From: Mobula hypostoma
Lineage: Eukaryota
Direction of reading: 5' to 3'
Assembly (NCBI RefSeq): GCF_963921235.1
Contig: NC_086108.1
Coordinates: 26,724,001-26,788,000 of the forward strand
DNA length: 64,000 bases
The notes beneath the pieces were generated by a model. That model was not told the origin of the DNA. It saw only the letters and a program-made list of their open reading frames with translations, and ran no database searches. The stretch's first letter is position 1. The number at the start of each line of letters is the position of its first letter. Below are positions 1 through 64,000 of the stretch, one piece after another. Both the position numbers and the translations under genes were made by a program.

Positions 1-1157
1 TCAAAAGGCTTTTGACAAGGTCCCACACAGGAGATTAGTGTGCAAACTTAAAGCACACGGTATTGGGGGTAAGGTATTGGTGTGGGTGGAGAATTGGTTA
101 GCAGACAGGAAGCAAAGAGTGGGAATAAACGGGACTTTTTCAGAATGGCAGGCGGTGACTAGTGGGGTACCGCAAGGCTCAGTGCTGGGACCCCAGTTGT
201 TTACAATATATATTAATGACTTGGATGAGGGAATTAAATGCAGCATCTCCAAGTTTGCGGATGACACGAAGCTGGGTGGCAGTGTTAGCAGTGAGGAGGA
301 TGCTAAGAGGATGCAGGGTGACTTGGATAGGTTGGGTGAGTGGGCAAATTCATGGCAGATGCAATTTAATGTGGATAAATGTGAAGTTATCCACTTTGGT
401 GGCAAAGATAGGAAAACAGGGAGGTGCAACGAGACCTGGGTGTCATTATACACCAGTCATTGAAAGTGGGCATGCAGGTACAGCAGGCGGTGAAAAAGGC
501 GAATGGTATGCTGGCATTTATAGCGAGAGGATTCGAGTACAGGAGCAGGGACGTACTACTGCAGTTGTACAAGGCCTTGGTGAGACCACACCTGGAGTAT
601 TGTGTGCAGTTTTGGTCCCCTAATCTGAGGAAAGACATCTTTGCCATAGAGGGAGTACAAAGAAGGTTCACCAGATTGATTCCTGGGATGGCGGGACTTT
701 CATATAAGAAAGACTGGATGAATTGGGCTTGTACTCGTTGGAATTTAGAAGATTGAGGGGGGATCTGATTGAAACGTATAAGATCCTAAAGGGATTGGAC
801 AGGCTAGATGCAGGAAGATTGTTCCCGATGTTGGGGAAGTCCAGAACGAGGGGTCACAGTTTGAGGATAGAGGGGAAGCCTTTTAGGACCGAGATTAGGA
901 AAAACTTCTTCACACAGAGAGTGGTGAATCTGTGGAATTCTCTGCCACAGGAAACTGTTGAGGCCAGTTCATTGGCTATATTTAAGAGGGAGTTAGATAT
1001 GGCCCTTGTGGCTACGGGGGTCAGGGGGTATGGAGAGAAGGCTGGGGCAGGGTTCTGAGTTGGATGATCAGCCATGATCATAATAAATGGCGGTGCAGGC
1101 TCGAAGGGCCGAATGGCCTACTCCTGCACCTATTTTCTATGTTTCTATGTTTCTATC
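1..1157 (+). mobile_element. CR1 LINE, 3' part (RT C-terminus and tail), young copy
   Basis: RT motifs GVPQGSVLGP and KFADDTKL; CR1 C-terminal LVRPHLEYCVQFW and RVVNLWNSLP; (TTTCTATG)n tail at ~1134-1157; frameshifted. Confidence 0.95.
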
Positions 1158-1159
1158 AT

Positions 1160-2950
1160 ATGCCTTCCCAATGCCTTCCAAAAATTCCAGCCATTGTTGC
1201 TCTGCTAGCATCCTTACCAGCATTCTTTTTCAATCTGTTCTGGCCAACTCCTCTCTCATGCCTCAGTAATTCCCCTTATCCCACTGTGATACTGATACAT
1301 CTGACATTAGCTTCTCCTTCTCAAACTTCTGGGTGAATTCAGTCTTATTATGATGCTTTCCCTCAGGGTACTTTTATCTTTAGCTCTCTAATCAATTCTG
1401 GTTCATTGCACAATACCCAATCCAGAGTAGCCGATCCCCTAGTGGGCTCAACCACGAGCTGCCCTAAAAAGCCATCTTGTAGACACTCTAGAAATGCCCC
1501 CTCCTGGAATCCAGCATCAACCTGATTTTCACTATCTACTTGTATATTGATTACTCCTTCATTATTGTAACATTGCCCTTTTGGCATACATTTTCTGTCT
1601 CCCATTGTAATTTGTAGACCACGTCCTTACCACTGTTTAGGAGACTGTATGGATTTCCCATTAAGGTCTTTTCACCCTTGAAGTTCCTTAGCTCTATCCA
1701 CAGCAATTCAACATGTTCCACCTTATGCCACCTCTTTCTAATGATTTGAGTTCATTTTTTACTGACAGTGCAACACCACCCCCTTGTCTTCCTGTCTGTC
1801 CTTTTGATACAATGTGTGCCCTCGTACGTTAAGCTCCTAGCTATAATCTTTTCTCAGCCATGATTCAATCATGCCTACAATATCATACCTGCCAATCTGC
1901 AATTGTGCTACAAGTTCAGCTACCTTATTTTGCACACTGTACGCATTCAAATATTACACCTTCAATGTTGTATTCACCCTTTTCGTGTTTGTCTGCCTTT
2001 TACGTTGCAACTCCTCCTGTTGACTGTAATTTTTGCCCTATCAACAGCCTCTCCTCACTACACATTGCCTGTTTATAAACCAGCCACCTCATCTTCAGCA
2101 TTATCATCCACCTTTCCAACCATACTTTTTGCAATGAAATATATGCAGCTCTGGACACTAGTCACACCATGCTCAACTTTTTGATTCCTAACTTTGTCTG
2201 TGGTCTTACCAACACCTGCCTTCACAACCTCTCCACTAACTGTACTGGCACTCTGGTTCCCATCCCAATGCAACTCTAGTTTAAACCCCACTATGCAGCA
2301 TTAACAAACCTTCCCACTTGGATATTAATGCCCCTCCAGTTCAGGTGCAAACTGTCCCTTCTGTAAAGGTCCTACCTTCCATGGAAGAGAGCCCAATGTT
2401 CCATTGAAGGAGCCCTCCCTCCTACACCAACCCTGAGCCACATACTAAACTGTATAACTTTCCTAGTTCTGGCCTCACTAGCACCACTAGCACTTGACAT
2501 GGACAACAATCCTGAGATCACAACTCTGCGCTTCCTGCAGTTATAGCCATCAGACATACTGGAGGTCTCCCTGCCTTCCCACATCTCACAAGAGGAGCAA
2601 TCAGCTATCCTACCTGGTATCTCTACTGTCCTAGCCGAAGAGATATAAAGAAAGGAAGGAAAAAACAAACTTAACCTGGAGCTTCTTTTACCTTTGCTTA
2701 GTCTGACTGGAGGCTCTCTTCACTGAAGCTTTGAAGAGCTAAAGCCTCAAGATCACCACCCTGACTCTGTCCACTCAGATGATGGCCGCTGCGCATGCCC
2801 CTGCCTTCCTCTAATTTGCTGTTGCTAATCAATCCCAAATGTAAATTGGTCGCTGGTCAAAGCACTTTTTTCTGCAGTGACCTGTTGCTGCTTTTTCTAC
2901 TCAGACAGTGCACCTGAGTGAAATCCCCTCCTCTCAAAACTTCTGATGTC
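1160..2950 (-). mobile_element. Older CR1 LINE, 5' part (ORF1 remnant and APE endonuclease), decayed
   Basis: Minus-strand FLECLQDGFLGQLVVEPTRGSATLDWVLCN (1363-1605); ORF1-like CSSCEMWE and VVISGLL (2372-2668). Confidence 0.8.
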
Positions 2951-4734
2951 TGGATTGATTGTTGGTCTAAGCTGTTTTTGCTGTAGCAATCCACTGCTGC
3001 CTTTTCTACTTGTCTAGTGGACAGATGCAGATAGCTAGGTTAAGTGTATGTTGCCACCGTGCGTGAATCGTCAGGAATATAGGGAGAATAAATGTGATAT
3101 GATTATGAGATTAGCCTAAGTGGGTGTTGATGGTTGGTGCAGAGTCAGTGGACCAACTGGCTGTTTCCATGCCATATGAATCCATGAATTTTCTGTTTTT
3201 TTAAGTGAGCAGAGAAGTAGCTACATAATCAATAAGGCTGGAAACCATTTTAAAAGCTCACTTGTAATTAATTTGATGAAGTGTAACATTTTCAAGGTAT
3301 TTGTTTTAAATCCTAGAAATTTTCTCAGCTGTTCATTGATTTATGAAGATTCGATTGAAGAAAACTATAATTCTACATAGCCTGTGTTGCAGGAGAAAAT
3401 CACTGAATGTAACTTCTGAGATTCCTGTTAACAGCACATGTGTGGATTCCAGAATTCATCCTTTCAATGTCATTACAACTGATAAAATCTGCACCATTGT
3501 TTCAATGAGTCATCAGTGCTTGAAGCGAGCTCCCTGAGGGATGTGTTGGAGGTAGCTGGTAATGATTTGTTCAAATATAAATTAGAATTTTCTGAAAATT
3601 ATTTTGGATCCAGTAAATGAATAAATTGACAATTATGCAGAGCCTACAGCAGAGAATTAGGGCAGTTGACCTAATTCAGTTCTCATAGTGTACAAGTCCA
3701 CGCAAACCTCCCCAGTCCTTTAAATTCCATTCTGATAGAGTGTAGCTTTTTGTTCCTTTATCTTTCATGAGAGTACTAAATTTCCCTTGAAGCTATATTT
3801 TGGGAAGGAGTACCAAATTTTTGCTATTGTTTAAGTAAAGAATTTTCTCCCTGTTTTCTTCTTGAAAATATCAATAACTATTCTGTTCTTTTGTTCTGGC
3901 TGTCATCACGTGGAATATTTTCTCCTTGTCTACCTTGTTGAACACTTCAGTAATTTTGAGTTCCCTTGAGCCTTAATTTTTTGGAGAATGAATTCGAGCT
4001 TGCTTGGTCTTTCTCAACACGCACAACCTCTTAATTTTAGCATCATGTTTTTTTTTATCTATCTTGTCATCTTTTCTATAAATTCTGATGTCCAGTGTCA
4101 TTCCTAGCAATCCCAAGTATGGTCCAAGATTCTCTACAAGTCTAATACAATGTTGTTATGTGCCATAGTGGTGCACTAATCTGTGCTGTTCACCCAGTTC
4201 AAACTTGACCTTAGGTATGTCCACGCAATTTGCACATTCTCTCTGTGTTTGCAGAGATTTACTCCAGGGGCACTGGTTTCATCCTATATTCCCGAAGATG
4301 CACTGGTCCATTATTTGGCAATTATAAAATAACCTTGGCAAATGAAACAAAGAAGAGTTATTATGTGTGTACATGATAAAGAACCAGTTCGCAGTATGCA
4401 ATAAGGGTAATTCACACAGAACCGGAAGTGACGTTGATGAGCTGGTTGTACATGTTTGTGTCGGACTGAAGCCATTTTGTGTAAATAAATATGTGTTAGT
4501 TTTACTCATGCTAAGTTTGTCTTTTATCAAGAACAAACATAACATAGTGTCAGAGGTTGGCATGAGGATTAAATAGGGAGACTAAATGTACCACAAGCAA
4601 TTAAGAAAGAGATGCTAGGTTCTGATGGAGATGAGCTGCCATTGCTCACCAAATTCACAACAGAAATCCTGTCATCATAAGCTAAGTCCTCTCGCACCTT
4701 TGCAGTTGACTGGCAATCTAACTGATAACTAGAA

Positions 4735-5850
4735 ACTCCTCTACCCCAGGCTGGGAGACCCCAGTCAGTCCAGATTGGAAGCAGCATCTCCAACACCATC
4801 ACACTGAGCACGGGGGCCCTCCAGGGCTGTGTGCTCAGTCCACTGCTGTTCATTCTGCTGACCCACAACAGTGCAGCAACACACAGCTCGAACCACATCA
4901 TCAAGTTCGCCGATGACACGACCGTGGTGGGTCTCATCAGCAAGACCGATGAGTCAGCGTACAGAGAGGAGGTGCAGCGGCTAATGGACTGGTGCAGAGC
5001 CAACAAATTGTCTCTGAATGTGAACAAAACAAAAGAGATGATTGTTGACTTCAGGAGGACATGGAATCACCACTCTCCGCTGAACATCGACGACTCCTCC
5101 GTAGAAATTGTTAAGAGCACCAAATTTCTTGGTGTTCACCTGGCGGAGAATCTCACCTGGTCCCTCAACACCAGCTCCATAGCAAAGAATGCCCAGCAGC
5201 ATCTCTACTTTCTGCGAAGGCTGAAAAAAGTCCATCTCTCACCCCCCATCCTCACCACATTCTACAGAGGTTGTATTGAGAGCATCCTGAGCAGCTGCAT
5301 CACTGCCTGGTTCGGAAATTGCACCATCTCGGATTGCAAGACCCTGCAGCGGATAGTGAGGTCAGCTGAGAAGATCATCGGGGTCTCTCTTCCCGCCATT
5401 AGAGACATTTACACCACATGCTGCATCCATAAAGCAAACAGCATTATGAAGGACCCCACGCACCCCTCATACAAACTCTTCTCCCTCCTGCCATCTGGCA
5501 AAAGGCACCGAAGCATTCGGGCTCTCACGACCAGACTATGTAACAGTTTCTTCCCCCAAGCCATCAGACTCCTCAATACCCAGAGCCTGGGCTGACACCA
5601 ACCTACTGCCCTCTACTGTGCCTATTGTCTTGTTTATTACTTATTGTAATCCCTGCACTATTTTGTGCACTTTATGCAGTCCTGGGTAGGTCTGTAGTCT
5701 AGTGTAGTTTTTGTGTTGTTTTACGTAGTTCAGTGTAGTTTTTGTATTGTTTCATGTAGCACCATGGTCCTGAAAAATGTTGTCTCGTTTTTACTGTGTA
5801 CTGTACCAGCAGTTATGGTTGAAATTACGATAAAAAGTGATGACTTGACT
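4735..5850 (+). mobile_element. 5'-truncated Rex1/Babar-type LINE inside the Gypsy element
   Basis: ORF 4831-5595 with KFADDTTVVGLI, KTKEMIVDFRR and AQQHLYFLRRLKK (RT plus DUF1891-type C-terminus); 3' UTR to ~5850. Confidence 0.88.
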
Positions 5851-5852
5851 AC

Positions 5853-7328
5853 TGTGGGAGGCGAGGAAGGAGATTGCTGAGCCTCTGGTGATGATCTTTG
5901 CATCATCAATGGGGACGGGAGAGGTTCCGGAGGATTGGAGGGTAGTGGATATTGTTCCTTTATTCAAGAAAGGGAGCCCAGGAAATTATAGACTCGTGAG
6001 CCTTACCTCAGTGGTTGGTAAGTTGATGGAGAAGATCCTGAGAGGCAGGATTTATGAACATTTGGAGAGGTATAAAATGATTAGGAATAGTCAGCATGGC
6101 TTTGTCAAGGGCAGGTCGTGCTTTACGAGCCTGATTGAATTTTTTGAGGATGTGACTAAACACATTGATGAAGAAAGAGCAGTAGATGTAGTGTATATGG
6201 ATTTCAGCAAGGCATTTGATAAGGTACCTATGCAAGGCTTATTGAGAAAGTAAGGAGGCATGGGATCCAAGGGGACATTGCTTTGTGGATCCAGAACTGG
6301 CTTACCCACAGAAGGCAAAGAGTGATTGTAGACGGGTCATATGGAGGTCAGTCACCAGTGAAGTCCCTCAGCGATCTGTTCTGGGACCCTTACTCTTCGT
6401 GATTTTTATAAATGACCTGGATGAGGAAGTGGAGGGATGGGTTAGTAAGTTTGCTGATGACACAAATGTTGGAGGTGTTGTGGATAGTGTGGAGGGCTGT
6501 CAGAGGTTACAGCGGGACATTGATAGGGATGCAAAGCTGGGCTGAGAAGTGGCAGATGGAGTTCAACCCAGAAAAGTGTGAAGTGGTTCATTTTGGTGAG
6601 TCAAATATAATGGCAGAATATAGTATTAATGGTAAGACTCTTGCCAGTGTGGAGGATCAGAGGGATATTGGGTTCCGAGTCCAAAGGACACTCAAAGCAG
6701 CTGTGGTTAAGAAGGCGTACAGTGTGTTGGCCTTCATCAATCGTGGAATTGAATTTTGGAGCTGAGAGGTAATGTTGCAGCTATATGGTACCCTGGTCAG
6801 ACCCCACTTGGAGCACCGTGCCCAATTCTGGTCACCTCACAACAGGAAGGATGTGGAAGCCATAGAAAGGGTGCAGAGGAGATTTACAAGGATGTTGCCT
6901 GGATTGGGGAGCGTGCTTTATGAGAACAGGTTGAGTAAACTCGGCCTTTTCTCCTTGGAGCGACAGAGGATGACAGGTGACCTGATAGAGGTGCATAAGA
7001 TGATGAGAAGCATTGATTGTGTGGATAGTCAGAGGCTTTTTCCCAGGGCTGAAATGTTTGCCACAAGAGGACACAGGTTTAAGGTGCTGGGGAGTAGGTT
7101 AAGTTTTTTACTCAGAGAGTGGTGAGTGCATGGAATGGACTGCTGGCAATGGTGGTGGAGGCGGATATGATAGGGCCTTTTAAGAGACTTTTGCATTGGT
7201 ACATGGAGCTTAAGAAAATAGAGGGCTAAAGTTAAGCCTTGTAATTTCTAAGGTAGGGACATGTTCGGCACAACTTTGTAAGCCGAAGGGCCTGTATTGT
7301 GCTGTAGGTTTTCTATGTTTTTATGTTA
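5853..7328 (+). mobile_element. 5'-truncated CR1 LINE inside the Gypsy element
   Basis: PGNYRLVSLTSVVGK, DFSKAFDKV, KFADDT and LVRPHLE in shifting frames; TTTCTATG-type tail at ~7310. Confidence 0.92.
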
Positions 7329-10300
7329 AAAAGTGATTCAATATGTGTTCAACAGTGAGTATAGCTGGAGGGGTGTATAAAATTTGAAGGCATTTATCTT
7401 CCTACATATATTTTGCAAAGATGCTTTGAACATCTATATCAGCTTTCAAATTTCTGAGTGTCTTTACATTGGACACTTCAATGACAAAAGTTAATGAATA
7501 TTTAGTCCCAAGTAAAAACATCGTGTTTGAAAGATAAAAGTTATTTTATTGTGACCAGGAACAATGTGTTAGCTTTGAGCAATAACTTTGCTGAACTTCA
7601 TACACTAACTAAGTCCTGTGAGTTTGGAGATTTGACTGATTCACTAGCTAGAGACAAAATAGTTTATAGAATTCCACGTAATGTTCTCAGAGAAAGATTC
7701 CTCCATGAAAAAATTCGATGTTAGAAAAGGCTTTTCATATGTGTAGGGACCACATGACCGCAAGTTAAGGAGCTGCAAGGGCAGAAGTAACAGTGCATAC
7801 TATGAAAACAGATTGGCAGAGCACAAGGTGTTTCCCAAAGCAACTGCATAACAAACAGCAAAAGCAGCAAATGTGGAGGGAGGCACATCCCAAAGACACG
7901 AACTGCTTATGGAAAGTCCTGTAATGGGAAGAAGAATCATTTTGCAAAGTGCTGCAAAGCTGGGGCTACCAAGAGAAAGGTGCACACAGTTGCTGAGGAT
8001 GTGGAGGAAGCTTTTGCAGATTTCTACAGATTTCTGGTGCTGGTTAGACAGAATGGATCATTCCAGTGACAGTGAATAAGACAGTAATTCCATTCAAGCT
8101 TGACACCGGAGCCCAGGTGGACCTGTTATCTGTGGATGATTACAGGACTCACAAAGTAAAGAGTAGAAGTAAAGGTAGAAGTGATAGTCTATACTGGAGA
8201 GTATCGCCAGAATAGAGAGCTGTTATAGTGACCTTCAAGCACAAGGTGCAGCACCAAAAGACACAACTAATGCCTGTAGAAAATGAGTACAACTAGTATT
8301 AAGTCTGGGTGCATGTGAAAAGCTCAACCTGGTGAAAAGAGTTTTCGTTGTGTCTTCACAGACCGAAGATGACCACCCAGCACTCATGGAAGAGTATGCA
8401 GATGTCTTCGAGGGGCTCAGATGTTTACCTCGTGTACACTAAATTCATATAGATGAGGCAGTGGCTCCTGTTGTCCATGCATGTAGGAAAATTCTGTTTG
8501 CATTTAGAGACAAACTTAAACAAGAATGAGCACGCATGGAATGGATAAATGTCACGCAGAAAATAGAAGAACCAACAGACTGGGTGAGCTCACAGGTCAT
8601 TGTACAAAATAAAAATGGAACATTGCGGATATGTCTAGACACAAGAGATCACAATAAAGCCATCAAGATAGAGCCTTTTATATTACCAACATTGGAGGAG
8701 ATCATGTCTTGGTTTGCAGGTGCCCATGTAGCTTAGCAAACTTGATGCAACGTCAGGGTTTTGGTAGATGAAGCTGGATGAGACAAGTTCAAGACTGTGT
8801 ACTTTTAACACACCAAAGAGAAGATTTTGCTTTCTTTGGTTACCATTTGAGATTCTGTCCGCACCAGGTCTATCATAAAACCATCCACATGATCTTTGAG
8901 GGTCTACCTGGTGTCGAGGCCATGATGAATGACATCATCTTCTGGGAGTTTACCAAGGATGAACATCGTACATGGTTGAGACAGGTGCTTGATATGACAC
9001 AGAAAGTCAATATAAAATTAAATAAAGTGAAACGTGAGTTTGGTGTTAAGACTTTCAGAGGAGATGTCATATCGAAAGAGGGAGTGAAATCTGACCCAAG
9101 AAGATGTTAGCCATTGAGAACATGAAAACGCCTCAAAACACGGAGGAGGTGAAACGTTTCCAAGGGATGATGACTTACCTGGCTGTTCATCCCTCGAATA
9201 TCAACTTGTCAACACCACCTAGGTCAATCCTTGAGCAGCAAAATGAGTAGATTTGATCTCAAGAACAAGAAGAGTGTTTCTGGAGGTTGAAATGAATCCT
9301 GGCAGATGAGCTCATGCTGAAGATTTATGATCCAGAAAGGTGTACTAGAATCTTGGCTGATGTGTCCCAGTATGGCCTTGGAGCAGTAATACTGCAGCAG
9401 CATGATGACACTTGGCAACCTCTGGCCTATACATCAAATATTTTAATAAGTATACAAGCCAACTATGCACAGATAGAGAAAGAGCTTCTTGCCAGCACAT
9501 ATCTATAGACAAGCTATCGAAATGGAGACAGATCCAACAATCCTGGTCTCAATTATATCAAAGTCACTGAATGACTGTCCCATGAGGATACAGTGCATGT
9601 TGATAAGAGTGTAGAAATATCACGTGAAGATAAGACCATAAGATAAAGTAGCAGATTAAGGCCATTCGGCCCAGCAGTTTCATCATGACTGATCCATTTT
9701 TCCACTAAGCCTTAATCTCCTGCCTTCACCCTGTATCCCTGCATGCCTTGAACAATTAAGAATCTATCAATCATAAAGGCTTCCACAACTGCCTGTGGCA
9801 AAGAATTCCACATATTCACCAATCTCTGGCTAAAGAAATTCCTCCTCATCTCCATTCTAAAATGACATCCCTCTATTCAGAGGCTGTGTCCTCTGGTCTT
9901 AAACACTCTTACCATAGAAAACATACCCTCTACACCCAATCTATCAAGGTCTTTCACCATTTGATAATTTTAATTAGGTCACCATTTATTCTTCTGAATT
10001 CCAGTGCATACAGGCCCAGAGCCATCAAACACTCTTCAAATGACAAAACTTTTAATCCTACAACAATTTTTGTGAACCTTCTTTGAACCCTCTCCAGTTT
10101 CAGCACATCCTTTCGAAGATAAGGGGCCCAAACCTGCCCACAATACTCCAAGTGAGGCCTCACCAGTGCTTTATAAAGTTGCAACGTTATAAACTTGCTT
10201 TTATATTCTAGTTATCTTGAAATGAATTTGCTTTCCTCACCACAGCCACAACCTGCAAATTAACTTTAGGAAATACTGTCTAAGGAATCCCAAGTATTTT

Positions 10301-10634
10301 GTGCCTCAGATATGTACTTCCTCTCTGTTTAGAAAATAGTCAACCCTTTCATTTCTTCTACCAATGTGCATGAACATGCAGCTCACAACACAGTTTTCCA
10401 TCTGCCACTTCTTTGCCTATTTTCCTAATTTGCCTAAGTCCGTCTGTAGCCTCTCTACTTCCTCAGAACTACCTTTCCCTCCACCTATTTTCATATCATC
10501 TGCAAACTTTGCAAAAATACATCAATTCCATCATCTAAATTATTGACATATAACATAAAAAGCATCGGTCCCAACATAGACCCCTGTGGAACACCACTTA
10601 TCACTAGCAGCCAACGAGAAAAGGCTCTCTTTAT

Positions 10635-11482
10635 GCAACACACATCAAAGTTGCTGGTGAACGCAGCAAGCGAGACAGCATCTCTAGGAGGAGGTACAGT
10701 CGACGTTTCAGGCCGAGACCCTTCGTCAGGGCTAACTGAAGGAAGAGTTAGTAAGGGATTTGAAAGTGGGAGGGGGAGGGGGAGATCCAAAATGATAGGA
10801 GAAGACAGGAGGGGGAGGGATGGAGCCAAGAGCTGGACAGGTGATTGGCAAAGGGGATATGAGAGGATCATGGGATAGGAGGCCCAGGGAGAAAGTCAAG
10901 CCGGGGGTGGGGGGAACCCAGAGGATGGGCAAGGGGTATAGTCAGAGGGACAGAGGGAGAAAAAGGAGAGTGAGAGAAAGAAGTTGTGTATAAAAATAAA
11001 TAACGGATGGGGTACGAGGGGGAGGTGGGGCATTAGCGGAAGTTAGAGAAGTCAATGTTCATGCCATCAGGTTGGAGGCTACCTGGGTTTTTATACACAA
11101 CTTCTTTCTCTCACTCTCATTTTCCTTCCTCTGTCCCTCTGACTATACCCCTTGCCCATCCTCTGGGTCCCCCCCCCGCCGCTTGACTTTCTCCCTGGGC
11201 CTCCTGTCCCATGATCCTCTCATATCCCCTTTGCCAATCACCTTTCCAGCTCTTGGCTCCATCCCTCCCCCTCCTGTCTTCTCCTAACATTTTGGATCTC
11301 CCCCTCCCCCTCCCACTTTCAAATCTCTTACTAACTCTTCCTTCAGTTAGTCCTGTCGAAGAGTCTCAGCCTGAAACGTCGACTGTACCTCTTCCTAGAG
11401 ATGCTGCCTGGCCTGCTGCGTTCGCCAGCAACTTTGATGTGTGCTGCTTGAATTTACAGCATCTGCAGAATTCCTGTTGTTT
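10635..11482. mobile_element. Penelope-like element remnant as an inverted terminal-repeat pair, with 14-bp target-site duplication
   Basis: AAGGCTCTCTTTAT at 10621-10634 and 11483-11496; arms ~10635-11000 and ~11085-11450 are reverse complements; hammerhead-like core in each arm. Confidence 0.75.
10698..10733 (-). ncRNA. Minimal type I hammerhead ribozyme motif (Penelope-associated)
   Basis: Minus strand AGCC-CTGACGA-AGG-GTCTCGG-CCT-GAAAC-GTC-GACT: intact CUGAnGA and GAAA core, stem II, GUC cleavage triplet. Confidence 0.7.
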
Positions 11483-14400
11483 AAGGCTCTCTTTATCCCC
11501 ACTCTTTGCCTTCTGCCAATCAGCTGCTGCTTTATCCACGCTCAAATTGTTCTTGTAATACCATAGGCTTGTAGCTTGTTAAGCACCCTCATGTGTGGCA
11601 ACTAGTCAAAGGCCTTCTGAAAATCCAACTACACAACCTCAACTGATTCTCCTTTGTCTATTCTGTTTGTTATTTCTTCAAAGAATTCAAACAGATTTGA
11701 CAGGATAGATCTTTCCTTGATGAAACTATGCTGTCTACAGCCTATTTTATCATGTGCCTCCAAGCAGTTCAAAACCACATCCTTAACAATCAACTCCAAT
11801 ATCTTCTCAACCGCTGATGTCAGACTAACTGGCCTATAATTTCCTTGAAGGGTGGAGTGAGATTTGCAATTTTCCAGTCTTCCAGAACAATACCAGAATC
11901 TAATGATTCTTGAAGGATCATCATGAATGCCCCCACAATCTTTTCGGCCACGTCTTTCAGAACCCTGGGGTGCACACCGTATGGTCCAGGTGACTTATCT
12001 ACCTTTAGAACTTTCAGTTTTCCAAGAATCTCCCTAGTGACGCTAACTTTGCAAACTTCATGACCCCTAACATCTGGAATGTCCACCATATTGTAGTGTC
12101 TTGCACAGTGAAGATTGTTGCAAAATGCCTTTTCAGTTCATCCATCATTTTGCTGTCCTCCATCACTACTTCTCCAGCATCATTTTCCTGCAGTCCGAAT
12201 TCCACTCTCACCTCTCTTTTACACTTTATGTCCCTGAAGATACTTTTGATCTCCTCTTTAGTATTATTGGCTGGATTACTTTTGTATTCCATCTTTACAT
12301 TCCTAAAGACTTTTTTAGTTGTCTTCTGTTGGTAATTAAAAACTTCCTAAACCTCTAATTTCCTACTAAATTTTGCTCTATTTTATCACCTTTTTTCGGC
12401 TTTTATGTTGGCTTTGACTTCTCCTATTAGCCTCAGTTGTATCATCTTGCCTTTAGAATACTTCTTCATCTTCAGGATGTGTATATCCTGTGCCTTCTCA
12501 ACTGATCCCAGTAATGACCTATAGACCAGAAAAATGTATGTTTGCTGCTGATGCATTGTCTCAAGCAGTCACCAAGAAAGGAAAGAGTGATAAAGAGTTT
12601 ATTGCTTATATACAGGCCTATGTCACCTCCATTCCAGTGTCTCCTGATAGAACAGAGGTTACGACAGCAGCAGGGACAGATGAAACAATGAAAGTACCCA
12701 AAGAGGCAGGACAGAAAGGATGCCCCCCCCAACTAATAATGACTGTCTAATGTATTCAGGATTATTAGGTATGAAGAGATGAACTGTCAGTAGTGGAGCT
12801 ATGGTCTTCCATCAGAACAGACTTGTGATTCCAGTGTCACTATGCAAGAAAATGCGCCAGAAGATACATTTGGTGAGGACAAATGTAAACGTGAGGCCCA
12901 TGAAATGATGTAGAATGACCAAGAATGTACCAGGGCATCTACTAGACCACTGCATCATATGAAATATGTCTTACCCTGAGACCAAAGCAGTGAGCAGAAC
13001 TGCTAACATCACACCCTGTACCAGGCAGGCTGCACTTCAAAGTTGGAGTGAATTCGTTTGCATGTAATGGAAAGAATGATATTGTTGTAATAGACTATTT
13101 TCCCAATTACCCAGAAGTTGCAATGTTGCAGTCAGCATTCAGCAAAGTGGTTATCACCTTTCTGAAAGGTGTGCTTGCGAGGCATGGAGCTCCATGTGAA
13201 GTGGCATCAGACAATGGTCCACAACTTGAATTTGAGTCTTTGCCAATGACTGGAGGGTTTTGACATATACCTTCAAGCCCACATCACTCAAAATCTAATG
13301 ACTTCGCAGAGAGTCTGGTCAAGATAGTGAAGGGTCTCATGAAGAAGGTGCAAGATAGAGGAGAGGACTTCCACAAAAGTCTGATAATTTACAGAAGTGC
13401 ACCACTGGAGAGTGGCCTTTCACCATCCCAAATGCTGACAGTTGATGTATACACACTAACCTTCCAGTGCACGAACATCTGATGACACCTAAAGAAGCAC
13501 ACAAGGTCAAAATGGCTAAAGAGAAAGTGAAAGAAAAACAGAAATAATTTCATGACTAGACTGCAGAAAGCTTACCAGTCCTAAAGCCTGGATATCAAGT
13601 GAAAATCTGAAATCATGATTCTGGCACATGGTCCATGCAAGGTAATAAGCAACATGGAGCGAGGAACACCTCTGAGAAGGAACTGGGTGTATCTATGACC
13701 ACCAGGTCCAACCCATATCTGTGACATGTCACCTGTCAGTACACCAAACTGGCTAGCACATGTGAAAAATTAACTTGTTGATCAGAGTTCTCAGAAAGAC
13801 ACTAATATTAATGCAGCAAAGGAAAGCAATACATCAGTGGAAACAAATAGCAGACCAAAAAAGATCCTCAAACCACCTCAGAGTCTGACTGAGAGTTCCT
13901 GAGTGAAAAGGGGGCTGTATTTGCTCATTACAATTGAAGTTAATGCAAATATTTTTGTTGGAAAACATTATTGTTTCTTGCAGGTTTATGAGTACATGGT
14001 TTTTCTTTGAAGGGGAAAGAAGTGTTATCATATGTGTACATAATAAAGAACTTCCAGTATGCAACGCAGCTGTTCACCTGGAACCAGAAGAAACGTTGAT
14101 GTGCTGGACGCATGCGCTTGTGTTGGGCTGGAGCCATTTTCTGTAAATAAATATGTTTTAGTGTTACCCAAGCTAATTTTGTCTTTTATCAAGAATGACC
14201 ATAACACAGCTAATGGGAGAAATGTAAGAGAAAATAAGTTGTAGGGACACAGAGTAATAAAGAGAGGGGGAATGGGATAGTTCAACGGAGAGCCAGAAAA
14301 ACAATAGAAGATTGAATGGTATGCTTTGCATTGTTGTAAGATTTTTCTGTTCCAGGCCTTTTTGTTTACTCCAGGTGCCTCTCTCAAAGGTGGGAAAGAT

Positions 14401-14819
14401 TGTCACAAAAGTAAAATTCAAAGCACTGGAGATTAGGCAGGAAGTGGCTGGTTAAACCAGTTAATTGAGTTGGAGAGCTACTTAAAGCAAGGTTGGGAGC
14501 CTTTAGTTTGTGAAGATATGGCTACAAAGTGGAAAGTTTGGTTAGGGTTAAAATGAGAACCACAGTAGGGAACCAAAGCGAGGACAGAGGAGAGGGTCAA
14601 ATCCATTACATTCTCCATTTCTTTCAAGGAAGCCAAGAAATCCCCTACAGATCCCACTCGCAGAGATTAAACTCTCCCTGTGCACAGGACAATGCTGGTA
14701 GGCAATCCAAGAACATCTCCCCAGGCAACCCTTGGGCTTTACTATTGTCCTGTCACTTCCTGCAGAGTACCTCTGGCCTTGTTAATCGATTAGTGAGCAA
14801 GCTTCTGAACATTTTTGAG

Positions 14820-15220
14820 GTTTTATTCATTGGAGTGCTGAGGAATAAGGGGGTGATATTATAAAGGTGTATAAAATCATGATGGGCTTATATAGGGTGA
14901 ACACACACTGTCTATTTCCCAGGGTTGTGAAATCAAGGAAGAGAGAGAAGAGGTTTAAGGTGAGAGAAGAGAGATGTAGTAGGATCTGACAGGTAACTTT
15001 TTTATACCTGGAGAGAGCTCCCGATATGGAAGAGCTGCCAGAGGAAATGGCTGAGGAATATACATTAACATTTAAAAGACACTTGGACAGGTGTTTGGAT
15101 AGGAAAGTTTTAGAGGGATATGTGTCAAATATGAGGAAATACATCTATCTTAAATGGAAACCTTGGTCAGTATCGACCAGTTGGGCTGAAGAGACTGTTT
15201 TCATAACTCACTGACTCATA
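14820..15220 (+). mobile_element. Old CR1 3' fragment
   Basis: Decayed RGD..KVYKIM and TFKRHLDR motifs. Confidence 0.7.
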
Positions 15221-15439
15221 ATAACACCTGCCTGTCATAAGTAATCCTTGGGACACTGAATAAATCACCATTAATAACCATGTTTCTTTCATAGTTCTTG
15301 GTTATTTGCCTTTAGTATTTCAGTGCAATGATGCAATGTTAGTCCATATTGTATCTATTTCAATTCAGCACATTATATGTTTGAAATGTATTCTTTGTTT
15401 TTGCACATGCCTCCACTCACAGACAAGTACTCCAGGCTT

Positions 15440-15610
15440 TGCAACCTGTGCCTTCCAGGCCAAACATTTGGGACGTTGGAGGGAACTGGAGTATCCGGAA
15501 GAAAACCATACAGTCACAGGTAGGAGGTGAAACCTCCTCACAGACAGCATCGGAGTCAAGGTTAAACCCTGTTCACTGGAGCTCTACCAGCTGCCTCACT
15601 GTGCTGCCTG
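15440..15610 (-). mobile_element. SINE fragment (V-SINE/HE1-like)
   Basis: Resembles the V-SINE body in reverse; related pieces at ~4150-4330, 62410-62820 and 63510-63655. Confidence 0.5.
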
Positions 15611-16699
15611 TTGTGGACTGTGAAATACACCACACCAGAAGAAACTCACCAGCTCCTCTCCAGTGCTGCTGCTTAGCAATGCTATTTAACAAAGAGATGG
15701 AGGAATGTCATCCTAACCTTAATGATTGGCACTGTAGCAGAGTTGCCATGGAAACCATCCAAAGGCTCTTGTTTGTTGAATTCGATGGACATGCTTTGCT
15801 GGAATGTGTAATAACATTCCAAAGCAGAATGTTCAGCCAGGAAATGAATGCCATTCTCCATCTGAAGTGTTGGACCCTCTCATTGGATCTGTTTACACAC
15901 CAGCTCACATCAATCTAGAACCTACTTTCTGCCTTTGATTATTGGCTGCTGCAGGGTTACCAGGTGTTAGTGTCATCTGAGTTGCTCTTTGCCACTTGCA
16001 TTTTTATGAGATCTCTCAGCCAGAACTATTATCACTGACTTGTTTCTGGGTTTGTTTGTGACTTGAGGCTGTGTCCGAAGTGTTATTATCATTACAGAAG
16101 ACTTCCGTATTTTGTGCTGTAATATGGAGATAGCAAAAAAATGACACAAGCTGCTCTGAACTTGGATATACATTGTGTTGTCTGCCTTTGTCTTGATGGG
16201 TGATTTTTAAATTAAGGTAACCTTTCTTCCCTGAGGTAGATTTTCAAGATAAAAATAGTTTTTACAAAAACAAGTACTGTAATTTTAAAACAACACACAC
16301 AAAATGCTGGAGGAACTCAGCAGCTGAGGCAGCATCTATGAATAAAAGTACAGTTGATGTTTGTGTCCTGTGTGTCCTGATAGTAAGCTTTGCCTAAAAA
16401 TAAGGAGCCATTTTGTCCAATATAGGTATGTTGTGTCAGCCAGTTGGGTTTATCTTGGAACGTATTGTAACTTTCTGCCCAGTGGGAAGCTATGGAAGAT
16501 TCAAGAGAGCTGGGAGGGACCAGATTTCCGAAGGGCAGTATTCTGGTCTGGTGCTTTTGGCAGGAGCTGCGAGTGGAGTACAAGGGAAGATGCACAGAGG
16601 ATCCCGTCAGAGGGTAGACCTTATTATAAGAAGTGCTTCATGCGGACAATTAGTTCAGAGGAGGAGGTGTCAATCCTCCTGAGATAGCCAGTTCACTTG

Positions 16700-19600
16700 T
16701 GTTACATGCTCAAGGAGATCTGTTTTTTTTGTGAGAATGATGGAATGGTCTTTTGGAGGTCACTTGATGTGGTTTTCCTGCCGATGTGAGGTCACGTGAT
16801 GACACGTCCTCCCCCCCCGCCCCCATGACTATATAAGTGTCGACTCAGGTGACACAGTAGGAGTTTTTGAGTTTGTAGATTTCCAGGTAGAACGTGTTGT
16901 GCCTCCATTTCTGTTGCGTGTTTGTTTTTGTGACGCAGTTTCATTTTTAAAACGGAACGTGCGTTCTCTTACAAGATGTGGTATTATTGGACTGGAAATT
17001 TGTGGCTGGAAGTGCCAATTTACTCAATTCCGACAGTTGAAGGGAGAGTGAAGAATTCAACGAAGGATCGAGAGAAGTCGGCTTCGTTTAGCAGTTTACT
17101 AAAGAATCGACCTTATTGAGTCTTCGTTGGAGAGAACCTGCATCGAGATAACTCTTGCTAAAGGGCAATAAGTTCATGCAAAAAGGTGCTCTCTCTCTCT
17201 AAAGGAATTTGAGGTCAGTCGATTTAAACTGTTTATTTTCGGCATCGGGAATCCTGTGGACAGAACCAGCAGTAAAGGTGCATCTGTGAAGAAACCTTTC
17301 TCCAGAGAAGTCTCTCCCAATTGAACGTATGAATCTGTTGGACTTTCAAAGTTATCACTTTAAGAACTATATCTGACTGTATCGCTTTAAGAACTGTTTT
17401 CGCATTTAACTCTTTAAGAACCAGAGCCGAGTGGATTTGCTGAACGGCTGCATACCTGTTAACTTCCGGTTAAAGTTTTCCTTTGTTTTTTTTCCTTCAA
17501 CGTTTATACGTGTTTAATAAATGTTTTGTTGTTTTTATATAACCTGTCTCCATTAATACTCATTGTTGCCAGTTAAGTAACATAATTTGTGGGGGTTCGG
17601 CCAGGAAATGTTCCGATTTTGAGCTTATGTGCTGGTAATTGCCATTTTGATTTGGGAAAGGGAATTATCCATTTTTTTTTTGGTTTGATTGGTGTGTGTG
17701 TTGTATTCGGCAATGATGAATATTGATGATTTTTTGAAGGTGCCTGACTCGGGATTTTTAGAGACTGCGAGAAAGCCTGTGGTATTGGAGATTGCTAAGA
17801 GTTTAGATATTAAAGGGATTACGAGAAATTCCACCAAGGCTTTCATACAAAGAAAAATTGCTGAACATTTGTTTGAATTTGTTTGATGCTGAGGTGTTAG
17901 ATAAGTTTCCACTGAATAATCTGGAAATGCAGTTGCATCTTGAACAGTTAAAGTTTGAAACATTTAAAGTGGAAATGGCCAAAAGAGAGGCTAATAAAAA
18001 AAGAGAGTATGAAGAAAGAGAACCCCTTAGAAAAAGGGAGTTTGCGGAAAGAGAAGCTGAAAACCAGAGGAAATTCGAGCTGGAGATGCAGAAATTAAAG
18101 TTCAAGAGTCAGTCTTCTGGTTCTACAAAACAGTTTATTGCTGGTTGTGAGGTTGTTTTGGCTCCTCCATTTAATGAAGCTGATGTGGACACATATTTTC
18201 AACATTTCGAAATAGTTGCTCTGAGTTTAAAGTGGCCGAAGGACCAATGGCCAGTGATGTTACAAAGTGTAATTAAAGGCAAGGCACAACAAGTTTATAC
18301 AGCTTTAAATGCTGAGCAAGCACTGGATTATGATATTGTTAAAGAGAATATATTAAAGGCATACAAGATGATTCCGGAAGCTTATAGAGAAAGATTTAGA
18401 AGTTTAAAGAAATCGGTGGAAATAACTTATATGTGGAATTTGCCTATGAGAAATCTGTGTGTTTTGAGAGATGGGTTTCCTCTAAAAATGTAAATGGGGA
18501 GTATAGTAAATTGAAATAGCTGATTTTTCAGGAGGAATTTAAAAGAAGCATTCTTGTTGAAGTGAGAACATACTTAAATGAACGGGACACTGCTACATTG
18601 CAGGAGATTGCTAAATTGGCTGATGAGTATGTTTTAATTCACAAGAATAAATTTTCTCCAGGTAAAATTTTTAAAAGGAAAACTAGCACAGAGAGTCAAG
18701 GTAAACCAGAAATTAAATCTGAAGTTGGTGAGAAAAGTAAGGATGAAGGGAGACATGTGAAGGAAAGACATTTTGGTATTATTTGTAATTATTGTAAGAA
18801 ACCTGGACATGTAGTCGCTAATTGCTTCTGATTGAAATGGAAAGAGAAAGAAGTGGCCCCAGATGCTTGTGTGCAACATATTGGAAAACCTGTAAAACCA
18901 CAGGGTTTATAAAATATTACTGAAGATGTGTCAGAGTCTGACCAAGTTAAGAAAGGATATGAAGCTTTTATAACAGAAGGATTTGTATCCTTGAAAGGAG
19001 GATCCAATGCAGTACCGATAAGGATACTTAGAGATACTAGAGCTTCACAATCACTAATATTAGATAGTGTGTTAAGGTTTAGTGATGAGTCTGACATTGG
19101 TGAGGTAAATTATATAAGAGGGGTAGGGAGTGCCCTTATGCCAGTACATTTACATAGGGTAAATTTAAGGTCAGGATTAGTTACAGGGGTTGTTAAAGTA
19201 GGACTACAATCCAGTTTACCTGTGAATGATGTTTCTCTTTTGTTAGGGAATGATTTAGCAGGTGGACAAGTTTTTCCTGAAGTGCGTTTGACAATAAATT
19301 CAAATTCTGAGGAACCACAGAGGGATTCTAACACAGATTCTTCCTGTGTTGTAACAAGAGCTATGGCTAAAAAGACTGATGTAAAGGATGAGGTGGTTAC
19401 CCATGACAGTTCAAATCAAGATTCGAATTTTGAGGATGTATCAGAAACTTTCTTGCCGACCTTATTTGATCAGGATTTCGGTGGTAAGTCTGATCAGGAA
19501 ACTTTGTCTCTATCTTGGAAGGAGATGATAGCAGAGCAGGGTAGGGATCCTGAGAGAGTTAAATTAAAAGAACAAGCTCTTCCAGATAGTGAAATTGGAA

Positions 19601-22002
19601 AAGTACCAGTTGGATATTATTTTGAAAAGGGAGTATTAATGAGAAAGTGGAGATCACCTACAATTCCTGCTCCTGAGGAATGGGAAGTTAATCATCAGGT
19701 TGTTGTTCCTAAAATTTACTAAAATGAGATTTTGACTATGATTCATAGTATTCCTTTGGGTGGTCATTTAGGGGTAAAGAAAACTATGAACAAAGTTTCT
19801 AAACATTTTTATTGGCCTAGTTTAAGACAAGATGTGGCAACATTTTGTAGAACATGTCATACATGTCAAATTGTTGGTAAACCTAATCAGGTTACTCCAG
19901 TGGCTCCACTGCAACCAATTCCTGTATTTGGTGAGCCGTTCTCAAAAATCATTGTAGACTGTGTAGGTCCTTTGCCAAAAACTAAAACTGGACATCAATA
20001 TTTATTAACTATTATGTGCACAGCATCTAGGTTTCCAGAGGCAGTACATCTTAGGAATATTACATCTAAAACTGTGACAAAAGCTCATAAAATTCTTCAC
20101 TTATTTTGGGCTGCCTAAGGAAATACAATCAGATCAAGGTAGTGATTTTATGTCTGGGTTGTTTCAGCAGATAGTTTATAAACTGGGAGCAAAGCAGATT
20201 ATTTCCTCAGCCTATCATCCAGAATCACAAGGAGCCTTGGAGAGATTTCATTCTACACTATAAACTATGATTAGGACATATTGTGTGGAAAATGAAAATG
20301 ACTGGGATGAAGGTACTACTTTTTGCATTAAGGGAGGCAGTGCAGGATTCATTAGGTTTTAGTCTTTTTGAACTTGTGTTTGGACATAAAGTTCGAGGAC
20401 CTTTGGCTTTGTTGAAGGACCAGTGGATTAATAAAGAAGTACACACTAGTTTGTTAGATTATGTTTCAAAATTTAAAGAGTGATTGTACAAAGCTTGTAG
20501 TTTGGCCAAGGAAAATTTAAAGTTAGCTCAAGAGAAGATAAAGACGTGTTATGATAAGGAAGCTAGGATGAGGTCATTTAAGCCTGGAGATAAGGTGTTG
20601 GTTCTCTTCCCAGTGCAAACGAACCCATTACAAGCAAAATTCCATAGTCCTTATGAGATTAAATCTAAGGTAAATGAATGAGGTGATTATGTGGTAAAAA
20701 CCCCATATAGTTGAAAGACAACACAGCTGTATCATATAAATATGATAAAACTGTATTATGAAAGAGAGGTTGCCACTGTAACTGTTAAGAAAAAGGGTTA
20801 AGGAAATTAAACTCCAATTTAATAATCCAGTTTAATGTTACAGGAGTGCAACATTTTGATCACTCATATTAGGGGTAAAGACAATGTGATCGCTGATTGC
20901 CTGTCTAGATGTTAAATGTACAATGAAAATTTGTTTTTTTTTGGAGTGATATTTCATCATTTGTAACACTCCTACTGTACAGTAGTTTGTAAAGAGCTGA
21001 AAGATAAGTTTGTATATATTGTGTGTTTTGTAAATTTAAGACCTTTGTATTTTTTTAATGTATAAATTGTTAAAATTTTCCTCTTTAAGAGACCAAAATT
21101 TTTTTTTTGGAGGGAGGTGTTACATGCTCAGGGAGATCTGTTTTTTTTTGTGAGAATGATGGAATGGTCTTTTGGAGGTCACCTGATGTGATTTTCCCGC
21201 CGATGTGAGGTCATGTGATGACATGTCCCCCCCGCCACCCCCGTGACTATATAAGCGTCGACTCAGGTGACGCAGTAGGAGTTTTTGAGTTTGTAGATTT
21301 CCAGGTAGAACGTATTGTGCCTCTGTTTCTGTTGCGTGTTTGTTTTTGTGATGCAGTTTCATTTTTAAAACAGAAGGTGCGTTCTCTTACAAGATGTGGT
21401 ATTATTGGACTGGAAATTTGTGGCTGGAAGTGCCAATTTACTCAATTCCGACAATTGAAGGAAGAGTGAAGAATTCATCGAAGGATCGAGAGAAGTCAGC
21501 ATCGTTTGGCACTTTAATAAAGAATCGACCTTATTGAGTCTTCATTGGAGAGAGCCTGCATTGAGATAACTCTTGCAAAAGGGCAATGAGTTCATGCAAA
21601 AAGGTGCTCTCTCTCTCTAAAGGAATTTAAGACCAGTCGATTTAAACTGTTTATTTTCGGCATCGGGAATCCTGTAGACAGAACCAGCAGTAAAGGTGCA
21701 TCTGTGAAGAAACCTTTCTCCAGAGAAGTCTCTCCCAATTGAATGTGTGAATCTGTTGGACTTTCAATGTTATCTCTTTAAGAACTATATCTGACTGTAT
21801 CGCTTTAAGAACTGTTTTCGCATTTAACGCCTTAAGAACCAGAGCTGAGTGGAGTTGGTGAACAACTGCGTACCTGTTAACCTCCAGTTAAAGTTTTCCT
21901 TTGTTTTTTTTTCCCTCAACGTTCATACATGTTTAATAAATGTTTGGTTGGTTTTGATAAAACCTGTCTCAATTAATATTCATTGTTGCCGGTTATGTAA
22001 CA
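16700..22002 (+). mobile_element. Gmr1-like Gypsy LTR retrotransposon, RT deleted
   Basis: LTRs TGTTACA...TAACA at 16700-17582 and 21118-22002; 4-bp TSD CTTG (16696-16699 and 22003-22006); tRNA-Pro-like PBS TGGGGGTTCGGCCAGGA; PPT GGAGGGAGG; gag with CCHC knuckle CNYCKKPGHVVANC, protease LRDTRASQ, integrase (H2C2 zinc finger, VDCVGPLP, SDQG, YHPESQG), then RNase H end (HIRGKDNVIADCLSR). Confidence 0.95.
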
Positions 22003-22517
22003 CTTGTAAAGGTCTTTGGGTGAAGTTCAGACTGTGGCTGGTGTCCTTAATGCAGAAGGTGGGTTCAGCATGTGAGTAATAGAAGCAAAACACCCAACTA
22101 CTTCAGAAACAAGCTAAATGCACATTTAGACTAGGTTAACTATAACGGGCCCTTTTCTTTTTGTTTGTGAACTGTGAGTTAAAGTTGAAACATTAATAAA
22201 TATACTTCCTTTGTAATTTTATGCCAGTGTATGATCTGTCATTTTCTGCTTTAACTGTGTACGGGGCAGTATTTACACAACATTCATTACAATCATTGAT
22301 CCCAGATTCCCTGTTTGGTTGAAACCAAATCATACCAACCTGGGATGTGTGTTGCCTATGGAAGGTGACCTCCTCACTGCTGAGTTACATGGCTGTTAGT
22401 AGAGTTAGCTAATAAGCTAAGTTTGTACATGAGCCCCAGCGAGATGGTTAAAAAAGTAATAATAATACAAATTTTAGTTCGTATTTTTTTTCACAAGAAC
22501 TTTTAAAAACATGTCAA

Positions 22518-24532
22518 CTTCTTTCTTTTTTAACCTTTTTATTAATTTTCAAATTCATAAACATAGCAACAATACTGGTACAAAGAGATTGGGATTACAT
22601 TACTGGTAATTAACATACGCGAACAAAAACTACAGATAATACAGGTATATTAGGCCTCCCAAACACTTAATATAATTAAACTTGATAAGAAGAAAAATGA
22701 AAAAATATCAAGAAAAAAAACAAATTAGAAAAGAAACTAAACTACACTGAACAAAAACTAAACTAAACTAAACAAAGCTGGGCTATTATATTACATTGAA
22801 TACAATCATTGATGTCATTAACTCCGCTCCTCTGTCCATATATTTTAGGTTAATAAAAAGGATTCAGAAAAAGTCAAGCTACATTATATGAAAGTGTTGA
22901 ATAAATGGCCTCCAAGTCTCTTCAAATATAAACGAAGGATCAAAAGTGACACCTCTGATTTTTTCCAAATTTAAACAGGATATAGTTTGGGAAAACCATT
23001 GAAATGTAGTAGGAGGATTGATCTCTTTCCAATTCAATAAAATGGATGTTCTAGCCATTAATGCAGCAAATGCAATCATCCCAACAGCTGAAAAGGATAA
23101 ATAACTATGTTCCATCATTGATAAACCAAAAATTGTGGTAATAGGATAAGGTTGTAAATCAATACCCAAAACTGTTGAAATAATATCAAAGGTATCTTAC
23201 CAAAATGTTTCCAAAAGAGGGCAAGACCAGAACATATGAGTCAAAGAAGCCACCTCAGAATGACATCTGTCACAAACAGGACTTATATGAGAGTAAAAAC
23301 GAGCTAGTTTACCTTTACACATGTCGGCCCTATGCACCACCTTAACTTGTATCAATGTATGTTTAGCACATATAGAGGAAAAGTTAACTCATTGAAAAAT
23401 TCTCTCCCATTTCTCTTTAGGTAAGTGAAGTTGAAGTTCCCTTTCCCATTCATTCTCAATTTTACCAGATATACCTGGCTGTATTTTCCCTGAGAAATCT
23501 ATTCTGGCAGTAATATCCCTGCTTGCTCACTTTAGTAACTTTTCTGGTTACAAAGTGAATCTTAATAAGAGTGAACTCTTCCCATTAAATATGCAGGTTC
23601 CTATTTATAGACGTTCAGCACTCAGATTGATTACTGACTATTTTACTTATCAGGGTGTTGGGACTACTAAGAAGCATAAGGATTTATTTAAGCTCAATTT
23701 TTTACCTTTCATTAATCAGGGTAAACAATTGTTTACTAAATAGTCCCCATTGTCTTTATCACTGATTGGCCAAATCAATGCTATTAAGATGATTATTCTA
23801 CCTAAATTTTTATATCTATTTCAAGCGGTACCAATTTTTATTTCTAAATCCTTTTTTGATACTGTTGATTCTAAGATTTCCTCATATATATGGCAGAATA
23901 AAAATCCTAGACTAAGTATAAAATACTTACAGAAGTCCAAAAAGGATGGTGGTTTGTCATTGCCGAATTTAAGATTTTATTACTGGGCAATTAATATTCA
24001 ATGTTTAATATTTTGGACACAAGATTAGGATATAATTCCAAGTCCACAATGGGTAAACCTTGAATGTAATTCTGTACAAGGGTTTTCATTGGTTTCTATT
24101 TTAGAGACTTCACTTCCTTTTGTTCTCTCTAAATTGAATAAACAAATGGTTAATCCAATAATTAAATATACATTACGAATATGGTTTCAATTTCGTAAAT
24201 TTTTTGGTTTGAACAAATTTATTTTATCAAGCCCTATTATATCTAATTTTTTTCCAACCCTCTGTTATGGATCAAGCCTTTTTGATATGGAAAATGAAGG
24301 GTATAATATGTTTACGTGATTTATTCTTGGATAACTGTTTTATGTCTTTTGAACAGCTGTCTAATAAATATAATTTGCCTAGATCCCATTTTTTTAGATA
24401 CAAATTAGAAACTTTTTAAATACTACGCTACCTACCTTTCCAACCTCATATCCAACTGATATCACGGAAAAAAAATTAGGTCTAAACCCTTATCAGAAGG
24501 GTTTAACGGCAATTATTTATGATATGATTATG
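22518..24532 (-). mobile_element. L1-clade LINE, 5'-truncated with 5' inversion
   Basis: 13-bp TSD AAAAACATGTCAA at 22505-22517 and 24533-24545; A-rich tail at the left end; minus segment ~22518-23488 (zinc knuckle, TWRPFI); plus segment ~23489-24532 (KVNLNKSE, LPKFLYLFQ, GGLSLPN). Confidence 0.92.
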
Positions 24533-25392
24533 AAAAACATGTCAAATTCATGTGGGTAAATTTTTTGTACAATTTATTCATTTTTTATGACAAAGAAACC
24601 GCTGTCCCCAACACTTCTGTCATTATCAACACACAACATATTTTAGAAACCGATCAAGTTTTTTCAGACAACTCCTTATGTGGTTGCCATGGAAATGAGT
24701 CATGGCAGAAGACTGACATTTTGATGTCCAGAAATGTGAGTAATTTAAAGAGTTATACTTCCTGATCTGAGAGTATATTTATTACGTGTCATTACCAAAT
24801 GAGTTATGATTTGAGTGTTTTAAATGAGAAATAAATAACTCATTTTATTTCTGACAGGTTGACTATCCAGTTGAGTTACCAAGTGCGAGATTTAGCCAAC
24901 TTCTTCTTTAAAAAATGAGAAATGCCATTACCATCACACAACTGGTTGTGAGGTAAAGACAGTGGTGGTACAGACAGCTCATTAGTTTATCAACCTTACT
25001 TCTATGAAAGTATAGTTATAAGATATAAGTATAATGTAAAATTACATTGATTTTAATTAAATTCAACAGTTCTCCACTTGAACAATATGGTTGAGTAGAC
25101 TCTAAAGTAAACTTATGTGTTTTTTTTCAAAAATTGTCAAGATGGCCCCAAAATCATCAGCAGACCAATCAAAAAAAAAATACAGAGACACAATTAAAGA
25201 AAACCCAGTGAAATATCAGCAGTTCTTTGAAAGAGAAGCTGTAAGATACAAAAAGAGAAGGAAGACAGGAAAAGTTAGATCAAAGAAAGAATAGGGCTGC
25301 TGATAAGGAAAAAAAAACAGGCAGTAAAATGTTTTATAGCAGGGAATACCACATCAGAATCTTCAGTAGGGTTGGCACGGCGCCGGCTGGGG

Positions 25393-25458
25393 TTAGGGTT
25401 AGGGTTAGGGTTAGGCTTAAGCTTAGGTTTAGGGTTAGGCTTAGGTTTAGAGTTAGAG
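25393..25458 (+). repeat. Degenerate telomeric hexamer tract, 11 units
   Basis: TTAGGG x3, TTAGGC, TTAAGC, TTAGGT, TTAGGG, TTAGGC, TTAGGT, TTAGAG x2. Confidence 0.95.
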
Positions 25459-25695
25459 TTGGACAGCTGACAACCCTAGCTCCGCCCCTCATGCATCGCT
25501 GCCACGTCACCCGTAATACATTAACCCGGGTGGTGGTGGGAAAAGGAGTTAGGACTTGCCGCCGGCTAGCCGTGTGGTGCTGGATATGTGAATTAATAGT
25601 CCTTAGGCAATTGTTGAATGAGTTTTATTGAAATAATTAGCAATGTAGACAGTACAGTACAAATAGGTGTCATTGTACATTCATACAATGTATAA

Positions 25696-26790
25696 TCAAG
25701 CTTGTCTTGATGTTGAAGTGACCCTCAGTACCTGAGTGGTATTGCACCGCGGTGGTGTGCCTGGTACTTCGCCTGGTGTCTGAAGTTCAAACTCCACATC
25801 TGACATGTTGAATGAGCAGGGTACAGTAGTTGTGCCTTTAATTTCTGTCTGCTTAATTCTGGCTGTCGATTCTGCGTAAGGGAAAATGCCTTTTACTTTA
25901 GAAGCATTGAATTCTTGCTTGTTAGTGTCTGGAAGTGTTTCTAAATTCTACTGAGATACTGGGAACTTAGGTCTGTACTCGATCTTCATGTAAATCCTAA
26001 TATAACCCTCAACAGACTTAACAATGCTAACGTCAGGTGAGTAGCCTGGATCGGACTTGATAAGAATCTGCGGTGCCTTTGTATTGAACGCAATGTTCAT
26101 TAGCAAGCTGTAAGGAAAATGGACATGGGCAGGTGTCCTAAGGACAATCCTGTCAGTAGATTTCCATGCAGGTGTCACTTTGAATCTCCCTGCATTAGAG
26201 CCAACTCTTTTTTTTTCTTGGCGTGGACAGAATCCCTGCCAACTACTTCAGTCTGAGTGCTGTCAGCGACATTTGGATCAAAATTGGAAAGGAGAGGACT
26301 TACAGGAGCCTGGAATTTTTCTACTACCCATGATCTGTCGACTTGTAAGCTCGCATTGTTGAAAGGGTTGCAGCCAAATTTTAAGTTATTAAATCTGCTA
26401 ATCTCATTGCTTTGCCATGGGCCATTGATGTGGACAGTATATGGTATTGTTTCGCCCTCATATAAAACCACACTGTTTTCCATGACTGGGTCCTGTGTGA
26501 GGTCCTCATTCCAGTAAGCAAATACCGGTGGCTTGTACACAGCCAGAGGATCAATTGGGAAGTTATTGGGATTTAAGCCGGAGCAATAGGGAAGTCTCTC
26601 GGTGTCAAAGAGGATACTCACTCTGTTTGGTGCTGGGTACCAGCATCCTTTTTCTACGTCTGGTTTCCTTGTCTGAAATTCTCCAATAAATTAATTGATA
26701 GAGACGCATCGGAATTCAGATGCGCTAGCCATTAGAAATTGCTCTGCTCCCGGTGTCATGAAATTGCACCATTGACAGATGGTGCAAGAG
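25696..26790 (-). pseudogene. Endogenous parvoviral element: capsid (VP) pseudogene, ~365 codons
   Basis: Collinear VP-like motifs WCNFMTPGAEQFLMASASEFRCVSI, VSILFDTERLPY, DPVMENSVVLYEGE and KAPQILIKSDP...EGYIRIYMKIEYRPK; stops at 26691 and 25948; frameshift in the T-run at ~26208-26216; terminal TGA at 25696; minus-strand AATAAA at ~25624. Confidence 0.82.
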
Positions 26791-27954
26791 CAGATTGACC
26801 TCCATCTTCCAGAGGCTTCACCTCTGCATGCTGACAGGGCTAACACACACTGAGAAGCTCCTCATAGAAGAAGCAGGCAAGAATTGAGAGTAAACAGAGC
26901 TAAAGTATACTGTGATCCCAATGAAAAGGTCGATGACACTTTGAGAAAGAGCAAAAAGTACAATAAAAGATACAACCGGCTTTCCCAGAAACTGAGCACT
27001 TCAGAATCCCCAAAAATTAAAGTGACGAAACAAACGTGTCTAAATCCCAAGTGCCCAAGGAAGGTGCTGCCCTTCCACAATATGGTGCTCTCTGAGCTTA
27101 AAAACAACATATCAGCAATCAGCCATGAAAGACAAGCAAATAATGTCCAAATTTCCGGCTGGGAAAATTTTTAAAGAACTACCACTTGGTGAAAGAACCA
27201 AACAACAACTTGGTTTCTCTGCCAAGACAATGCATAAAAACAGAGAAAGGCCTGCTGGTCTTAAGTTCTACAGGAAAGTCAGACAGATGTTTTGGCAGAG
27301 TTAATATTAACCTAAAACCGTTGTTTGTCAATGTCAAAAGTATTTTTTCATTACCAACACAGTGCATATTTTGATGTGAAATAAAGTTTTGTTTAGTAAT
27401 ATTGGTCTGAACTGATTTGCTGGAGTCAAGTGCTTTGATGCCAAAATCAGCAGTCTGTCAAAATGGGTTAAAATTCCTACAGTCTAATTAGTAAACAAAT
27501 GTTTCATTGTTTAGTCAAGGAAAATATTGACATGATTAAGAAAATGCGTCTCAAAAATATATTCTGAATGTACTTAAAAATGAATCAAATCAAATTTATT
27601 GAAGGGCGTGGATTTTACTTGCAGGATTGACTTCAAAATCTTTGTCATTTCATTTTAAATTCAATTCAGTATTTTGATGCTATGAAGGTAACAACGCTCA
27701 TCTGTGAAAACTCTGCAATAACACCTTGAAATATAAAAGTTCTCTTAAAGGTTGATCAATGCCAAGATATGGTCTTCATTCCAGAGCCTAAAGTAAATGT
27801 TACAACATAAACAGAACAGAGTTTCAAGAAATTTAATTTTCAGAATTTCAAGTCGTCAAAAGCACCCCTAATTGAAGAATCACTCTTATATAAATGAATC
27901 AGCTGTACTAATACACACTAAAATGCTTCCATACTTCAGTAAATATATTTAAGA

Positions 27955-29640
27955 CCAGGTTGGATAGATTTATGCATAGTAGGGGAATTAAGGGTTATGG
28001 GGAAAAGTCAGGTAAGTGGAGATGAGTCCATGGCCAGATCAGCCATGATCTTACTCAATGGCAGAGCAGGCTCGATGGGCCGGATGGCCGACTCCTGCTC
28101 CTGTTTCTTATGTTCTTTTAATGAGATACTACAGACATAATTTTGATCTATGAAAACAATTTGTTAACTGAAATTTTATGAATCAAAAATGATTTTGATT
28201 CTAATGAAGAAGGCGAAGCTGAACATGTCATCTACATGGATTTAGCAAAGCATTTGACAAGATCCCTCATGGCTAGTTTACCTGAAAGGTTAAGATGCAA
28301 TGTGAGCCATGGCGACGACCGTAGAAGACAGAGGACAATGGACAATGAGACTTATTTGGGCTGGAGGTCAAAATGCGGTGGTGTTCAGCAGGGATCTATA
28401 CTCAAACCTCTGCTGTCTGTGATAAATATAAATGATCTGGATGAAAGCACGGATGGACGAGTTAGTCATTTGCAGATGATACAATGATTGATTATGTTTT
28501 GCAGTGTATAAAAGATTGTTGGGAGATGGGGTGAAGATGTGCCTCTACCAAAGGAGGTGTAAGCTGCCCCTTCCCTCCTCTAGCCTGCAGGTCACCCTTG
28601 GGCAAGTTGTAGCACCTGCTTAGCCCTCTGGCTCAGGGTCACATGAAGCCATGGGAGCAGGAGGTGGATGTTTGTACAAGCAGCTGGCTTGTTGATGCAG
28701 CAAGTTCTGTTTATGCAAACCACCGATGCCAGCTAGACAATCTCTGAATCGTATTGATAATGACTGCTGTCACCTGCCATGAAAACACACAGCCCAGAAG
28801 AAAGCAATGGTAAACCATTCTGTAGAAACATTTGCCAAAATCCATTGCCCACGTCATAATGACATAACACATAATGATGATGATGAAAATATTGCCAAAA
28901 GGTTCGGTAGAATATAGATCAGTCATAGATATGGATGGAGAAATACTAAGTGGGGTTTAAACCAGCCAAGTGCATGGTGCTGCACTTTAAGAGATCAAAT
29001 GTAATGAGACAATATACAGCTAATTGCAGGATCCTTTATAATGTTGATACATAAAGTGATCTGAAAGTAGCTGCAGATGTTGATAAGGTGATAAGGAAAG
29101 CATTTTGCATGATTGCCTTTATTGGTTGAGGCACTGAATTTAAGTCAAGAAGGTATGTTGCAGTTTTAAATATCCCTGGTTCCGCTGAATCTGGATCATT
29201 ACATTTAATTCTGGCCACCCAATTATAGGGTGGATGTAGAGGCTTTGCAGGGGGTGCAGATAAAGTTTACCAGGATGTTGCCTGGACTAGAGAGCATCAG
29301 CTGTAAAGAAAGGTTGGACGAATTTGGTTTTCTTTCTCTGGAATGGTAGATGCAGAAGGGAGACGTGACAGAATGTATAAAATCATGGGAAGCATTGAAA
29401 GACTTGAACATGAAGTGCCTATTACCATAAGGAATGCATTTGAAGTTAGAAATGCAAGTTCAAAGGAGATACATGGGTTAAGTATTTTCACACACAGAGT
29501 GTCGGATACTTGGAATGCGCTGCCAGGGATGGAAGTGCAGGCAAGTACGATAGAGGTATTTAAAAGTCTCCTAGATAGACACAAAAATGTGCAAATAATG
29601 GAGGGATATGGACTTTATTTCAGCATTTTAGATTAGTCTA
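27955..29640 (+). mobile_element. Old CR1 fragments with a nested short element (~28530-28890)
   Basis: CR1 3' end at 27955-28120; GGVQQGSILKPLL..ININDLD and FTHRVSDTWNALP. Confidence 0.75.
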
Positions 29641-29674
29641 ATCGCTAGCTTAATTAGTTCTGCACAACGTAATT

Positions 29675-29815
29675 GGGCTGGTGGCGTAGCGGCACCAGTG
29701 CTGGACTTCGGGGTGAGAGGTCCCGAGTTCGAATCTGGCCGGCTACCTTGCACACCTTCCATCCGTGCTTGGACTGAGTATCGAGCTAACAACTTGACCT
29801 CATTAAAAAAAAAGA
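29675..29815 (+). mobile_element. tRNA-derived SINE head
   Basis: A box TGGCGTAGCGG, B box GAGTTCGAATC, downstream A-run. Confidence 0.65.
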
Positions 29816-30166
29816 CCTAGAGAGGGATAGGCTCGGCCAGGTTTTAGATTGCCCAAGACCTGCCGTATGATGAGCATACCAAAAAAAGCTTGTCATAATG
29901 GCTCCCCAGCGACTCCACACACACAACATAACAGGCTGAAAGACCTGTTCCTTTACTGTTTTATTTTCCCTGATATATATGCAGAACAGGCATTCCTGTT
30001 GCCTGAAATAAATCATTCTGTTTGCTATAGTGAAAAATTGCTTTGTTAATCTGTTGTGGCCCCAAGAATCCATGGCATTATAGTGAAAATTTATAAGTCA
30101 TAGAGAGTGAAATTCTACTAGTACTGCTTGTCCTTCCTGCTCTGCTCCAACATCCTTGTAGATGAT

Positions 30167-32676
30167 AGAAACATAGAAACATAGAAAATAGGTGCAAGAG
30201 TAGGCCATTCGGCCCTTCGAGCCTGCACCGCCATTTATTATGATCATGGCTGATCATCCAAATCAGAACCCCGCCCCAGCCTTCCCTCCATACCCCCTGA
30301 CCCCCGTAGCCACAAGGGCCATATCTAACGCCCTCTTAAATATAGCCAATGAACTGGCCTCAACAGTTTCCTGTGGCAGAGAATTCCACAGATTCACCAC
30401 TCTCTGTGTGAAGAAGTTTTTCCTAATCTCGGTCCTAAAAGGCTTCCCCTTTATCCTTAAACTGTGACCCCTTGTTCTGGACTTCCCCAACATCGGGAAC
30501 AATCTTCCTGCATCTAGCCTGTCCAATCCCTTTAGGATCTTATACCTTTCAATCAGATCCCCCCTCAATCTTCTAAATTCCAATGAGTACAAGCCCAGTT
30601 CATCCAGTCTTTCTTCATATGAAAGTCCTGCCATCCCAGGAATCAATCTGGTGAACCTTCTTTGTACTCCCTCTATGGCAAAGATGTCTTTTCTCATATT
30701 AAGGGACCAAAACTGCACACAATACTCCAGGTGTGGTCTCACCAAGGCCTTGTACAACTGCAGTAGTACCTCCCTGCTCCTGTACCCGAATCCTCTCGCT
30801 ATAAATGCCAGCATACCATTCGCCTTTTTCACCGCCTACTGTACCTGCATGCCCACTTCCAATGACTGGTGTATAATGACACCCAGGTCTCGTTGCACCT
30901 CCCCTTTTCCTAATCGGCCACCATTCAGATAATAATCTGTTTTCCTATTTTTGCCACCAAAGTGGATAACTTCACATTTATCCACATTAAATTGCATCTG
31001 CCATGAATTTGCCCACTCGCCCAACCTATCCAAGTCACCCTGCATCCTCTTAGCATCCTCCTCACTGCTAACACTGCCACCCAGCTTCGTGTCATCCGCA
31101 AACTTGGAGATGCTGCATTTAATTCTCTCATCCAAGTCATTAATATATATTGTATAACAACTGGGGTCCCAGCACTGAGCCTTGCGGTACCCCACTTGTC
31201 ACCGCCTGCCATTCTGAAAAGGTCCCGTTTATTCCCACTCTTTGCTTCCTGTCTGCTAACCAATTCTCCACCCACACCAATACCTTACCCCCAATACCAT
31301 GTGCTTTAAGTTTGCACACTAATCTCCTGTGTGGAACCTTGTCAAAAGCCTTTTGAAGTGAATATACCACATCCACTGGTTCTCCCCTATCCACTCTACT
31401 AGTTACATCCTCAAAAAATTCTATGTGATTCGTCAGACATGATTTTCCTTTCACAAATCCATGCTGACTTTGTCTGATCATTTCACCGCTTTCCAAATGT
31501 GCTGTTATCACATCCTTGATAACTGACTCCAGCAGTTTCCCCACCACCGACATCAGGCTAACCGGTCTATAATTCCCCGGTTTCTCTCTCCCTCCCTTTT
31601 TAAAAAGTGGAGTTACATTAGCCACCCTCCAATCCTCAGGAACTAGTCCAGAATCTAACGAGTTTTGAAAAATTATCACTAATGCATCCACTATTTCTTG
31701 GGCTACTTCCTTAAGCACTCTAGGATGCAGACCATCTGGCCCTGGGGATTTATCTGCCTTCAATCCCTTCAATTTACCTAACACCACTTCCCTACTAACA
31801 TGTATTTCGCTCAGTTCCTCCATCTCACTGGACCCTCTGTCCCCTACTATTTCTGGAAGATTATTTATGTCCTCCTTAGTGAAGACAGAACCAAAGTAAT
31901 TATTCAATTGGTCCGCCATGTCCTTGCTCCCCATAATCAATTCACCTGTTTCTGTCTGCAGGGGACCTACATTTGTCTTTACCAGTCTTTTCCTTTTTAC
32001 ATATCTATAAAAGCTTTTACAGTCCGTTTTTATGTTCCCTGCCAGTTTTCTCTCATAATCTTTTTTCCCCTCCCTAATTAAGCCCTTTGTCCTCCTCTGC
32101 TGAACTCTGAATTTCTCCCAGTCCTCAGGTGAGCCACTTTCTCTGGCTAATTTGTGTGCTCCTTCTTTGGAGTTGATACTATCCCTAATTTCTCTTGTCA
32201 GCCACGGGTGCACTACCTTCCTTGATTTATTCTTTTGCCAAACTGGGATGAACAATTGTTGTAGTTCATCCATGCAACCTTTAAATGCTTGCCATTGCAT
32301 ATCCACCGTCAATCCTTTAAGTGTCATTTGCCAGTCTATCTTAGCTAATTCACGTCTCATACCTTCAAAGTTACCCCTCTTTAAGTTCAGAACCTTTGAT
32401 TCTGAATTAACTATGTCACTCTCCATCTTAATGAAGAATTCCACCATATTATGGTCACTCTTACCCAAGGGGCCTCTCACGACAAGATCGCTAATTAACC
32501 CTTCCTTATTGCTCAAAATCCAGTCCAGAATAGCCTGCTCTCTAGTTGGTTCCTCGACATGTTGGTTCAAAAAACCATCCCTCATACATTCCAAGAAATC
32601 CTCTTCCTCAGCACCTTTACCAATTTGGTTCACCCAATCTACATGTAGATTGAAGTCACCCATTATAACTGCTGTC
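30167..32676 (-). mobile_element. Young 5'-truncated CR1 LINE (end of APE plus RT)
   Basis: 520-aa ORF 31140-32702 (MGDFN, SDHN, PGNYRPVSL, GVPQGSVLGP), continued in other frames to 30263; (TTTCTATG)n tail; nearly identical to 1-1157. Confidence 0.96.
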
Positions 32677-33249
32677 ATTGATGACTCTTGAATGTACAAC
32701 ACTACTTACGAGACACCATTGGATTAAAAGAATGAATTGCAATAATATAAATTGATTTTATGACTAAAAGTAGAGAGCTGTGTAAATAGTGATTTTTTGC
32801 GGGGGGAATGGCAGGGTGTAATACTATTGAGGACAGTGCTGCAAACTGTTCTGTTAATGAGGTGAGTGTGGGTTGATGTTGCTCTCTGCCACAAAGGGCA
32901 GCCCAAGGAGAAGTTAGGCAACAATTTGCAGAAGACATTATATTGGGTGATGTGGTAAACTGTGAGGAGGATGTTTATAAGTTACCTAAATGGCAGACAA
33001 GTGGCAACTGAAATTTAATACAGTGTATTGTAAAGTGTAGCTCAGTAATTAAAAAGCAAAAAGAAATATATACATAGATGTTGGAAATCTGAAATAAAAA
33101 CAGTAGATACAGGTGAGGCAGCATCTGTGGAGAGAGTAAAAAAGCTAACATCAATGTCAAATTTATTGTCATATAGATTTATCCAGAATTGCATTGAAAA
33201 TCTTGCAGTGGAATCATAAGGTAAGAAGCATTTCCAAAAACATGAGCAC

Positions 33250-33640
33250 ACGAGAGGTGATTGATAAGTTCATGGTCTAAGGTAGAAGGAGTCAACTTTA
33301 GAAAACCTAGCACATTTAATTTTCAACATAGTCCCTTCCTACATTTGCACACTTAGTTCAGTGGACATGGAGCATACGGATCCTTTCTTTGTAGAAGTCG
33401 GTGTCTTTGACCTCCAGAAAGTGGTCCACAGCAGGGGTGATTGATAAGTTTGTGGCCTAAGGTGGAAGGAGGTGAGTTATACAGCTCTCGTTACATGCAC
33501 GTGCAGTTCAACTCTTTGAGTGATTATACAGAAAGTTTGAAGTTAATAACTCATCTCCTGCTGCCTTAGGCCACGAACCTATCAATCACCCCTGCCGAGG
33601 ACCACTTTCTGGAGGTCCAAGACGCTGACTTCTACAGAGA
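33250..33640. mobile_element. Mariner-like non-autonomous remnant with internal inverted repeat
   Basis: Mariner-type terminus CGAGAGGTGATTGATAAGTT; ~33390-33480 is the reverse complement of ~33550-33640. Confidence 0.6.
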
Positions 33641-33949
33641 AGGGCACATACTGTGCTGTACTGTTCTGTGTTCTCTGTTCTATGAATGAGACTGTGTACA
33701 AATAGCTGTCATCGATTCAATAAGCCAAGTAGCCTCTTCCGCAGCAGAATGTCTCTGTTGTGCTGAACTCTTGATTGGCTGTTTGACAATGGATGCCTTC
33801 ATTTTTGAGCTTGATCCTATGCACCCTCAACATAGGTCCCAGCAGCTTTCACCAACTTCAGCTTTCCCTTTCTTTTCCAACTGAAGTCATGTCATGTACA
33901 ATGTAGAAAGATTGTTTCCAACAGACCAGATATAATAGTGTTCAGAATG

Positions 33950-36900
33950 AGAATCAGAATCCAGTTTCATATCACTGGCATATGTTGTGAAATTTGTTGC
34001 TCTGCGGCAGCAGCATATTGCAATACATAATAATAAAGAAAACCATAATTTACAATAAGATGTATATATAAAAATTTAAATTAAATTAATAATGCAAAAA
34101 GAGAGGGGAAAGTAGTGAGGTAGTGTTCATGTTCCATTCAGAAATCTGATGGTGTAGGGGAAGAAGCTGTTGCTAAAATGTTGAGTGTGTGTCTTCAGGC
34201 TCCTTTATCTCCTCCTTGATGGTAGCAATGAGAAAAGAGCATGTCCTGGTTGATGGGGTCCTTGATGGTGAAATGACACCTTTCTGAGGCATTGCCTTTT
34301 GAAGGTATCCTTGATGCAGGAGAGGCTAGTGTCCATGATGGGGATGGCTGAATTTATTACATCCTGCAGCTTTTTCTGATCCTGTGCAATGGCCCCTCCA
34401 TACCAGACAGTGATGCAACCAATGAGAATGATATCCATTGTACATCTGTAGAAATTTGTAAATGTAGTGTCTTCAAACTCCTAGTGAAATACAGCCATGT
34501 AGTGCCTTCTTTGTAAAGCATCAATATGTTGAGTCCAGGATAGATCCTGAGAGATGTTGACACCCAGGAACTGAAACCTGCTCAGCCTTTCCACTGCTGT
34601 TCCCTCGATGAGGACTGTTGTGTGTTTCCTCAACTTCCCCTTCCTGGTCCACAATCAATTCCTTGGTCTTACAGATGTTGAGTGCAAGGTTATTATTGTG
34701 ACACCACTCAACCAGCTGATCTATCTCACTCCTGCATGCCTCCTTGTCACTATCTAAAATTTTGCCAACAAGAATTGTGTCATTGGCAAATTTATAGCTG
34801 GAATTTGAGCTGTGCCTAGCTACACATTTGTGTATGTTGAGAGAGTAGAGCAGTTGGCTAAGCACGCATCCTTGAGCAGCGCTGATGCTAACAGTCAGCG
34901 AGGAGGAGATATTATTTCTGATCTGCACAGACGGTGGTCTCCCTGTGCAAAGTCAAGGATCCAGTTGTAGAGGGAGGTACTGAGGCTGAGGTTTTGGAGC
35001 TTGTTGATTAAAAACGAGGGTACAATGATGTTGAACGCTGAGCTGTAGTCAATAAACAGCAGCCTGATGTAGGTATTGCTATTGTCCAGGTGATCCAAGG
35101 CCAAGTAGGTGAAATTGCATCTGCTGTAGACCTACTGTGGCAAAAGGCAGCTTGCAGTGGGTCCAGGTCCTTGCTTTGGCAGGTTTTTATTGCCATGCCC
35201 AACCCCTCAAAGCACTTCATCACAGTAGATGTAAGGTGATAGTCATTGAGGAAGCTCATTCTCTCTTCTTGGGCACTGACTGGTATGATTGTCGCCCTTT
35301 TGAAGAAGGTGGCAACCTGCAACTGCAACAGTGAGAGATTGAACATGTCCTCAAACACCCCCACCAGTTGGTTGGTGCAGGTTTTCAGTACCCTACTATG
35401 TGCACCATCAGGATGTGATGCCTTGAAATATTCTCTTGAAAGACGTTTTGATGTCAGAGACAGAGATCACAGTGTCACCAGATGCTGCAGGGATTCACAC
35501 TGGTATAATTTCAAAGCATGCTTGAAGGCATTGAGCTCATCTGGGAGAGAAGAATCACAGCCATTCACGATGTTAGGGTTAGGTTTTACTTCCATTTCTA
35601 ACCTCAAGCAGAACTTTTTTTCCTGCTCTAAAAATAGCCTTCGTAGATCATACCTGGAATTTTGCACAGTTCTGGATTACCAGTCTTGAATACCATACAT
35701 CTAGCCCTCAGAAGACAAATCTCTGGTTCACCACAGTTTTTGGTCTGAGTATGTCTGATACATTCTCGAAAGCACACACTCATCCACACAGATACTGATT
35801 AAGCCAGTGACAACAGTGGTGTATTCACTCATATTCAAAGATGAATCTCTGAATATTGTCCAGTCCACTGACTCAAAGCAGTCCTGTAAGGGCTTCTCTG
35901 CCTTCCTTGACCATACCTTCTTGCTGCTCACAACTGTTGTTGTGGCCTTTAATCTGTCCCTGTACATCAGGAGTAGAAATACAGCCAGGTGATCTGATTT
36001 CCAAAGTGCAGGCGAGGGATGGTATGGTAAGCATTCCTGATGTTGGTAAGCAGGGGTTAAGAGTGTTGGCTCCTCTGGTTCCACAGATGATATGTTGGTG
36101 GTAGTCGTTCAGAGACTTCTTTAAGCTGACCTGGTTGAAATCCTCACTATGATAGGAAAGGCATTTGGGTACACTATTTTGTGGCTGCTGATTATAGTGC
36201 TCAGCTTCTCTGATGCCTGCCTGACATTGGCCTGAGATGAAATGTTAACCACTACCAGGATGATGGCAGAAAGCTCCCTCGGCAGATAAAATAGACAACA
36301 CTTGTCCGCTTTGTGTTCTCGGTTGGGTGAGCAGGACTGAGACAGAACCATCACGTCTGTGCACCACAATAAGTCAATGATGAGGCATACTTTCCCTCCT
36401 CTGTCTTTAAAAGCTCAATTGACCTGTCTTTGCCGAGAATGGTAAAGCCACTGGGCTGCAGCGCTGCATCAGAAATAGTAGGGGTTAGCCACGTTTCCAT
36501 TAATCAAAGTAGAGAGCATTCCTGGATATTCCTCTAGTACAGGAATCTTGTTCCAAGGTCTTCAATTTTATTTTCCAGTGACTGTACATTCACCTACTGA
36601 ATAGTTGGGATTGGGGGTCTAAGGCCTTGGTGTTTCAATCATACTTGTAGACCAGTGCAACTTCCCTGCTTCTGCTTTCTTAAAGGGGAACTGCACTTGC
36701 GACCTCTGTCTGCCATCCGGGCTTTGGTGATTTTGAGTATCGACAGAGTCTTTTAACCATCTTAAAATGATGCTGCCTACTGAAGTACCCGTGACTGAGA
36801 CTGTGGATTTCCGCTGCAGTAGTCCTAAGCGGGATATCTGATGATTCCCATTGGAGCTACACACAAAGAGTTGCCACTTATTGGCGCCATCTTTACCAGA
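33950..36900 (-). mobile_element. Near full-length decayed Rex1/Babar-type LINE
   Basis: [46 protein letters not shown] and KTKELIVD on the minus strand. Confidence 0.88.
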
Positions 36901-39109
36901 AAATTTAAAAAGATTTTTAAGATGAAAATGAACCATAGAGTTTGCATTTGAATTGCTAAGTTTGCTGGCAAAAAAAAATCAATGGCATTATGGGCACTCT
37001 CATCTTGTGCTTGATTTTTACATAGTGCATTAAGTGCCAATTCAGTGAAATTTCAGTTTCCTTATAGATTATTATTAGGTACTTTGCTGTTTTTCGTTAG
37101 TTGAAGCCAATACACTATCAAGTCAACTTCATGACCACTTATTGCTGCTGTTTGTCTGATGACGTATGTTTTTTGTCTTTAAATTTAGGATTAATCTTTC
37201 AAAATTAGGTAAATTCCAGCAGTAAATGATTGCTCATTACGAACTTTCTAATTGGACTTTTCTAGCACCAGATACACCAATCTAGTTAACATTACTTTTA
37301 TGTAACTACAACACTGAAAGGGCACATCACATCTGTTTACAACTGTCACAATGTCGTTATCCTTTTCATTTGCAGACTAGGTCCTGCAAAGAGCTAGTTT
37401 GCAAACGAACAGGTAACAAAACTGTATCATTTTCTGAGACAGTGCCTTGGATTGTAGAAGATTTGCTTCCAATGTGGTTTTGTAGGTTCCAAGGTTGTTG
37501 TATGAGCCCAATATGCAAACTGCAGACTCTTCAGCAATGAAGCAGGAGGTGACTAAATGGTAGTTTGTGATGTACTGTGTTCTTCACCACTTATGCACAG
37601 ATTCTGTACAATATTGATATATTACTTTAAGGTTCTCTTTTCTTTTTCAGTTACTCCTTCTCCACTTTGAGCGGTCATTGGCTTGGGATTCACTTGCAGG
37701 AATCAGTGAGAAAGTTGCACTTCTTCATCAAGGAAGCTTCAGCACATCCTTAAATCTTTTCCTCTAATCATTTTGCGATCTCCACCAAAAAAACAAAGCT
37801 CAGAGTACAGGGTATGTTTCAGGATCCCGGCATTGGGCACACCATGACATAAGCAGCCCATGAGGCTTCAGTTGAAGGTGATGATGTGCTGTGTAATTGC
37901 TTAATGTCTATGTGGATCTCAGCCAAGAAATCAAGGTATTCTATCCACATGTGATAGTAGCTACTAGAGAAAGACAACCACCAAAGCTTTTATCTATAAA
38001 CAAGGAACTGAAGTCATGAAATCTGAAGGGACACAGGTCACTCTTGTAGATGTAACCACAATTATAATGTACCCAACTATAATTTTAAAGAGTCGAATTG
38101 CTATGCTTATCAGAATAACAAGTCAACAGATATGAGTGTTGTCATGCAAGCATCATCAGAACAGAGAATGAGGTTTTCATTAGTCACACAAAGAGAATGA
38201 TAACACAATTATGGCAGGTGACAGCACTTGCTTTAATTTGCTACTCTGCAAGCAACTGTACTACAAGGCGACCAAATTATAAAGTCACAAACCTGACTGA
38301 TGGGAAGCCAGTAAAGATGCAAATCAACAGTGGCAGACTTCCGTTGTGAAGAATGAGACATACAAAAAGTTGTTTAGGTGTCTATCTTATTAATAAGAAA
38401 TAAAGCCCTAAGATTTATTCATGAGGTTTCCAAATTCTAGGGACAGGTGCACCCTAAAACATGCTAAGAAAGTCAGAGCTTTATAGCATATTGTTTATTG
38501 CATGTGGACTGCACTGTGTGTCCAGAGATAACAAGAGTATATATTGACTGGGGAGAAATGTTAGCTGTCAATGCTGATGCTCTGTGCAGATTACTGCACG
38601 AATTGTCTGTTGCTAAGAATGAGATTCCAATTTCCACATTCCAGCTCTTTGTTGTTGATTTCTCATTAGGTTGTTGACTTGACTCTATTAGACACATTAT
38701 TAAGGCAAGTCTATGAGCACAATTTGAGAAGATGCAGCAGCCTGGACAAATATCCAGCTGAAGCCTTGCTGCTATTCAACAATCGCAGTTTGAGTTATCA
38801 ACCAATCAAGTCTGCAATTTGTGAACAGTAAAGAGTAATACACCCAAAACTTAGTATGACCATTCACTGAACTAGTGTTAATTTTATCTAAACAGGAGCA
38901 ACTCTTGTGTTTATCAATACCCACTCAAAATGAACTGAGTTCAGTTATGTAAACCAGAACCTGAAGACAAGAATGAAAATGTCGAAGGACCGTGGACCTG
39001 TATGCATACACCACCTTACAGTGAGATTATGGCTAATCTTTCAAGTTTCAATCGTGTCCAATACATCTTTGTAGTGAACAATGCAGTGATTGAGTCTCCT
39101 TGCATAAAG

Positions 39110-40400
39110 ATTTCCAGATACTTACCACTCACTGGATGAAGCAATTTCTTCACATAAAGAATGTAAACCATTTAAGACTGTAAATTCCGGTTTTAGCTGA
39201 CCCAGCCTGGGGAAGCATTCTCAAGCCTCAGTATGTTTCAATAAAATCACCTCTCATTCTTCTAAACTCAAGAAGAGAATAGACAGTTTACTTAACATTT
39301 CCCCAGTCACACCTGCTATCCAGAAGTCATAGAATTGTACTACACGGAACCAAGCCCTTTCAACCTGCTTTGTCCAAAGCAAGTATGATGCCTATCTATG
39401 CTAATCAGATTTGCCTGCACTGGGCCTGTAATTCCTATGCAGTTTGTATCTAATTATCTGTCCAAATATTTTGGTAACATTATAATTGCATCTGTCTTTA
39501 CCACTTCTTTTGGCAGCTTGTGCTGGGTAACTATTCCCCTTTGTGTGAAAAACCTGCCCCTCATATCTCAATTAACATTCCCCCCTATTCCATATGATGA
39601 ATCATTGCTGCATTCTCTCTGAAGCAAATATATCCTTTCCTGTACCCCACACCTTTACACAATATTTCAGATGCTATCACACTAGGCCCTATGTAATGGG
39701 CGTAAGACATCTCCACTCTTGTACTCAAGTTCTCTTGCAATAAAGGCCAACATACTTTTGCCCTCCTAATTGTTTGTAGGATGTTACTTCCAATGATTTA
39801 TATACAACCACACTCAAGTTCTTCTGAACACACCAACCTTTCAAGTTATTGCCATTTAACAATACTCTGCCTTTGTTTGCTTTTCTTCTTCTTGCAACAA
39901 AGTGAATGACCCCACATTTATCACAGGACATACGAGAGGACATGGCTTTATGTATTTAGGGTGAGAGGGGAAAGGTTTAGGGGGAACATTAGGGGGAACT
40001 TCTTCACTCAGAGTGTGGTGGGAGTGCAGGACAAGCTGCCGTCTGACTTAGTAAACGTGGGCTCACTCTTAAGTTTTAAGAATAAATTGGTTAGGTACAT
40101 GGATGGGAGAGGTTTGGAGGGTTATGGACTGGATGCAGGTCAATGGGACTGGCAGAATAATGCTTTGGCACAGACTAGAAGGGCCGAATGGCCTGTTTTC
40201 TGTGCTGTAGTGTTCTATGGTTCTATGACATTGTAGGTGCTTTTCTCATGTCTTCATTCATCCTTTATCCAGTCTATTTCACGCTGCAACGTCAAAAAAA
40301 AAACAAACTCTTAATAGATCTGTTGAACAGGATGTCCTTTTCGTGAGGTCATGATGACTCAGTCCATTGCTACGATAATTTTCCAAGTACCCATTTTCAG
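39110..40400. mobile_element. Cluster of nested CR1 3' fragments on both strands
   Basis: NFFTQSVVGV (39961-40236, plus strand) and DKCGVIHF (minus strand). Confidence 0.7.
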
Positions 40401-41729
40401 CATTTTCCCTATTATTGATGTCAGCTACTTCATCACACACATGTCCACATTTATTCTTGCTTATTCTCACTTTCACTTTCACTCAAACTGTGGGATTATT
40501 TTTGCTGTCTTTTAATTTATCCAATTGAACTTGGAAGGAGACAACTGGCATCCATTATTTGCCTAGAAATCTCTGTCATAAACTTGGGATTAATCAACTT
40601 TCTTCCTATTAATTCATCTAACACTATTTAATATTTATGCCAGAAGAACTCAGCAGGCCAGGCAGCATCTATGGAAAAGAGTACAATCGACGTTTCAGGC
40701 TGAAACCCTTTGGCAGGACTGAAAGGAAAGGTTTAGACTTCTTCAAGGTAGGCATCCCTGGAAGAGACTTCATGGTGTAGTACTCCAATCACAAACAAGA
40801 GAAATCTGCAGATGCTGGAAATCCGAACAACACAAAAAATGCTGGACGAATTCAGCATGCCAAGCAGTATCCATGGAAAAGAGTAACAGTCGATGTTTCA
40901 GGCCAAAACCCTTCAGCAAGACAGGACTGTGTGTGTTACTTGGATTTCCAGCATCTGCAAATTTTCCCTTGTTAATACCTAACCTGATTTCTTTGGACCT
41001 GCTGTCCACCATTGAATGTGAACACAGCATAGAAGGGTTGAATTTGATCTTTATTTGTAATATAAGCCACCAGAACTAGCATTCAACAATGCACCACATT
41101 TGATAATATATTTCTGGGAGCTTTATTGATACAATACTGTAACCATTTCTTCATCCTGCTTCTAATGGGAAGGAGAGAGATTTGTGTAAGATCTGCAAGA
41201 ATCCCTGAAGAAGCAAGTATCACAGGGTACATGGTAGATCAAAAATTGGCTAGCATCTTGATTAAAAAGCACAGCACTTCACACTCTGCCAGTTGCTTTG
41301 GACTAGCAGAGCTATTAATAGCTTGCTGTACTTTTGCACAATTCAACCATGTTCAGGCAGAGCAGAAAGGAACCAAATAAAAGAAAACAAACTGTATATG
41401 TTTAAGTCATCTGAACAGTGAGCATGTTTGTGACTCAGCAAAGGGAGCTTTAAGAAGTCTCTTGTCTTTAAATCATGTCAGAGATGTCAAAGTTAAGTTT
41501 ATTGTCATATGCACAAGTAGACTTATGCACAGGTTGAGTGAAAATCTTACTTATAGCAGCATCAGATACAAAACATTCAAAAGAAGAAAATCAATTAACC
41601 ACTTTTACATAAAGAACACAGTTAAAACAAAGATAAATCAAGACCATTGTAGTACAAATTGGTCATTGTGTTTCTATACTGAAGTAATGATTGAAATTGT
41701 GCAGGTTGGTTCAAGAACCAAATGGCTAC

Positions 41730-42250
41730 AGAGTCACAAAGAAGTACAGCATAGAAACAGGCCCTTCAGCCAATCTAGTCCATACTGAAACCATTTAAAC
41801 TGCCTATTCCCAATGACCTGCACCAGGACCATAGCCCTCCATATCTCTACTATCCATGCACTTATCCAAACTTCTCTAAAATGTTGGAATCCAGCTTGCA
41901 TGGACTCCATGTGCTGACATCTCATTCCACACTCTCACAACCCTCAGAATGAAGAAGATTCCCCTCAAGTTCCTCTTAAACTTCTCACCTTTCACTCTTA
42001 AGCCATCAGCTCTGGTTGTAGTCCCACCCAATCTTAGAGGAAAATGCCTGCTTGCATTTACCCTATCTATACCCCTCAGAATTTTGTATACCTCTGTAAA
42101 ATCTCCTCTCAATCTTCTACATTTTAAAGGATACAGTCCTAGCCTATTCAATCTTTTCTTATAACTTAGGTCCTCCAGACCTGGCAATATCCTTATAAAT
42201 TTTCTCTGCACTCTTTCAACCTTGTTTACATCTTTCCTGTAGGTAGGTAA
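41730..42250 (-). mobile_element. CR1 3' fragment
   Basis: ERVQRKFIRILPGL and RRLRGD..EVYKIL. Confidence 0.88.
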
Positions 42251-42499
42251 CTGCAACTCCTATCTGACAGTAAATGTGAAAAGATGGCATGGCCAGGGCA
42301 TGTTTGATAATCGATGTTGCCTTCCTGAGGCATTGCCTCATGGTGCAACTACCATTGGTGGTGGCTTGCTAATCTGCATTATATGTTATTGGCAAGAATA
42401 TTTTATAAACCAGGAGAGTTATTATGATTACTATTTCTAACATATAGTCAGACCTATGACATATCTAAAGAGGGCGAGGGCAAGGGCATAATGAATGTA

Positions 42500-44503
42500 G
42501 TATTGAAGATTACTTGTATTTCTTTACTTTAATCAGGCTCTTTGCATTGATATTTAATTTTCAAATCACACCAAGCTTAAATGATGAAATTTTCCCTTCT
42601 GTATCAACTAATTATTTCAAAATTTTCTTGACTAATCATTGATACTGTCGTTTATCTAGTTCATATGACTGTATGAGATAGACCAACAATTAAAGATACA
42701 CAACATTTACATCAATATGGAGTTGAGAGAGGTTGAAAGTGGGGGAGTGGGGGAGGGAGCGTTACGCTAGTGTAAGAAGGTTTCCGTGTAATGGATGATA
42801 ACCTTTGGTAGTGTTAATATTATTCCACATTGGCAAAGACATCTGACAATCAGGAGTAATCGTTCCATTCCCTTTTCGACAGAGCCTTTACTGTGGACTT
42901 CATGGAATATACTCGGGGGGCATTGCATGTGCCTAGGGCTAGACATTTTAAGATTTCATCCCAAACACCAATGAAACACAACACAAGCCATGAGAGGTTG
43001 TGTAAGGAAGAATGTACTTGAAGAGTACGTGCTCCAAAGGTGAGAAATAAGGGTGTTACTGTGCAAATAGTTGACCTGAATTCATTAAAGTGTTGAAGTG
43101 GAGCAAGATGGTTTAGCCAAGAATTGTGATGGATATTCACATCTTGCTCATCTTTGCTGAGCTTGCAAACTTAACTTGTATTTCTAAACACGTTTGAAAG
43201 GTCACAAACAGATATAGGTATATTTCTAACTTTATTGCTTTGTTTGTTTGGTTATAAAAGAAAATCAGTCTTCAGTTCTTAAAATGTAAGTGGAGCAGTA
43301 ATCAATTTGAAGTTAAAAAGCATTCTATGGAACAGCTTTGCAAATAAGCTATGCATTTTGAAGACACATTCTGTGTGAAAGTCAATGTCAGTAAATGCAC
43401 TTGCTTTATTTTTGTTCAAAAGTAAAGTATAAGACAATGAGTTGTTTAATCTAGACAGTTTAAACAGACTCTTGAGTTGCTTAGTTCAAGGAAGCTTGCA
43501 GAACAGATGGATAATATCATTTAGCATATTAGCATATCCATAACTGATATATTTATAGTTGGAATGGTTTTATGTATTCAGAAGTTGGCTTTACTGCATT
43601 AATTGTGGAACTATGTCTTCAAAAGAGTTTTTAAACAGTTTGTGTTAAAAGGTAATCTGAGGAAATATCACAAACAAGAGAAAATCTGCAGATGCTAGAA
43701 ATCAGAGCAACACACATAAAATGCTGAACGAACTCAGCAGGCCAGGCAGCATCTAAGAAAAGCGTACAGTCGGTGTTTTGGGCTGAAACCCTTCGGCAGC
43801 ATCTTTTCCTAGATGCTGCCGCCTGCCTGGCCTGCTGAGTTCGTCCAGCATTTTGTGTGTGTTGCTGAGGAAGTATCATATGTGTGTCACCCAAATGGGA
43901 GGAGATAGGATACAAATGTAAAGAACAGTAGAGGTTTAATAGGAATGTGGTAAGGAACATTAAGAAACATGGAAGAAACACTAGAATCCATTCCTCCAGC
44001 TTCTGATTCTGTGATGGATGATTAGTGTGCCTAAAACTCAAGGGGATGTGTTTTAGTTTATAGGAATTGTATAGGAAATCCCTTGTGTGTTGAACATGGT
44101 TTATATGGAAATCCTTTATCCTTTGTGTTTTGCGCTTTAGAAACAGTTTGTAATTTGGAAATACTTTATGAGATAAAAATTCTCTGTGTGTTTTAAATGA
44201 GTTTTAAAAGTGTTTGGATTTAAACGTGTATCACTGAAAATGAATGAACTATGTTTTGAACTAATTGTTAGCTGAAAGTATCTTCTCCTTGGTAGGGAGA
44301 GAGGACCCACCACTCAAATAGTAGGTATTGGCAGTTATACACACCATGCAGAATAAACTGGGAAGTAAACTGTTCCTTGGAGATTGGCTAGGTACAGTAT
44401 AATCTCACTTTAGTGAAGTATTTGAAGCTATTTATATCCAATAAGGCTTAAGGTCTTTGTTTGAGTTTGGAACTTTGTGGTCAGCAAACCCAATACCATC
44501 ACA
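42500..44503 (+). repeat. 5' LTR of the foamy-like provirus (contains a Penelope-type palindrome at ~43669-43865)
   Basis: Collinear with ~60200-62845 (shared AAATGATGAAATTTTCC, CTAGGGCTAGACATTTTAAGATTTCA, AAAGAAAATCAGTCTTCAGTTCTTAAAATGTAA); ends CCAATACCATCACA. Confidence 0.82.
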
Positions 44504-44505
44504 GT

Positions 44506-44523
44506 TGGCTCCCACTGTAGGCA
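44506..44523 (+). promoter_or_regulatory. Degenerate primer-binding site, tRNA-Lys1,2-like
   Basis: TGGCTCCCACTGTAGGC, 2 nt after the LTR-terminal CA; foamy consensus is TGGCGCCCAACGTGGGGC. Confidence 0.55.
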
Positions 44524-44600
44524 CCTTATACTAAAAGTATTATTTTAGAAATAATTGTTATTTAGCAGCAGTTGAACTCAGAGAGTTCTCAAAAAGTGTG

Positions 44601-45600
44601 ATGGCACCTTACCCAGTACTATAAACTGTTCAACATCCTGGTTTCCAGCAGTGGCACAGGCAAATACTAGTTGATATTATGAATGTGTTAATAGTATAGC
44701 AGAAATATGGGATAATATCCCAACTGCTCCTCAAATTGAACATGATGAATATTTTATTCTTGAAGTAAGATACTGGAATATGCAATGGGCTGGGTTGACC
44801 AGACCCAAACAGTTCGGGTGTCCAGGAGATGTGGTAATAAGTATATAACACAACAAAGCAACACGCCTAATTCATTATCATAAAATAGAAAGTACAAATA
44901 AACCACACAAAATACAACATAGTAAGTTATAAAGATTTCCACAAAGATTTCAGAGCTCACAATTCTTAGTCTCCATTTGATTGCTGCTGTCTTCGTGGTA
45001 GTTGATTGCTGCTGTTGTCAGGGGATCTCTGAATTCCAACTTGTGAAATCTTACTGGGTCTCCTTGGCACTGATCGTGATTCTTTGGTCTAGGTGAAGTT
45101 CCAAGAACCAAGGGAAAGGTGCCCCAATAAATAGGGGTTCCCAGATCACAGAGAGGCACACGGAGACAGACAAACTCTTTGATTTTTTCCTGTTCTCATG
45201 CCACTAGCTCAGCATGATTTCTTTAGGAATTCCACAAGTGTTGAGAGACAGGCAAAGGCAGATAACCTCAGTGGTCTTTTGTTCACATGCTTTTGGTGCC
45301 TGTGCCAGGAAAGAATCCAGCCACTCTCAGCAAACATTAGACATTAATAAACCTATAGTGTTTAACATGTAAAGACATCTTGCATGCTGCAAGCTCACAA
45401 AGAGTTAAAGTATCCTTTGGAGCTGTTCAGGCTTTCATCCAATATTTTACAAAATTGAATACATCACCACACAGAATGATGAAGGGATAGAATGTAAAGT
45501 CGGATTCAGATCAGACAGACCAAACACCATGTATGACCTGCTGAACTTAGAATATCACAATTTGTACCAGATTCCAACAATGCAGCAATAAATCTTGCCT
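44601..45600 (+). pseudogene. gag: Foamy-like gag, decayed
   Basis: NIPTAPQIEHDEYFILEVRYW at ~44714 (cf. PFV NIPRNPLHGEVIGLRLTEGW); LGEVPRTKGKVPQ*I at ~45089 (cf. TGEPPRNPREIPIWL); no CCHC knuckle seen. Confidence 0.65.
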
Positions 45601-45740
45601 GGAGGTAACAAATTGTCTCCTTTTTAGGTAAAAACCTAGCACCCTGGAGGGGACCACATGCTTATGTGATAGGACTTGGTGAACCATACATAATTCCGAT
45701 GCATGGGGATATTGTGTATTACATGTTTCAGGCACACATT

Positions 45741-45840
45741 AGGTAGTCCCCTTACCAGTAAACACTCCAGGTATTAATGAATCCCGGAGTGAGGTAGCCC
45801 CCTTACCAGTAAACACTCGAGGTATTAATGAATCCCGGAG
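45741..45840. repeat. Two-copy tandem duplication (51-bp period) in an unclassified, probably LTR-like insert (~45710-46295)
   Basis: AGGTAG(T/C)CCCCTTACCAGTAAACACTC(C/G)AGGTATTAATGAATCCCGGAG twice. Confidence 0.85.
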
Positions 45841-46399
45841 AACAGATGCCTGGGAAAATGCAAAGGAATTACTGAAAAGTGACCGTAGTCAATAAAAGAA
45901 TAACACAGGGACAGGTTCCTGCTCAGAAGTCTCAGCAGCTTCACTAGTACAAGCCACTCATCAGATTTTAGGATCTTTGACAATTCAGAGTTTGCAGGCA
46001 GAATGAGCTGGTGCTGAAGGAATTCTGAAGCTATTACTTCAGAATGCCGGGAGGTTACCGTGCTTCTGGGCCACTTGTACTCCACAACATAGTCAGCAAC
46101 TCTTATTAATGTTACCTCCCACAGTCTTGGTGGCACCTCCACACGAGTGTGGAAATCCATATTCTTATAGAAACACCTGCATGATGCTAAGCTAGGGCAC
46201 ATCATCAATGATGTTACCTGGGGTCATCAGGTGTTTCGGGTCTTTCAACATCATACACCCTCGCCCGGAAAATAAATGACACAGATGTACGGGGGAGACA
46301 TCATACTGTATTCAGTAAAATAGTCAAAAGGTGGGGATAAGAACGGCCTATATCAGAGAAGAAATGGGAAGGGCAGACTGGGAGCTAGCTCATTCTATA

Positions 46400-49015
46400 C
46401 TGTCCCCCCTGTATCCCAGTGTGTGGAACAGCCCTTAATCAACACCTGATCAGCAACTTCAGGATGTTAGAAATATCCTGTGCACCCACATGGTGGTAGC
46501 AGGTTTGCTGCTCATTCCTACAGAAGGGCAATAAGGTGGCAGCACATGGTCCTCATCAACCTGTCATCGTCCCAATGAACAGGGGCAGGCAGCCAAGTTT
46601 CAGCTTTCCAGGGAGTATAGTTAGTGACTGCTGTTGTTTTCAGGCTCAGTCTGCCAATTATTGTCTGCCACATTCCTTCAGGGAAAGTCTTGGTACTGAA
46701 TTGTAGGAGTCCTATTTTTGTACTACTATTAGTGATTTTGTCTTTGGACCAAGTCTGAGTCCATTCCAGACCTTACTTTGCACTTGGGTTCACCACCATC
46801 CATAGCACTCTGATTGCAGCACGATTGAGCCAACATGAACCTAGCAGAGTATAAATGTCTATGAACCACATTTGCCTACCAGAGAGCAACTGTAGGCAGA
46901 CATGACAATATGCTTCAGGAGATGCTCACCACTCTCCAGAAACTCTCCTACTCCAGTAGGCAGGATCCAAGTTTGGCCCATGTGGCTGCCAGTTCCGGCC
47001 AAGTTCAAGCTGGAGACGCAATGAGGGATCACTGCACCTACTGGCTCCCAAGTGGTGCGATGGTAACCCTGAAGTGCATCAAGGATTCCTGGTACAATGC
47101 TCCTTGGCCTTTGAGTTACAGCCAACCAAGTTCCCATTGGAACACAGTAAGGTAGCCTATATCGTCTTGTTCCATGCAGGAAGAGCTCTTGCCTGGTCCA
47201 CTGCACTCTGGGAGAAGGGTTCACTCATCACTGCCAGTGCAGACCTATTGTCAGACACTTTGAGGAAGGTATTCTATCACCCCACTGGAGGACATGGATC
47301 TGTGATAAAACTCCTCAACTTGTGCCAGGGGAATCAGTCTATGACCAATTATGCATCTTGGCCACAGAGAGCAGTTGGAATATGGAAGCACTAACTGCTC
47401 TAATCCATAATGGATTGAGTGATGAGCTAAAGGATGTCCTTGTGGCTCAAGACCCAGTGGAGGACCTAAAGAGTCGTATGGACCTGGCGATTTGATAACC
47501 GATTAACAGAAAGGAAAAGGGATAGATGAAGGGTATTATTCTGAAGAGACTCTTATCCCTGACTATCCTATGTCCTCTCCTATCTCCTGGGCTTAGGCTC
47601 CGCCTCAGCCACTGCTGATCCCAGTCTCCGAGGAGCCTATAAATATAGGCCAGACAAAGCTCTCTCAAGCTGAAAGAGAGAAGAGGGACTTACTGTAAAG
47701 AGGCCGGACATGATCAGATCTCTTGTCCCAAGCTGCTGGGAAACACTTGGGACTGTCCAATGAATGGAGGCCTGAGATGGCTGCTAGCATCACTCCCGGT
47801 TCAGCTCCCTCCAGCAAGATGCTTCCCTTCGCTTTCATGGAGAGACCAAAGACATTGCCTAGATGCACTGATTGACTCTGAAGCAGAAGGGAATTATTTG
47901 GGCCCCAGAATGGCCAGAAGATTAAAAATCTCCTTTTCGTTTCTCGGCCATTGATTCGTTGACAAGGCCTGGATGGGGGACCTTTAGTGTCAGGGCAGAT
48001 CAACCACCAAACATCCCTGCTCAAGCTCAAGACCAGCCAGCATGTGGAATCAATCCATCTCCATTCCATTCACTCCTCCAGAAAAGCCTCTCATTCTGGG
48101 TCATCCCTGGCTGTCATCCCACAATACGAGAGTTAATTGGACTACTGGGATTGTTCTGGGTTGGTCAAACCAGTGAAAAAAGAAATGCATCCAAAAGGAG
48201 CAGAAGACCTTCTAAGTTGCTATAGGAAATAGGGTTTACTTCTGAGACTACCACCGAGACTACTTCTGATATATTTCCTGAATTACCTGTTGAACCTTCC
48301 ACCTCTAACCCCATTGCATCCCATTTGTCTAGGGTACCTCCAGAATATTCATACCTACTGGAGGACTTCAGAAAAAGGCCACCATTCCACCAGCTCACCG
48401 GAACTACAACTGTGCCATTTATCTGATAATGGATATTTGTCCTCCTTGGAGACGGCATTATTCTCTAAGATTCCCAGAGAGGAAAGCCATGGAAGACTAG
48501 ATCCCAGAAGTTCTGGCATCTGGGTTTATTCAGCCATCCACATTTCCCATTTGGGCCTGGTTTTTGTCACCAAGAAGGATGGAGGACTAAGGCCTTGTAT
48601 TCTACAGGAAGCTACATAAGATCACTGTTAAAAATTGGTACCTCCCCTCTCACATGAACATGGCCTTTGAGATTCTCCAGGGTGCTACAATATTTATCAA
48701 ATTGGGTCTCCGTAGTGCCTACAACCTAATTCACATTCGTGAGGGAGACAAATGGAAAATGGCATTCAACACACTTACGGGCCACTACGAACACCGGGTC
48801 ATGTTTTTCGGGTTGGCAAAAGCTCCAGTGATATTTCAAGCCTTCATCATTGATGTGCTCTGGGAGATGCTTTCCATCTAGATGATATACTCATTTTCTC
48901 GTGGTCCACTCAAGAACACATCAACAAGACTGGCAGATTCGACAACAGCTTCTCAAGAATCAACTATTTCATCAATCTCGAAGAGTGAATTCCATGTATC
49001 CATAGTCTCCTTCTG
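46400..49015 (+). mobile_element. 3'-truncated Tf2/sushi-like Gypsy element nested in the provirus
   Basis: gag SKVAYIV..GRALAWSTALWE, protease [52 protein letters not shown] and LDDILIFS. Confidence 0.9.
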
Positions 49016-49641
49016 TGGAACGTCTTAAACATCCACTTCCTCTCCTGCAGTTCAGAGAAAACAAAAGGTAAAGAAGGGGACAGGCTAACGTTATGGTTAT
49101 AAAAATTGCACAAGGGAATTTCCATAACAGCTCTGATCAAAGTGTTCTATCTAATGAATAGGGTTATTACTCTAGATTTTCCATATGCCAATGCTCATAC
49201 TTTTGGCAAAATTTGACCCTGCCATTTTGATACAGCAACAGACATACAACAGGTGCTGCAGGGATTGACTTGTAAAAGTATAAATCTTGCACAGATCTGG
49301 CTGATAGCTTCTGGTCATACCAACTTCTTGAAAGTGACAGACAGAGGCTATGCAATTGACATTAAAAATGTTCTGCTTTGCTGTACTGAAGTAAAATTTC
49401 ATAGGTATGACAATTACCAATCAGGGACATGGTCTAACCCCTGAATTTAGACAAAAAAAATCACTTGATTAGGATATCCAATTATCATAAAAGCCTTCCA
49501 ATCAACCATAGAACTATTGAATTGTGGTAGAGCTTTCATACCTTACTAGGCTCAGTGTTAAAACCATTGCACAACAGATGTAATCCAAAAAATGCAAAGA
49601 CTTGTTTTTATCCCAGAAGGCTGAGGTACTAGTTGTAAAGT

Positions 49642-51439
49642 GTTGGCGAATGGCCAAGTGGTTAAGGCGTCGGTCTAGTGATCTGAAGGTCACTAGTTCA
49701 AGCCTCAGCTGAGGCAGCGTGTTGCGTCCTTGAGCAAGGCACTTAACCACACATTGCTCTGCGACGACACCGGTACCAAGCTATATCGGCCCTAGTGTTC
49801 CTCCCTTGGACAACATCGGTGGCATGGAGAGTAGTAGTAGTAGTAGTCATACTTTATTGACCCCGGGAGAAATTGGTTTTCGTTACAGTTATATCATAAA
49901 TAATAAATAGTAATAGAACCATAAATAGTTAAATAATAATATGTAAATTTGCCAGTAAATTATGAAATAAGTCCAGGACCAGCCTACCGGCACAGGGTGT
50001 CTGACCCTCCAAGGGAAGGGTTGTAAAGTTTGATGGCCACAGGCAGGAATGACTTCCTATGACTCTCTGTGCTGCATCTTGGAGGAATGAGTCTCTGGCT
50101 GAATGTACTCCTGTGTCCACCCAGTACATTATATAGTGGATGGGAGACACTGACCAAGATGGCATGCAACTTAGACAGCATCCTCTTTTCAGACACCACC
50201 GTGAGAGAGTCCAGTTCCATCCCCACAACATCATTGGCCTTACAAATAAGTTTGTTGATTCTGTTGGTGTCTGCTACCCTCAGCCTGCTGCCCCAGCACA
50301 CAACAGCAAACATGATAGCATTGGCCACCACAGACTCGTAGAACATCCTCAGCATCGTCTGGTAGATGTTAAAGGACCTCAGTCTCCTCAGGAAATAGAG
50401 ACGGCTCTGACCCTTCTTGTAGACAACCTCAGTGTTCTTTGACCAATCCAGTTTATTGTCAATTCGTATCCTCAGGTATTTGTAATCCTCCACCATGTCC
50501 TGGATGGAAACAGAGGTCACCGGTACCTTAGCTCTACTCAGGTCTACCACCAGCTCCGTAGTCTTTTTCACATTAAGCTGCAGATAATTCTGCTCACACC
50601 ATGTGACAAAGTTTCCTACCGTAGCCCTGTACTCAGCCTCATCTCCCTTGCTGATGCATCCAACTATGGCAGAGTCATCCGAAAACTTCTGAAGATGACA
50701 AGACTCTGTGCAGTAGTTGAAGTCCGAGGTGTAAATGGTGAAGAGAAAGGGAGACAAGACAGTCCCCTGTGGAACCCCAGTGCTGCTGATCACTGTCGAA
50801 CACACAGTGTTGCAAGCACACATACTGTGATCTGCCAGTCAGGTAATCAAGAAACCATGACACCAGGAAAGCATCCACCTGCATCGCTGTCAGCTTCTTC
50901 CCCAGCAGAGCAGGACGGATGGTGTTGAACGCACTGGAGAAGTCAAAAAACATGACCCTCACAGTGCTCGCTGGCTTGTCCAGGTGGGCGTAGACACGGT
51001 TCAGCAGGAAGATGATGGCATCCTCAACTCCTGGTCGGGGCTGGTAGGCGAACTGGAGGGGATCTAAGTGTGGCCTGACCATAGGCTGGAGCAGCTCCAG
51101 AACAAGTCTCTCCAGGGTCTCCATGATGTGGGAGGTCAATGCCACCGGTCTGTCGTCATTGAGGCCGCTGGGGCGCGGTATCTTCAGCACAGGGACGAGG
51201 CAGGACGTTTTCCACAGTACAGGAACCCTACGGAGCCTCAGGCTCAAGTTGAATACATGGCAAAGTACTCCACATAGCTGAGGGGCACAGGCTTTGAGCA
51301 CCCTGGTACTGACACCGTCCGGTCTTGTAGCCTGAGAGTGGAAGCTTGCAGCCATCCATATAACTTTGCCCAGGCCTGCGCCCTGGAATCCATTCAAGGC
51401 ACAAATCCATGGTCTCACAAGACTAACAGATGCCTATAA
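49642..51439 (+). mobile_element. tRNA-derived SINE split by a Rex LINE
   Basis: A box TGGCCAAGTGG and B box AGTTCAAGCC at ~49651-49705; body appears to resume at ~51340. Confidence 0.7.
49833..51333 (-). mobile_element. 5'-truncated Rex1/Babar-type LINE
   Basis: FFDFSSAFNTI, GVPQGTVLSP, KFSDDSAIVG; (CTA)n tail; probable TSD GAGAGT at 49827-49832 and 51334-51339. Confidence 0.92.
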
Positions 51440-51719
51440 GAGGCACTAGGGAACTTGATGGATGCAGTTTAGCAAGCAATAGGGTTCCAGATAAGATACT
51501 TAACAAAATCTCTTGTTCAGAGAATTTGTGTTTCTCCAAGAACCGCTGTAGCCATCTGCTCTAAAGAGGCAGAAAAAACACAAGCCCCCATACACTATAC
51601 CTCATATAATTTCACCCCAACAGAACAGAAATTTACTGCTTTACAACTATGCTTTACTATGATATTCTGTACACTTATTGCAGTAAGACTGCAAGGAGGC
51701 AAACCAAATATTGCACAAA

Positions 51720-53832
51720 CGATACACTACCTTGTACTTGCCTCTTTACCTATTCCTCTGGCTTGTCCTTAACCCATGACAGAGTGAAGAGCAGGAACTG
51801 CCCTGAACATATTATCTTTGATCGTCTCCCTTTCCTAGTTCTGCTCACTAATGTTGTGTATGGGTATGCATGTTGCTTGCCACAGCTTGAGGGAGGTTGG
51901 AATTTGTCTGTCATGAATAATTGGTCTAATAACACAAACTCACGGAAAGATGGGGTGATAAACATGATTTTTCACTCAACTATTCGGCTGTTGCAGATTT
52001 ACTTTTTCATATGGGTAACTTTTTATATATACAGTTCTTAAGGTTTTCTATATAGTGTAGATATGTTGCGCATTGCTAATGATAGCATTGTATCAGCATC
52101 AGTATCAAGTTTAATATCACTGGCATATGTGATGAAATTTGTTGTTGATATTAAAGCTGATTCTTATTCTGTCATGGTTTACACCTTTGACTTTTAAAAC
52201 CATCTATCTTACAATATTTACTCTGTTATGTTACACAGTGCTAAAACACAAGGAGTAAAGAGATATCTACCCCGAGGAGCAAGATAGCCATCCCTGAGGA
52301 ATGCTATACTCCCAATAGTCTTTTTTACCTATTCTGCTGTGATTTCTTCAGAAACAAAGATGTGATCCTAAGGCCTCTGAGACTGATAAAGCACTATATT
52401 GTCACAAGGTAGAGCTGTCTGAATGTGTTTCACTTACTATTTGGGTATAAGTATATATTGTGTAGGTGGTTCTTCTACAGTGCAGCAAATAGGACCACGA
52501 GACCTACCAATATTGGTATTTGGGTTGAACTTAATAGTTTGTATATTTAGTTGTATATTTGGTTGACAAAATCCCATGGTCTAACAGAACAGACTGAGTA
52601 GCCTTGCTATGTTAAAGTTCTCTTTGAAAACATAGAAGTTAGAAAGATGTGTCAATTCTTCACAGTTAGACTCAATCCCTATCAAAGGAAACCTTGAACA
52701 ATTGTGCACAGAGTTCAGAATCACATATGCAGGTGGTATGGTTGTTGTTAGACTGTTACACGCAGGCTTCAGTTCTTTGCGGGAATCGAACCCCTTCTCG
52801 GGGATCCACGATAGGTCGCTGTTCAACATGTCAAGAGTTTGGCCTGAGAATCTCGATCGTGTTTGGAAGCCTAAGATCTCAGGGCTTTGGAGACGGGCGG
52901 ATTGATGGTTGGTGTCACGGCAGGAGACTCGTGTGTCGTCGGGGAGGCTGGAAAATCTTTCACTGTGGGCCCGAAGACCCGAGGTCTTTGTGATCTTTGG
53001 ACACAGAGCTGGATAAAAGCGACGAAACAGACTTTTAGGATTGTAAACCAGTGGGTTGCTGTTATGTCTCCCGCTCGCTGTGAAAATGGGGGACACCTCC
53101 CTCTCCCTTGCCAGGGAGAGAGAGAATCTGTCGTTTGTCGAATTTTGGATGCAATTGTCACTTTTGCACAGTAACTCATTTTATTGCACATGTTAAGTAC
53201 AGCAAACTAATACACAAAGACATGGCAAAAGTCAAGGCAAACAAATGAGGTAACAGCAAATTTCACTTTTGCCCAGTAACAAGCCTTATTGCATTTAGTT
53301 GTAGCTGTCGTCCCTTTCATCGATGAAGAGACTATGGCTGTGGGAAATGTTTCTGGACAAACGCACACCAAGTCTTTCGTTTGGCAATTTCCTTTTAAGT
53401 TTTTTCTTGTCTGTAACTGGACAAACGTGCACCAAGTATACCATTTCCTCTTCGCTTGTTTTCTGTGTGTCCTGCGCATGTCCAGTAGGAGGAGATTCAC
53501 CCAAATATCCATTTTAATGTGGACAGGAGTATTTTCAAAAACGCCTAGTGTGGACGCCTGTCATTTTTACGCGAGACTGGCATTTTCAAAATTATCCGGT
53601 CTAGTGTGGACGTAGCCTGAGATGTCTGCGCAGGAATGAACACAATTAACATGCCATTTTATGAAAGTGACAGTAATTAACTCTTGGTTTGACAGTGTTG
53701 GAGGGAAGATCCAGGCATTTGAACAAGACATGTAAGTCAAAAGAAGCATCATGAGGGCATTGTAACTATAGAAATTTTCCTGTTACATTTGTTTCTTAAC
53801 ATATAAAAACTTGCTGTAATGTTGGGTTGGGG

Positions 53833-53867
<35 letters not shown>

Positions 53868-54383
53868 CTCTCTCGACATATAAGTGACTTCAAAAGGCTG
53901 TCAGATTATTTGTGTGTGCAATGAATAAAAGTCTGCTTTATATCTCCGAGCTGTGTCTCTCCGGTGACTCTGTTCCCATTACAACACTGCTACCAGAGGA
54001 TGACTGGCCTTTTTTAAAATTTATAGAGAAATGACACTTGGAATAATCTGATGATTTAATCTATGTTGCTTATTTTAAGACTAGAATGCAAATCCAGTTT
54101 TTGGATACAACAAAGAATGTTCCAGAAGGACTTAATATTCTTCACCAATGGCTAGAAGGAACTCGGTCAAATTTAAGGAATATTTATTTATTCATGCTGA
54201 GACACTGAACTAACACATTGAGATGAGCAAGGCAGCTCCTTTCACAAGGCTCTTCTTCATGGTGATACAAGGCTTTTGACGGACTTAACCCTCCAGCTGG
54301 AGCAATAGCTACGATTTTTCCAGCTGTTGCATATTTAGCTTCCACAACAGCGAATTCAGTTTCGGGTGGATTAGCACTACTGT
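51720..54383 (+). pseudogene. env: Foamy-like env, copy A (interrupted at ~52754-53986)
   Basis: VFHLLFGYKYILCRWF (~52424), LFENIEVRKMC (~52620) and LLHGDT...GAIATIFPAVAYLASTTANSVSGG (~54250-54375). Confidence 0.75.
52754..53986. mobile_element. Composite LTR-like insert containing a Harbinger-like MITE end
   Basis: TGTTACA start, AATAAA and ACAACA end; CTAGTGTGGACGTAGCC terminus at ~53601-53617; (CT)n at ~53835; absent from env copy B. Confidence 0.55.
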
Positions 54384-54519
54384 AGCAAACAAGAGAAAAT
54401 CTGCCTATGCTGGAAATCCAAGCAACACACACAAAATGCTGAAAGAACTCAGCAGGCCAGGCAGCATCTATGGAAAAGAGTATAGTTGACATTTCAGGCT
54501 AAGCCCCTTCAGTCCTGCA

Positions 54520-56340
54520 CCTTGGGTCTGTCATAAGTAATTGGTCTAATAGCACTAACCCATGGAAGGATGAGTTGATAAACATTATTTTTCACTCACC
54601 TCTTTGGATGTTGCGTATTTAATTTTGGGGCCTCCAAGGTTTAGAAAATATTACTGTATATCGTCACTAGAACTGTTTGAATGTGTTTTGCTTACTATTT
54701 GGGTAAAGTATACATTGTAAACAATGTACAAAGTATACATTGGTAAAGTATGTGATACTCCTACAATGCAACAAATAGGACCACTTGGCCTATCAGTATT
54801 GCTACTTAATGTTACAAGGATAGTTTGTATATTTGTTTGATAAAAATCCATTGTCTGATAGAACAGACTGAGTAGTCCTGCTTTGTTAAACTTTTCTGGG
54901 AAAACATGAAAGTTAGGAAGATGTGTCAATTCTTCTCAGTTAGAGCTAATCCTTAACAAAGGGGGAAAACCTGAACAATTCTACATAGAGTTCAGGATCA
55001 TTAAAAGGGTAAGGAACTTATGGTTGATGTCAGAATGTTAAGTTACACCATACCAGACATACTGTAACCAGAGGATCACCTGTTGTATATTTCAAGGCAG
55101 GATGCAAGTCCAATCTTTGGGTGCAACAAAGAATATCTAAGAAGGACTTGATATTCTTCAACTTCCGGTTTCAGATGGTGCCACCAAATGTGTGCGACAT
55201 CTCACTGGCAATTGTAAAGGCAAGAAATTTGACTAAAAACATTACAAATAACACTTTTCCTGAAGTAAGTTGAGGTAAATTGTCACCACAAACAATGAAT
55301 TTGAGGGAGGAACCATGCTGCTACGTGACAGAATTGACGCAAATGGAATAAGCCATTTGTAAAGAGAAGCGAAGGCAGAGGAGTTTCGGCTTCTGTACAG
55401 CTGGCCTGGGTACAAGGTTGGATTGCTATGGGTGGTGTGCCGATTTGGAGAAATTGAGAGTGGCTTTGGGATGAGTGGTGATATCTGGGCCCACAGCAAA
55501 TAACAGGGTAGAATGGTGTAAGCCCAGAACCTTTCACTGCAGTGGTGTTCATGTTCGGACCCTAGTGAGAGGTAAAACACACTGTTTGGACAATATTTAT
55601 GCTGGATCAGATAGACTGGAAGTACAGGGTGTCAGGATTGGAGGCGAGAGCCAATTTTGCTTGCTGTCTGTGATGTTCACTCCTTTCTCCATGGCACAGA
55701 GGATATGCTGTGCTCCATGCTGCTAATATGATGAACTGATACTGAGGCTTTGTACTGCCTCCAGCCTGCCCGGGCTTCAGATCTAAGGACTGGTTTTGGT
55801 TTGGAATGTCATTGCTCGCTTCTGTTGTTTGCAAGATTTGTGTTTTGATTCCCTTTCTCTGCGCGTCTGGTGTTGGTCTTTTTTTTATTAGTTTTTTTTT
55901 TGCATTTCTAGCTTTGTGGCTGCCTGTAAGCAAACAAATCTCAAGGTTGTATAATTTATACATTCTTTGATAAACAATGTACTTTGAAACAATGGCAAGA
56001 AGAAACTCAGTCAAATTACAAGAACATTTCTCTATACATTCTAAGAGTCACTGAACTGGTATAATCAGATGAGTGAGGCAAAAGTTTCTTTTTCATATTC
56101 ATGCTCAGCCCCTGACTGGATTAAAACTCTAGCTACAACAATAGCTGAGACCTTTCCAGCTGTTGCATATTTAGCTTCTGCAGCAGGGAATACAGTTTCT
56201 GGGTGAATTGGCACTACTTTAAATTGGGTAGAAGATTTTTTTTTGGTTTCCAATGTACATTTTCCCTAGCCATTGGAATTATTGTTTTTGTAGTGCTCTT
56301 TTTGCTGAAATGTTGAAGCCTGCAAGGATGGAAGTTTGGA
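54520..56340 (+). pseudogene. env: Foamy-like env, copy B (interrupted at ~55163-55990)
   Basis: LFWENMKVRKMC (~54891); DWIKTLATTIAETFPAVAYLASAAGNTVSG at 56114 (cf. PFV AWIQQLAAATKDVWPAAASALQGIGNFLSG); membrane anchor LAIGIIVFVVLFLLKC at 56266. Confidence 0.8.
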
Positions 56341-57069
56341 GAACTTTGCCTTTTTTTATAACGGCTCCACTCTTAAGGCTCTGTGAACTCCCATACCTAA
56401 CCTGTAGTGTAATGGGTTACGTCTCCTATGACAGCCTTGCTATCTCCCGCCTTATTACCTATTCCTCTGATTCATCCTCAACCCTGGAAGAGCGAAGTGT
56501 GGGGATTGCTCCGACCATATTATCATTGCTCCTCTCCCTTTCCAAGTCATGATCACTAACCTTGCATATGGGTATACATATTTCTCAACCCCTTGGGGGA
56601 CGTTGTGATGTGTCTGTAATGAATGAAGTGTTGACAAACATTATTTTTTACTTACCTATTTGGATGTTGCAAATCTATTTTATAACATAGGTTGTAATAA
56701 GCCCATCAGGACTGTGCAGAAAGCTGAAGAACAGTGGGTTCCAAGGTTTTTAGAGCAGCTGAATTGGTGAATTGTTGTTTAATGAAAGTTGTTAATCCTC
56801 CCTGGTGCTTCTATTTAAGCTTGTTAAATTTATTTTTACAGCCTCGGGAATTCCGTGTTACCTGTGTTATTTAAGCGGACAGTCTATTAGTACTACTGCG
56901 GAGTCTTATTTTTGAGAATATTACATCTCAATGTGTTGCTTGCCCTAGCCATCTATGTGGTAGCTCTTATGAAGAAACCCTGGTTGCCGGCTCCACATGG
57001 AAGTCTGTCTTTCCTTTACATTTGTGTCTCGTCATTGCCAGTGCACTTTGTGACATGGGTAACTTTGTA

Positions 57070-57102
<33 letters not shown>

Positions 57103-57619
57103 GCGATTCTTAAGATTATATAAGTGGACTTTGTAAACCTGTTCTTCACTGTTAATGCTGGTTTTAAACCACAGTACTGCAAAGCCTTAGGCTCTCTAGG
57201 TATTTTTTTATGGTTCCAGATGGTATGGCCACATGGATCCCTGATCTCAAATCATCAAAGCTATCTGGGATTCACCTTGACAGTCACAAGCAAGCGAGAA
57301 AGGCAATGTCTGCAGAAGAAGCATATAACAATTACAGCACGGAAACAGGCCATCTCGGCCCTTCTAGTCCATGCGGAACTCTTACCCTATCCTAGTCCCA
57401 CCGATCTGCACTCAGCCCATAACCCTCCATTCCTTTCCTGTCCATATATCTGTCCAATTTAACTTTAAGCGACAACATAGAACCTGCCTCAACCACTTCT
57501 GCTGGGTGCTCATTCCACACAGCCACCACTCTGAGTAAAGACATTCCCCCTCATGTTACCCCTAAACTTTTGTCCGCTAATTCTCAACCCATGTCCTCTT
57601 GTTTGCATTTTCTCCACTC

Positions 57620-57875
57620 TGGAAGAACTGTGGAATGTTCTCCAATATGCTTGGAACAAACTACCAGTTGGTTTTCTTATAAAACTGCATGACAGTATTC
57701 CTAAGAGAATTAATGCACTTTTAAACTCAAAGGGTGGATATACCAAATATTAATTTGATTTAATTTTAAAGTAATTTTTTTAATATTTAGAAACTTTTCA
57801 TTTGATTATTTTTGAAAGCATCTTTGCTTTGCAGATTTTTTTTACATATGCCTAAGACTTTTGCACAAAACTGTA
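57620..57875 (+). mobile_element. Tc1-like transposon 3' end, preceded by a minus-strand CR1 3' fragment (~57320-57620)
   Basis: IPKRINALLNSKGGYTKY* and terminal CCTAAGACTTTTGCACAAAACTG-TA. Confidence 0.8.
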
Positions 57876-58205
57876 TTATAGTTCATATTTTTATATTCAA
57901 ACTATCTATCTTGCTATATTTTGTGTGTTATGTAATGTAATGGTGAAAAACCAATGAGGAGGAGAAAGATAGCTACCCTTGAGGAATGATATTCTCCTGA
58001 TAACCTTCTTACTTAGAGTGTTGTGATTTCTTTGGAAATGGAGATGTAAGCTGAGGGCCTCCAAGGTCTACAAAGCATTATATTTTCACAAGGTAGAACT
58101 GTTTGAATATGTTCCACTTACTATTTGGGTATAAGAATATATTCCATAAGTGGTACTCCTACAATGCAACAAATAGGACCACTAGGCCTATCAGTATTGC
58201 TATTA

Positions 58206-59965
58206 GGACATAGAAGAGTATAGCACAGGAACAGGCCATTCAACCCAAAGCATTGTCCTGAACCAACTAAAAAGCAAATCAAAAACACCCAAATTCTAAT
58301 CCCTCCTACCTACACCATATCTATATCCCTCCATCTTCCTTAAATCCATATACCTATCCAAATGTCTCTTAAAAGCCTCCAATGTATTTGCCTCTACACG
58401 GCATCCATGACACTCTGAGTAAAACATTTACTCCTCACATCCCCCTTGAACCTACAACCTCACATCTTTGGTATTAGACACTTCACCTATTCCTGCTCCT
58501 TTCTCAGCAAAGTTTCAGTATTGCTACAACTTTGTAGTTCCATGTACTGATCCGTGCCTTGTTCATCACCCTTACTCATAATGCTCCAAGCGTTAAAACA
58601 TACACACTTTTAACTCTCCGATGTATCATACCTGTAATTTCAATTTTGTCTTTCAATACTTATCCTGACCTTTTGGTCCGATCCTTCCTAGCCCCCTGCA
58701 AAATGAGTTTAAACTCTCCCAAGTAGCATCAGCAAACCTCCCGGCCAGGATATTGGTTCCCCTCCAGTTCATGTGCAACCCGTCCCTCTTGTACAGGTCA
58801 TGCTTTCTCCAGAAAAGATGATCTAAAAACTTGAAACACTGTTCTGTGCACCATCTCTGCAGTCACTCATTCATCTGTGCTGTCATCCCATTCCTACCTA
58901 CTCTACCCCACAGCACAGGGTTAATCCGGAGATTACAACCTCGGGGGTCCTTCTCTTCAGCCTCTTTCCTAACTCTATATACTCACTGCATAGGACCTCT
59001 TCCCCGTTTCTGCCTATGACATTGGTGCCAATATGCACCACAACCTCTGGCGGCTCCACCTCCCATGAGAAAATCCTGCAGCTGCTCTAATACATCCTGG
59101 ACCCTGGCACATGGAAGACAACACACCATCCTGGTGTGTCTTTTGCAGCCACAGAATCTTCTTTCTGTCTGCCTATGTATTGAGTCCCCTATCACTACCG
59201 TACTGCCTGACTTTACTCTTCCCTGTCAAGCCTCAGAGCTGGCCACAGTGCTACCAGCCTGGCAGCTGCTGCAGTAATCTAATGGGTCATCCCCCCCTGT
59301 AGTACCTGTTGGGACATTGCTGAGGGGAATGTCCACAGGGGACCCTACTCTGACTTCTTAATCCCCTTACCTCTCCTGGTGGTTACCCATCTACTGTCCA
59401 AAGCCTGTACTCTGGGTGTGTCCAACTCTTCAAAAGTCCCGTGTATCATATCTTCAGCCTCCTGAATGATCCTGAGGACATCCATCTCCTTGACCTGATC
59501 AGTCAGTCGCTGAAGTTGGAGGCATTTCCCACAGACGTAGTCATCAGGCAAACTGTCGGGTGTCCTGAATCCCCGTATCTGACAGGAAAAGCCTTCCATC
59601 CTGACTACTCAATAGCAAAAAAGAAAAAAAATATTTGCTTCTTCTTAACTGTGCCTTTGCCTTTTCATGCTGAAGCTTATTAAGCCAAAACCTTCACACT
59701 CGATCATTGGCACACTCCGATAATGGCCGTTCCAACAATTGCTGCTCCACTTGAGCCTCCCCTTCTTAAATTTGCAGCTAAGGTTAGGTCTCTGGCACTG
59801 ACATTTCCCAAAAGACTGGCTTTGCACAAATCTGCTCCTTTTATCCTCTCTCTCTTAAACATCCATGGGGTTACACCAAAACACATTCCTCTCACCCAAG
59901 CCACTAAGGAAATATTGCCTTTACCCGAGTTTACTCTTTTTAGACTTGCATTCCTTACTTAATAA
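58206..59965 (-). mobile_element. Internally deleted CR1-family element (ORF1 plus 3' end)
   Basis: PDDYVCGKCLQLQRL and esterase-like IGDSI...MVCCLPCARVQDV; CR1 3' end at ~58210-58480. Confidence 0.75.
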
Positions 59966-60199
59966 TACTTTTTGTTGCAAAGATATTTTGTATATTTGGT
60001 TGATGAAATTCCATGATCTGACAGAACAGACTAGGTAGCCTTTGCACAGTTAACATTTTCTGGAAAAACGTTCAGATTGGTATCACAATTTTAAGTTGTA
60101 TCAATGGGTGTTCACTCCCATAGGGGACATAATCAACCCCAATGTTGTGACATCTTTTTTTCTGTGAGCTTAGAATTAAAAGTACAGACTGAATCTCAG

Positions 60200-62845
60200 C
60201 AAAGGAATTGTACTCTTTCTTACTTTGAAAATCTTAATTTTTATGTATATAATTATATTGTGAAATCATGTCGCTGATGGATATAATTTTCTAGAATTAA
60301 AATGATGAAATTTTCCTTCTGTATCAACCAATTATTTCAAAATTGCTTTTCACTAATCTAATGTCCTTTATTTAGTTCATATGGCTTAGTGTGAGATAAA
60401 CCAAGAATTATAGCTGCAGCATTTGCACCATCATGAGAGAAGTTGAAGGAGGGGCTTTATGCAAAATAGTGTTGGAAATTTCAGTGTAATGGATGATACT
60501 CTTTGGTAGTGCTGCACAGACAATGTCATGGTCCCGACCGTTAATTCTCCATTTTCTCCTAATTCCCCATTTTCTCCTAATTCCCTTTTTGATTGTGCCA
60601 TGGTCCCAACCGTTAATTCCCCATTTTCTCCTAATTCCCTTTTTGATTGTGTCATGGTCCCGACCGTTAATTACCCATTTTATCCTAATTTGCTTTGATG
60701 GTGGCACACCTGGTTTTCATCAAGACCTGCATAAGAACCCCAGCTTTGTACCCACTAGTTGCCAGATCGTTGCTTTCCCAGTGTGGCCCGGCTACTTAGG
60801 ATTGTGTATTCTAAGTTTTGCTTCAGTACCGAGACTTACCTGTGAAACTCAGTCTCTTCGTGTCAAGATAAGTATTCTAAATCTTACTTCCGCACTGAGG
60901 TTTACCTGTGTAACTCCATCTCTCCATGCTAAGAAAAGTTTTGTCTGCCACTTTCCTTTCTACACTCTGTGTCAAGATAAGTTCTGCCTGCCTCCTGCTT
61001 TCCTGCACTCCCTCCTGTTTGCCATTCAACATTCACACCCACATCTGCATCCTAACTTAATCTCCGTGCCTGTGTTCTGCGTTTGGGTTCGCCTCCTTTG
61101 TTGCAACAGGCAAAGATATCTGGCAATCAGGAGCAATCATTACATTCCCTTTGGACAGAGCCTTTGCTGTGAAACTCATGGAAAATACACTGGGACATTG
61201 CGTGTGTGCGTCTAGGGCTAGACATTTTAAGATTTCAACCCAAACACCAATAGAACACAGCACTAGCCATGAGAGGTTGAGTAAGGAAGTGTGTGCTTGA
61301 AGTGTGCATGCTTTAAAGGTGGAATAGGAAGGTGCTGCTGTGCAAATGGTTGACATGAATTCATAGAAGTGTTGATGTGGAGCAAAGTGTTAAAAGCGTG
61401 AATTGTAATGGATATTCACTTCTTGCTAATGTTTGCTAAGCTTTCTTTCTAAACACAAGCAGCCACCATTTGAAAGATCACAAACAGTTGTAAGTGAACT
61501 TCTAAATATATTGCTTTGCTTAGTTTCTGGTTGTAAAAGAAAATCAGTCTTCAGTTCTTAAAATGTAACTGGAAAGCAGTAATCAGCTTGGAGTTAAGAA
61601 AGCACTTGCTATAGTACAGCTTTGCAAACAACCTATGCATTTTGAAGACAGTCTACCTGTGACAAAGCAGACTCAAATCACTGCATCTGCTTTATTATTG
61701 TTTAAATGTAGAGTACAAGACAATGGATTGTTCAATTTAGGCTCTTTCAAACAGACAAGTAGACTCTAAAGTTGCTTAGTTCAAGGAAGCTAGCAGAACA
61801 GTTGGATAATATCATTTAGCATATCAATAATATAGAGAGCAGTTAAGGCTTATTAAGAATGGGGTAAGGAACATCAGGAAAGTTGGAAGAAACACAATGT
61901 GAACAAGAATCTATTCCTCCAACTTAGGTTTCTTCAATGCACAATTTGATTGTCTGAAACTTGAGGGTATGTCTTTTTAGTTGATTGGAATTGTACCTGT
62001 GTTTTAGAAATCCATTGTGTTGCAAATGGTTGATATAGAAATCCTTTGTCATTTGTGCTTTATGCTTAATGGTTTGTAATTTGGAAATATTTATAAGTGA
62101 GAGATCCTCTGTGAGATTTACAAGTGTTTTAAGAGTGTTGTTTGGATTTAAACGTATAACACTGAAAATAAATAAACTGCATTTTAAACTATTTTGTGAG
62201 CTGTTGGTATCTTCCTATTGGTAGTGAGAAGGGAACCATCACTTGAATAATGGATATTGGCAACTAAGTTCACTGTAGAGAATACATATAGAAGCAAGCT
62301 AGCTTTTGGAGATTGGGTAGTTAAAGTATAATCTCCCTTTAGTGAGAGTGCTCATGGCTATTTTATTATCAGAGAGTGCTTGATTACTTTGTTTAGAAAT
62401 TTGTGTACTACGGTTGTGCAGCAATTACCATGATGTATTTCAGCATGGGGTCCACTTGCTCCACTTCAACTCTTTTATGAATTCAAGTCAACCATTTGCA
62501 CAGCAGCACCTTCCTAATCCACCTTTAGAGCATACGCGCTTCAAGCACACACTATTTCAGCATGCAGAGTTTGGAGTTCAATCCTGGCATCCTCTGCAAG
62601 GAGTTTGTATGTCTCCCCTGTGGAACATGTGGGTTTTCTCCAGGTCCACCATCCACCCCCTGCCCTCCAATGTCCAAAGACATACCGGTTAGTAGGTTAA
62701 TTGGTCATTGTAAATTGTTCTGTGATTAGGGTAGGGTTAAACCTCGAGTTTGGCAGGTAGCACAGCTCAAAGGGCCAGAAGGGCCTATTCCACGATGCAT
62801 TTCTAAATAAATACATGAAATATAAAGAAAGCCAATACCACCACA
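60200..62845 (+). repeat. 3' LTR of the foamy-like provirus (with solo LTR and SINE insertions)
   Basis: Collinear with the 5' LTR; ends CCAATACCACCACA at 62845; AATAAA at ~62168. Confidence 0.82.
60524..61108 (+). mobile_element. Solo LTR with internal tandem repeats, inserted in the 3' LTR
   Basis: TG...CA ends; near-TSD GACAA/GGCAA; absent from the 5' LTR; TG(T/C)CATGGTCCC(G/A)ACCGTTAATT three times at 60524-60690. Confidence 0.8.
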
Positions 62846-63164
62846 GAATGATTTGAATCAGAACATGTAATCCAAACCATTTCCTGGATTGGTTTCAGTT
62901 GCTTGAGAGCCATGGAGGTTTTCTCTTTACAGTTCAGAGATTTTGTCAGTTTATTTCTCAAGATATTTTGTGTATGCATGTCTTAGAGCCATTGAGTTTG
63001 GCCTACCAAGACTGCAATGATTAGTAAGAGCTTCCACTTATGCATGTCCTGCACTAATCATTTTATTCTCCCTACATTTCCATCAACCCCTCAGTTATAC
63101 TCACCAACATTACTCATTGACAGGAGAAGGGAGTAGGCAGCATGGAATTACCTCATCAACCAAG

Positions 63165-63500
63165 AAACACAGGGAGGTCTGCAGATGCTGGAAATCCAAA
63201 GCAACACAAACTTGGAACTCAGCAGGTCAGCATCAATGGAAATGGCTAAACAGTCAACGTTTTGGGCCAGGACCCTTCTTCAGTACTGGAAAGGAAGGGA
63301 GAAGACACCAGAATAAAAAGATGAGGGGAGGGAGGGTAGGTAAAGTCAGGTGGATAGGAAAGATAAAGGTCGAGAGGGGAAGGAATCTGACTGGACAGGA
63401 GAATGGACCACAGCAGAGAGGGAAAAAATTACTGGAAGGAGAAATCAATATTCATACCATCAGGTTAGAGGCTATCCAGATGGAATATAAGGTGTTGCTC
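63165..63500. mobile_element. Penelope-like terminal fragment
   Basis: Same family as 10635-11482, ~40620-40970, 43669-43865 and 54385-54515; decayed hammerhead core on the minus strand. Confidence 0.6.
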
Positions 63501-63928
63501 CTCTTACTAATGTGCCTTTGTGTAATGGGAGGAAATTGGAGCACATGATGGACTCAGAGAGAGAACAAATTTCACACAGACAGCACAAGAGGTCAGGATT
63601 GAATCCAGATCACTGGATTAATGAAGAGGAACTCTTCTAACTGCACCACTGTGCATGTTTTAAGACAGGTCCAATCATTTAAACATAACACCAAAGACAC
63701 AGCAAGTTCATCAGCGTTTGAAAGGTTTAATGGTTTCAAATATCCTCAGTTTCATTGAAGCCAAAAGAACTAGCAGTTTGCTAAAATAAATTAAAAACAA
63801 CTTAAACAAAACAGCAATTCATCTGCTTGACAGATGCTGTCTGATCTGCGAAATGTTCTGAGTTTTATTGCTCTCGCGGATGGCTGATTGTAGGTTTGGA
63901 CTTGGTTGGCAAAGGGCCTATTTTGTGT

Positions 63929-63969
<41 letters not shown>

Positions 63970-64000
63970 ATTCTCAACTTAAGAATGTCAGCATCTGCAA

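What the first reader, a model, noticed from the sequence alone, without database searches (positions are those of the whole stretch)
25696..26790. Endogenous parvovirus capsid gene from a divergent lineage
Seen: joining two ORFs and reading through two stops gives ~365 codons, a terminal stop and a polyA signal, with few lesions. Motifs follow the order of the parvoviral jelly-roll: FMTPGAEQFLMASASEFRCVSI (cf. [21 protein letters not shown]), ILFDTERLPY (cf. VFTDSEYQLPY) and APQILIKSDP (cf. PPQILIKNTP). C-terminal spacing recalls hamaparvovirus (chaphama/ichthama) VPs. No NS1/Rep is visible in the window. Inference: a fossil of a possibly unsampled fish parvovirus.
Basis: partly seen in the sequence, partly recalled or inferred. 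Interest (0 to 1): 0.82.

Follow-up and report, generated by a model that had tools for sequence, protein, structure and literature searches.

The report
Fossil capsid of unsampled fish parvovirus
A broken capsid gene and the genome end of what is most likely a parvovirus sit inside a repeat of this fish genome, one of six such insertions; no living virus with a matching capsid turned up in the databases searched, so they likely record an undescribed virus lineage of sharks and their kin.

Summary
Window 25370-26784 is a 1.4-kb insertion in a host repeat. On the minus strand it carries a 5'-truncated capsid (VP) frame with two stops and one frameshift, a polyA signal and about 330 bases of viral right end. 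Five more related loci lie on other contigs. One has a 356-codon open frame that passes Pfam's Parvo_coat cut-off (34.2 vs 27 bits). The only database relatives are two catshark 'uncharacterized' proteins (about 50-56% identical); no exogenous virus was found. Low dN/dS between copies (0.11-0.28 in 3 of the 5 pairs, 0.19 and 0.49 in two short ones) points to separate integrations of circulating viruses. Contigs of a second species bridge both junctions at about 97-98% identity, so the insertion is inherited and old. The hamaparvovirus reading is not supported: the weak sequence hits go to B19/AAV capsids, and the subfamily stays open without a linked NS1. New here: the capsid is compact; 3 of 4 right ends stop at the same motif; three carry telomere-like repeats; and one RNA contig splices into the last 150 bases of VP. 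Verdict: a dead endogenous parvoviral element of an unsampled lineage.

The parts
25370..26784 (-). Whole insertion (endogenous parvoviral element: 5'-truncated VP plus viral right end)
   Evidence: Flanks are contiguous in other copies of the host repeat, with 7 host bases missing and no target-site duplication; orthologous junctions in a second species
26205..26775 (-). VP segment 1 (predicted helix alphaA, strands D-G region); one in-frame TAA at 26691-26693
   Evidence: 67% aa identity to the C58 paralog, whose residues 34-161 match PF00740; secondary-structure labels from a low-confidence model of C58 and recalled parvovirus nomenclature
26202..26220 (-). Frameshift in an A-rich run between the two VP segments
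   Evidence: Frame change between tblastn segments
25696..26204 (-). VP segment 2 with PQILIKSDP motif and C-terminal tail; in-frame TAG at 25948-25950; terminal TGA at 25696-25698
   Evidence: 68% aa identity to C58; the same C-terminus and stop in the C62 and C18 copies
25624..25629 (-). AATAAA polyadenylation signal
   Evidence: also present in the C62 and C18 copies
25530..25548 (-). Conserved non-coding motif (CTCCTTTTCCCACCACCAC) of the viral 3' region
   Evidence: Identical stretch in C58 and one mismatch in C18, although C58 is only 70% identical in VP; not clearly kept in C62
25378..25467 (+). Degenerate telomere-like (TTAGGG-type) repeat tract inside the viral right end
   Evidence: Repeat family D1; TAACCC counts 5, 1, 2, 0 and AACCCT counts 4, 4, 4, 1 in the C50, C62, C18 and C58 ends
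25365..25378 (-). Right-end terminus motif (..CCAACCCTAC) with a 6-base microhomology (25365-25370) to the host target
   Evidence: Same end in C62 and a one-base variant in C58, where it closes an 11-bp hairpin stem; host empty site
26766..26785 (.). 5' junction: 7-bp snap-back inverted repeat including 9 filler bases (26776-26784)
25872..25886 (-). Splice acceptor (pyrimidine tract plus CAG) used by one RNA contig; the exon continues from 25871 into the VP tail
   Evidence: RNA contig 100% identical over 25726-25871, then a 67-base loose end; site sequence
48773..48845 (-). Upstream exon piece (antisense to a reverse-transcriptase relic) and its GTAAGT donor at 48778-48773; intron of 22.9 kb
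   Evidence: A 20-base probe matches only at 48779 in the window; the 30 bases shown match exactly; RVT_1 hit on the + strand; other genomic copies are at most 83% identical
24900..25369 (+). Host interspersed repeat, left part of the target
   Evidence: At least 40 scored places, 74-92% identity in the listed pieces
26785..27400 (+). Host interspersed repeat, right part of the target
   Evidence: contiguous with the left part in empty sites

Best explanation
This is a dead endogenous parvoviral element: the 3' part of a capsid gene and the right end of what was most likely a linear single-stranded parvovirus genome, likely patched into a chromosome break in the germ line and then left to decay. 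Shown: the insertion boundaries, the loss of 7 host bases, the absence of a target-site duplication and poly(A) tail, a 6-base microhomology at one junction and a snap-back filler at the other, three coding lesions, five paralogous loci and an orthologue in a second species. Inferred: (1) The DNA was captured by host end-joining repair (microhomology-mediated, polymerase-theta-like), not by retrotransposition of viral mRNA. (2) The paralogs are separate integrations of related circulating viruses. (3) The donor lineage infected cartilaginous fishes, had a compact single-jelly-roll capsid of roughly 400-440 aa with a much shortened G-H loop region, and had a hairpin right end with telomere-like repeats. 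(4) The locus makes no capsid; its tail is at most used by chance as a late exon of a host transcript.
For: Capsid identity: the C58 paralog hits PF00740 at 34.2 bits, cut-off 27, E 1.4e-8, and the Pfam family search of the genome returns that same locus with 0 of 14 controls. All 60 shown of 76 PDB sequence hits are labelled capsid/VP, best B19 E 0.0023. The ESM first hit, 0.96, is a Cossaviricota capsid cluster. A low-confidence model gives a jelly-roll whose BFVD top 7 hits are all parvoviruses or densoviruses, with AAV-Go.1 first in VIA, Z 5.1, rmsd 6.9, 162 aligned. Endogenous state: empty sites and junction-bridging contigs of organism B with 14 and 21 differences in 740 and 709 bases. 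Separate integrations: unrelated flanks; dN/dS 0.11, 0.28, 0.14 and 0.19 with bootstrap intervals below 1 in 4 of 5 pairs. Right end: the C58 end folds as a hairpin, z -4.4, 0 of 200 shuffles as good; the shared terminus motif. Unsampled: only two catshark proteins were found among 5.8 billion, one of them plus one spurious repeat protein among 1.84 billion representatives, and nothing in viral or metagenome contigs.
Against: The window's own fragments score in no family or structure library. The catshark proteins miss PF00740, and for one of them the ESM first hits are smacovirus capsids at 0.92. Both AlphaFold models are poor (pLDDT 29 and 33): the PDB Foldseek search had no hit at E 0.001 or better, and the VIA Z-scores are tied across many jelly-roll viruses. 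No NS1 is linked to any of the six VP loci within the stretches fetched. The window's own right end does not fold better than shuffles (z -0.28 and +0.37). The C50-C18 pair has dN/dS 0.49 with interval 0.19-1.6, so duplication is not excluded for it. The repair pathway is read from junction signatures only.
Confidence: 0.85

Rival explanations
1. The capsid belongs to a hamaparvovirus (chaphama-/ichthama-like).
For: Short VP (LPY motif to PQILIK is 174 residues). ESM neighbours include 350-420-aa clusters with minority Denso_VP4, IHHNV_capsid and PF00740 labels. Fish hosts are typical of this subfamily (PMC8964545, text read).
Against: Sequence-level similarity to PF00740, B19 and AAV, which chapparvovirus VPs are reported to lack (PMC6631224). 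The solved pipefish chapparvovirus capsid was not among the 60 PDB sequence hits shown, and ranked 49th in VIA (Z 3.9, a tie-level difference).
Confidence: 0.15
2. The capsid comes from another ssDNA virus group (smaco-/CRESS-like or anellovirus-like), not a parvovirus.
For: ESM rank 2 for C58 (0.95) and ranks 1-2 for a catshark protein (0.92, 0.91) are smacovirus capsid clusters; the structure models are too poor to discriminate.
Against: PF00740 above its curated cut-off and no smaco-, circo- or anellovirus family hit at E up to 10; PDB sequence hits are all VP capsids; a defined linear end with a hairpin downstream of the polyA signal.
Confidence: 0.07
3. One ancient insertion was later multiplied inside the host genome by duplication or transposons.
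For: C50, C62 and C18 are 81-87% identical in DNA; the C50-C18 dN/dS interval includes 1; several copies lie in or beside repeats.
Against: No shared flanks; different 5' truncations; dN/dS well below 1 for 4 of 5 pairs, which neutral copies would not show; the window junctions look like a primary insertion.
Confidence: 0.08
4. The locus is a co-opted host gene (for example an antiviral capsid fragment or fusion exon) kept by selection.
For: One RNA contig splices at canonical sites into the VP tail, in the tail's reading frame. Co-opted parvoviral fusion genes exist in guinea pigs (10.1101/572735 and PMC12300724, search listing only). Catshark relatives are annotated as genes with long frames.
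Against: Three coding lesions and no start in the window copy; the upstream exon is an antisense retrotransposon relic with no ATG in that frame; a single contig at depth 5 from one run; frame match has a 1-in-3 chance; the acceptor is a by-product of codons shared by all four copies that cover it.
Confidence: 0.07
5. The telomere-like repeats were added by the host (telomerase healing at the break) rather than carried by the virus.
For: Repeat number differs between copies, and the window's tract is near-perfect TTAGGG in part.
Against: The repeats lie inside the element, between conserved viral sequence and the shared terminus motif, in copies at different loci; C58 has such units as part of its hairpin stem.
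Confidence: 0.2

Closest known systems
Endogenous parvoviral elements (EPVs) of vertebrates, in particular EPV parvovirinae.1-ScyCan of the small-spotted catshark (PMC9707805; passages, first part of section 9 and Table S6 read)
   Same: Parvovirus-derived germ-line insertion in a cartilaginous fish; unclassified below subfamily; degraded.
   Different: That study lists one chondrichthyan locus in 5 species, placed by Rep. Here six VP-derived loci lie in one genome with no linked Rep. I could not see the sequence or figure for ScyCan, so whether it is the same lineage is untested.
Parvovirinae major capsid proteins (Pfam PF00740; B19 VP2, AAV VP3)
   Same: N-terminal core (residues 34-161 of the C58 frame) aligns with profile positions 74-208; motif order TDW / MTPGA / LPY / PQILIK is kept.
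   Different: Only weakly similar (best PDB E 0.0023). About 140-160 residues shorter across the core: model 2-332 spans AAV-Go.1 226-697 and model 1-329 spans B19 32-519 in a low-confidence alignment. No PLA2 region is retained in any copy.
Scyliorhinus torazame uncharacterized proteins XP_072342358.1 and XP_072362826/7.1
   Same: Same protein family: 50-56% identity over nearly the whole length.
   Different: Annotated as host genes of unknown function with long frames (403 and 395 aa); the window copy is broken. Their genomic context could not be fetched.
Zander parvovirus OK236393 (PMC8964545; parts 1-2 of 3 of the text read)
   Same: Fish-associated, proposed new Parvovirinae genus, VP without GenBank relatives.
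   Different: VP1 of 582 aa with a glycine-rich N-terminus. It did not appear in any of my homologue searches (whether the collections hold it is not known), and I could not align it directly.
Chaphama-/Ichthamaparvovirus capsids (PMC6631224; abstract and section 3.5 read)
   Same: Short capsids with a variable C-terminal tail; fish hosts.
   Different: Reported to lack sequence similarity to other parvoviral VPs, which this lineage has.
Telomeric repeats at the ends of HHV-6 and Marek's disease virus genomes (PMC3533235; passages read)
   Same: TTAGGG-type repeats near a viral genome end.
   Different: Those are large herpesviruses that integrate at telomeres; these copies lie at interstitial sites, the repeats are few and degenerate, and no function is shown.

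Membership tests
Endogenous viral element | Flanked by host DNA with an identifiable empty site | tested here: met
   flanks contiguous in repeat copies; 9 of 13 locus rows (some overlapping the same place) show a gap of 7-15 bases, one 35, and the others do not align or repeat a place
Endogenous viral element | Inherited: orthologous insertion in another species | tested here: met
   organism B contigs bridge both junctions (two runs, one sample, one study)
Parvoviridae | VP homologous to parvoviral single-jelly-roll capsid | tested here: met
   PF00740 above cut-off for the 67%-identical paralog; PDB sequence hits; not detectable from the window fragments alone
Parvoviridae | Parvoviral fold confirmed by a confident structure | tested here: inconclusive
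   pLDDT 29 and 33; jelly-roll-level matches only
Parvoviridae | NS1 (HUH endonuclease plus SF3 helicase) upstream of VP | tested here: inconclusive
   All copies are 5'-truncated; one unlinked NS1 fragment on contig C36
Parvoviridae | Linear genome with terminal hairpin | tested here: inconclusive
   C58 end: hairpin z -4.4; C18 z -2.0; C62 z -1.4; window z +0.4. The shared terminus motif supports a defined end, but the left end is absent
Parvovirinae | Monophyly in the NS1 helicase tree | not testable with these tools
   No NS1 linked to this VP; no named reference set could be fetched (empty)
Parvovirinae | VP with sequence similarity to PF00740-type capsids | tested here: met
Parvovirinae | PLA2 domain in VP1-unique region (most genera; recalled) | not testable with these tools
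   Only about 200 bases upstream of the core survive in C58, with no Pfam hit
Hamaparvovirinae (chaphama/ichthama) | VP without sequence-level homology to other parvoviral VPs | tested here: not met
   Feature from PMC6631224; homology found
Hamaparvovirinae (chaphama/ichthama) | NS1 groups with hamaparvoviruses; auxiliary NP ORF | not testable with these tools
   No linked NS region
Retrocopy of viral mRNA (LINE-mediated) | Poly(A) tail after the polyA signal and a target-site duplication | tested here: not met
   The element runs about 250 bases past AATAAA with no tail, and 7 host bases are lost

The most novel reading that the evidence does not exclude
Cartilaginous fishes host, or hosted, an undescribed deep lineage of parvoviruses, at least a new genus, with a stripped-down Parvovirinae-type capsid and vertebrate telomere repeats built into the right-end hairpin. 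The repeats would let the viral end engage host telomere-binding or repair proteins, which would explain why this lineage entered the germ line at least six times in one genome and why three copies stop at the same terminal motif.
Probability: 0.25. Interest if true: 0.78.

Novelty: new variant of a known kind. Interest (0 to 1): 0.52.

Why it matters
A screen of 752 vertebrate genomes listed one parvoviral insertion in cartilaginous fishes (PMC9707805), and no shark or ray parvovirus turned up in my paper searches. These loci add a capsid family with no sampled living member, in the earliest-branching jawed vertebrates. It is intermediate in size between the large Parvovirinae capsids and the small invertebrate-type ones, so it bears on how parvoviral surface loops and host range evolved. 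It gives concrete probes for finding the virus in elasmobranch sequencing data and re-labels two 'uncharacterized' catshark genes as viral. Preserved genome ends are useful in themselves, and telomere-like repeats in a parvovirus end were not found in two searches. The window copy itself is a dead fragment.

Tried and rejected
Pfam and PDB searches with the window's own ORFs, and with stops read as X: no hits. Homologue searches beyond the catshark proteins: none; P0003 (E 4e-4) is a repetitive Thr/Asp-rich protein and was rejected. Viral and metagenome contig scans: none confirmed; these use few exact peptide words and are insensitive. NS1 fragment as a route to named references: nothing; PDB gave only weak E1, NS1 and Rep hits. 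Two AlphaFold runs were low-confidence; the PDB Foldseek search had no significant hit, and the Atlas structure search on a pTM 0.22 model was uninformative. A hairpin in the window's own right end: not supported. No listed sequencing holder is on record as RNA; the one RNA-guess run laid is discussed separately. Earlier findings of the scan: nothing relevant. Supplements: PMC9707805, all 21 files searched, only Table S6 names the catshark element, and figures are not held. PMC11521997, 11 of 13 files searched; the shark and skate rows shown (first two per term and file) were benyvirus-like or retroviral-envelope elements, so unseen rows or files may bear on novelty. PMC11089739: main-text passages only, 3 chondrichthyan parvoviral elements counted; its data files were not seen. 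PMC11071296: passages only, nothing on sharks.

Full report
OBSERVATION. They lie in two frames that meet at an A-rich run at about 26202-26220. There is one in-frame stop in each frame, a terminal TGA at 25696-25698 and AATAAA at 25624-25629. On their own these fragments match nothing in Pfam or PDB, even with stops read as X, so the motif resemblance needed outside support.

RELATIVES. A search of the host genome found related sequence on five other contigs: C58, C62 and C9, C18 and C21. These counts are lower bounds. The C58 copy has a 356-codon open frame, 67% identical in protein to the window. That frame matches Pfam Parvo_coat at 34.2 bits against a cut-off of 27, E 1.4e-8, residues 34-161; the family search of the genome returns the same place, with 0 of 14 control genomes ringing. 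In PDB, all 60 shown of 76 sequence hits are labelled capsid or VP; the named ones are B19 and AAV capsids, and the best E is only 0.0023 (the profile search gave 5 hits of the same kind). Among 5.8 billion proteins only two relatives appeared, both 'uncharacterized' proteins of the catshark Scyliorhinus torazame. A full HMMER pass over 1.84 billion representatives returned one of them and one spurious repeat protein. Viral and metagenome contig scans confirmed nothing. The ESM Atlas placed the C58 frame next to short ssDNA-virus capsids: first a 420-aa Cossaviricota cluster (0.96), second a smacovirus cluster (0.95); for a catshark protein the smacovirus clusters came first. AlphaFold models were poor. 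The better one gave parvo- and densovirus capsids as the top 7 BFVD hits, nothing significant in PDB Foldseek, and tied jelly-roll matches in VIA, led by AAV-Go.1 (Z 5.1, rmsd 6.9, 162 aligned). Together this makes a parvoviral capsid very likely. The sequence signal points to Parvovirinae-type VPs, while the length is much shorter: 174 residues from the LPY motif to PQILIK, and about 140-160 residues less than AAV or B19 across the core (low confidence). That the host is a cartilaginous fish is an inference from the catshark relatives and the 3.5-Gb genome.

INSERTION ANATOMY. Both flanks belong to one host repeat family. In other copies the two flanks are contiguous; the commonest empty site has 7 bases where the window has 1.4 kb. 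The insertion is therefore 25370-26784, with 7 host bases lost, no target-site duplication and no poly(A) tail. At the right-end junction six bases (25365-25370) fit both the host site and the viral end as seen in C62. At the 5' junction viral homology starts at about 26775; nine filler bases complete a 7-bp snap-back inverted repeat. From general knowledge of DNA repair (recalled, not from a call), microhomology, a small deletion and a templated filler are signatures of end-joining repair, in particular the polymerase-theta pathway. They are not those of LINE-mediated copying of mRNA.

RIGHT END. Beyond the polyA signal the copies share non-coding sequence, including a 19-base motif kept even in the 70%-identical C58 copy. 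Of four copies that keep this region, C50 and C62 stop at the same CCAACCCTAC motif and C58 at a one-base variant, where it closes an 11-bp stem (z -4.4, 0 of 200 shuffles). C18 ends differently, in a shorter fold-back (z -2.0). The window end itself does not fold better than chance. Telomere-like units lie inside this end: a tract of about 90 bases in the window, fewer units in C18 and C62, and a few in the C58 stem. Because they sit between conserved viral sequence and the shared terminus at unlinked loci, I read them as viral (about 0.8), with host telomerase addition as the rival. Two paper searches found no parvovirus with such repeats; terminal TTAGGG repeats are known for HHV-6 and Marek's disease virus (PMC3533235, passages).

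ONE EVENT OR MANY. Flanks of the copies do not align. Pairwise dN/dS on natural frame segments was 0.11 (C50-C58, 295 codons), 0.28 (C50-C62, 278), 0.14 (C62-C58, 246), 0.19 (C62-C18, 69) and 0.49 (C50-C18, 71; interval 0.19-1.6); dS is near saturation for the C58 pairs. Four of five intervals exclude 1. The copies therefore diverged mostly as replicating viruses and integrated separately; C50-C18 is undecided. C9 and C21 were not included in these counts.

AGE. Contigs from a different organism label (B; two runs, one sample, one study) bridge the left junction (740 bases, 14 differences plus gaps) and the right junction (709 bases, 21 differences, 2 gaps). The insertion is thus older than that split. 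At recalled elasmobranch neutral rates of roughly 0.4-1 per billion sites per year, 2-3% divergence would mean about 10-35 million years; this is a rough inference. The four best DNA holders may be the source of the assembly and were not counted.

TRANSCRIPTION. One contig from a run guessed to be RNA matches 25726-25871 exactly and continues with 67 foreign bases. These map to 48779 onward, antisense within a reverse-transcriptase relic whose other copies are at most 83% identical. The break points are a GTAAGT donor and a pyrimidine-tract CAG acceptor, so this is a spliced product over a 22.9-kb intron. The join is in the frame of the VP tail, but that frame has no ATG in the upstream piece, the evidence is one contig at depth 5, and the acceptor arises from codons shared by all four copies that cover it. 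I read it as chance use of a cryptic exon.

NS1. One broken NS1 fragment exists on contig C36. It has no VP beside it and no counterpart near any VP locus in the stretches fetched, and no named relative could be retrieved. Taxonomic placement by helicase is therefore not possible.

COMPARISON. Endogenous parvoviral elements are a known class. PMC9707805 (passages, first part of section 9, Table S6; preprint passages) lists 199 loci in 752 vertebrates, one of them in a catshark, unclassified within Parvovirinae; PMC11089739 (passages) counts three in cartilaginous fishes. I could not compare sequences, so overlap with those elements is open. PMC6631224 (abstract and section 3.5) states that chapparvovirus VPs lack sequence similarity to other parvoviral VPs, which argues against the hamaparvovirus reading. 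PMC8964545 describes a fish Parvovirinae candidate with a 582-aa VP. Searches for an elasmobranch parvovirus or this capsid family found none; most subscription journals are not covered.

VERDICT. Real; a dead endogenous parvoviral element (0.85 for the full reading, higher for 'viral capsid insertion'); lineage unsampled; subfamily open, leaning Parvovirinae-like. The class is known. The compact capsid, the repeated germ-line entry and the telomere-like right end make it a new variant worth following. Interest 0.52.

Noticed in passing
L010:700-1917 (G000:C36, about 31.129-31.130 Mb): A separate broken parvoviral NS1 fragment (PF01057, 71 bits, with Walker A, cut off just after it); the only NS1 found in this genome; no VP beside it and no database relative found. 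It may or may not belong to the same lineage.
   Followed up: partly
L002:1140-2352 and L006:8950-9452 (G000:C58): The most complete paralog: a 356-codon open frame, interrupted near its end by a retroelement, followed by the VP tail and a right end with a clear hairpin; CpG observed/expected only 0.07.
   Followed up: yes
L008:3757-5222 (C62), L021:7536-8050 (C18), L009:4800-5063 (C9), L031:1501-1611 (C21): Four further VP-derived loci, from about 110 to 1450 bases; C9 is only about 50% identical in protein to all others, so it is a third sub-lineage.
   Followed up: yes
P0001, P0002 (RefSeq XP_072342358.1, XP_072362826/7.1): Two catshark 'uncharacterized proteins', 93% identical to each other, are parvovirus-like capsid genes with long frames; candidates for recent insertion or co-option.
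   Followed up: partly
window 48779-48845 joined to 25871-25726: One RNA contig (run X9, depth 5) shows a canonical 22.9-kb intron from an antisense retrotransposon relic into the VP tail; the host transcript is not identified.
   Followed up: partly
window 24900-25369 and 26785-27400: The target is an unclassified interspersed repeat with basic, Lys/Arg-rich frame remnants and no Pfam hit; it may be an old DNA transposon (inference).
   Followed up: partly
runs X5/X8 records 9, 10, 11, 13 and run X10 record 3: Organism B also carries paralogs at about 90-93% identity to the window; organism C holds 176 bases of the VP with 2 differences, but no junction.
   Followed up: no
L013-L019 (G000:C18, about 123.37 Mb): An interstitial array of degenerate telomere-like repeats, unrelated to the capsid loci as far as seen.
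   Followed up: no
window 4700-6250, 19700-20700, 22900-24400, 30260-32705, 47600-49000, 49980-51430: The rest of the window is mostly decayed LINE-type and LTR-type retroelements (RVT_1, endonuclease and integrase zinc-finger hits; 22900-24400 judged by eye); no host protein-coding exon was identified.
   Followed up: partly

Follow-up and report, generated by a model that had tools for sequence, protein, structure and literature searches.

The interval from 42582 to 62845 of the window (the whole 64,000-nucleotide stretch of Mobula hypostoma DNA that was analysed) is very probably one very old, dead foamy-like (spumaretrovirus-related) provirus. It belongs to a family with at least about 150 copies in the genome, here called Family A. 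The preliminary description had proposed an old endogenous foamy-like retrovirus under nested transposons, and this is backed for the family by searches of solved structures (PDB), a whole protein library and Pfam and by a reverse transcriptase (RT) tree, with weaker matches for the pieces in the window; the strongest Pol and Gag statistics belong to other Family A copies, not to the window copy. The provirus has been invaded by a Ty3/Gypsy element (Family B), a LINE, a ~695-bp repeat and short hairpin repeats. Its LTRs have drifted to a K2P distance of 0.25, all reading frames are broken, pol is cut off after the connection domain with the RNase H C-terminus, integrase and most of env gone, and an env-tail/post-env segment is present three times. 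The element has no remaining coding capacity, and judging from the sequence only a regulatory or structural role could be conceived for it at present. Its features are as follows.

42582-44503, plus strand: 5' LTR of the Family A provirus, TG...CA, paired with 60303-62845
44506-44523, plus strand: putative primer binding site, TGGCTCCCACTGTAGGCA, 2 nt 3' of the 5' LTR
44780-45474, strand not given: nested ~695-bp interspersed repeat in the leader, recognised from genome matches and other Family A copies
45475-46553, plus strand: Family A Gag remnant with stops and frameshifts, its frame common to several copies
46561-49019, plus strand: nested, 3'-truncated Family B Ty3/Gypsy element, gag-protease-RT with its own short LTR
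46561-46820, plus strand: Family B short LTR, found again further downstream in 4 of 5 Family B copies in the genome
47038-47492, plus strand: Family B gag (DUF4939, E 0.029)
47649-47951, plus strand: ORF with Family B protease, decayed DSEA (for DSGA), read by eye in the translated frame
47685, plus strand: degenerate CCHC knuckle of Family B
48325-49019, plus strand: Family B RT, with Ty3 RT as best PDB match
49027-49630, plus strand: Family A RT palm-to-thumb remnant with a frameshift and stops, including ...FIGMTITNQGHGLTPEFRQK, colinear with other Family A copies
49631-51439, minus strand: nested LINE (non-LTR retrotransposon) fragment separating RT from connection domain
51440-51718, plus strand: Family A connection/RNase H-like remnant, ...APIHYTSYNFTPTEQKF...; pol ends at ~51718
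51735-52724, plus strand: post-env/3' internal region, first partial copy, joined directly to the truncated pol
53986-55056, plus strand: env C-terminus and post-env, second partial copy, with a hairpin repeat inside at 54386-54512
54266-54382, plus strand: env pre-membrane piece of the second copy
55988-56624, plus strand: third copy, part 1, with env C-terminal remnant (56045-56203) and start of post-env
57874-58207, plus strand: third copy, part 2 (post-env)
58208-59964, minus strand: nested LINE-like fragment, recognised by nucleotide similarity to repeats elsewhere and minus-strand frames
59965-60302, plus strand: third copy, part 3, the final internal stretch 5' of the 3' LTR, corresponding to 18899-19328 of family copy C75b and 17526-17984 of family copy C5a
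60303-62845, plus strand: 3' LTR of the Family A provirus, paired with 42582-44503

LTR pair, boundaries and primer site

Self-comparison aligned the two LTRs as direct, colinear repeats in three blocks: 42579-42813 with 60300-60511 (73%), 42832-43529 with 61109-61824 (79.1%, E 8e-168) and 43915-44416 with 61829-62345 (72.7%, E 2.5e-79). The LTR-LTR distance over 1400 aligned sites was p = 0.213 and K2P = 0.254. Both LTRs begin with TG (42582, 60303) and share a 19-nt terminus, identical at 17 of 19 positions, ...CCAATACCA(T/C)CACA at 44503 and 62845; this confirmed the two diverged direct repeats ending in ...CCA(T/C)CACA that had been read from the sequence, with end coordinates that proved exact. 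Without nested material, the LTR measures ~1.5-1.6 kb. A hairpin-like short repeat is nested in the 5' LTR at ~43600-43879, where copy C75b has 68 nt between the equivalents of 43600 and 43879. Extra material in the 3' LTR lies at 60512-61108, including a 54-bp tandem array (60524-60698), and at ~62400-62825, the latter including a piece of LTR in inverted orientation (62455-62553) and a SINE-like tail.

Extension of the repeats past 44503 and 62845 had been named as a point to check, and none was observed: neither 320-nt flank, upstream of 42582 or downstream of 62845, had a full-length match in the genome, and both are unique over their length, the flank matches elsewhere being short repeat pieces only (query 2-100 and 202-248). 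A 4-bp target-site duplication was not found (TAAA before the 5' LTR, GAAT after the 3' LTR), which may reflect decay. Immediately 3' of the 5' LTR stands GT, then TGGCTCCCA...; the TGG-type primer site claimed 2 nt past the first repeat was upheld, and a site of related sequence occupies the same place in four of four other Family A copies, giving five of five with the window. The putative site may be Lys1,2-like; the foamy virus primer site is complementary to tRNA-Lys1,2 (Asn in some). ARAGORN found no tRNA genes in the window. As retrovirus biology would have it, a foamy-like virus would have infected the germ line, reverse transcription of its RNA would have started at a tRNA primer annealed immediately 3' of U5, the DNA would have integrated with identical LTRs, and relatives would have multiplied by reinfection or retrotransposition.

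Foamy-like genes and nested transposons

Many genome matches of the leader span exactly query positions 361-1055, a 695-bp repeat, and other copies join query 360 to 1055; the repeat is missing from four of four other Family A copies (window-equivalent 44779 to 45474). The peptide that had been offered as Gag, LGEVPRTKGKVPQ (~45089-45133), lies inside this repeat and is not Gag, but the claim of a foamy-type Gag lacking a knuckle held for the remnant at ~45.5-46.55 kb. This remnant carries a 51-bp tandem duplication (45741-45840), is homologous to the family Gag frame at 45929-46165 (E 2.3e-11), and contains the equivalent of the foamy Gag central domain at ~45929-46350. The Pfam domain Gag_FV_central (PF20672) scored above its curated cut-off at three places in the genome (37.7, 35.8 and 30.1 bits), all of them matches to the family Gag frame (E 3e-33, 2e-33 and 4e-12) and all 1.1-3.2 kb upstream of family connection-domain matches on the same strand; copy C5a matched with E 0.031. 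No CCHC knuckle occurs in any of five Gag regions, which is weak evidence as the copies are decayed, and no GR-rich runs were seen in them. PDB searches with Gag pieces or profiles returned nothing relevant.

For pol, foamy virus PR-RT structures were the only PDB matches of both the window RT remnant (residues 345-376, E 0.32) and the window connection remnant (residues 456-521, E 0.017). Against a profile built from seven natural foamy-like Pols, the two remnants gave four colinear matches, three from RT (iE 0.0048, 0.01 and 0.041) and one from the connection domain (iE 6.7e-10, 35.2 bits); the nested Gypsy RT gave no match. By both measures, the RT-thumb (49395-49457) and connection (51473-51769) peptides picked out earlier are real and foamy-like. 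The connection remnant also matched RT_RNaseH with E 0.02. The LINE that lies between these pieces showed RVT_1 (E 1.7e-10 and 8e-8) and ALKBH8_N (E 3e-11) on the minus strand and is missing (~49620 to 51440) from three of three Family A copies covering that place.

A 122-aa RT frame from a family copy matched foamy PR-RT (7o0h, 7o24, 7o0g, 7kse, 7ksf) at E 7e-18 to 6e-16, followed by CaMV (0.069), MLV (0.14-0.5), Ty3 (0.94) and HIV (1.7). Among 1.84 billion representative proteins, this frame had 16 matches at E<=1e-3, led by the Pro-Pol of Feline foamy virus (FFV; E 1.2e-14, 38% identity) with a 1687-aa retroviral Pol second, ahead of proteins from Scyliorhinus torazame, Callorhinchus milii and Pleurodeles; a word-index search with the frame gave no match. 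FFV Pol was colinear on three family copies (e.g., residues 243-412, E 1e-30, and 701-1003, E 3e-16), and PFV integrase accounted for five of five PDB matches of an integrase zinc-domain piece of the family (E 5e-4). A 26-row RT tree, holding neither orthoretroviruses nor ERV-L, whose exclusion comes from the PDB and library rankings, grouped Family A with FFV and with shark and newt sequences in a clade of 10 rows (100/97), separate from Gypsy. The foamy protease profile (A9-type, PF03539) had no match among 24 scored candidates, a blank that is no proof of absence, and FFV Pol before residue 228 had no tblastn match on the element's strand in any copy.

At 46561-49019, the clearest gag-protease-RT of the interval belongs to a nested Ty3/Gypsy fragment and not to the provirus. 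Its RT matched Ty3 RT best in the PDB (E 4.9e-12), the five matches including no retroviral RT; it had 73 named relatives, the best of them 49-50% identical, and grouped with fish Gypsy in the RT tree (99/96). Its protease showed tblastn homology to fish Gypsy polyproteins over 47691-48170. Five of five genome copies of Family B match 46561-49013 and nothing else in the interval, and the piece is missing from four of four other Family A copies (window-equivalent 46553 to 49027). The fragment resembles fish Ty3/Gypsy elements of chromovirus type, with an RT identity of 49-56% to 'Gypsy retrotransposon integrase-like' polyproteins from carp and catfish; chromodomains occur in many of these polyproteins, whereas Family B in the window is truncated after RT and has no RNase H, integrase or chromodomain.

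Downstream of pol, 51735-52724 is equivalent to 13918-14623 and 18899-19062 of copy C75b, and the join at 51718/51735 is an internal deletion that removed the RNase H C-terminus, integrase and most of env. The third copy of the env-tail region shows a hydrophobic stretch at 56149-56313 in its first part and is interrupted by unrelated repeats (56625-57873) and by the LINE-like fragment. The latter has minus-strand ORFs (58983-59225, 59345-59608) and matches repeats in two other loci at 58692-59200; it had no Pfam match, and on our own reading its peptide is probably a LINE ORF1. The window's third copy matched Foamy_virus_ENV (PF03408) faintly and below cut-off (E 0.3, profile 905-936 of 982), and colinear with this match, profile 353-398 was found in one of three copies tested for that segment, also below cut-off (E 0.0094). 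A restricted genome-wide search with PF03408 found none, and PDB searches with Env pieces or profiles gave nothing relevant. Of the Env SU/TM motifs reported earlier without coordinates, only faint Env-like remnants were recovered, and most of env is missing. In family copies ~1.2 kb separates the Env tail from the 3' LTR, with no recognisable gene and no match to a known accessory gene. Foamy viruses express Pol from its own spliced mRNA and have an internal promoter and tas/bet-type accessory genes.

Shared insertion and alternative readings

A 1059-nt contig from organism B spans the junction of 5' flank and LTR with 20 differences, and further organism B contigs span the junctions at 45474, 46553/46561 and 49013/49027. 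Contigs from two runs of organism C span 42582; those of organism D are ~9% diverged, one of them spanning the deletion joint 51718/51735. Since its junctions are bridged by contigs from three other organisms, the insertion is old and shared. We tentatively suggest, with rather more doubt than confidence, that Family A represents a foamy-like lineage of rays not described until now, whose germ-line entry predates the divergence of at least four sampled species. If so, the distance of 0.25 between its LTRs would rank this copy with the oldest foamy-like proviruses keeping both LTRs, and it would offer a dated orthologous insertion to calibrate deep foamy virus history; because its Gag retains the foamy central domain, foamy Gag architecture would also be tied to cartilaginous fish.

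The LTRs might instead stem from at least two insertions or fragments of Family A, whether nested, in tandem or recombined, so that their distance would date no single event. The post-env region is present three times, in partial copies with the env tail, which leaves some room for a composite of more than one insertion; the target-site duplication is missing, another LTR fragment of Family A is present ~6 kb upstream of the window, and the LTR-LTR identity of ~79% is no higher than that to some unrelated family copies (71-79%). We nevertheless consider a composite unlikely: of the 40 genome matches that were scored, the partner LTR alone shares the 5' 290 nt of the query LTR, the others all beginning at query position 220 or later, both repeats have the same orientation and end exactly at unique flanks, Family A internal sequence reaches the start of the 3' LTR, and a 4-bp duplication would often be lost at such decay. 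It is more improbable still that Family A represents another deep retrovirus lineage (ERV-L-like class III or an unnamed basal clade) whose Pol merely resembles that of foamy viruses. The composition of the RT tree, the missing protease match and the faint Env homology leave room for such a lineage, but foamy PR-RT scores ~50 bits above every other solved RT, an exogenous foamy virus is the top match in the whole library, and a foamy-specific Gag domain exceeds the Pfam cut-off in three copies.

Two further readings retain almost no credence. A long-LTR Ty3/Gypsy retrotransposon spanning the entire interval is suggested by the clearest gag-protease-RT there, but the Gypsy piece has its own short LTR and is missing from all four other long-LTR copies, none of its five genome copies matches any other part of the interval, and the flanking pol pieces are foamy-like; the comparison of family copies, together with the foamy-like RT and Pol-profile matches, refutes it. 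Slimmest of all is the case for an ordinary segmental duplication, which has in its favour the existence of two diverged direct repeats and nothing beyond. The similarity ends at TG and CA between unique flanks, the repeat occurs across the genome as a family linked to retroviral genes, and the 320-nt flanks without a full-length genome match refute this reading.

Relation to known foamy-like elements

The single foamy-like provirus that we favour shares with exogenous foamy viruses long LTRs, a foamy-type Gag central domain and the lack of a Cys-His box, and these viruses provide the best RT, connection and integrase matches (FFV Pro-Pol P0075; PR-RT 7o0h and 7o24; PFV integrase 3l2q). It differs in that RT identity is 37-38%, no A9 protease match was found and Env matches are faint, and, unlike those viruses, Family A copies are endogenous, multi-copy and dead.

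Foamy-like endogenous retroviruses of cartilaginous fish have already been described from chimaera and catshark (PMC5512871, PMC10699275, PMC4422223). CmiFLERV/CmiERV of Callorhinchus milii likewise represents a foamy-like Pol endogenised in a cartilaginous fish (Aiewsakun and Katzourakis 2017, PMC5512871; Han 2015, PMC4422223). The C. milii protein P0078 was one of the 16 library matches of the family RT frame and falls in the same 100/97 clade, but is only 31% identical to that frame. Two complete CmiERV insertions are described with LTR divergences of 0.033 and 0.024 (PMC4422223), compared to 0.25 in the window copy of Family A. For the small-spotted catshark, 293 elements were classed by Pol similarity as ERV-Spuma.0-Sca (Song et al. 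2023, PMC10699275); that study screened 12 chondrichthyans and reported elements for the catshark alone. ERV-Spuma.0-Sca and Family A are both Spuma-type, elasmobranch and present in many copies. The catshark study found neither Gag nor Env domains (PMC10699275), whereas the Gag central domain of Family A passes the Pfam cut-off in three copies. The interval is a good new example of the known shark foamy-like fossils rather than a new kind.

The LTR pair and its flanks

Self-comparison of the window gave three colinear direct-repeat blocks, pairing 42579-42813 with 60300-60511 (73%), 42832-43529 with 61109-61824 (79.1%, E 8e-168) and 43915-44416 with 61829-62345 (72.7%, E 2.5e-79). Each copy starts with TG, at 42582 and 60303, and the termini share a 19-nt block (17/19 identical, ...CCAATACCA(T/C)CACA) that ends at 44503 and 62845, the same ends as placed in the preliminary description. 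The paired blocks, shared terminus and single-copy flanks thus confirm the element bounded by two LTRs that had been proposed there from sequence inspection. Over 1400 aligned sites the LTRs differ at 298 (166 transitions and 132 transversions), giving a p distance of 0.213 and a K2P distance of 0.254. Both LTRs carry additional material:

~43600-43879: nested hairpin-like repeat in the 5' LTR
60512-61108: extra material in the 3' LTR, including a 54-bp tandem array
~62400-62825: extra material in the 3' LTR, including a SINE-like tail and an LTR piece in inverted orientation

The 54-bp array (60524-60698) consists of 3-4 units, 82-96% alike, and is missing from the 5' LTR. The hairpin-like sequence is a short interspersed repeat with at least 6 occurrences in the window, 2 of them within the provirus, and contigs from all four sequencing runs compared pile up on it.

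Occurrences of the hairpin-like repeat
11349-11482
16288-16362
40637-40922
43671-43866
54386-54512
63163-63338

A segmental duplication running past 44503 and 62845 was considered as an alternative origin of the paired repeats. Short repeat pieces excepted, the 320 nt outside each LTR end occur once in the 3.48-Gb genome, and therefore the repeats stop at the LTR ends. Because these flanks are single-copy, the genome offers no paralogous empty site for comparison. The sequences adjoining the two LTRs (TAAA versus GAAT) show no target-site duplication. A putative primer site, TGGCTCCCACTGTAGGCA, begins two bases 3' of the 5' LTR, and a related TGG-type site occupies the same position in four of four other copies of the long-LTR element, here called Family A. 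No tRNA genes for comparison with the primer site were found within the window. Outside the window, ~5.3-6.1 kb before its start (G000:C50:26717903-26718670, minus strand), is another fragment of a Family A LTR, in opposite orientation and with 79% identity to the 5' LTR.

A host element and a nested Gypsy element

The first Pfam and homology searches were run on stop-to-stop frames of the window. Pfam reported RVT_1 at 48591-48878 (E 2.5e-8) and, at 46960-47391, a hint of gag (DUF4939). Of the five PDB matches to this RT, none was a retroviral RT and the Ty3 RT 4ol8 scored best (E 4.9e-12); the 73 relatives at E<=1e-3 among 432 candidates (the best 49-50% identical) are named as Gypsy or Tf2 polyproteins, many with chromodomains. 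An early reading of the whole interval as Ty3/Gypsy, drawn from the Pfam, PDB and tblastn results, was ruled out once genome copies separated two families. By tblastn, the Gypsy-type gag, protease and RT map to 47038-49019 only, and nine fish polyproteins searched against 49000-60400 gave no Gypsy-type integrase or RNase H 3' of the LINE below E 0.65. All five genome copies retrieved with 47038-49019 align to the window solely within 46561-49013, and in four of the five the segment 46561-46820 recurs some kb downstream, marking it as this family's own short LTR. Conversely, the leader sequence retrieved four Family A copies that align colinearly to the remainder of the interval, and the Gypsy piece is absent from all four, the equivalent of 46553 joining 49027. 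The copies without the Gypsy piece, together with the Gypsy copies without the remainder, establish that a Gypsy element truncated at its 3' end, Family B, is nested in long-LTR Family A. Two further insertions are likewise missing from other copies: a ~695-bp repeat is absent from 4/4 (44779 joins 45474) and a minus-strand LINE from the 3/3 that cover its site (~49620 joins 51440). The best-looking gag-pol of the interval thus belongs to a different, nested element, which calls for caution in annotation.

The ~695-bp repeat (44780-45474) has many genome copies, at least dozens of which span exactly the same unit. Over 49832-50762 the LINE shares 93% identity with a copy that interrupts another Family A LTR, at genome locus L039:3358-4300; its family is much younger and very abundant, and read depth over 49832-50762 is very high. 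Other retroelement remnants were seen in the window and within a further Family A copy, at genome locus L042:

8584-9493 (+): LTR-retroelement remnant with an RT/RNase H-like stretch, outside the provirus
19549-20311 (+): LTR-retroelement remnant outside the provirus, an integrase stretch with matches to foamy-like Pol profiles as well as to fish Gypsy polyproteins, in the area named Gmr1 in the preliminary description
L042:2971-4878 (minus strand): a different retroelement, whose integrase and RT share 22-28% identity with foamy Pol (E 3e-19 and 4e-9)

The window copy of Family A jumps from the connection domain (~51718) to the post-env region and lacks the RNase H C-terminus, the integrase and most of env, which occupy ~4.4 kb in fuller copies. 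The env-tail/post-env segment is present three times:

51735-52724: copy 1
53986-55056: copy 2
55988-56624, 57874-58207 and 59965-60302: copy 3, continuing into the 3' LTR

Foamy-like Pol, Gag and Env of Family A

The host element was next compared with known retroviruses. In the PDB, the best matches to a 122-aa RT frame from one Family A copy were five PR-RT chains of foamy viruses (E 7e-18 to 6e-16), followed by CaMV (0.069), MLV (0.14-0.5), Ty3 (0.94) and HIV-1 (1.7). Scored against 1.84 billion representatives, this frame had 16 matches at E<=1e-3, led by the Feline foamy virus (FFV) Pro-Pol (E 1.2e-14, 38% identity) and a 1687-aa retroviral Pol that carries RNase_H and the integrase SH3 domain, with predicted proteins from Scyliorhinus torazame, Callorhinchus milii and Pleurodeles waltl further down; a word-index homology search returned none at E<=1e-3 among 58 candidates. 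An integrase zinc-domain piece matched prototype foamy virus integrase in 5/5 PDB matches (E 5e-4), and residues 243 to ~1003 of FFV Pol map colinearly on three Family A copies. An RT tree of 26 rows, built without orthoretrovirus or ERV-L rows, joins Family A to FFV and the shark and newt rows in a clade of 10 rows (100/97) and places Family B with fish Gypsy (99/96). The foamy A9 protease was found neither genome-wide with Spuma_A9PTase (Pfam) nor in the FFV Pol mapping. In a public gene model of Scyliorhinus torazame (protein P0077), a foamy-like RT fragment is fused to a PRDM-type PR/SET domain, probably because the annotation ran across an ERV remnant and produced a chimera.

Within the window itself, the only PDB matches of 51473-51769 and 49338-49499 were foamy PR-RT, at residues 456-521 (E 0.017) and 345-376 (E 0.32). 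A profile built from seven natural foamy-like Pols gave four colinear matches, at 49276-49344, 49395-49457, 49475-49543 and 51488-51688 (the last with iE 6.7e-10), and did not match the nested Gypsy RT. The pol remnants of the window are far more decayed than the family copies, yet they agree with foamy-like Pol.

The Gag frame common to Family A copies spans 45.5-46.55 kb of the window, where 45929-46165 matches it at E 2.3e-11. Gag_FV_central reached E 0.031 on one copy. Gag_FV_central exceeded its curated cut-off at three places in the whole genome (37.7, 35.8 and 30.1 bits), and a genome-wide Foamy_virus_ENV search with a stricter first look found nothing. The Gag frame of Family A matches all three Gag_FV_central places (E 3e-33, 2e-33 and 4e-12), each of which lies 1.1-3.2 kb upstream of a Family A connection-domain match on the same strand. 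A CCHC knuckle was absent from the five Gag regions examined. PDB searches with the single Gag frame and a 7-row Gag profile gave no matches, the ESM Atlas returned uninformative scores of 0.89 or lower to unrelated bacterial families, and an AlphaFold2 model from the frame and a 7-row alignment (mean pLDDT 42.8) was too poor for a fold search.

The evidence for Env is weaker than that for Gag. Of the three copies in which that segment was compared with Foamy_virus_ENV, one scored E 0.0094 (profile positions 353-398); window 56045-56203, adjoining a hydrophobic stretch, scored E 0.3 (positions 905-936). PDB searches with the Env tail, as a single piece and as a 4-row profile, gave only chance matches (E 0.88), and an additional env copy, at locus L048, runs into a LINE and has no Env match. 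About 1.2 kb 3' of the Env tail is common to all copies and holds similar short frames such as ...H(V/I)I(F/L)xPL(L/P)FLVL(L/I)TN(V/I)AYGY..., which matched nothing in the databases; this region may be what is left of an accessory gene.

Shared post-env region
51735-52724: window
54526-55056: window
56261-56624 and 57874-58207: window
L042:1581-1787 and L045:5922-6122: two other genome loci

Taken together, the Pol and Gag matches and the RT tree support, with corrections, the foamy-like retrovirus reading of the preliminary description.

Age, abundance and known foamy-like elements

The connection, env and gag frames of Family A each had at least 143-150 genome matches at E<=1e-3, with the best 150 candidates scored out of 215, 232 and 268 at first look; most contain stops, and some short matches do not. 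The locus is present in contigs of three other organisms, B, C and D. In organism B, ~2% different, a 1059-nt contig spans the 5' flank/LTR junction, and contigs also span the junctions at 45474, 46553/46561 and 49013/49027. The 42582 junction is spanned in two runs of organism C, and in organism D, ~9% different (98 differences in 1051 letters, five contigs), one contig spans the 51718/51735 deletion joint. The provirus, the nested Gypsy and the internal deletion therefore predate those splits. Contig joints at 42246/51061 and 43863/49640-49651 link copies of common repeats and are uninformative about the locus.

The LTR-LTR distance is ~2.5 times the distance between this genome and organism D. 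A K2P of 0.254 corresponds to about 250 My at 0.5e-9, the rate assumed for cartilaginous fish in PMC10699275, to about 130 My at 1e-9, and to an implausible ~580 My at the 2.2e-10 assumed in PMC4422223. The rate is the weak point of this dating, which assumes that both LTRs stem from one integration. An insertion common to several species would give a host-calibrated minimum age, independent of the uncertain shark mutation rates.

The case for a Palaeozoic, marine origin of retroviruses rests mainly on foamy viruses. Foamy-like ERVs have been published from Callorhinchus milii (PMC5512871, PMC4422223) and the small-spotted catshark (PMC10699275), and cartilaginous fish are thinly sampled in that argument, with one chimaera and one catshark in these papers. 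In PMC10699275, 12 chondrichthyans were screened, elements were reported in the catshark only, and Gag/Env domains were not found. In the limited literature searched, we found no publications on foamy-like ERVs of rays. The analysis supports Family A as a foamy-like ERV family of a kind already known from the chimaera and the catshark, to which it adds abundance (~150 or more copies), great age and recognisable foamy Gag and Pol.

Follow-up and report, generated by a model that had tools for sequence, protein, structure and literature searches.

A three-fold repeat of mostly post-env sequence in a defective foamy-like provirus of Mobula hypostoma

A provirus in the genome of Mobula hypostoma carries the same blocks of sequence three times, head to tail, which raises the question whether a retrovirus with three tandem env paralogues once integrated here, as the original prediction had it, or whether something else was repeated. 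We find that the three-fold repeat is real and that the repeated element is not three env genes. All positions refer to the window, the whole 64,000-nt stretch that was analysed (NC_086108.1, 26,724,001-26,788,000, forward strand). The locus is an old, defective foamy-like provirus, one scrambled copy of a family with at least 130-270 decayed copies in this genome; 27 of at least 214 candidate family loci were read at length (±10 kb) as sister proviruses. Outside the repeat, its parts are as follows.

42582..43124, + strand: extra segment of ~540 nt before the 5' LTR; the same segment also precedes the 3' LTR
43125..44500, + strand: 5' LTR of the family type, its start placed from sister 5' LTRs and from the purine tract preceding sister 3' LTRs
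44501..44525, + strand: putative primer-binding-site position, immediately following the LTR, as in the sisters
44526..46554, + strand: leader and gag-position remnant, common to sisters
49026..49620, + strand: reverse-transcriptase remnant with weak foamy Pr125Pol PDB matches, present in sisters
51437..51718, + strand: pol connection remnant (PF17919/PF17917, E 0.017-0.024)
51719..51721, + strand: deletion junction linking pol connection to post-env region, with RNase H, integrase and env through to its end lost
60303..61403, + strand: the extra segment again, interrupted at about 60513-61108 by an insertion
61404..62358, + strand: 3' LTR, truncated at its 3' end
62455..62553, - strand: part of the extra segment in short inverted form, with 91% identity to 61288-61385

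The 5' LTR shares its end with the sister 3' LTRs and contains a later SINE-like insertion near 43670-43900; the primer-binding site behind it is decayed and may resemble a tRNA-Lys site. The leader and gag-position remnant, which is interrupted at about 44781-45472 and has no Pfam match, is presumably gag, given its position and its likeness to gag. A LINE insertion parts the reverse-transcriptase remnant from the pol connection. Probes for RH/IN, envN and envSU matched nowhere in the window, which retains the env tail twice and the membrane anchor once; all other env sequence has been deleted, together with RNase H and integrase. The target-site duplication is unreadable because the 3' LTR lacks its 3' end, and no RNA holder appeared among the matches listed.

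Endogenous foamy viruses of cartilaginous fish, a host group that the look of the SINEs and LINEs here would also suggest, have reportedly been described by Wang, Chen and Cui in 2023. The predicted foamy-like nature of the present provirus is supported by matches that are weak but converge. The top three PDB matches of the window reverse transcriptase were all foamy Pr125Pol (E 0.16-0.24), all three matches of the sister Pol to E 1 were Pr125Pol or an RNase H chain, likewise weak, and the sister integrase end weakly matched PF18103 (E 0.012). Foamy-type Env (PF03408) was found in the family, with every match under the curated cut-off: five of six sister env pieces match positions 337-420 (best E 9.6e-05), and window positions 56087-56239 match 905-942 of 982 (E 0.027). 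A strict PF03408 search of the whole genome returned nothing, its controls likewise being blank; env profiles recovered no foamy chain from PDB, Env/Pol profiles or pieces no relatives in a word-indexed protein search, and long six-frame Pfam scans nothing. Foamy-like endogenous retroviruses (ERVs) carry, according to one study (PMC5210030), a GGGTG motif at the purine-tract/LTR border; we found it there in sisters (e.g. L043/44, L049/50 and L099/100), whereas in the window the extra segment replaces the purine tract.

Self-alignment of the repeat gave 12 off-diagonal matches of 38-200 bits, with none in 20 of 20 doublet shuffles. Three motifs trace it, two of them occurring three times (52486, 54772 and 58170; 52586, 54860 and 60023) and one twice (54320 and 56156). 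Of the 8,356 bases in the stretch 51720..60075, 3,329 are viral and the others belong to later insertions. Phased by the sister proviruses, the repeated unit is ~1.6 kb long and combines the final third of an env tail of kb scale with ~1 kb of accessory sequence from behind env, arranged as follows.

51719..52761, + strand: unit U1, 1,043 nt, post-env blocks a-d without env
52762..53981, no strand: cluster of later insertions within the U1/U2 junction
53982..55055, + strand: unit U2, env tail without anchor (53982-54384) and post-env b, part of c, and d (54520-55055)
55054..55057, + strand: U2/U3 junction, where post-env block d ends and env sequence begins at an internal point, with a 2-nt overlap
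55056..60302, + strand: unit U3, env tail, anchor and post-env sequence, with four insertions between viral pieces
56087..56316, + strand: env end, comprising the membrane-proximal stretch and the sole membrane anchor of the window

Each unit has private insertions. A SINE-like insertion accompanied by a deletion separates the env tail of U2 (to 54384) from its post-env part (from 54520), and the viral pieces of U3 lie at 55056-55162, 55988-56692, 57091-57169, 57876-58207 and 59962-60302. The predicted head-to-tail recurrence is thus confirmed, as is the substantial divergence of copies bearing their own insertions (21-28%, K2P). Three env paralogues are not what recurs, since U1 has no env and U2 no anchor. 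Describing the blocks as env-derived was right for the motif found twice, which alone falls in env, and wrong for both motifs found three times, which sit behind the membrane anchor. No env array has taken over the accessory region; it is this region that is repeated, together with a stub of env.

The anchor reaches a hydropathy of 2.57, above the 95th percentile of shuffled sequence (2.21), and a stop follows it in most sisters listed. None of the 12 frames of blocks a-d in the three copies matches PF03408. Accessory frame(s) are found between env and the 3' LTR in the family, and stop-triplet counts suggest that the post-env region was formerly coding on the sense strand: across 19 sisters there are 51 sense-strand stop triplets versus 64 in shuffled sequence, compared with 66 versus 69 antisense, and long open frames across a-d lie on the sense strand in 36 of 38 cases, although longest-frame medians are not raised (66 versus 63). 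Neither strand of the repeat unit has a long frame free of shared stops, so the phase of the frame across the unit is uncertain. The post-env frame had no match in Pfam or Atlas and a single chance bacterial match in a 1.84-billion library. An antisense gene in blocks c-d, where the strand looks open by eye, was ruled out by shared stops in all minus frames and by the sense bias, and a multi-pass membrane protein behind env by hydropathy, which exceeded the shuffled 95th percentile in only one of eight post-env pieces.

The sister proviruses run from env tail through membrane anchor and post-env blocks a-d to the pre-LTR stretch and LTR, and none of the 27 repeats blocks a-d. Double matches there are mostly probes split by insertions; genuine additional copies are 60-110 nt of the 'end' block in L113/14 and, in L119/20, a leader located after the 3' LTR. 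The U2/U3 junction and the pol/post-env deletion junction are each spanned by none of the 39 other matches listed (for the former, 40 of 67 candidates were scored). In the loci examined, independent proviruses do not share the triplication. The first junction (U1/U2) is obscured by insertions; relative to the U2/U3 breakpoints, the end of U1 lies within ~10 nt and the start of U2 within ~5 nt, so that both array junctions lie at nearly identical breakpoints.

Misassembly had been raised as an alternative, and no contig among those listed covers the entire array. However, the copies are 21-28% apart and carry private insertions, contigs of organisms B, C and E match different units at about 2-11% difference, and both junctions recur in related species: a 554-nt contig of organism B bridges the U2/U3 junction with 8 differing letters, and one organism C contig bridges the deletion junction with 32 letters on its short side. 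Given that related species share these junctions, the array is old, and we regard misassembly as refuted.

The distances between units (K2P, HSP-based) are 0.214 [0.167-0.267] for U1-U2, 0.276 [0.228-0.326] for U1-U3, for which an alignment-based estimate is higher (0.343), and 0.248 [0.205-0.291] for U2-U3. They do not exceed the distance of 0.265 [0.229-0.308] between the family-type LTRs of the locus, as copies predating integration should; this and the single-unit sisters are both results that the original prediction had named as refuting its multi-envelope reading. The array is about as old as the LTRs, and divergence of this size fits duplication during reverse transcription and shortly after integration equally. 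For seven of eight sister LTR pairs the distance is 0.15-0.33, the eighth (0.607) being left out as a mis-pairing. Divergence of the units is neutral: the share of mismatches falling at the top codon position, 0.427, is no different from the null value (0.434, p 0.71), whereas a simulated coding control gives 0.598. The tree is star-like, with terminal branches of the units (~0.15) equal to those of independent proviruses. Within it U1 and U2 are joined by L002, another provirus with a single unit that lies 850 kb away on the same contig (support 95/83), and a U1+U2+U3 clade is rejected at borderline (AU p 0.045), a signal that depends on few sites; a 32-row tree holds U1-U3 and L002 together (85/97). 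Minority states common with L002 number 1.3 per 100 sites in U3 and 2.1-2.7 in gag, RT, U1 and U2 (medians 0.6-0.9), and indels common with L002 are at background (2 of 18, versus 0-3 for others).

Further duplications surround the array. The second copy of the extra segment stands in place of the family pre-LTR stretch and purine tract and differs from the first by K2P 0.161 [0.122-0.207] over 419 sites; the segment was not found in the sister proviruses. As the U3 region of a variant LTR it was ruled out, lying outside the LTR by the sister LTR starts; including it would lower the LTR distance from 0.265 to 0.236. About 5 kb upstream of the window lies an inverted duplicate of the 3' end of the locus (K2P 0.168), which carries the deletion of unit U3.

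Together these data suggest a local accident and not a three-envelope virus, since the repeat is mostly post-env, absent from the sisters examined and as old as the insertion. We consider it probable that a ~1.6-kb segment of one defective provirus was amplified in tandem to three copies, once, in the host chromosome soon after integration, in keeping with the local amplification offered originally as a fallback. This host-side reading is favoured by the single-unit sisters, the uniqueness of the junctions among the matches listed and their near-identical breakpoints, by unit distances near the LTR distance, star-like branches and the missing codon-position signal, and by later host-side copies at the locus (the inverted 3' end, the extra segment and the piece at 62455). 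We infer the following order: a first duplication, using the 2-nt overlap, would have fused the terminus of block d with an internal position of env; the same junction would then have arisen again when the tandem copies exchanged unequally; and a separate deletion would have taken out RNase H, integrase, the bulk of env and the env portion of U1, after which insertions and neutral decay would have followed. Reverse transcription deletes long near-identical direct repeats at high frequency (PMC3187697), so that the array would not be expected to persist in a replicating virus. Purely in-place amplification nevertheless predicts a U1+U2+U3 clade, whereas U1 and U2 group with L002.

A rather unlikely alternative is an origin in the round of reverse transcription that produced this provirus. 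The templates would have been two co-packaged genomes from different sub-lineages, a non-homologous switch between them making the first duplication and a further switch, or a later host exchange, the third copy, leaving a one-off defective provirus. The borderline rejection of the three-unit clade, the paucity of L002 states in U3, the 2-nt overlap and an array age equal to that of the LTRs all fit, and template switching is described as generating deletions and duplications in the same source (PMC3187697), which also calls non-homologous switches rare. However, the position of L002 on the same contig points to exchange at the level of host DNA over co-packaging, the same junction arises twice more easily through unequal exchange, and later host-side duplications are present at the locus. 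The array could also be the only trace so far seen of a low-copy viral sub-lineage with a duplicated or triplicated accessory region. The reduced sense-strand stops, an accessory duplication in AciFLERV (PMC5512871), a U3 that may have split from U1/U2 before L002, and a sample of 27 among at least 214 loci leave room for it, yet we hold it improbable: no sister read has the repeat, the junction is unique among the 39 matches listed (40 of 67 candidates scored), neither a codon-position signal nor excess divergence is seen, and the units start in mid-env instead of at a gene start. Similarly small is the chance that this locus alone survives from a recombinant foamy-like virus whose tandem accessory copies came from two sub-lineages and encoded an accessory protein without known relative, perhaps a second surface protein. 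Still less do we credit a retrovirus with three envelope genes, the main original reading, which we regard as refuted unless the post-env frame is an Env homologue and the array recurs at other insertion sites. The env tail is indeed present twice, and the post-env frame could conceivably encode a distant second glycoprotein; but blocks a-d fail to match PF03408 where five of six sister env pieces and the env end of the window do, U1 has no env, U2 has no anchor, no env sequence ahead of the tail occurs in the window, and where present the unit is single in 27 of 27 sisters.

The array, which has no evident function, is as found of little weight, being part of one scrambled family copy. It offers a useful warning: when sister copies are not consulted, an internal repeat may be wrongly phased and taken for env. 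The family as a whole, with its short env, its accessory frame and an orthologous copy in several related hosts, could help to date the foamy-like viruses of these fishes, and if the array were viral, it would record accessory-gene expansion through recombination between sub-lineages.

A literature search, with most subscription papers outside its coverage, returned no foamy or other retrovirus with multiple env genes. Among known systems, the foamy-like ERVs (FLERVs) of fish and amphibians are laid out as LTR-gag-pol-env with unidentified accessory frames after env (PMC5512871, PMC5210030). The present family resembles them in this layout, in the GGGTG-like border of its sisters and in its weak foamy Pol and Env matches, and differs in its env, which appears to fall ~0.8 kb short of the span of the Pfam foamy Env; the present locus, unlike them, is deleted and internally triplicated, with an accessory frame that matched nothing searched. 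Post-integration ectopic recombination has been described as reshaping proviruses in a published account that places no such event in env, whereas here the env tail and accessory region are affected. A further likeness is to the cichlid foamy-like virus AciFLERV, in which post-env accessory sequence is also repeated, as the lineage-specific duplicates acc1a and acc1b (PMC5512871); those paralogues are whole genes of the viral progenitor, whereas the repeat described here runs from mid-env, is seen at one locus and has diverged neutrally.

The array is a locus-specific triplication of an env-tail/accessory segment in a decayed foamy-like provirus, real but ordinary, and not a set of three env paralogues. 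The recurring motif positions listed in the original prediction were borne out, and self-comparison of the repeat region gave 12 off-diagonal alignments (38-200 bits), with none in any of 20 shuffles. The surrounding provirus has an LTR pair, a pol connection remnant and an RT remnant whose best three PDB matches, at a weak E of 0.16-0.24, are all foamy Pr125Pol. Its pol is broken up by inserted elements, recognized from their frames, which we take to be Gypsy-like and LINE. From the look of its repeats, the host is probably a cartilaginous fish.

Features of the provirus (window coordinates)
42582-43124: extra segment, ~540 nt, before the 5' LTR
43125-44500: 5' LTR, member of the LTR pair
51719-52761: tandem unit U1
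53982-55055: tandem unit U2
55056-60302: tandem unit U3
60303-61403: second copy of the extra segment, before the 3' LTR
61404-62358: 3' LTR, member of the LTR pair; cut

The gag-position remnant carries a tandem duplication of 51 nt (45741-45840). Elsewhere the window holds an LTR element, presumably Gypsy-like, with LTRs 93% identical and gag-, protease- and integrase-like frames (16699-22002); a 171-aa open frame on the minus strand that is not repeat-like and is possibly a host exon (26175-26690); an interstitial telomere-type GGGTTA array of ~12 copies (25390-25460); and a young inverted LINE pair, 95% identical (1-1159 and 30162-31356).

In sister copies of the provirus in this genome, pol and env are followed by the membrane anchor, post-env blocks a-d (consecutive pieces of the accessory region), the pre-LTR stretch, the purine tract and the LTR. 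Window 56000-56620 has 39 other listed matches, and in 34 of these the env tail continues into block a for over 100 nt. The closing part of the Pfam foamy Env model (positions 905-942 of 982) is matched by window 56087-56239 at an E of 0.027, and five of six pieces of sister env upstream of that stretch match model positions 337-420 (best E 9.6e-05). Across blocks a-d, 12 frames were compared with the model and none matches. The unit is therefore env tail for ~0.55 kb and post-env sequence for a further ~1.05 kb, and the start point assigned to the presumed env copies A, B and C was wrong. Three env paralogues are likewise not what the window contains: there are three copies of blocks b, c and d, two of the env tail and of block a, and a single anchor, and neither upstream env nor RNase H nor integrase is found in it. 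All three units are broken: each has 11-17 gap openings when aligned with a compact sister, and no frame is free of stops.

The post-env region was probably once coding on the sense strand, with 51 stop triplets observed versus 64 shuffled and 36 of 38 long frames in that orientation. Its hydrophobicity is mostly accounted for by T-rich composition, and a search for relatives of the frame in Pfam, Atlas and a 1.84-billion library returned nothing beyond one chance bacterial match.

Misassembly was ruled out by contigs of other organisms that bridge the junctions. Sequencing runs of other organisms contain the array stretch; a 554-nt contig of organism B crosses the U2/U3 junction and differs at 8 letters, further organism B contigs run across the ends of U1, U2 and U3, an organism C contig bridges 51720 with 32 letters on its short side, and organism E contigs map to U1 and U3 at ~7-11% difference. 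None of the listed contigs spans the full array, and the organism A runs, which may be the assembly source, are not independent. At the U2/U3 junction the end of block d is fused to a point within env with a 2-nt overlap. The U1 end and U2 start, separated by 1.2 kb of insertions, fall within ~10 and ~5 nt, respectively, of the same breakpoints.

The family is large (at least 214 candidates, the best 40 listed at 72-80% identity), and env-tail matches in the genome number 131, almost all of them carrying stops. The idea that independent proviruses share the triplication did not hold, as blocks a-d are repeated at none of 27 sister loci, a subset of those candidates with some loci incomplete, each examined over ±10 kb. 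With a query across the U2/U3 junction (best 40 of 67 candidates scored), none of the 39 other listed matches passes query position 127, the junction itself; with one across the pol deletion at 51720 (best 40 of 271 scored), every one of the 39 others is confined to one side. In 7 of 13 sisters (loci L035-L038, L087/88, L091/92, L109-L112, L115/16) the anchors matching PF03408 near 367 and 905, the upstream one a weak match, lie only 755-818 nt apart where ~1,600 is expected, which points to a short family env or to a deletion already in the progenitor. Small rearrangements appear not to be rare in the family, since of the sisters L119/L120 and L113/L114 one has a second leader behind its 3' LTR and the other a displaced piece of pre-LTR block.

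Copies more diverged than the LTRs would point to an origin before integration. In local alignments K2P distances are 0.214 (0.167-0.267) for U1-U2, 0.276 (0.228-0.326) for U1-U3 and 0.248 (0.205-0.291) for U2-U3, against 0.265 (0.229-0.308) for the family-type LTR pair, so no such excess is seen. Medians against 29 sisters are 0.27-0.29, and the multiple alignment gives 0.248, 0.343 and 0.262 in the same order, next to 0.278 as the median between sisters. The tree is star-shaped, its terminal branches measuring ~0.15, and unit-unit mismatches have no codon-position bias (0.427 versus 0.434, p 0.71); the corresponding value in a simulated coding control is 0.598. The units were therefore near-identical when the provirus integrated, or close to that point, and their later decay was neutral. 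Reverse transcription, according to the excerpted text of PMC3187697, deletes long direct repeats at high frequency, which argues against upkeep of the array in a replicating virus.

It is reasonably probable that the array arose by tandem duplication and then unequal exchange soon after integration; a duplication within the provirus would have been followed by exchange between the copies, yielding the repeated junction. This junction, together with host-side copying at the locus, favours such an origin. A host-side copy of the provirus 3' end in inverted orientation (L084) lies ~5 kb upstream of the window (G000:C50 ~26717660-26719270, minus strand); it comprises half of block d, the extra segment and most of the LTR, has the block d deletion of U3, and differs from window 59962-62400 by a K2P of 0.168. 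The extra segment lies outside the family LTR, in place of the family pre-LTR stretch and purine tract; its two copies are 0.161 apart, and it is seen only here and in the inverted copy nearby, not in sisters. A short inverted piece lies just past the cut 3' LTR.

Against amplification in place, U1 and U2 cluster with the single-unit provirus L002 (support 95/83), and the data narrowly reject U1+U2+U3 as a clade (p 0.045). Both results would fit a template switch between two genomes packaged together, as would the minority states in common with L002, at 2.1-2.7 per 100 sites in gag, RT, U1 and U2 and only 1.3 in U3. However, this L002 signal comes from few sites, indels in common with it are at background level, and its position on the same contig, 850 kb off, is hard to square with co-packaging. 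We regard a template switch as rather unlikely. For gag, RT, U1 and U2 the nearest sister is L002 (L031/L032, G000:C50 ~27.62-27.63 Mb), which has one unit and the common pre-LTR stretch.

A study of cartilaginous-fish foamy viruses (PMC9972966) may, to judge by its title, already describe the family to which this provirus belongs. A literature search at title level found no multi-envelope foamy virus, and the available portions of PMC10699275 and 10.1101/2021.11.23.469661 contain nothing on multi-env genomes. Among known elements, the excerpts of three papers describe accessory frames located after env, together with a GGGTG border motif, in fish foamy-like ERVs (PMC5210030), unequal crossing over and conversion acting on ERVs (PMC10536682), and a duplicated accessory gene, acc1a/acc1b, in one cichlid lineage (PMC5512871).
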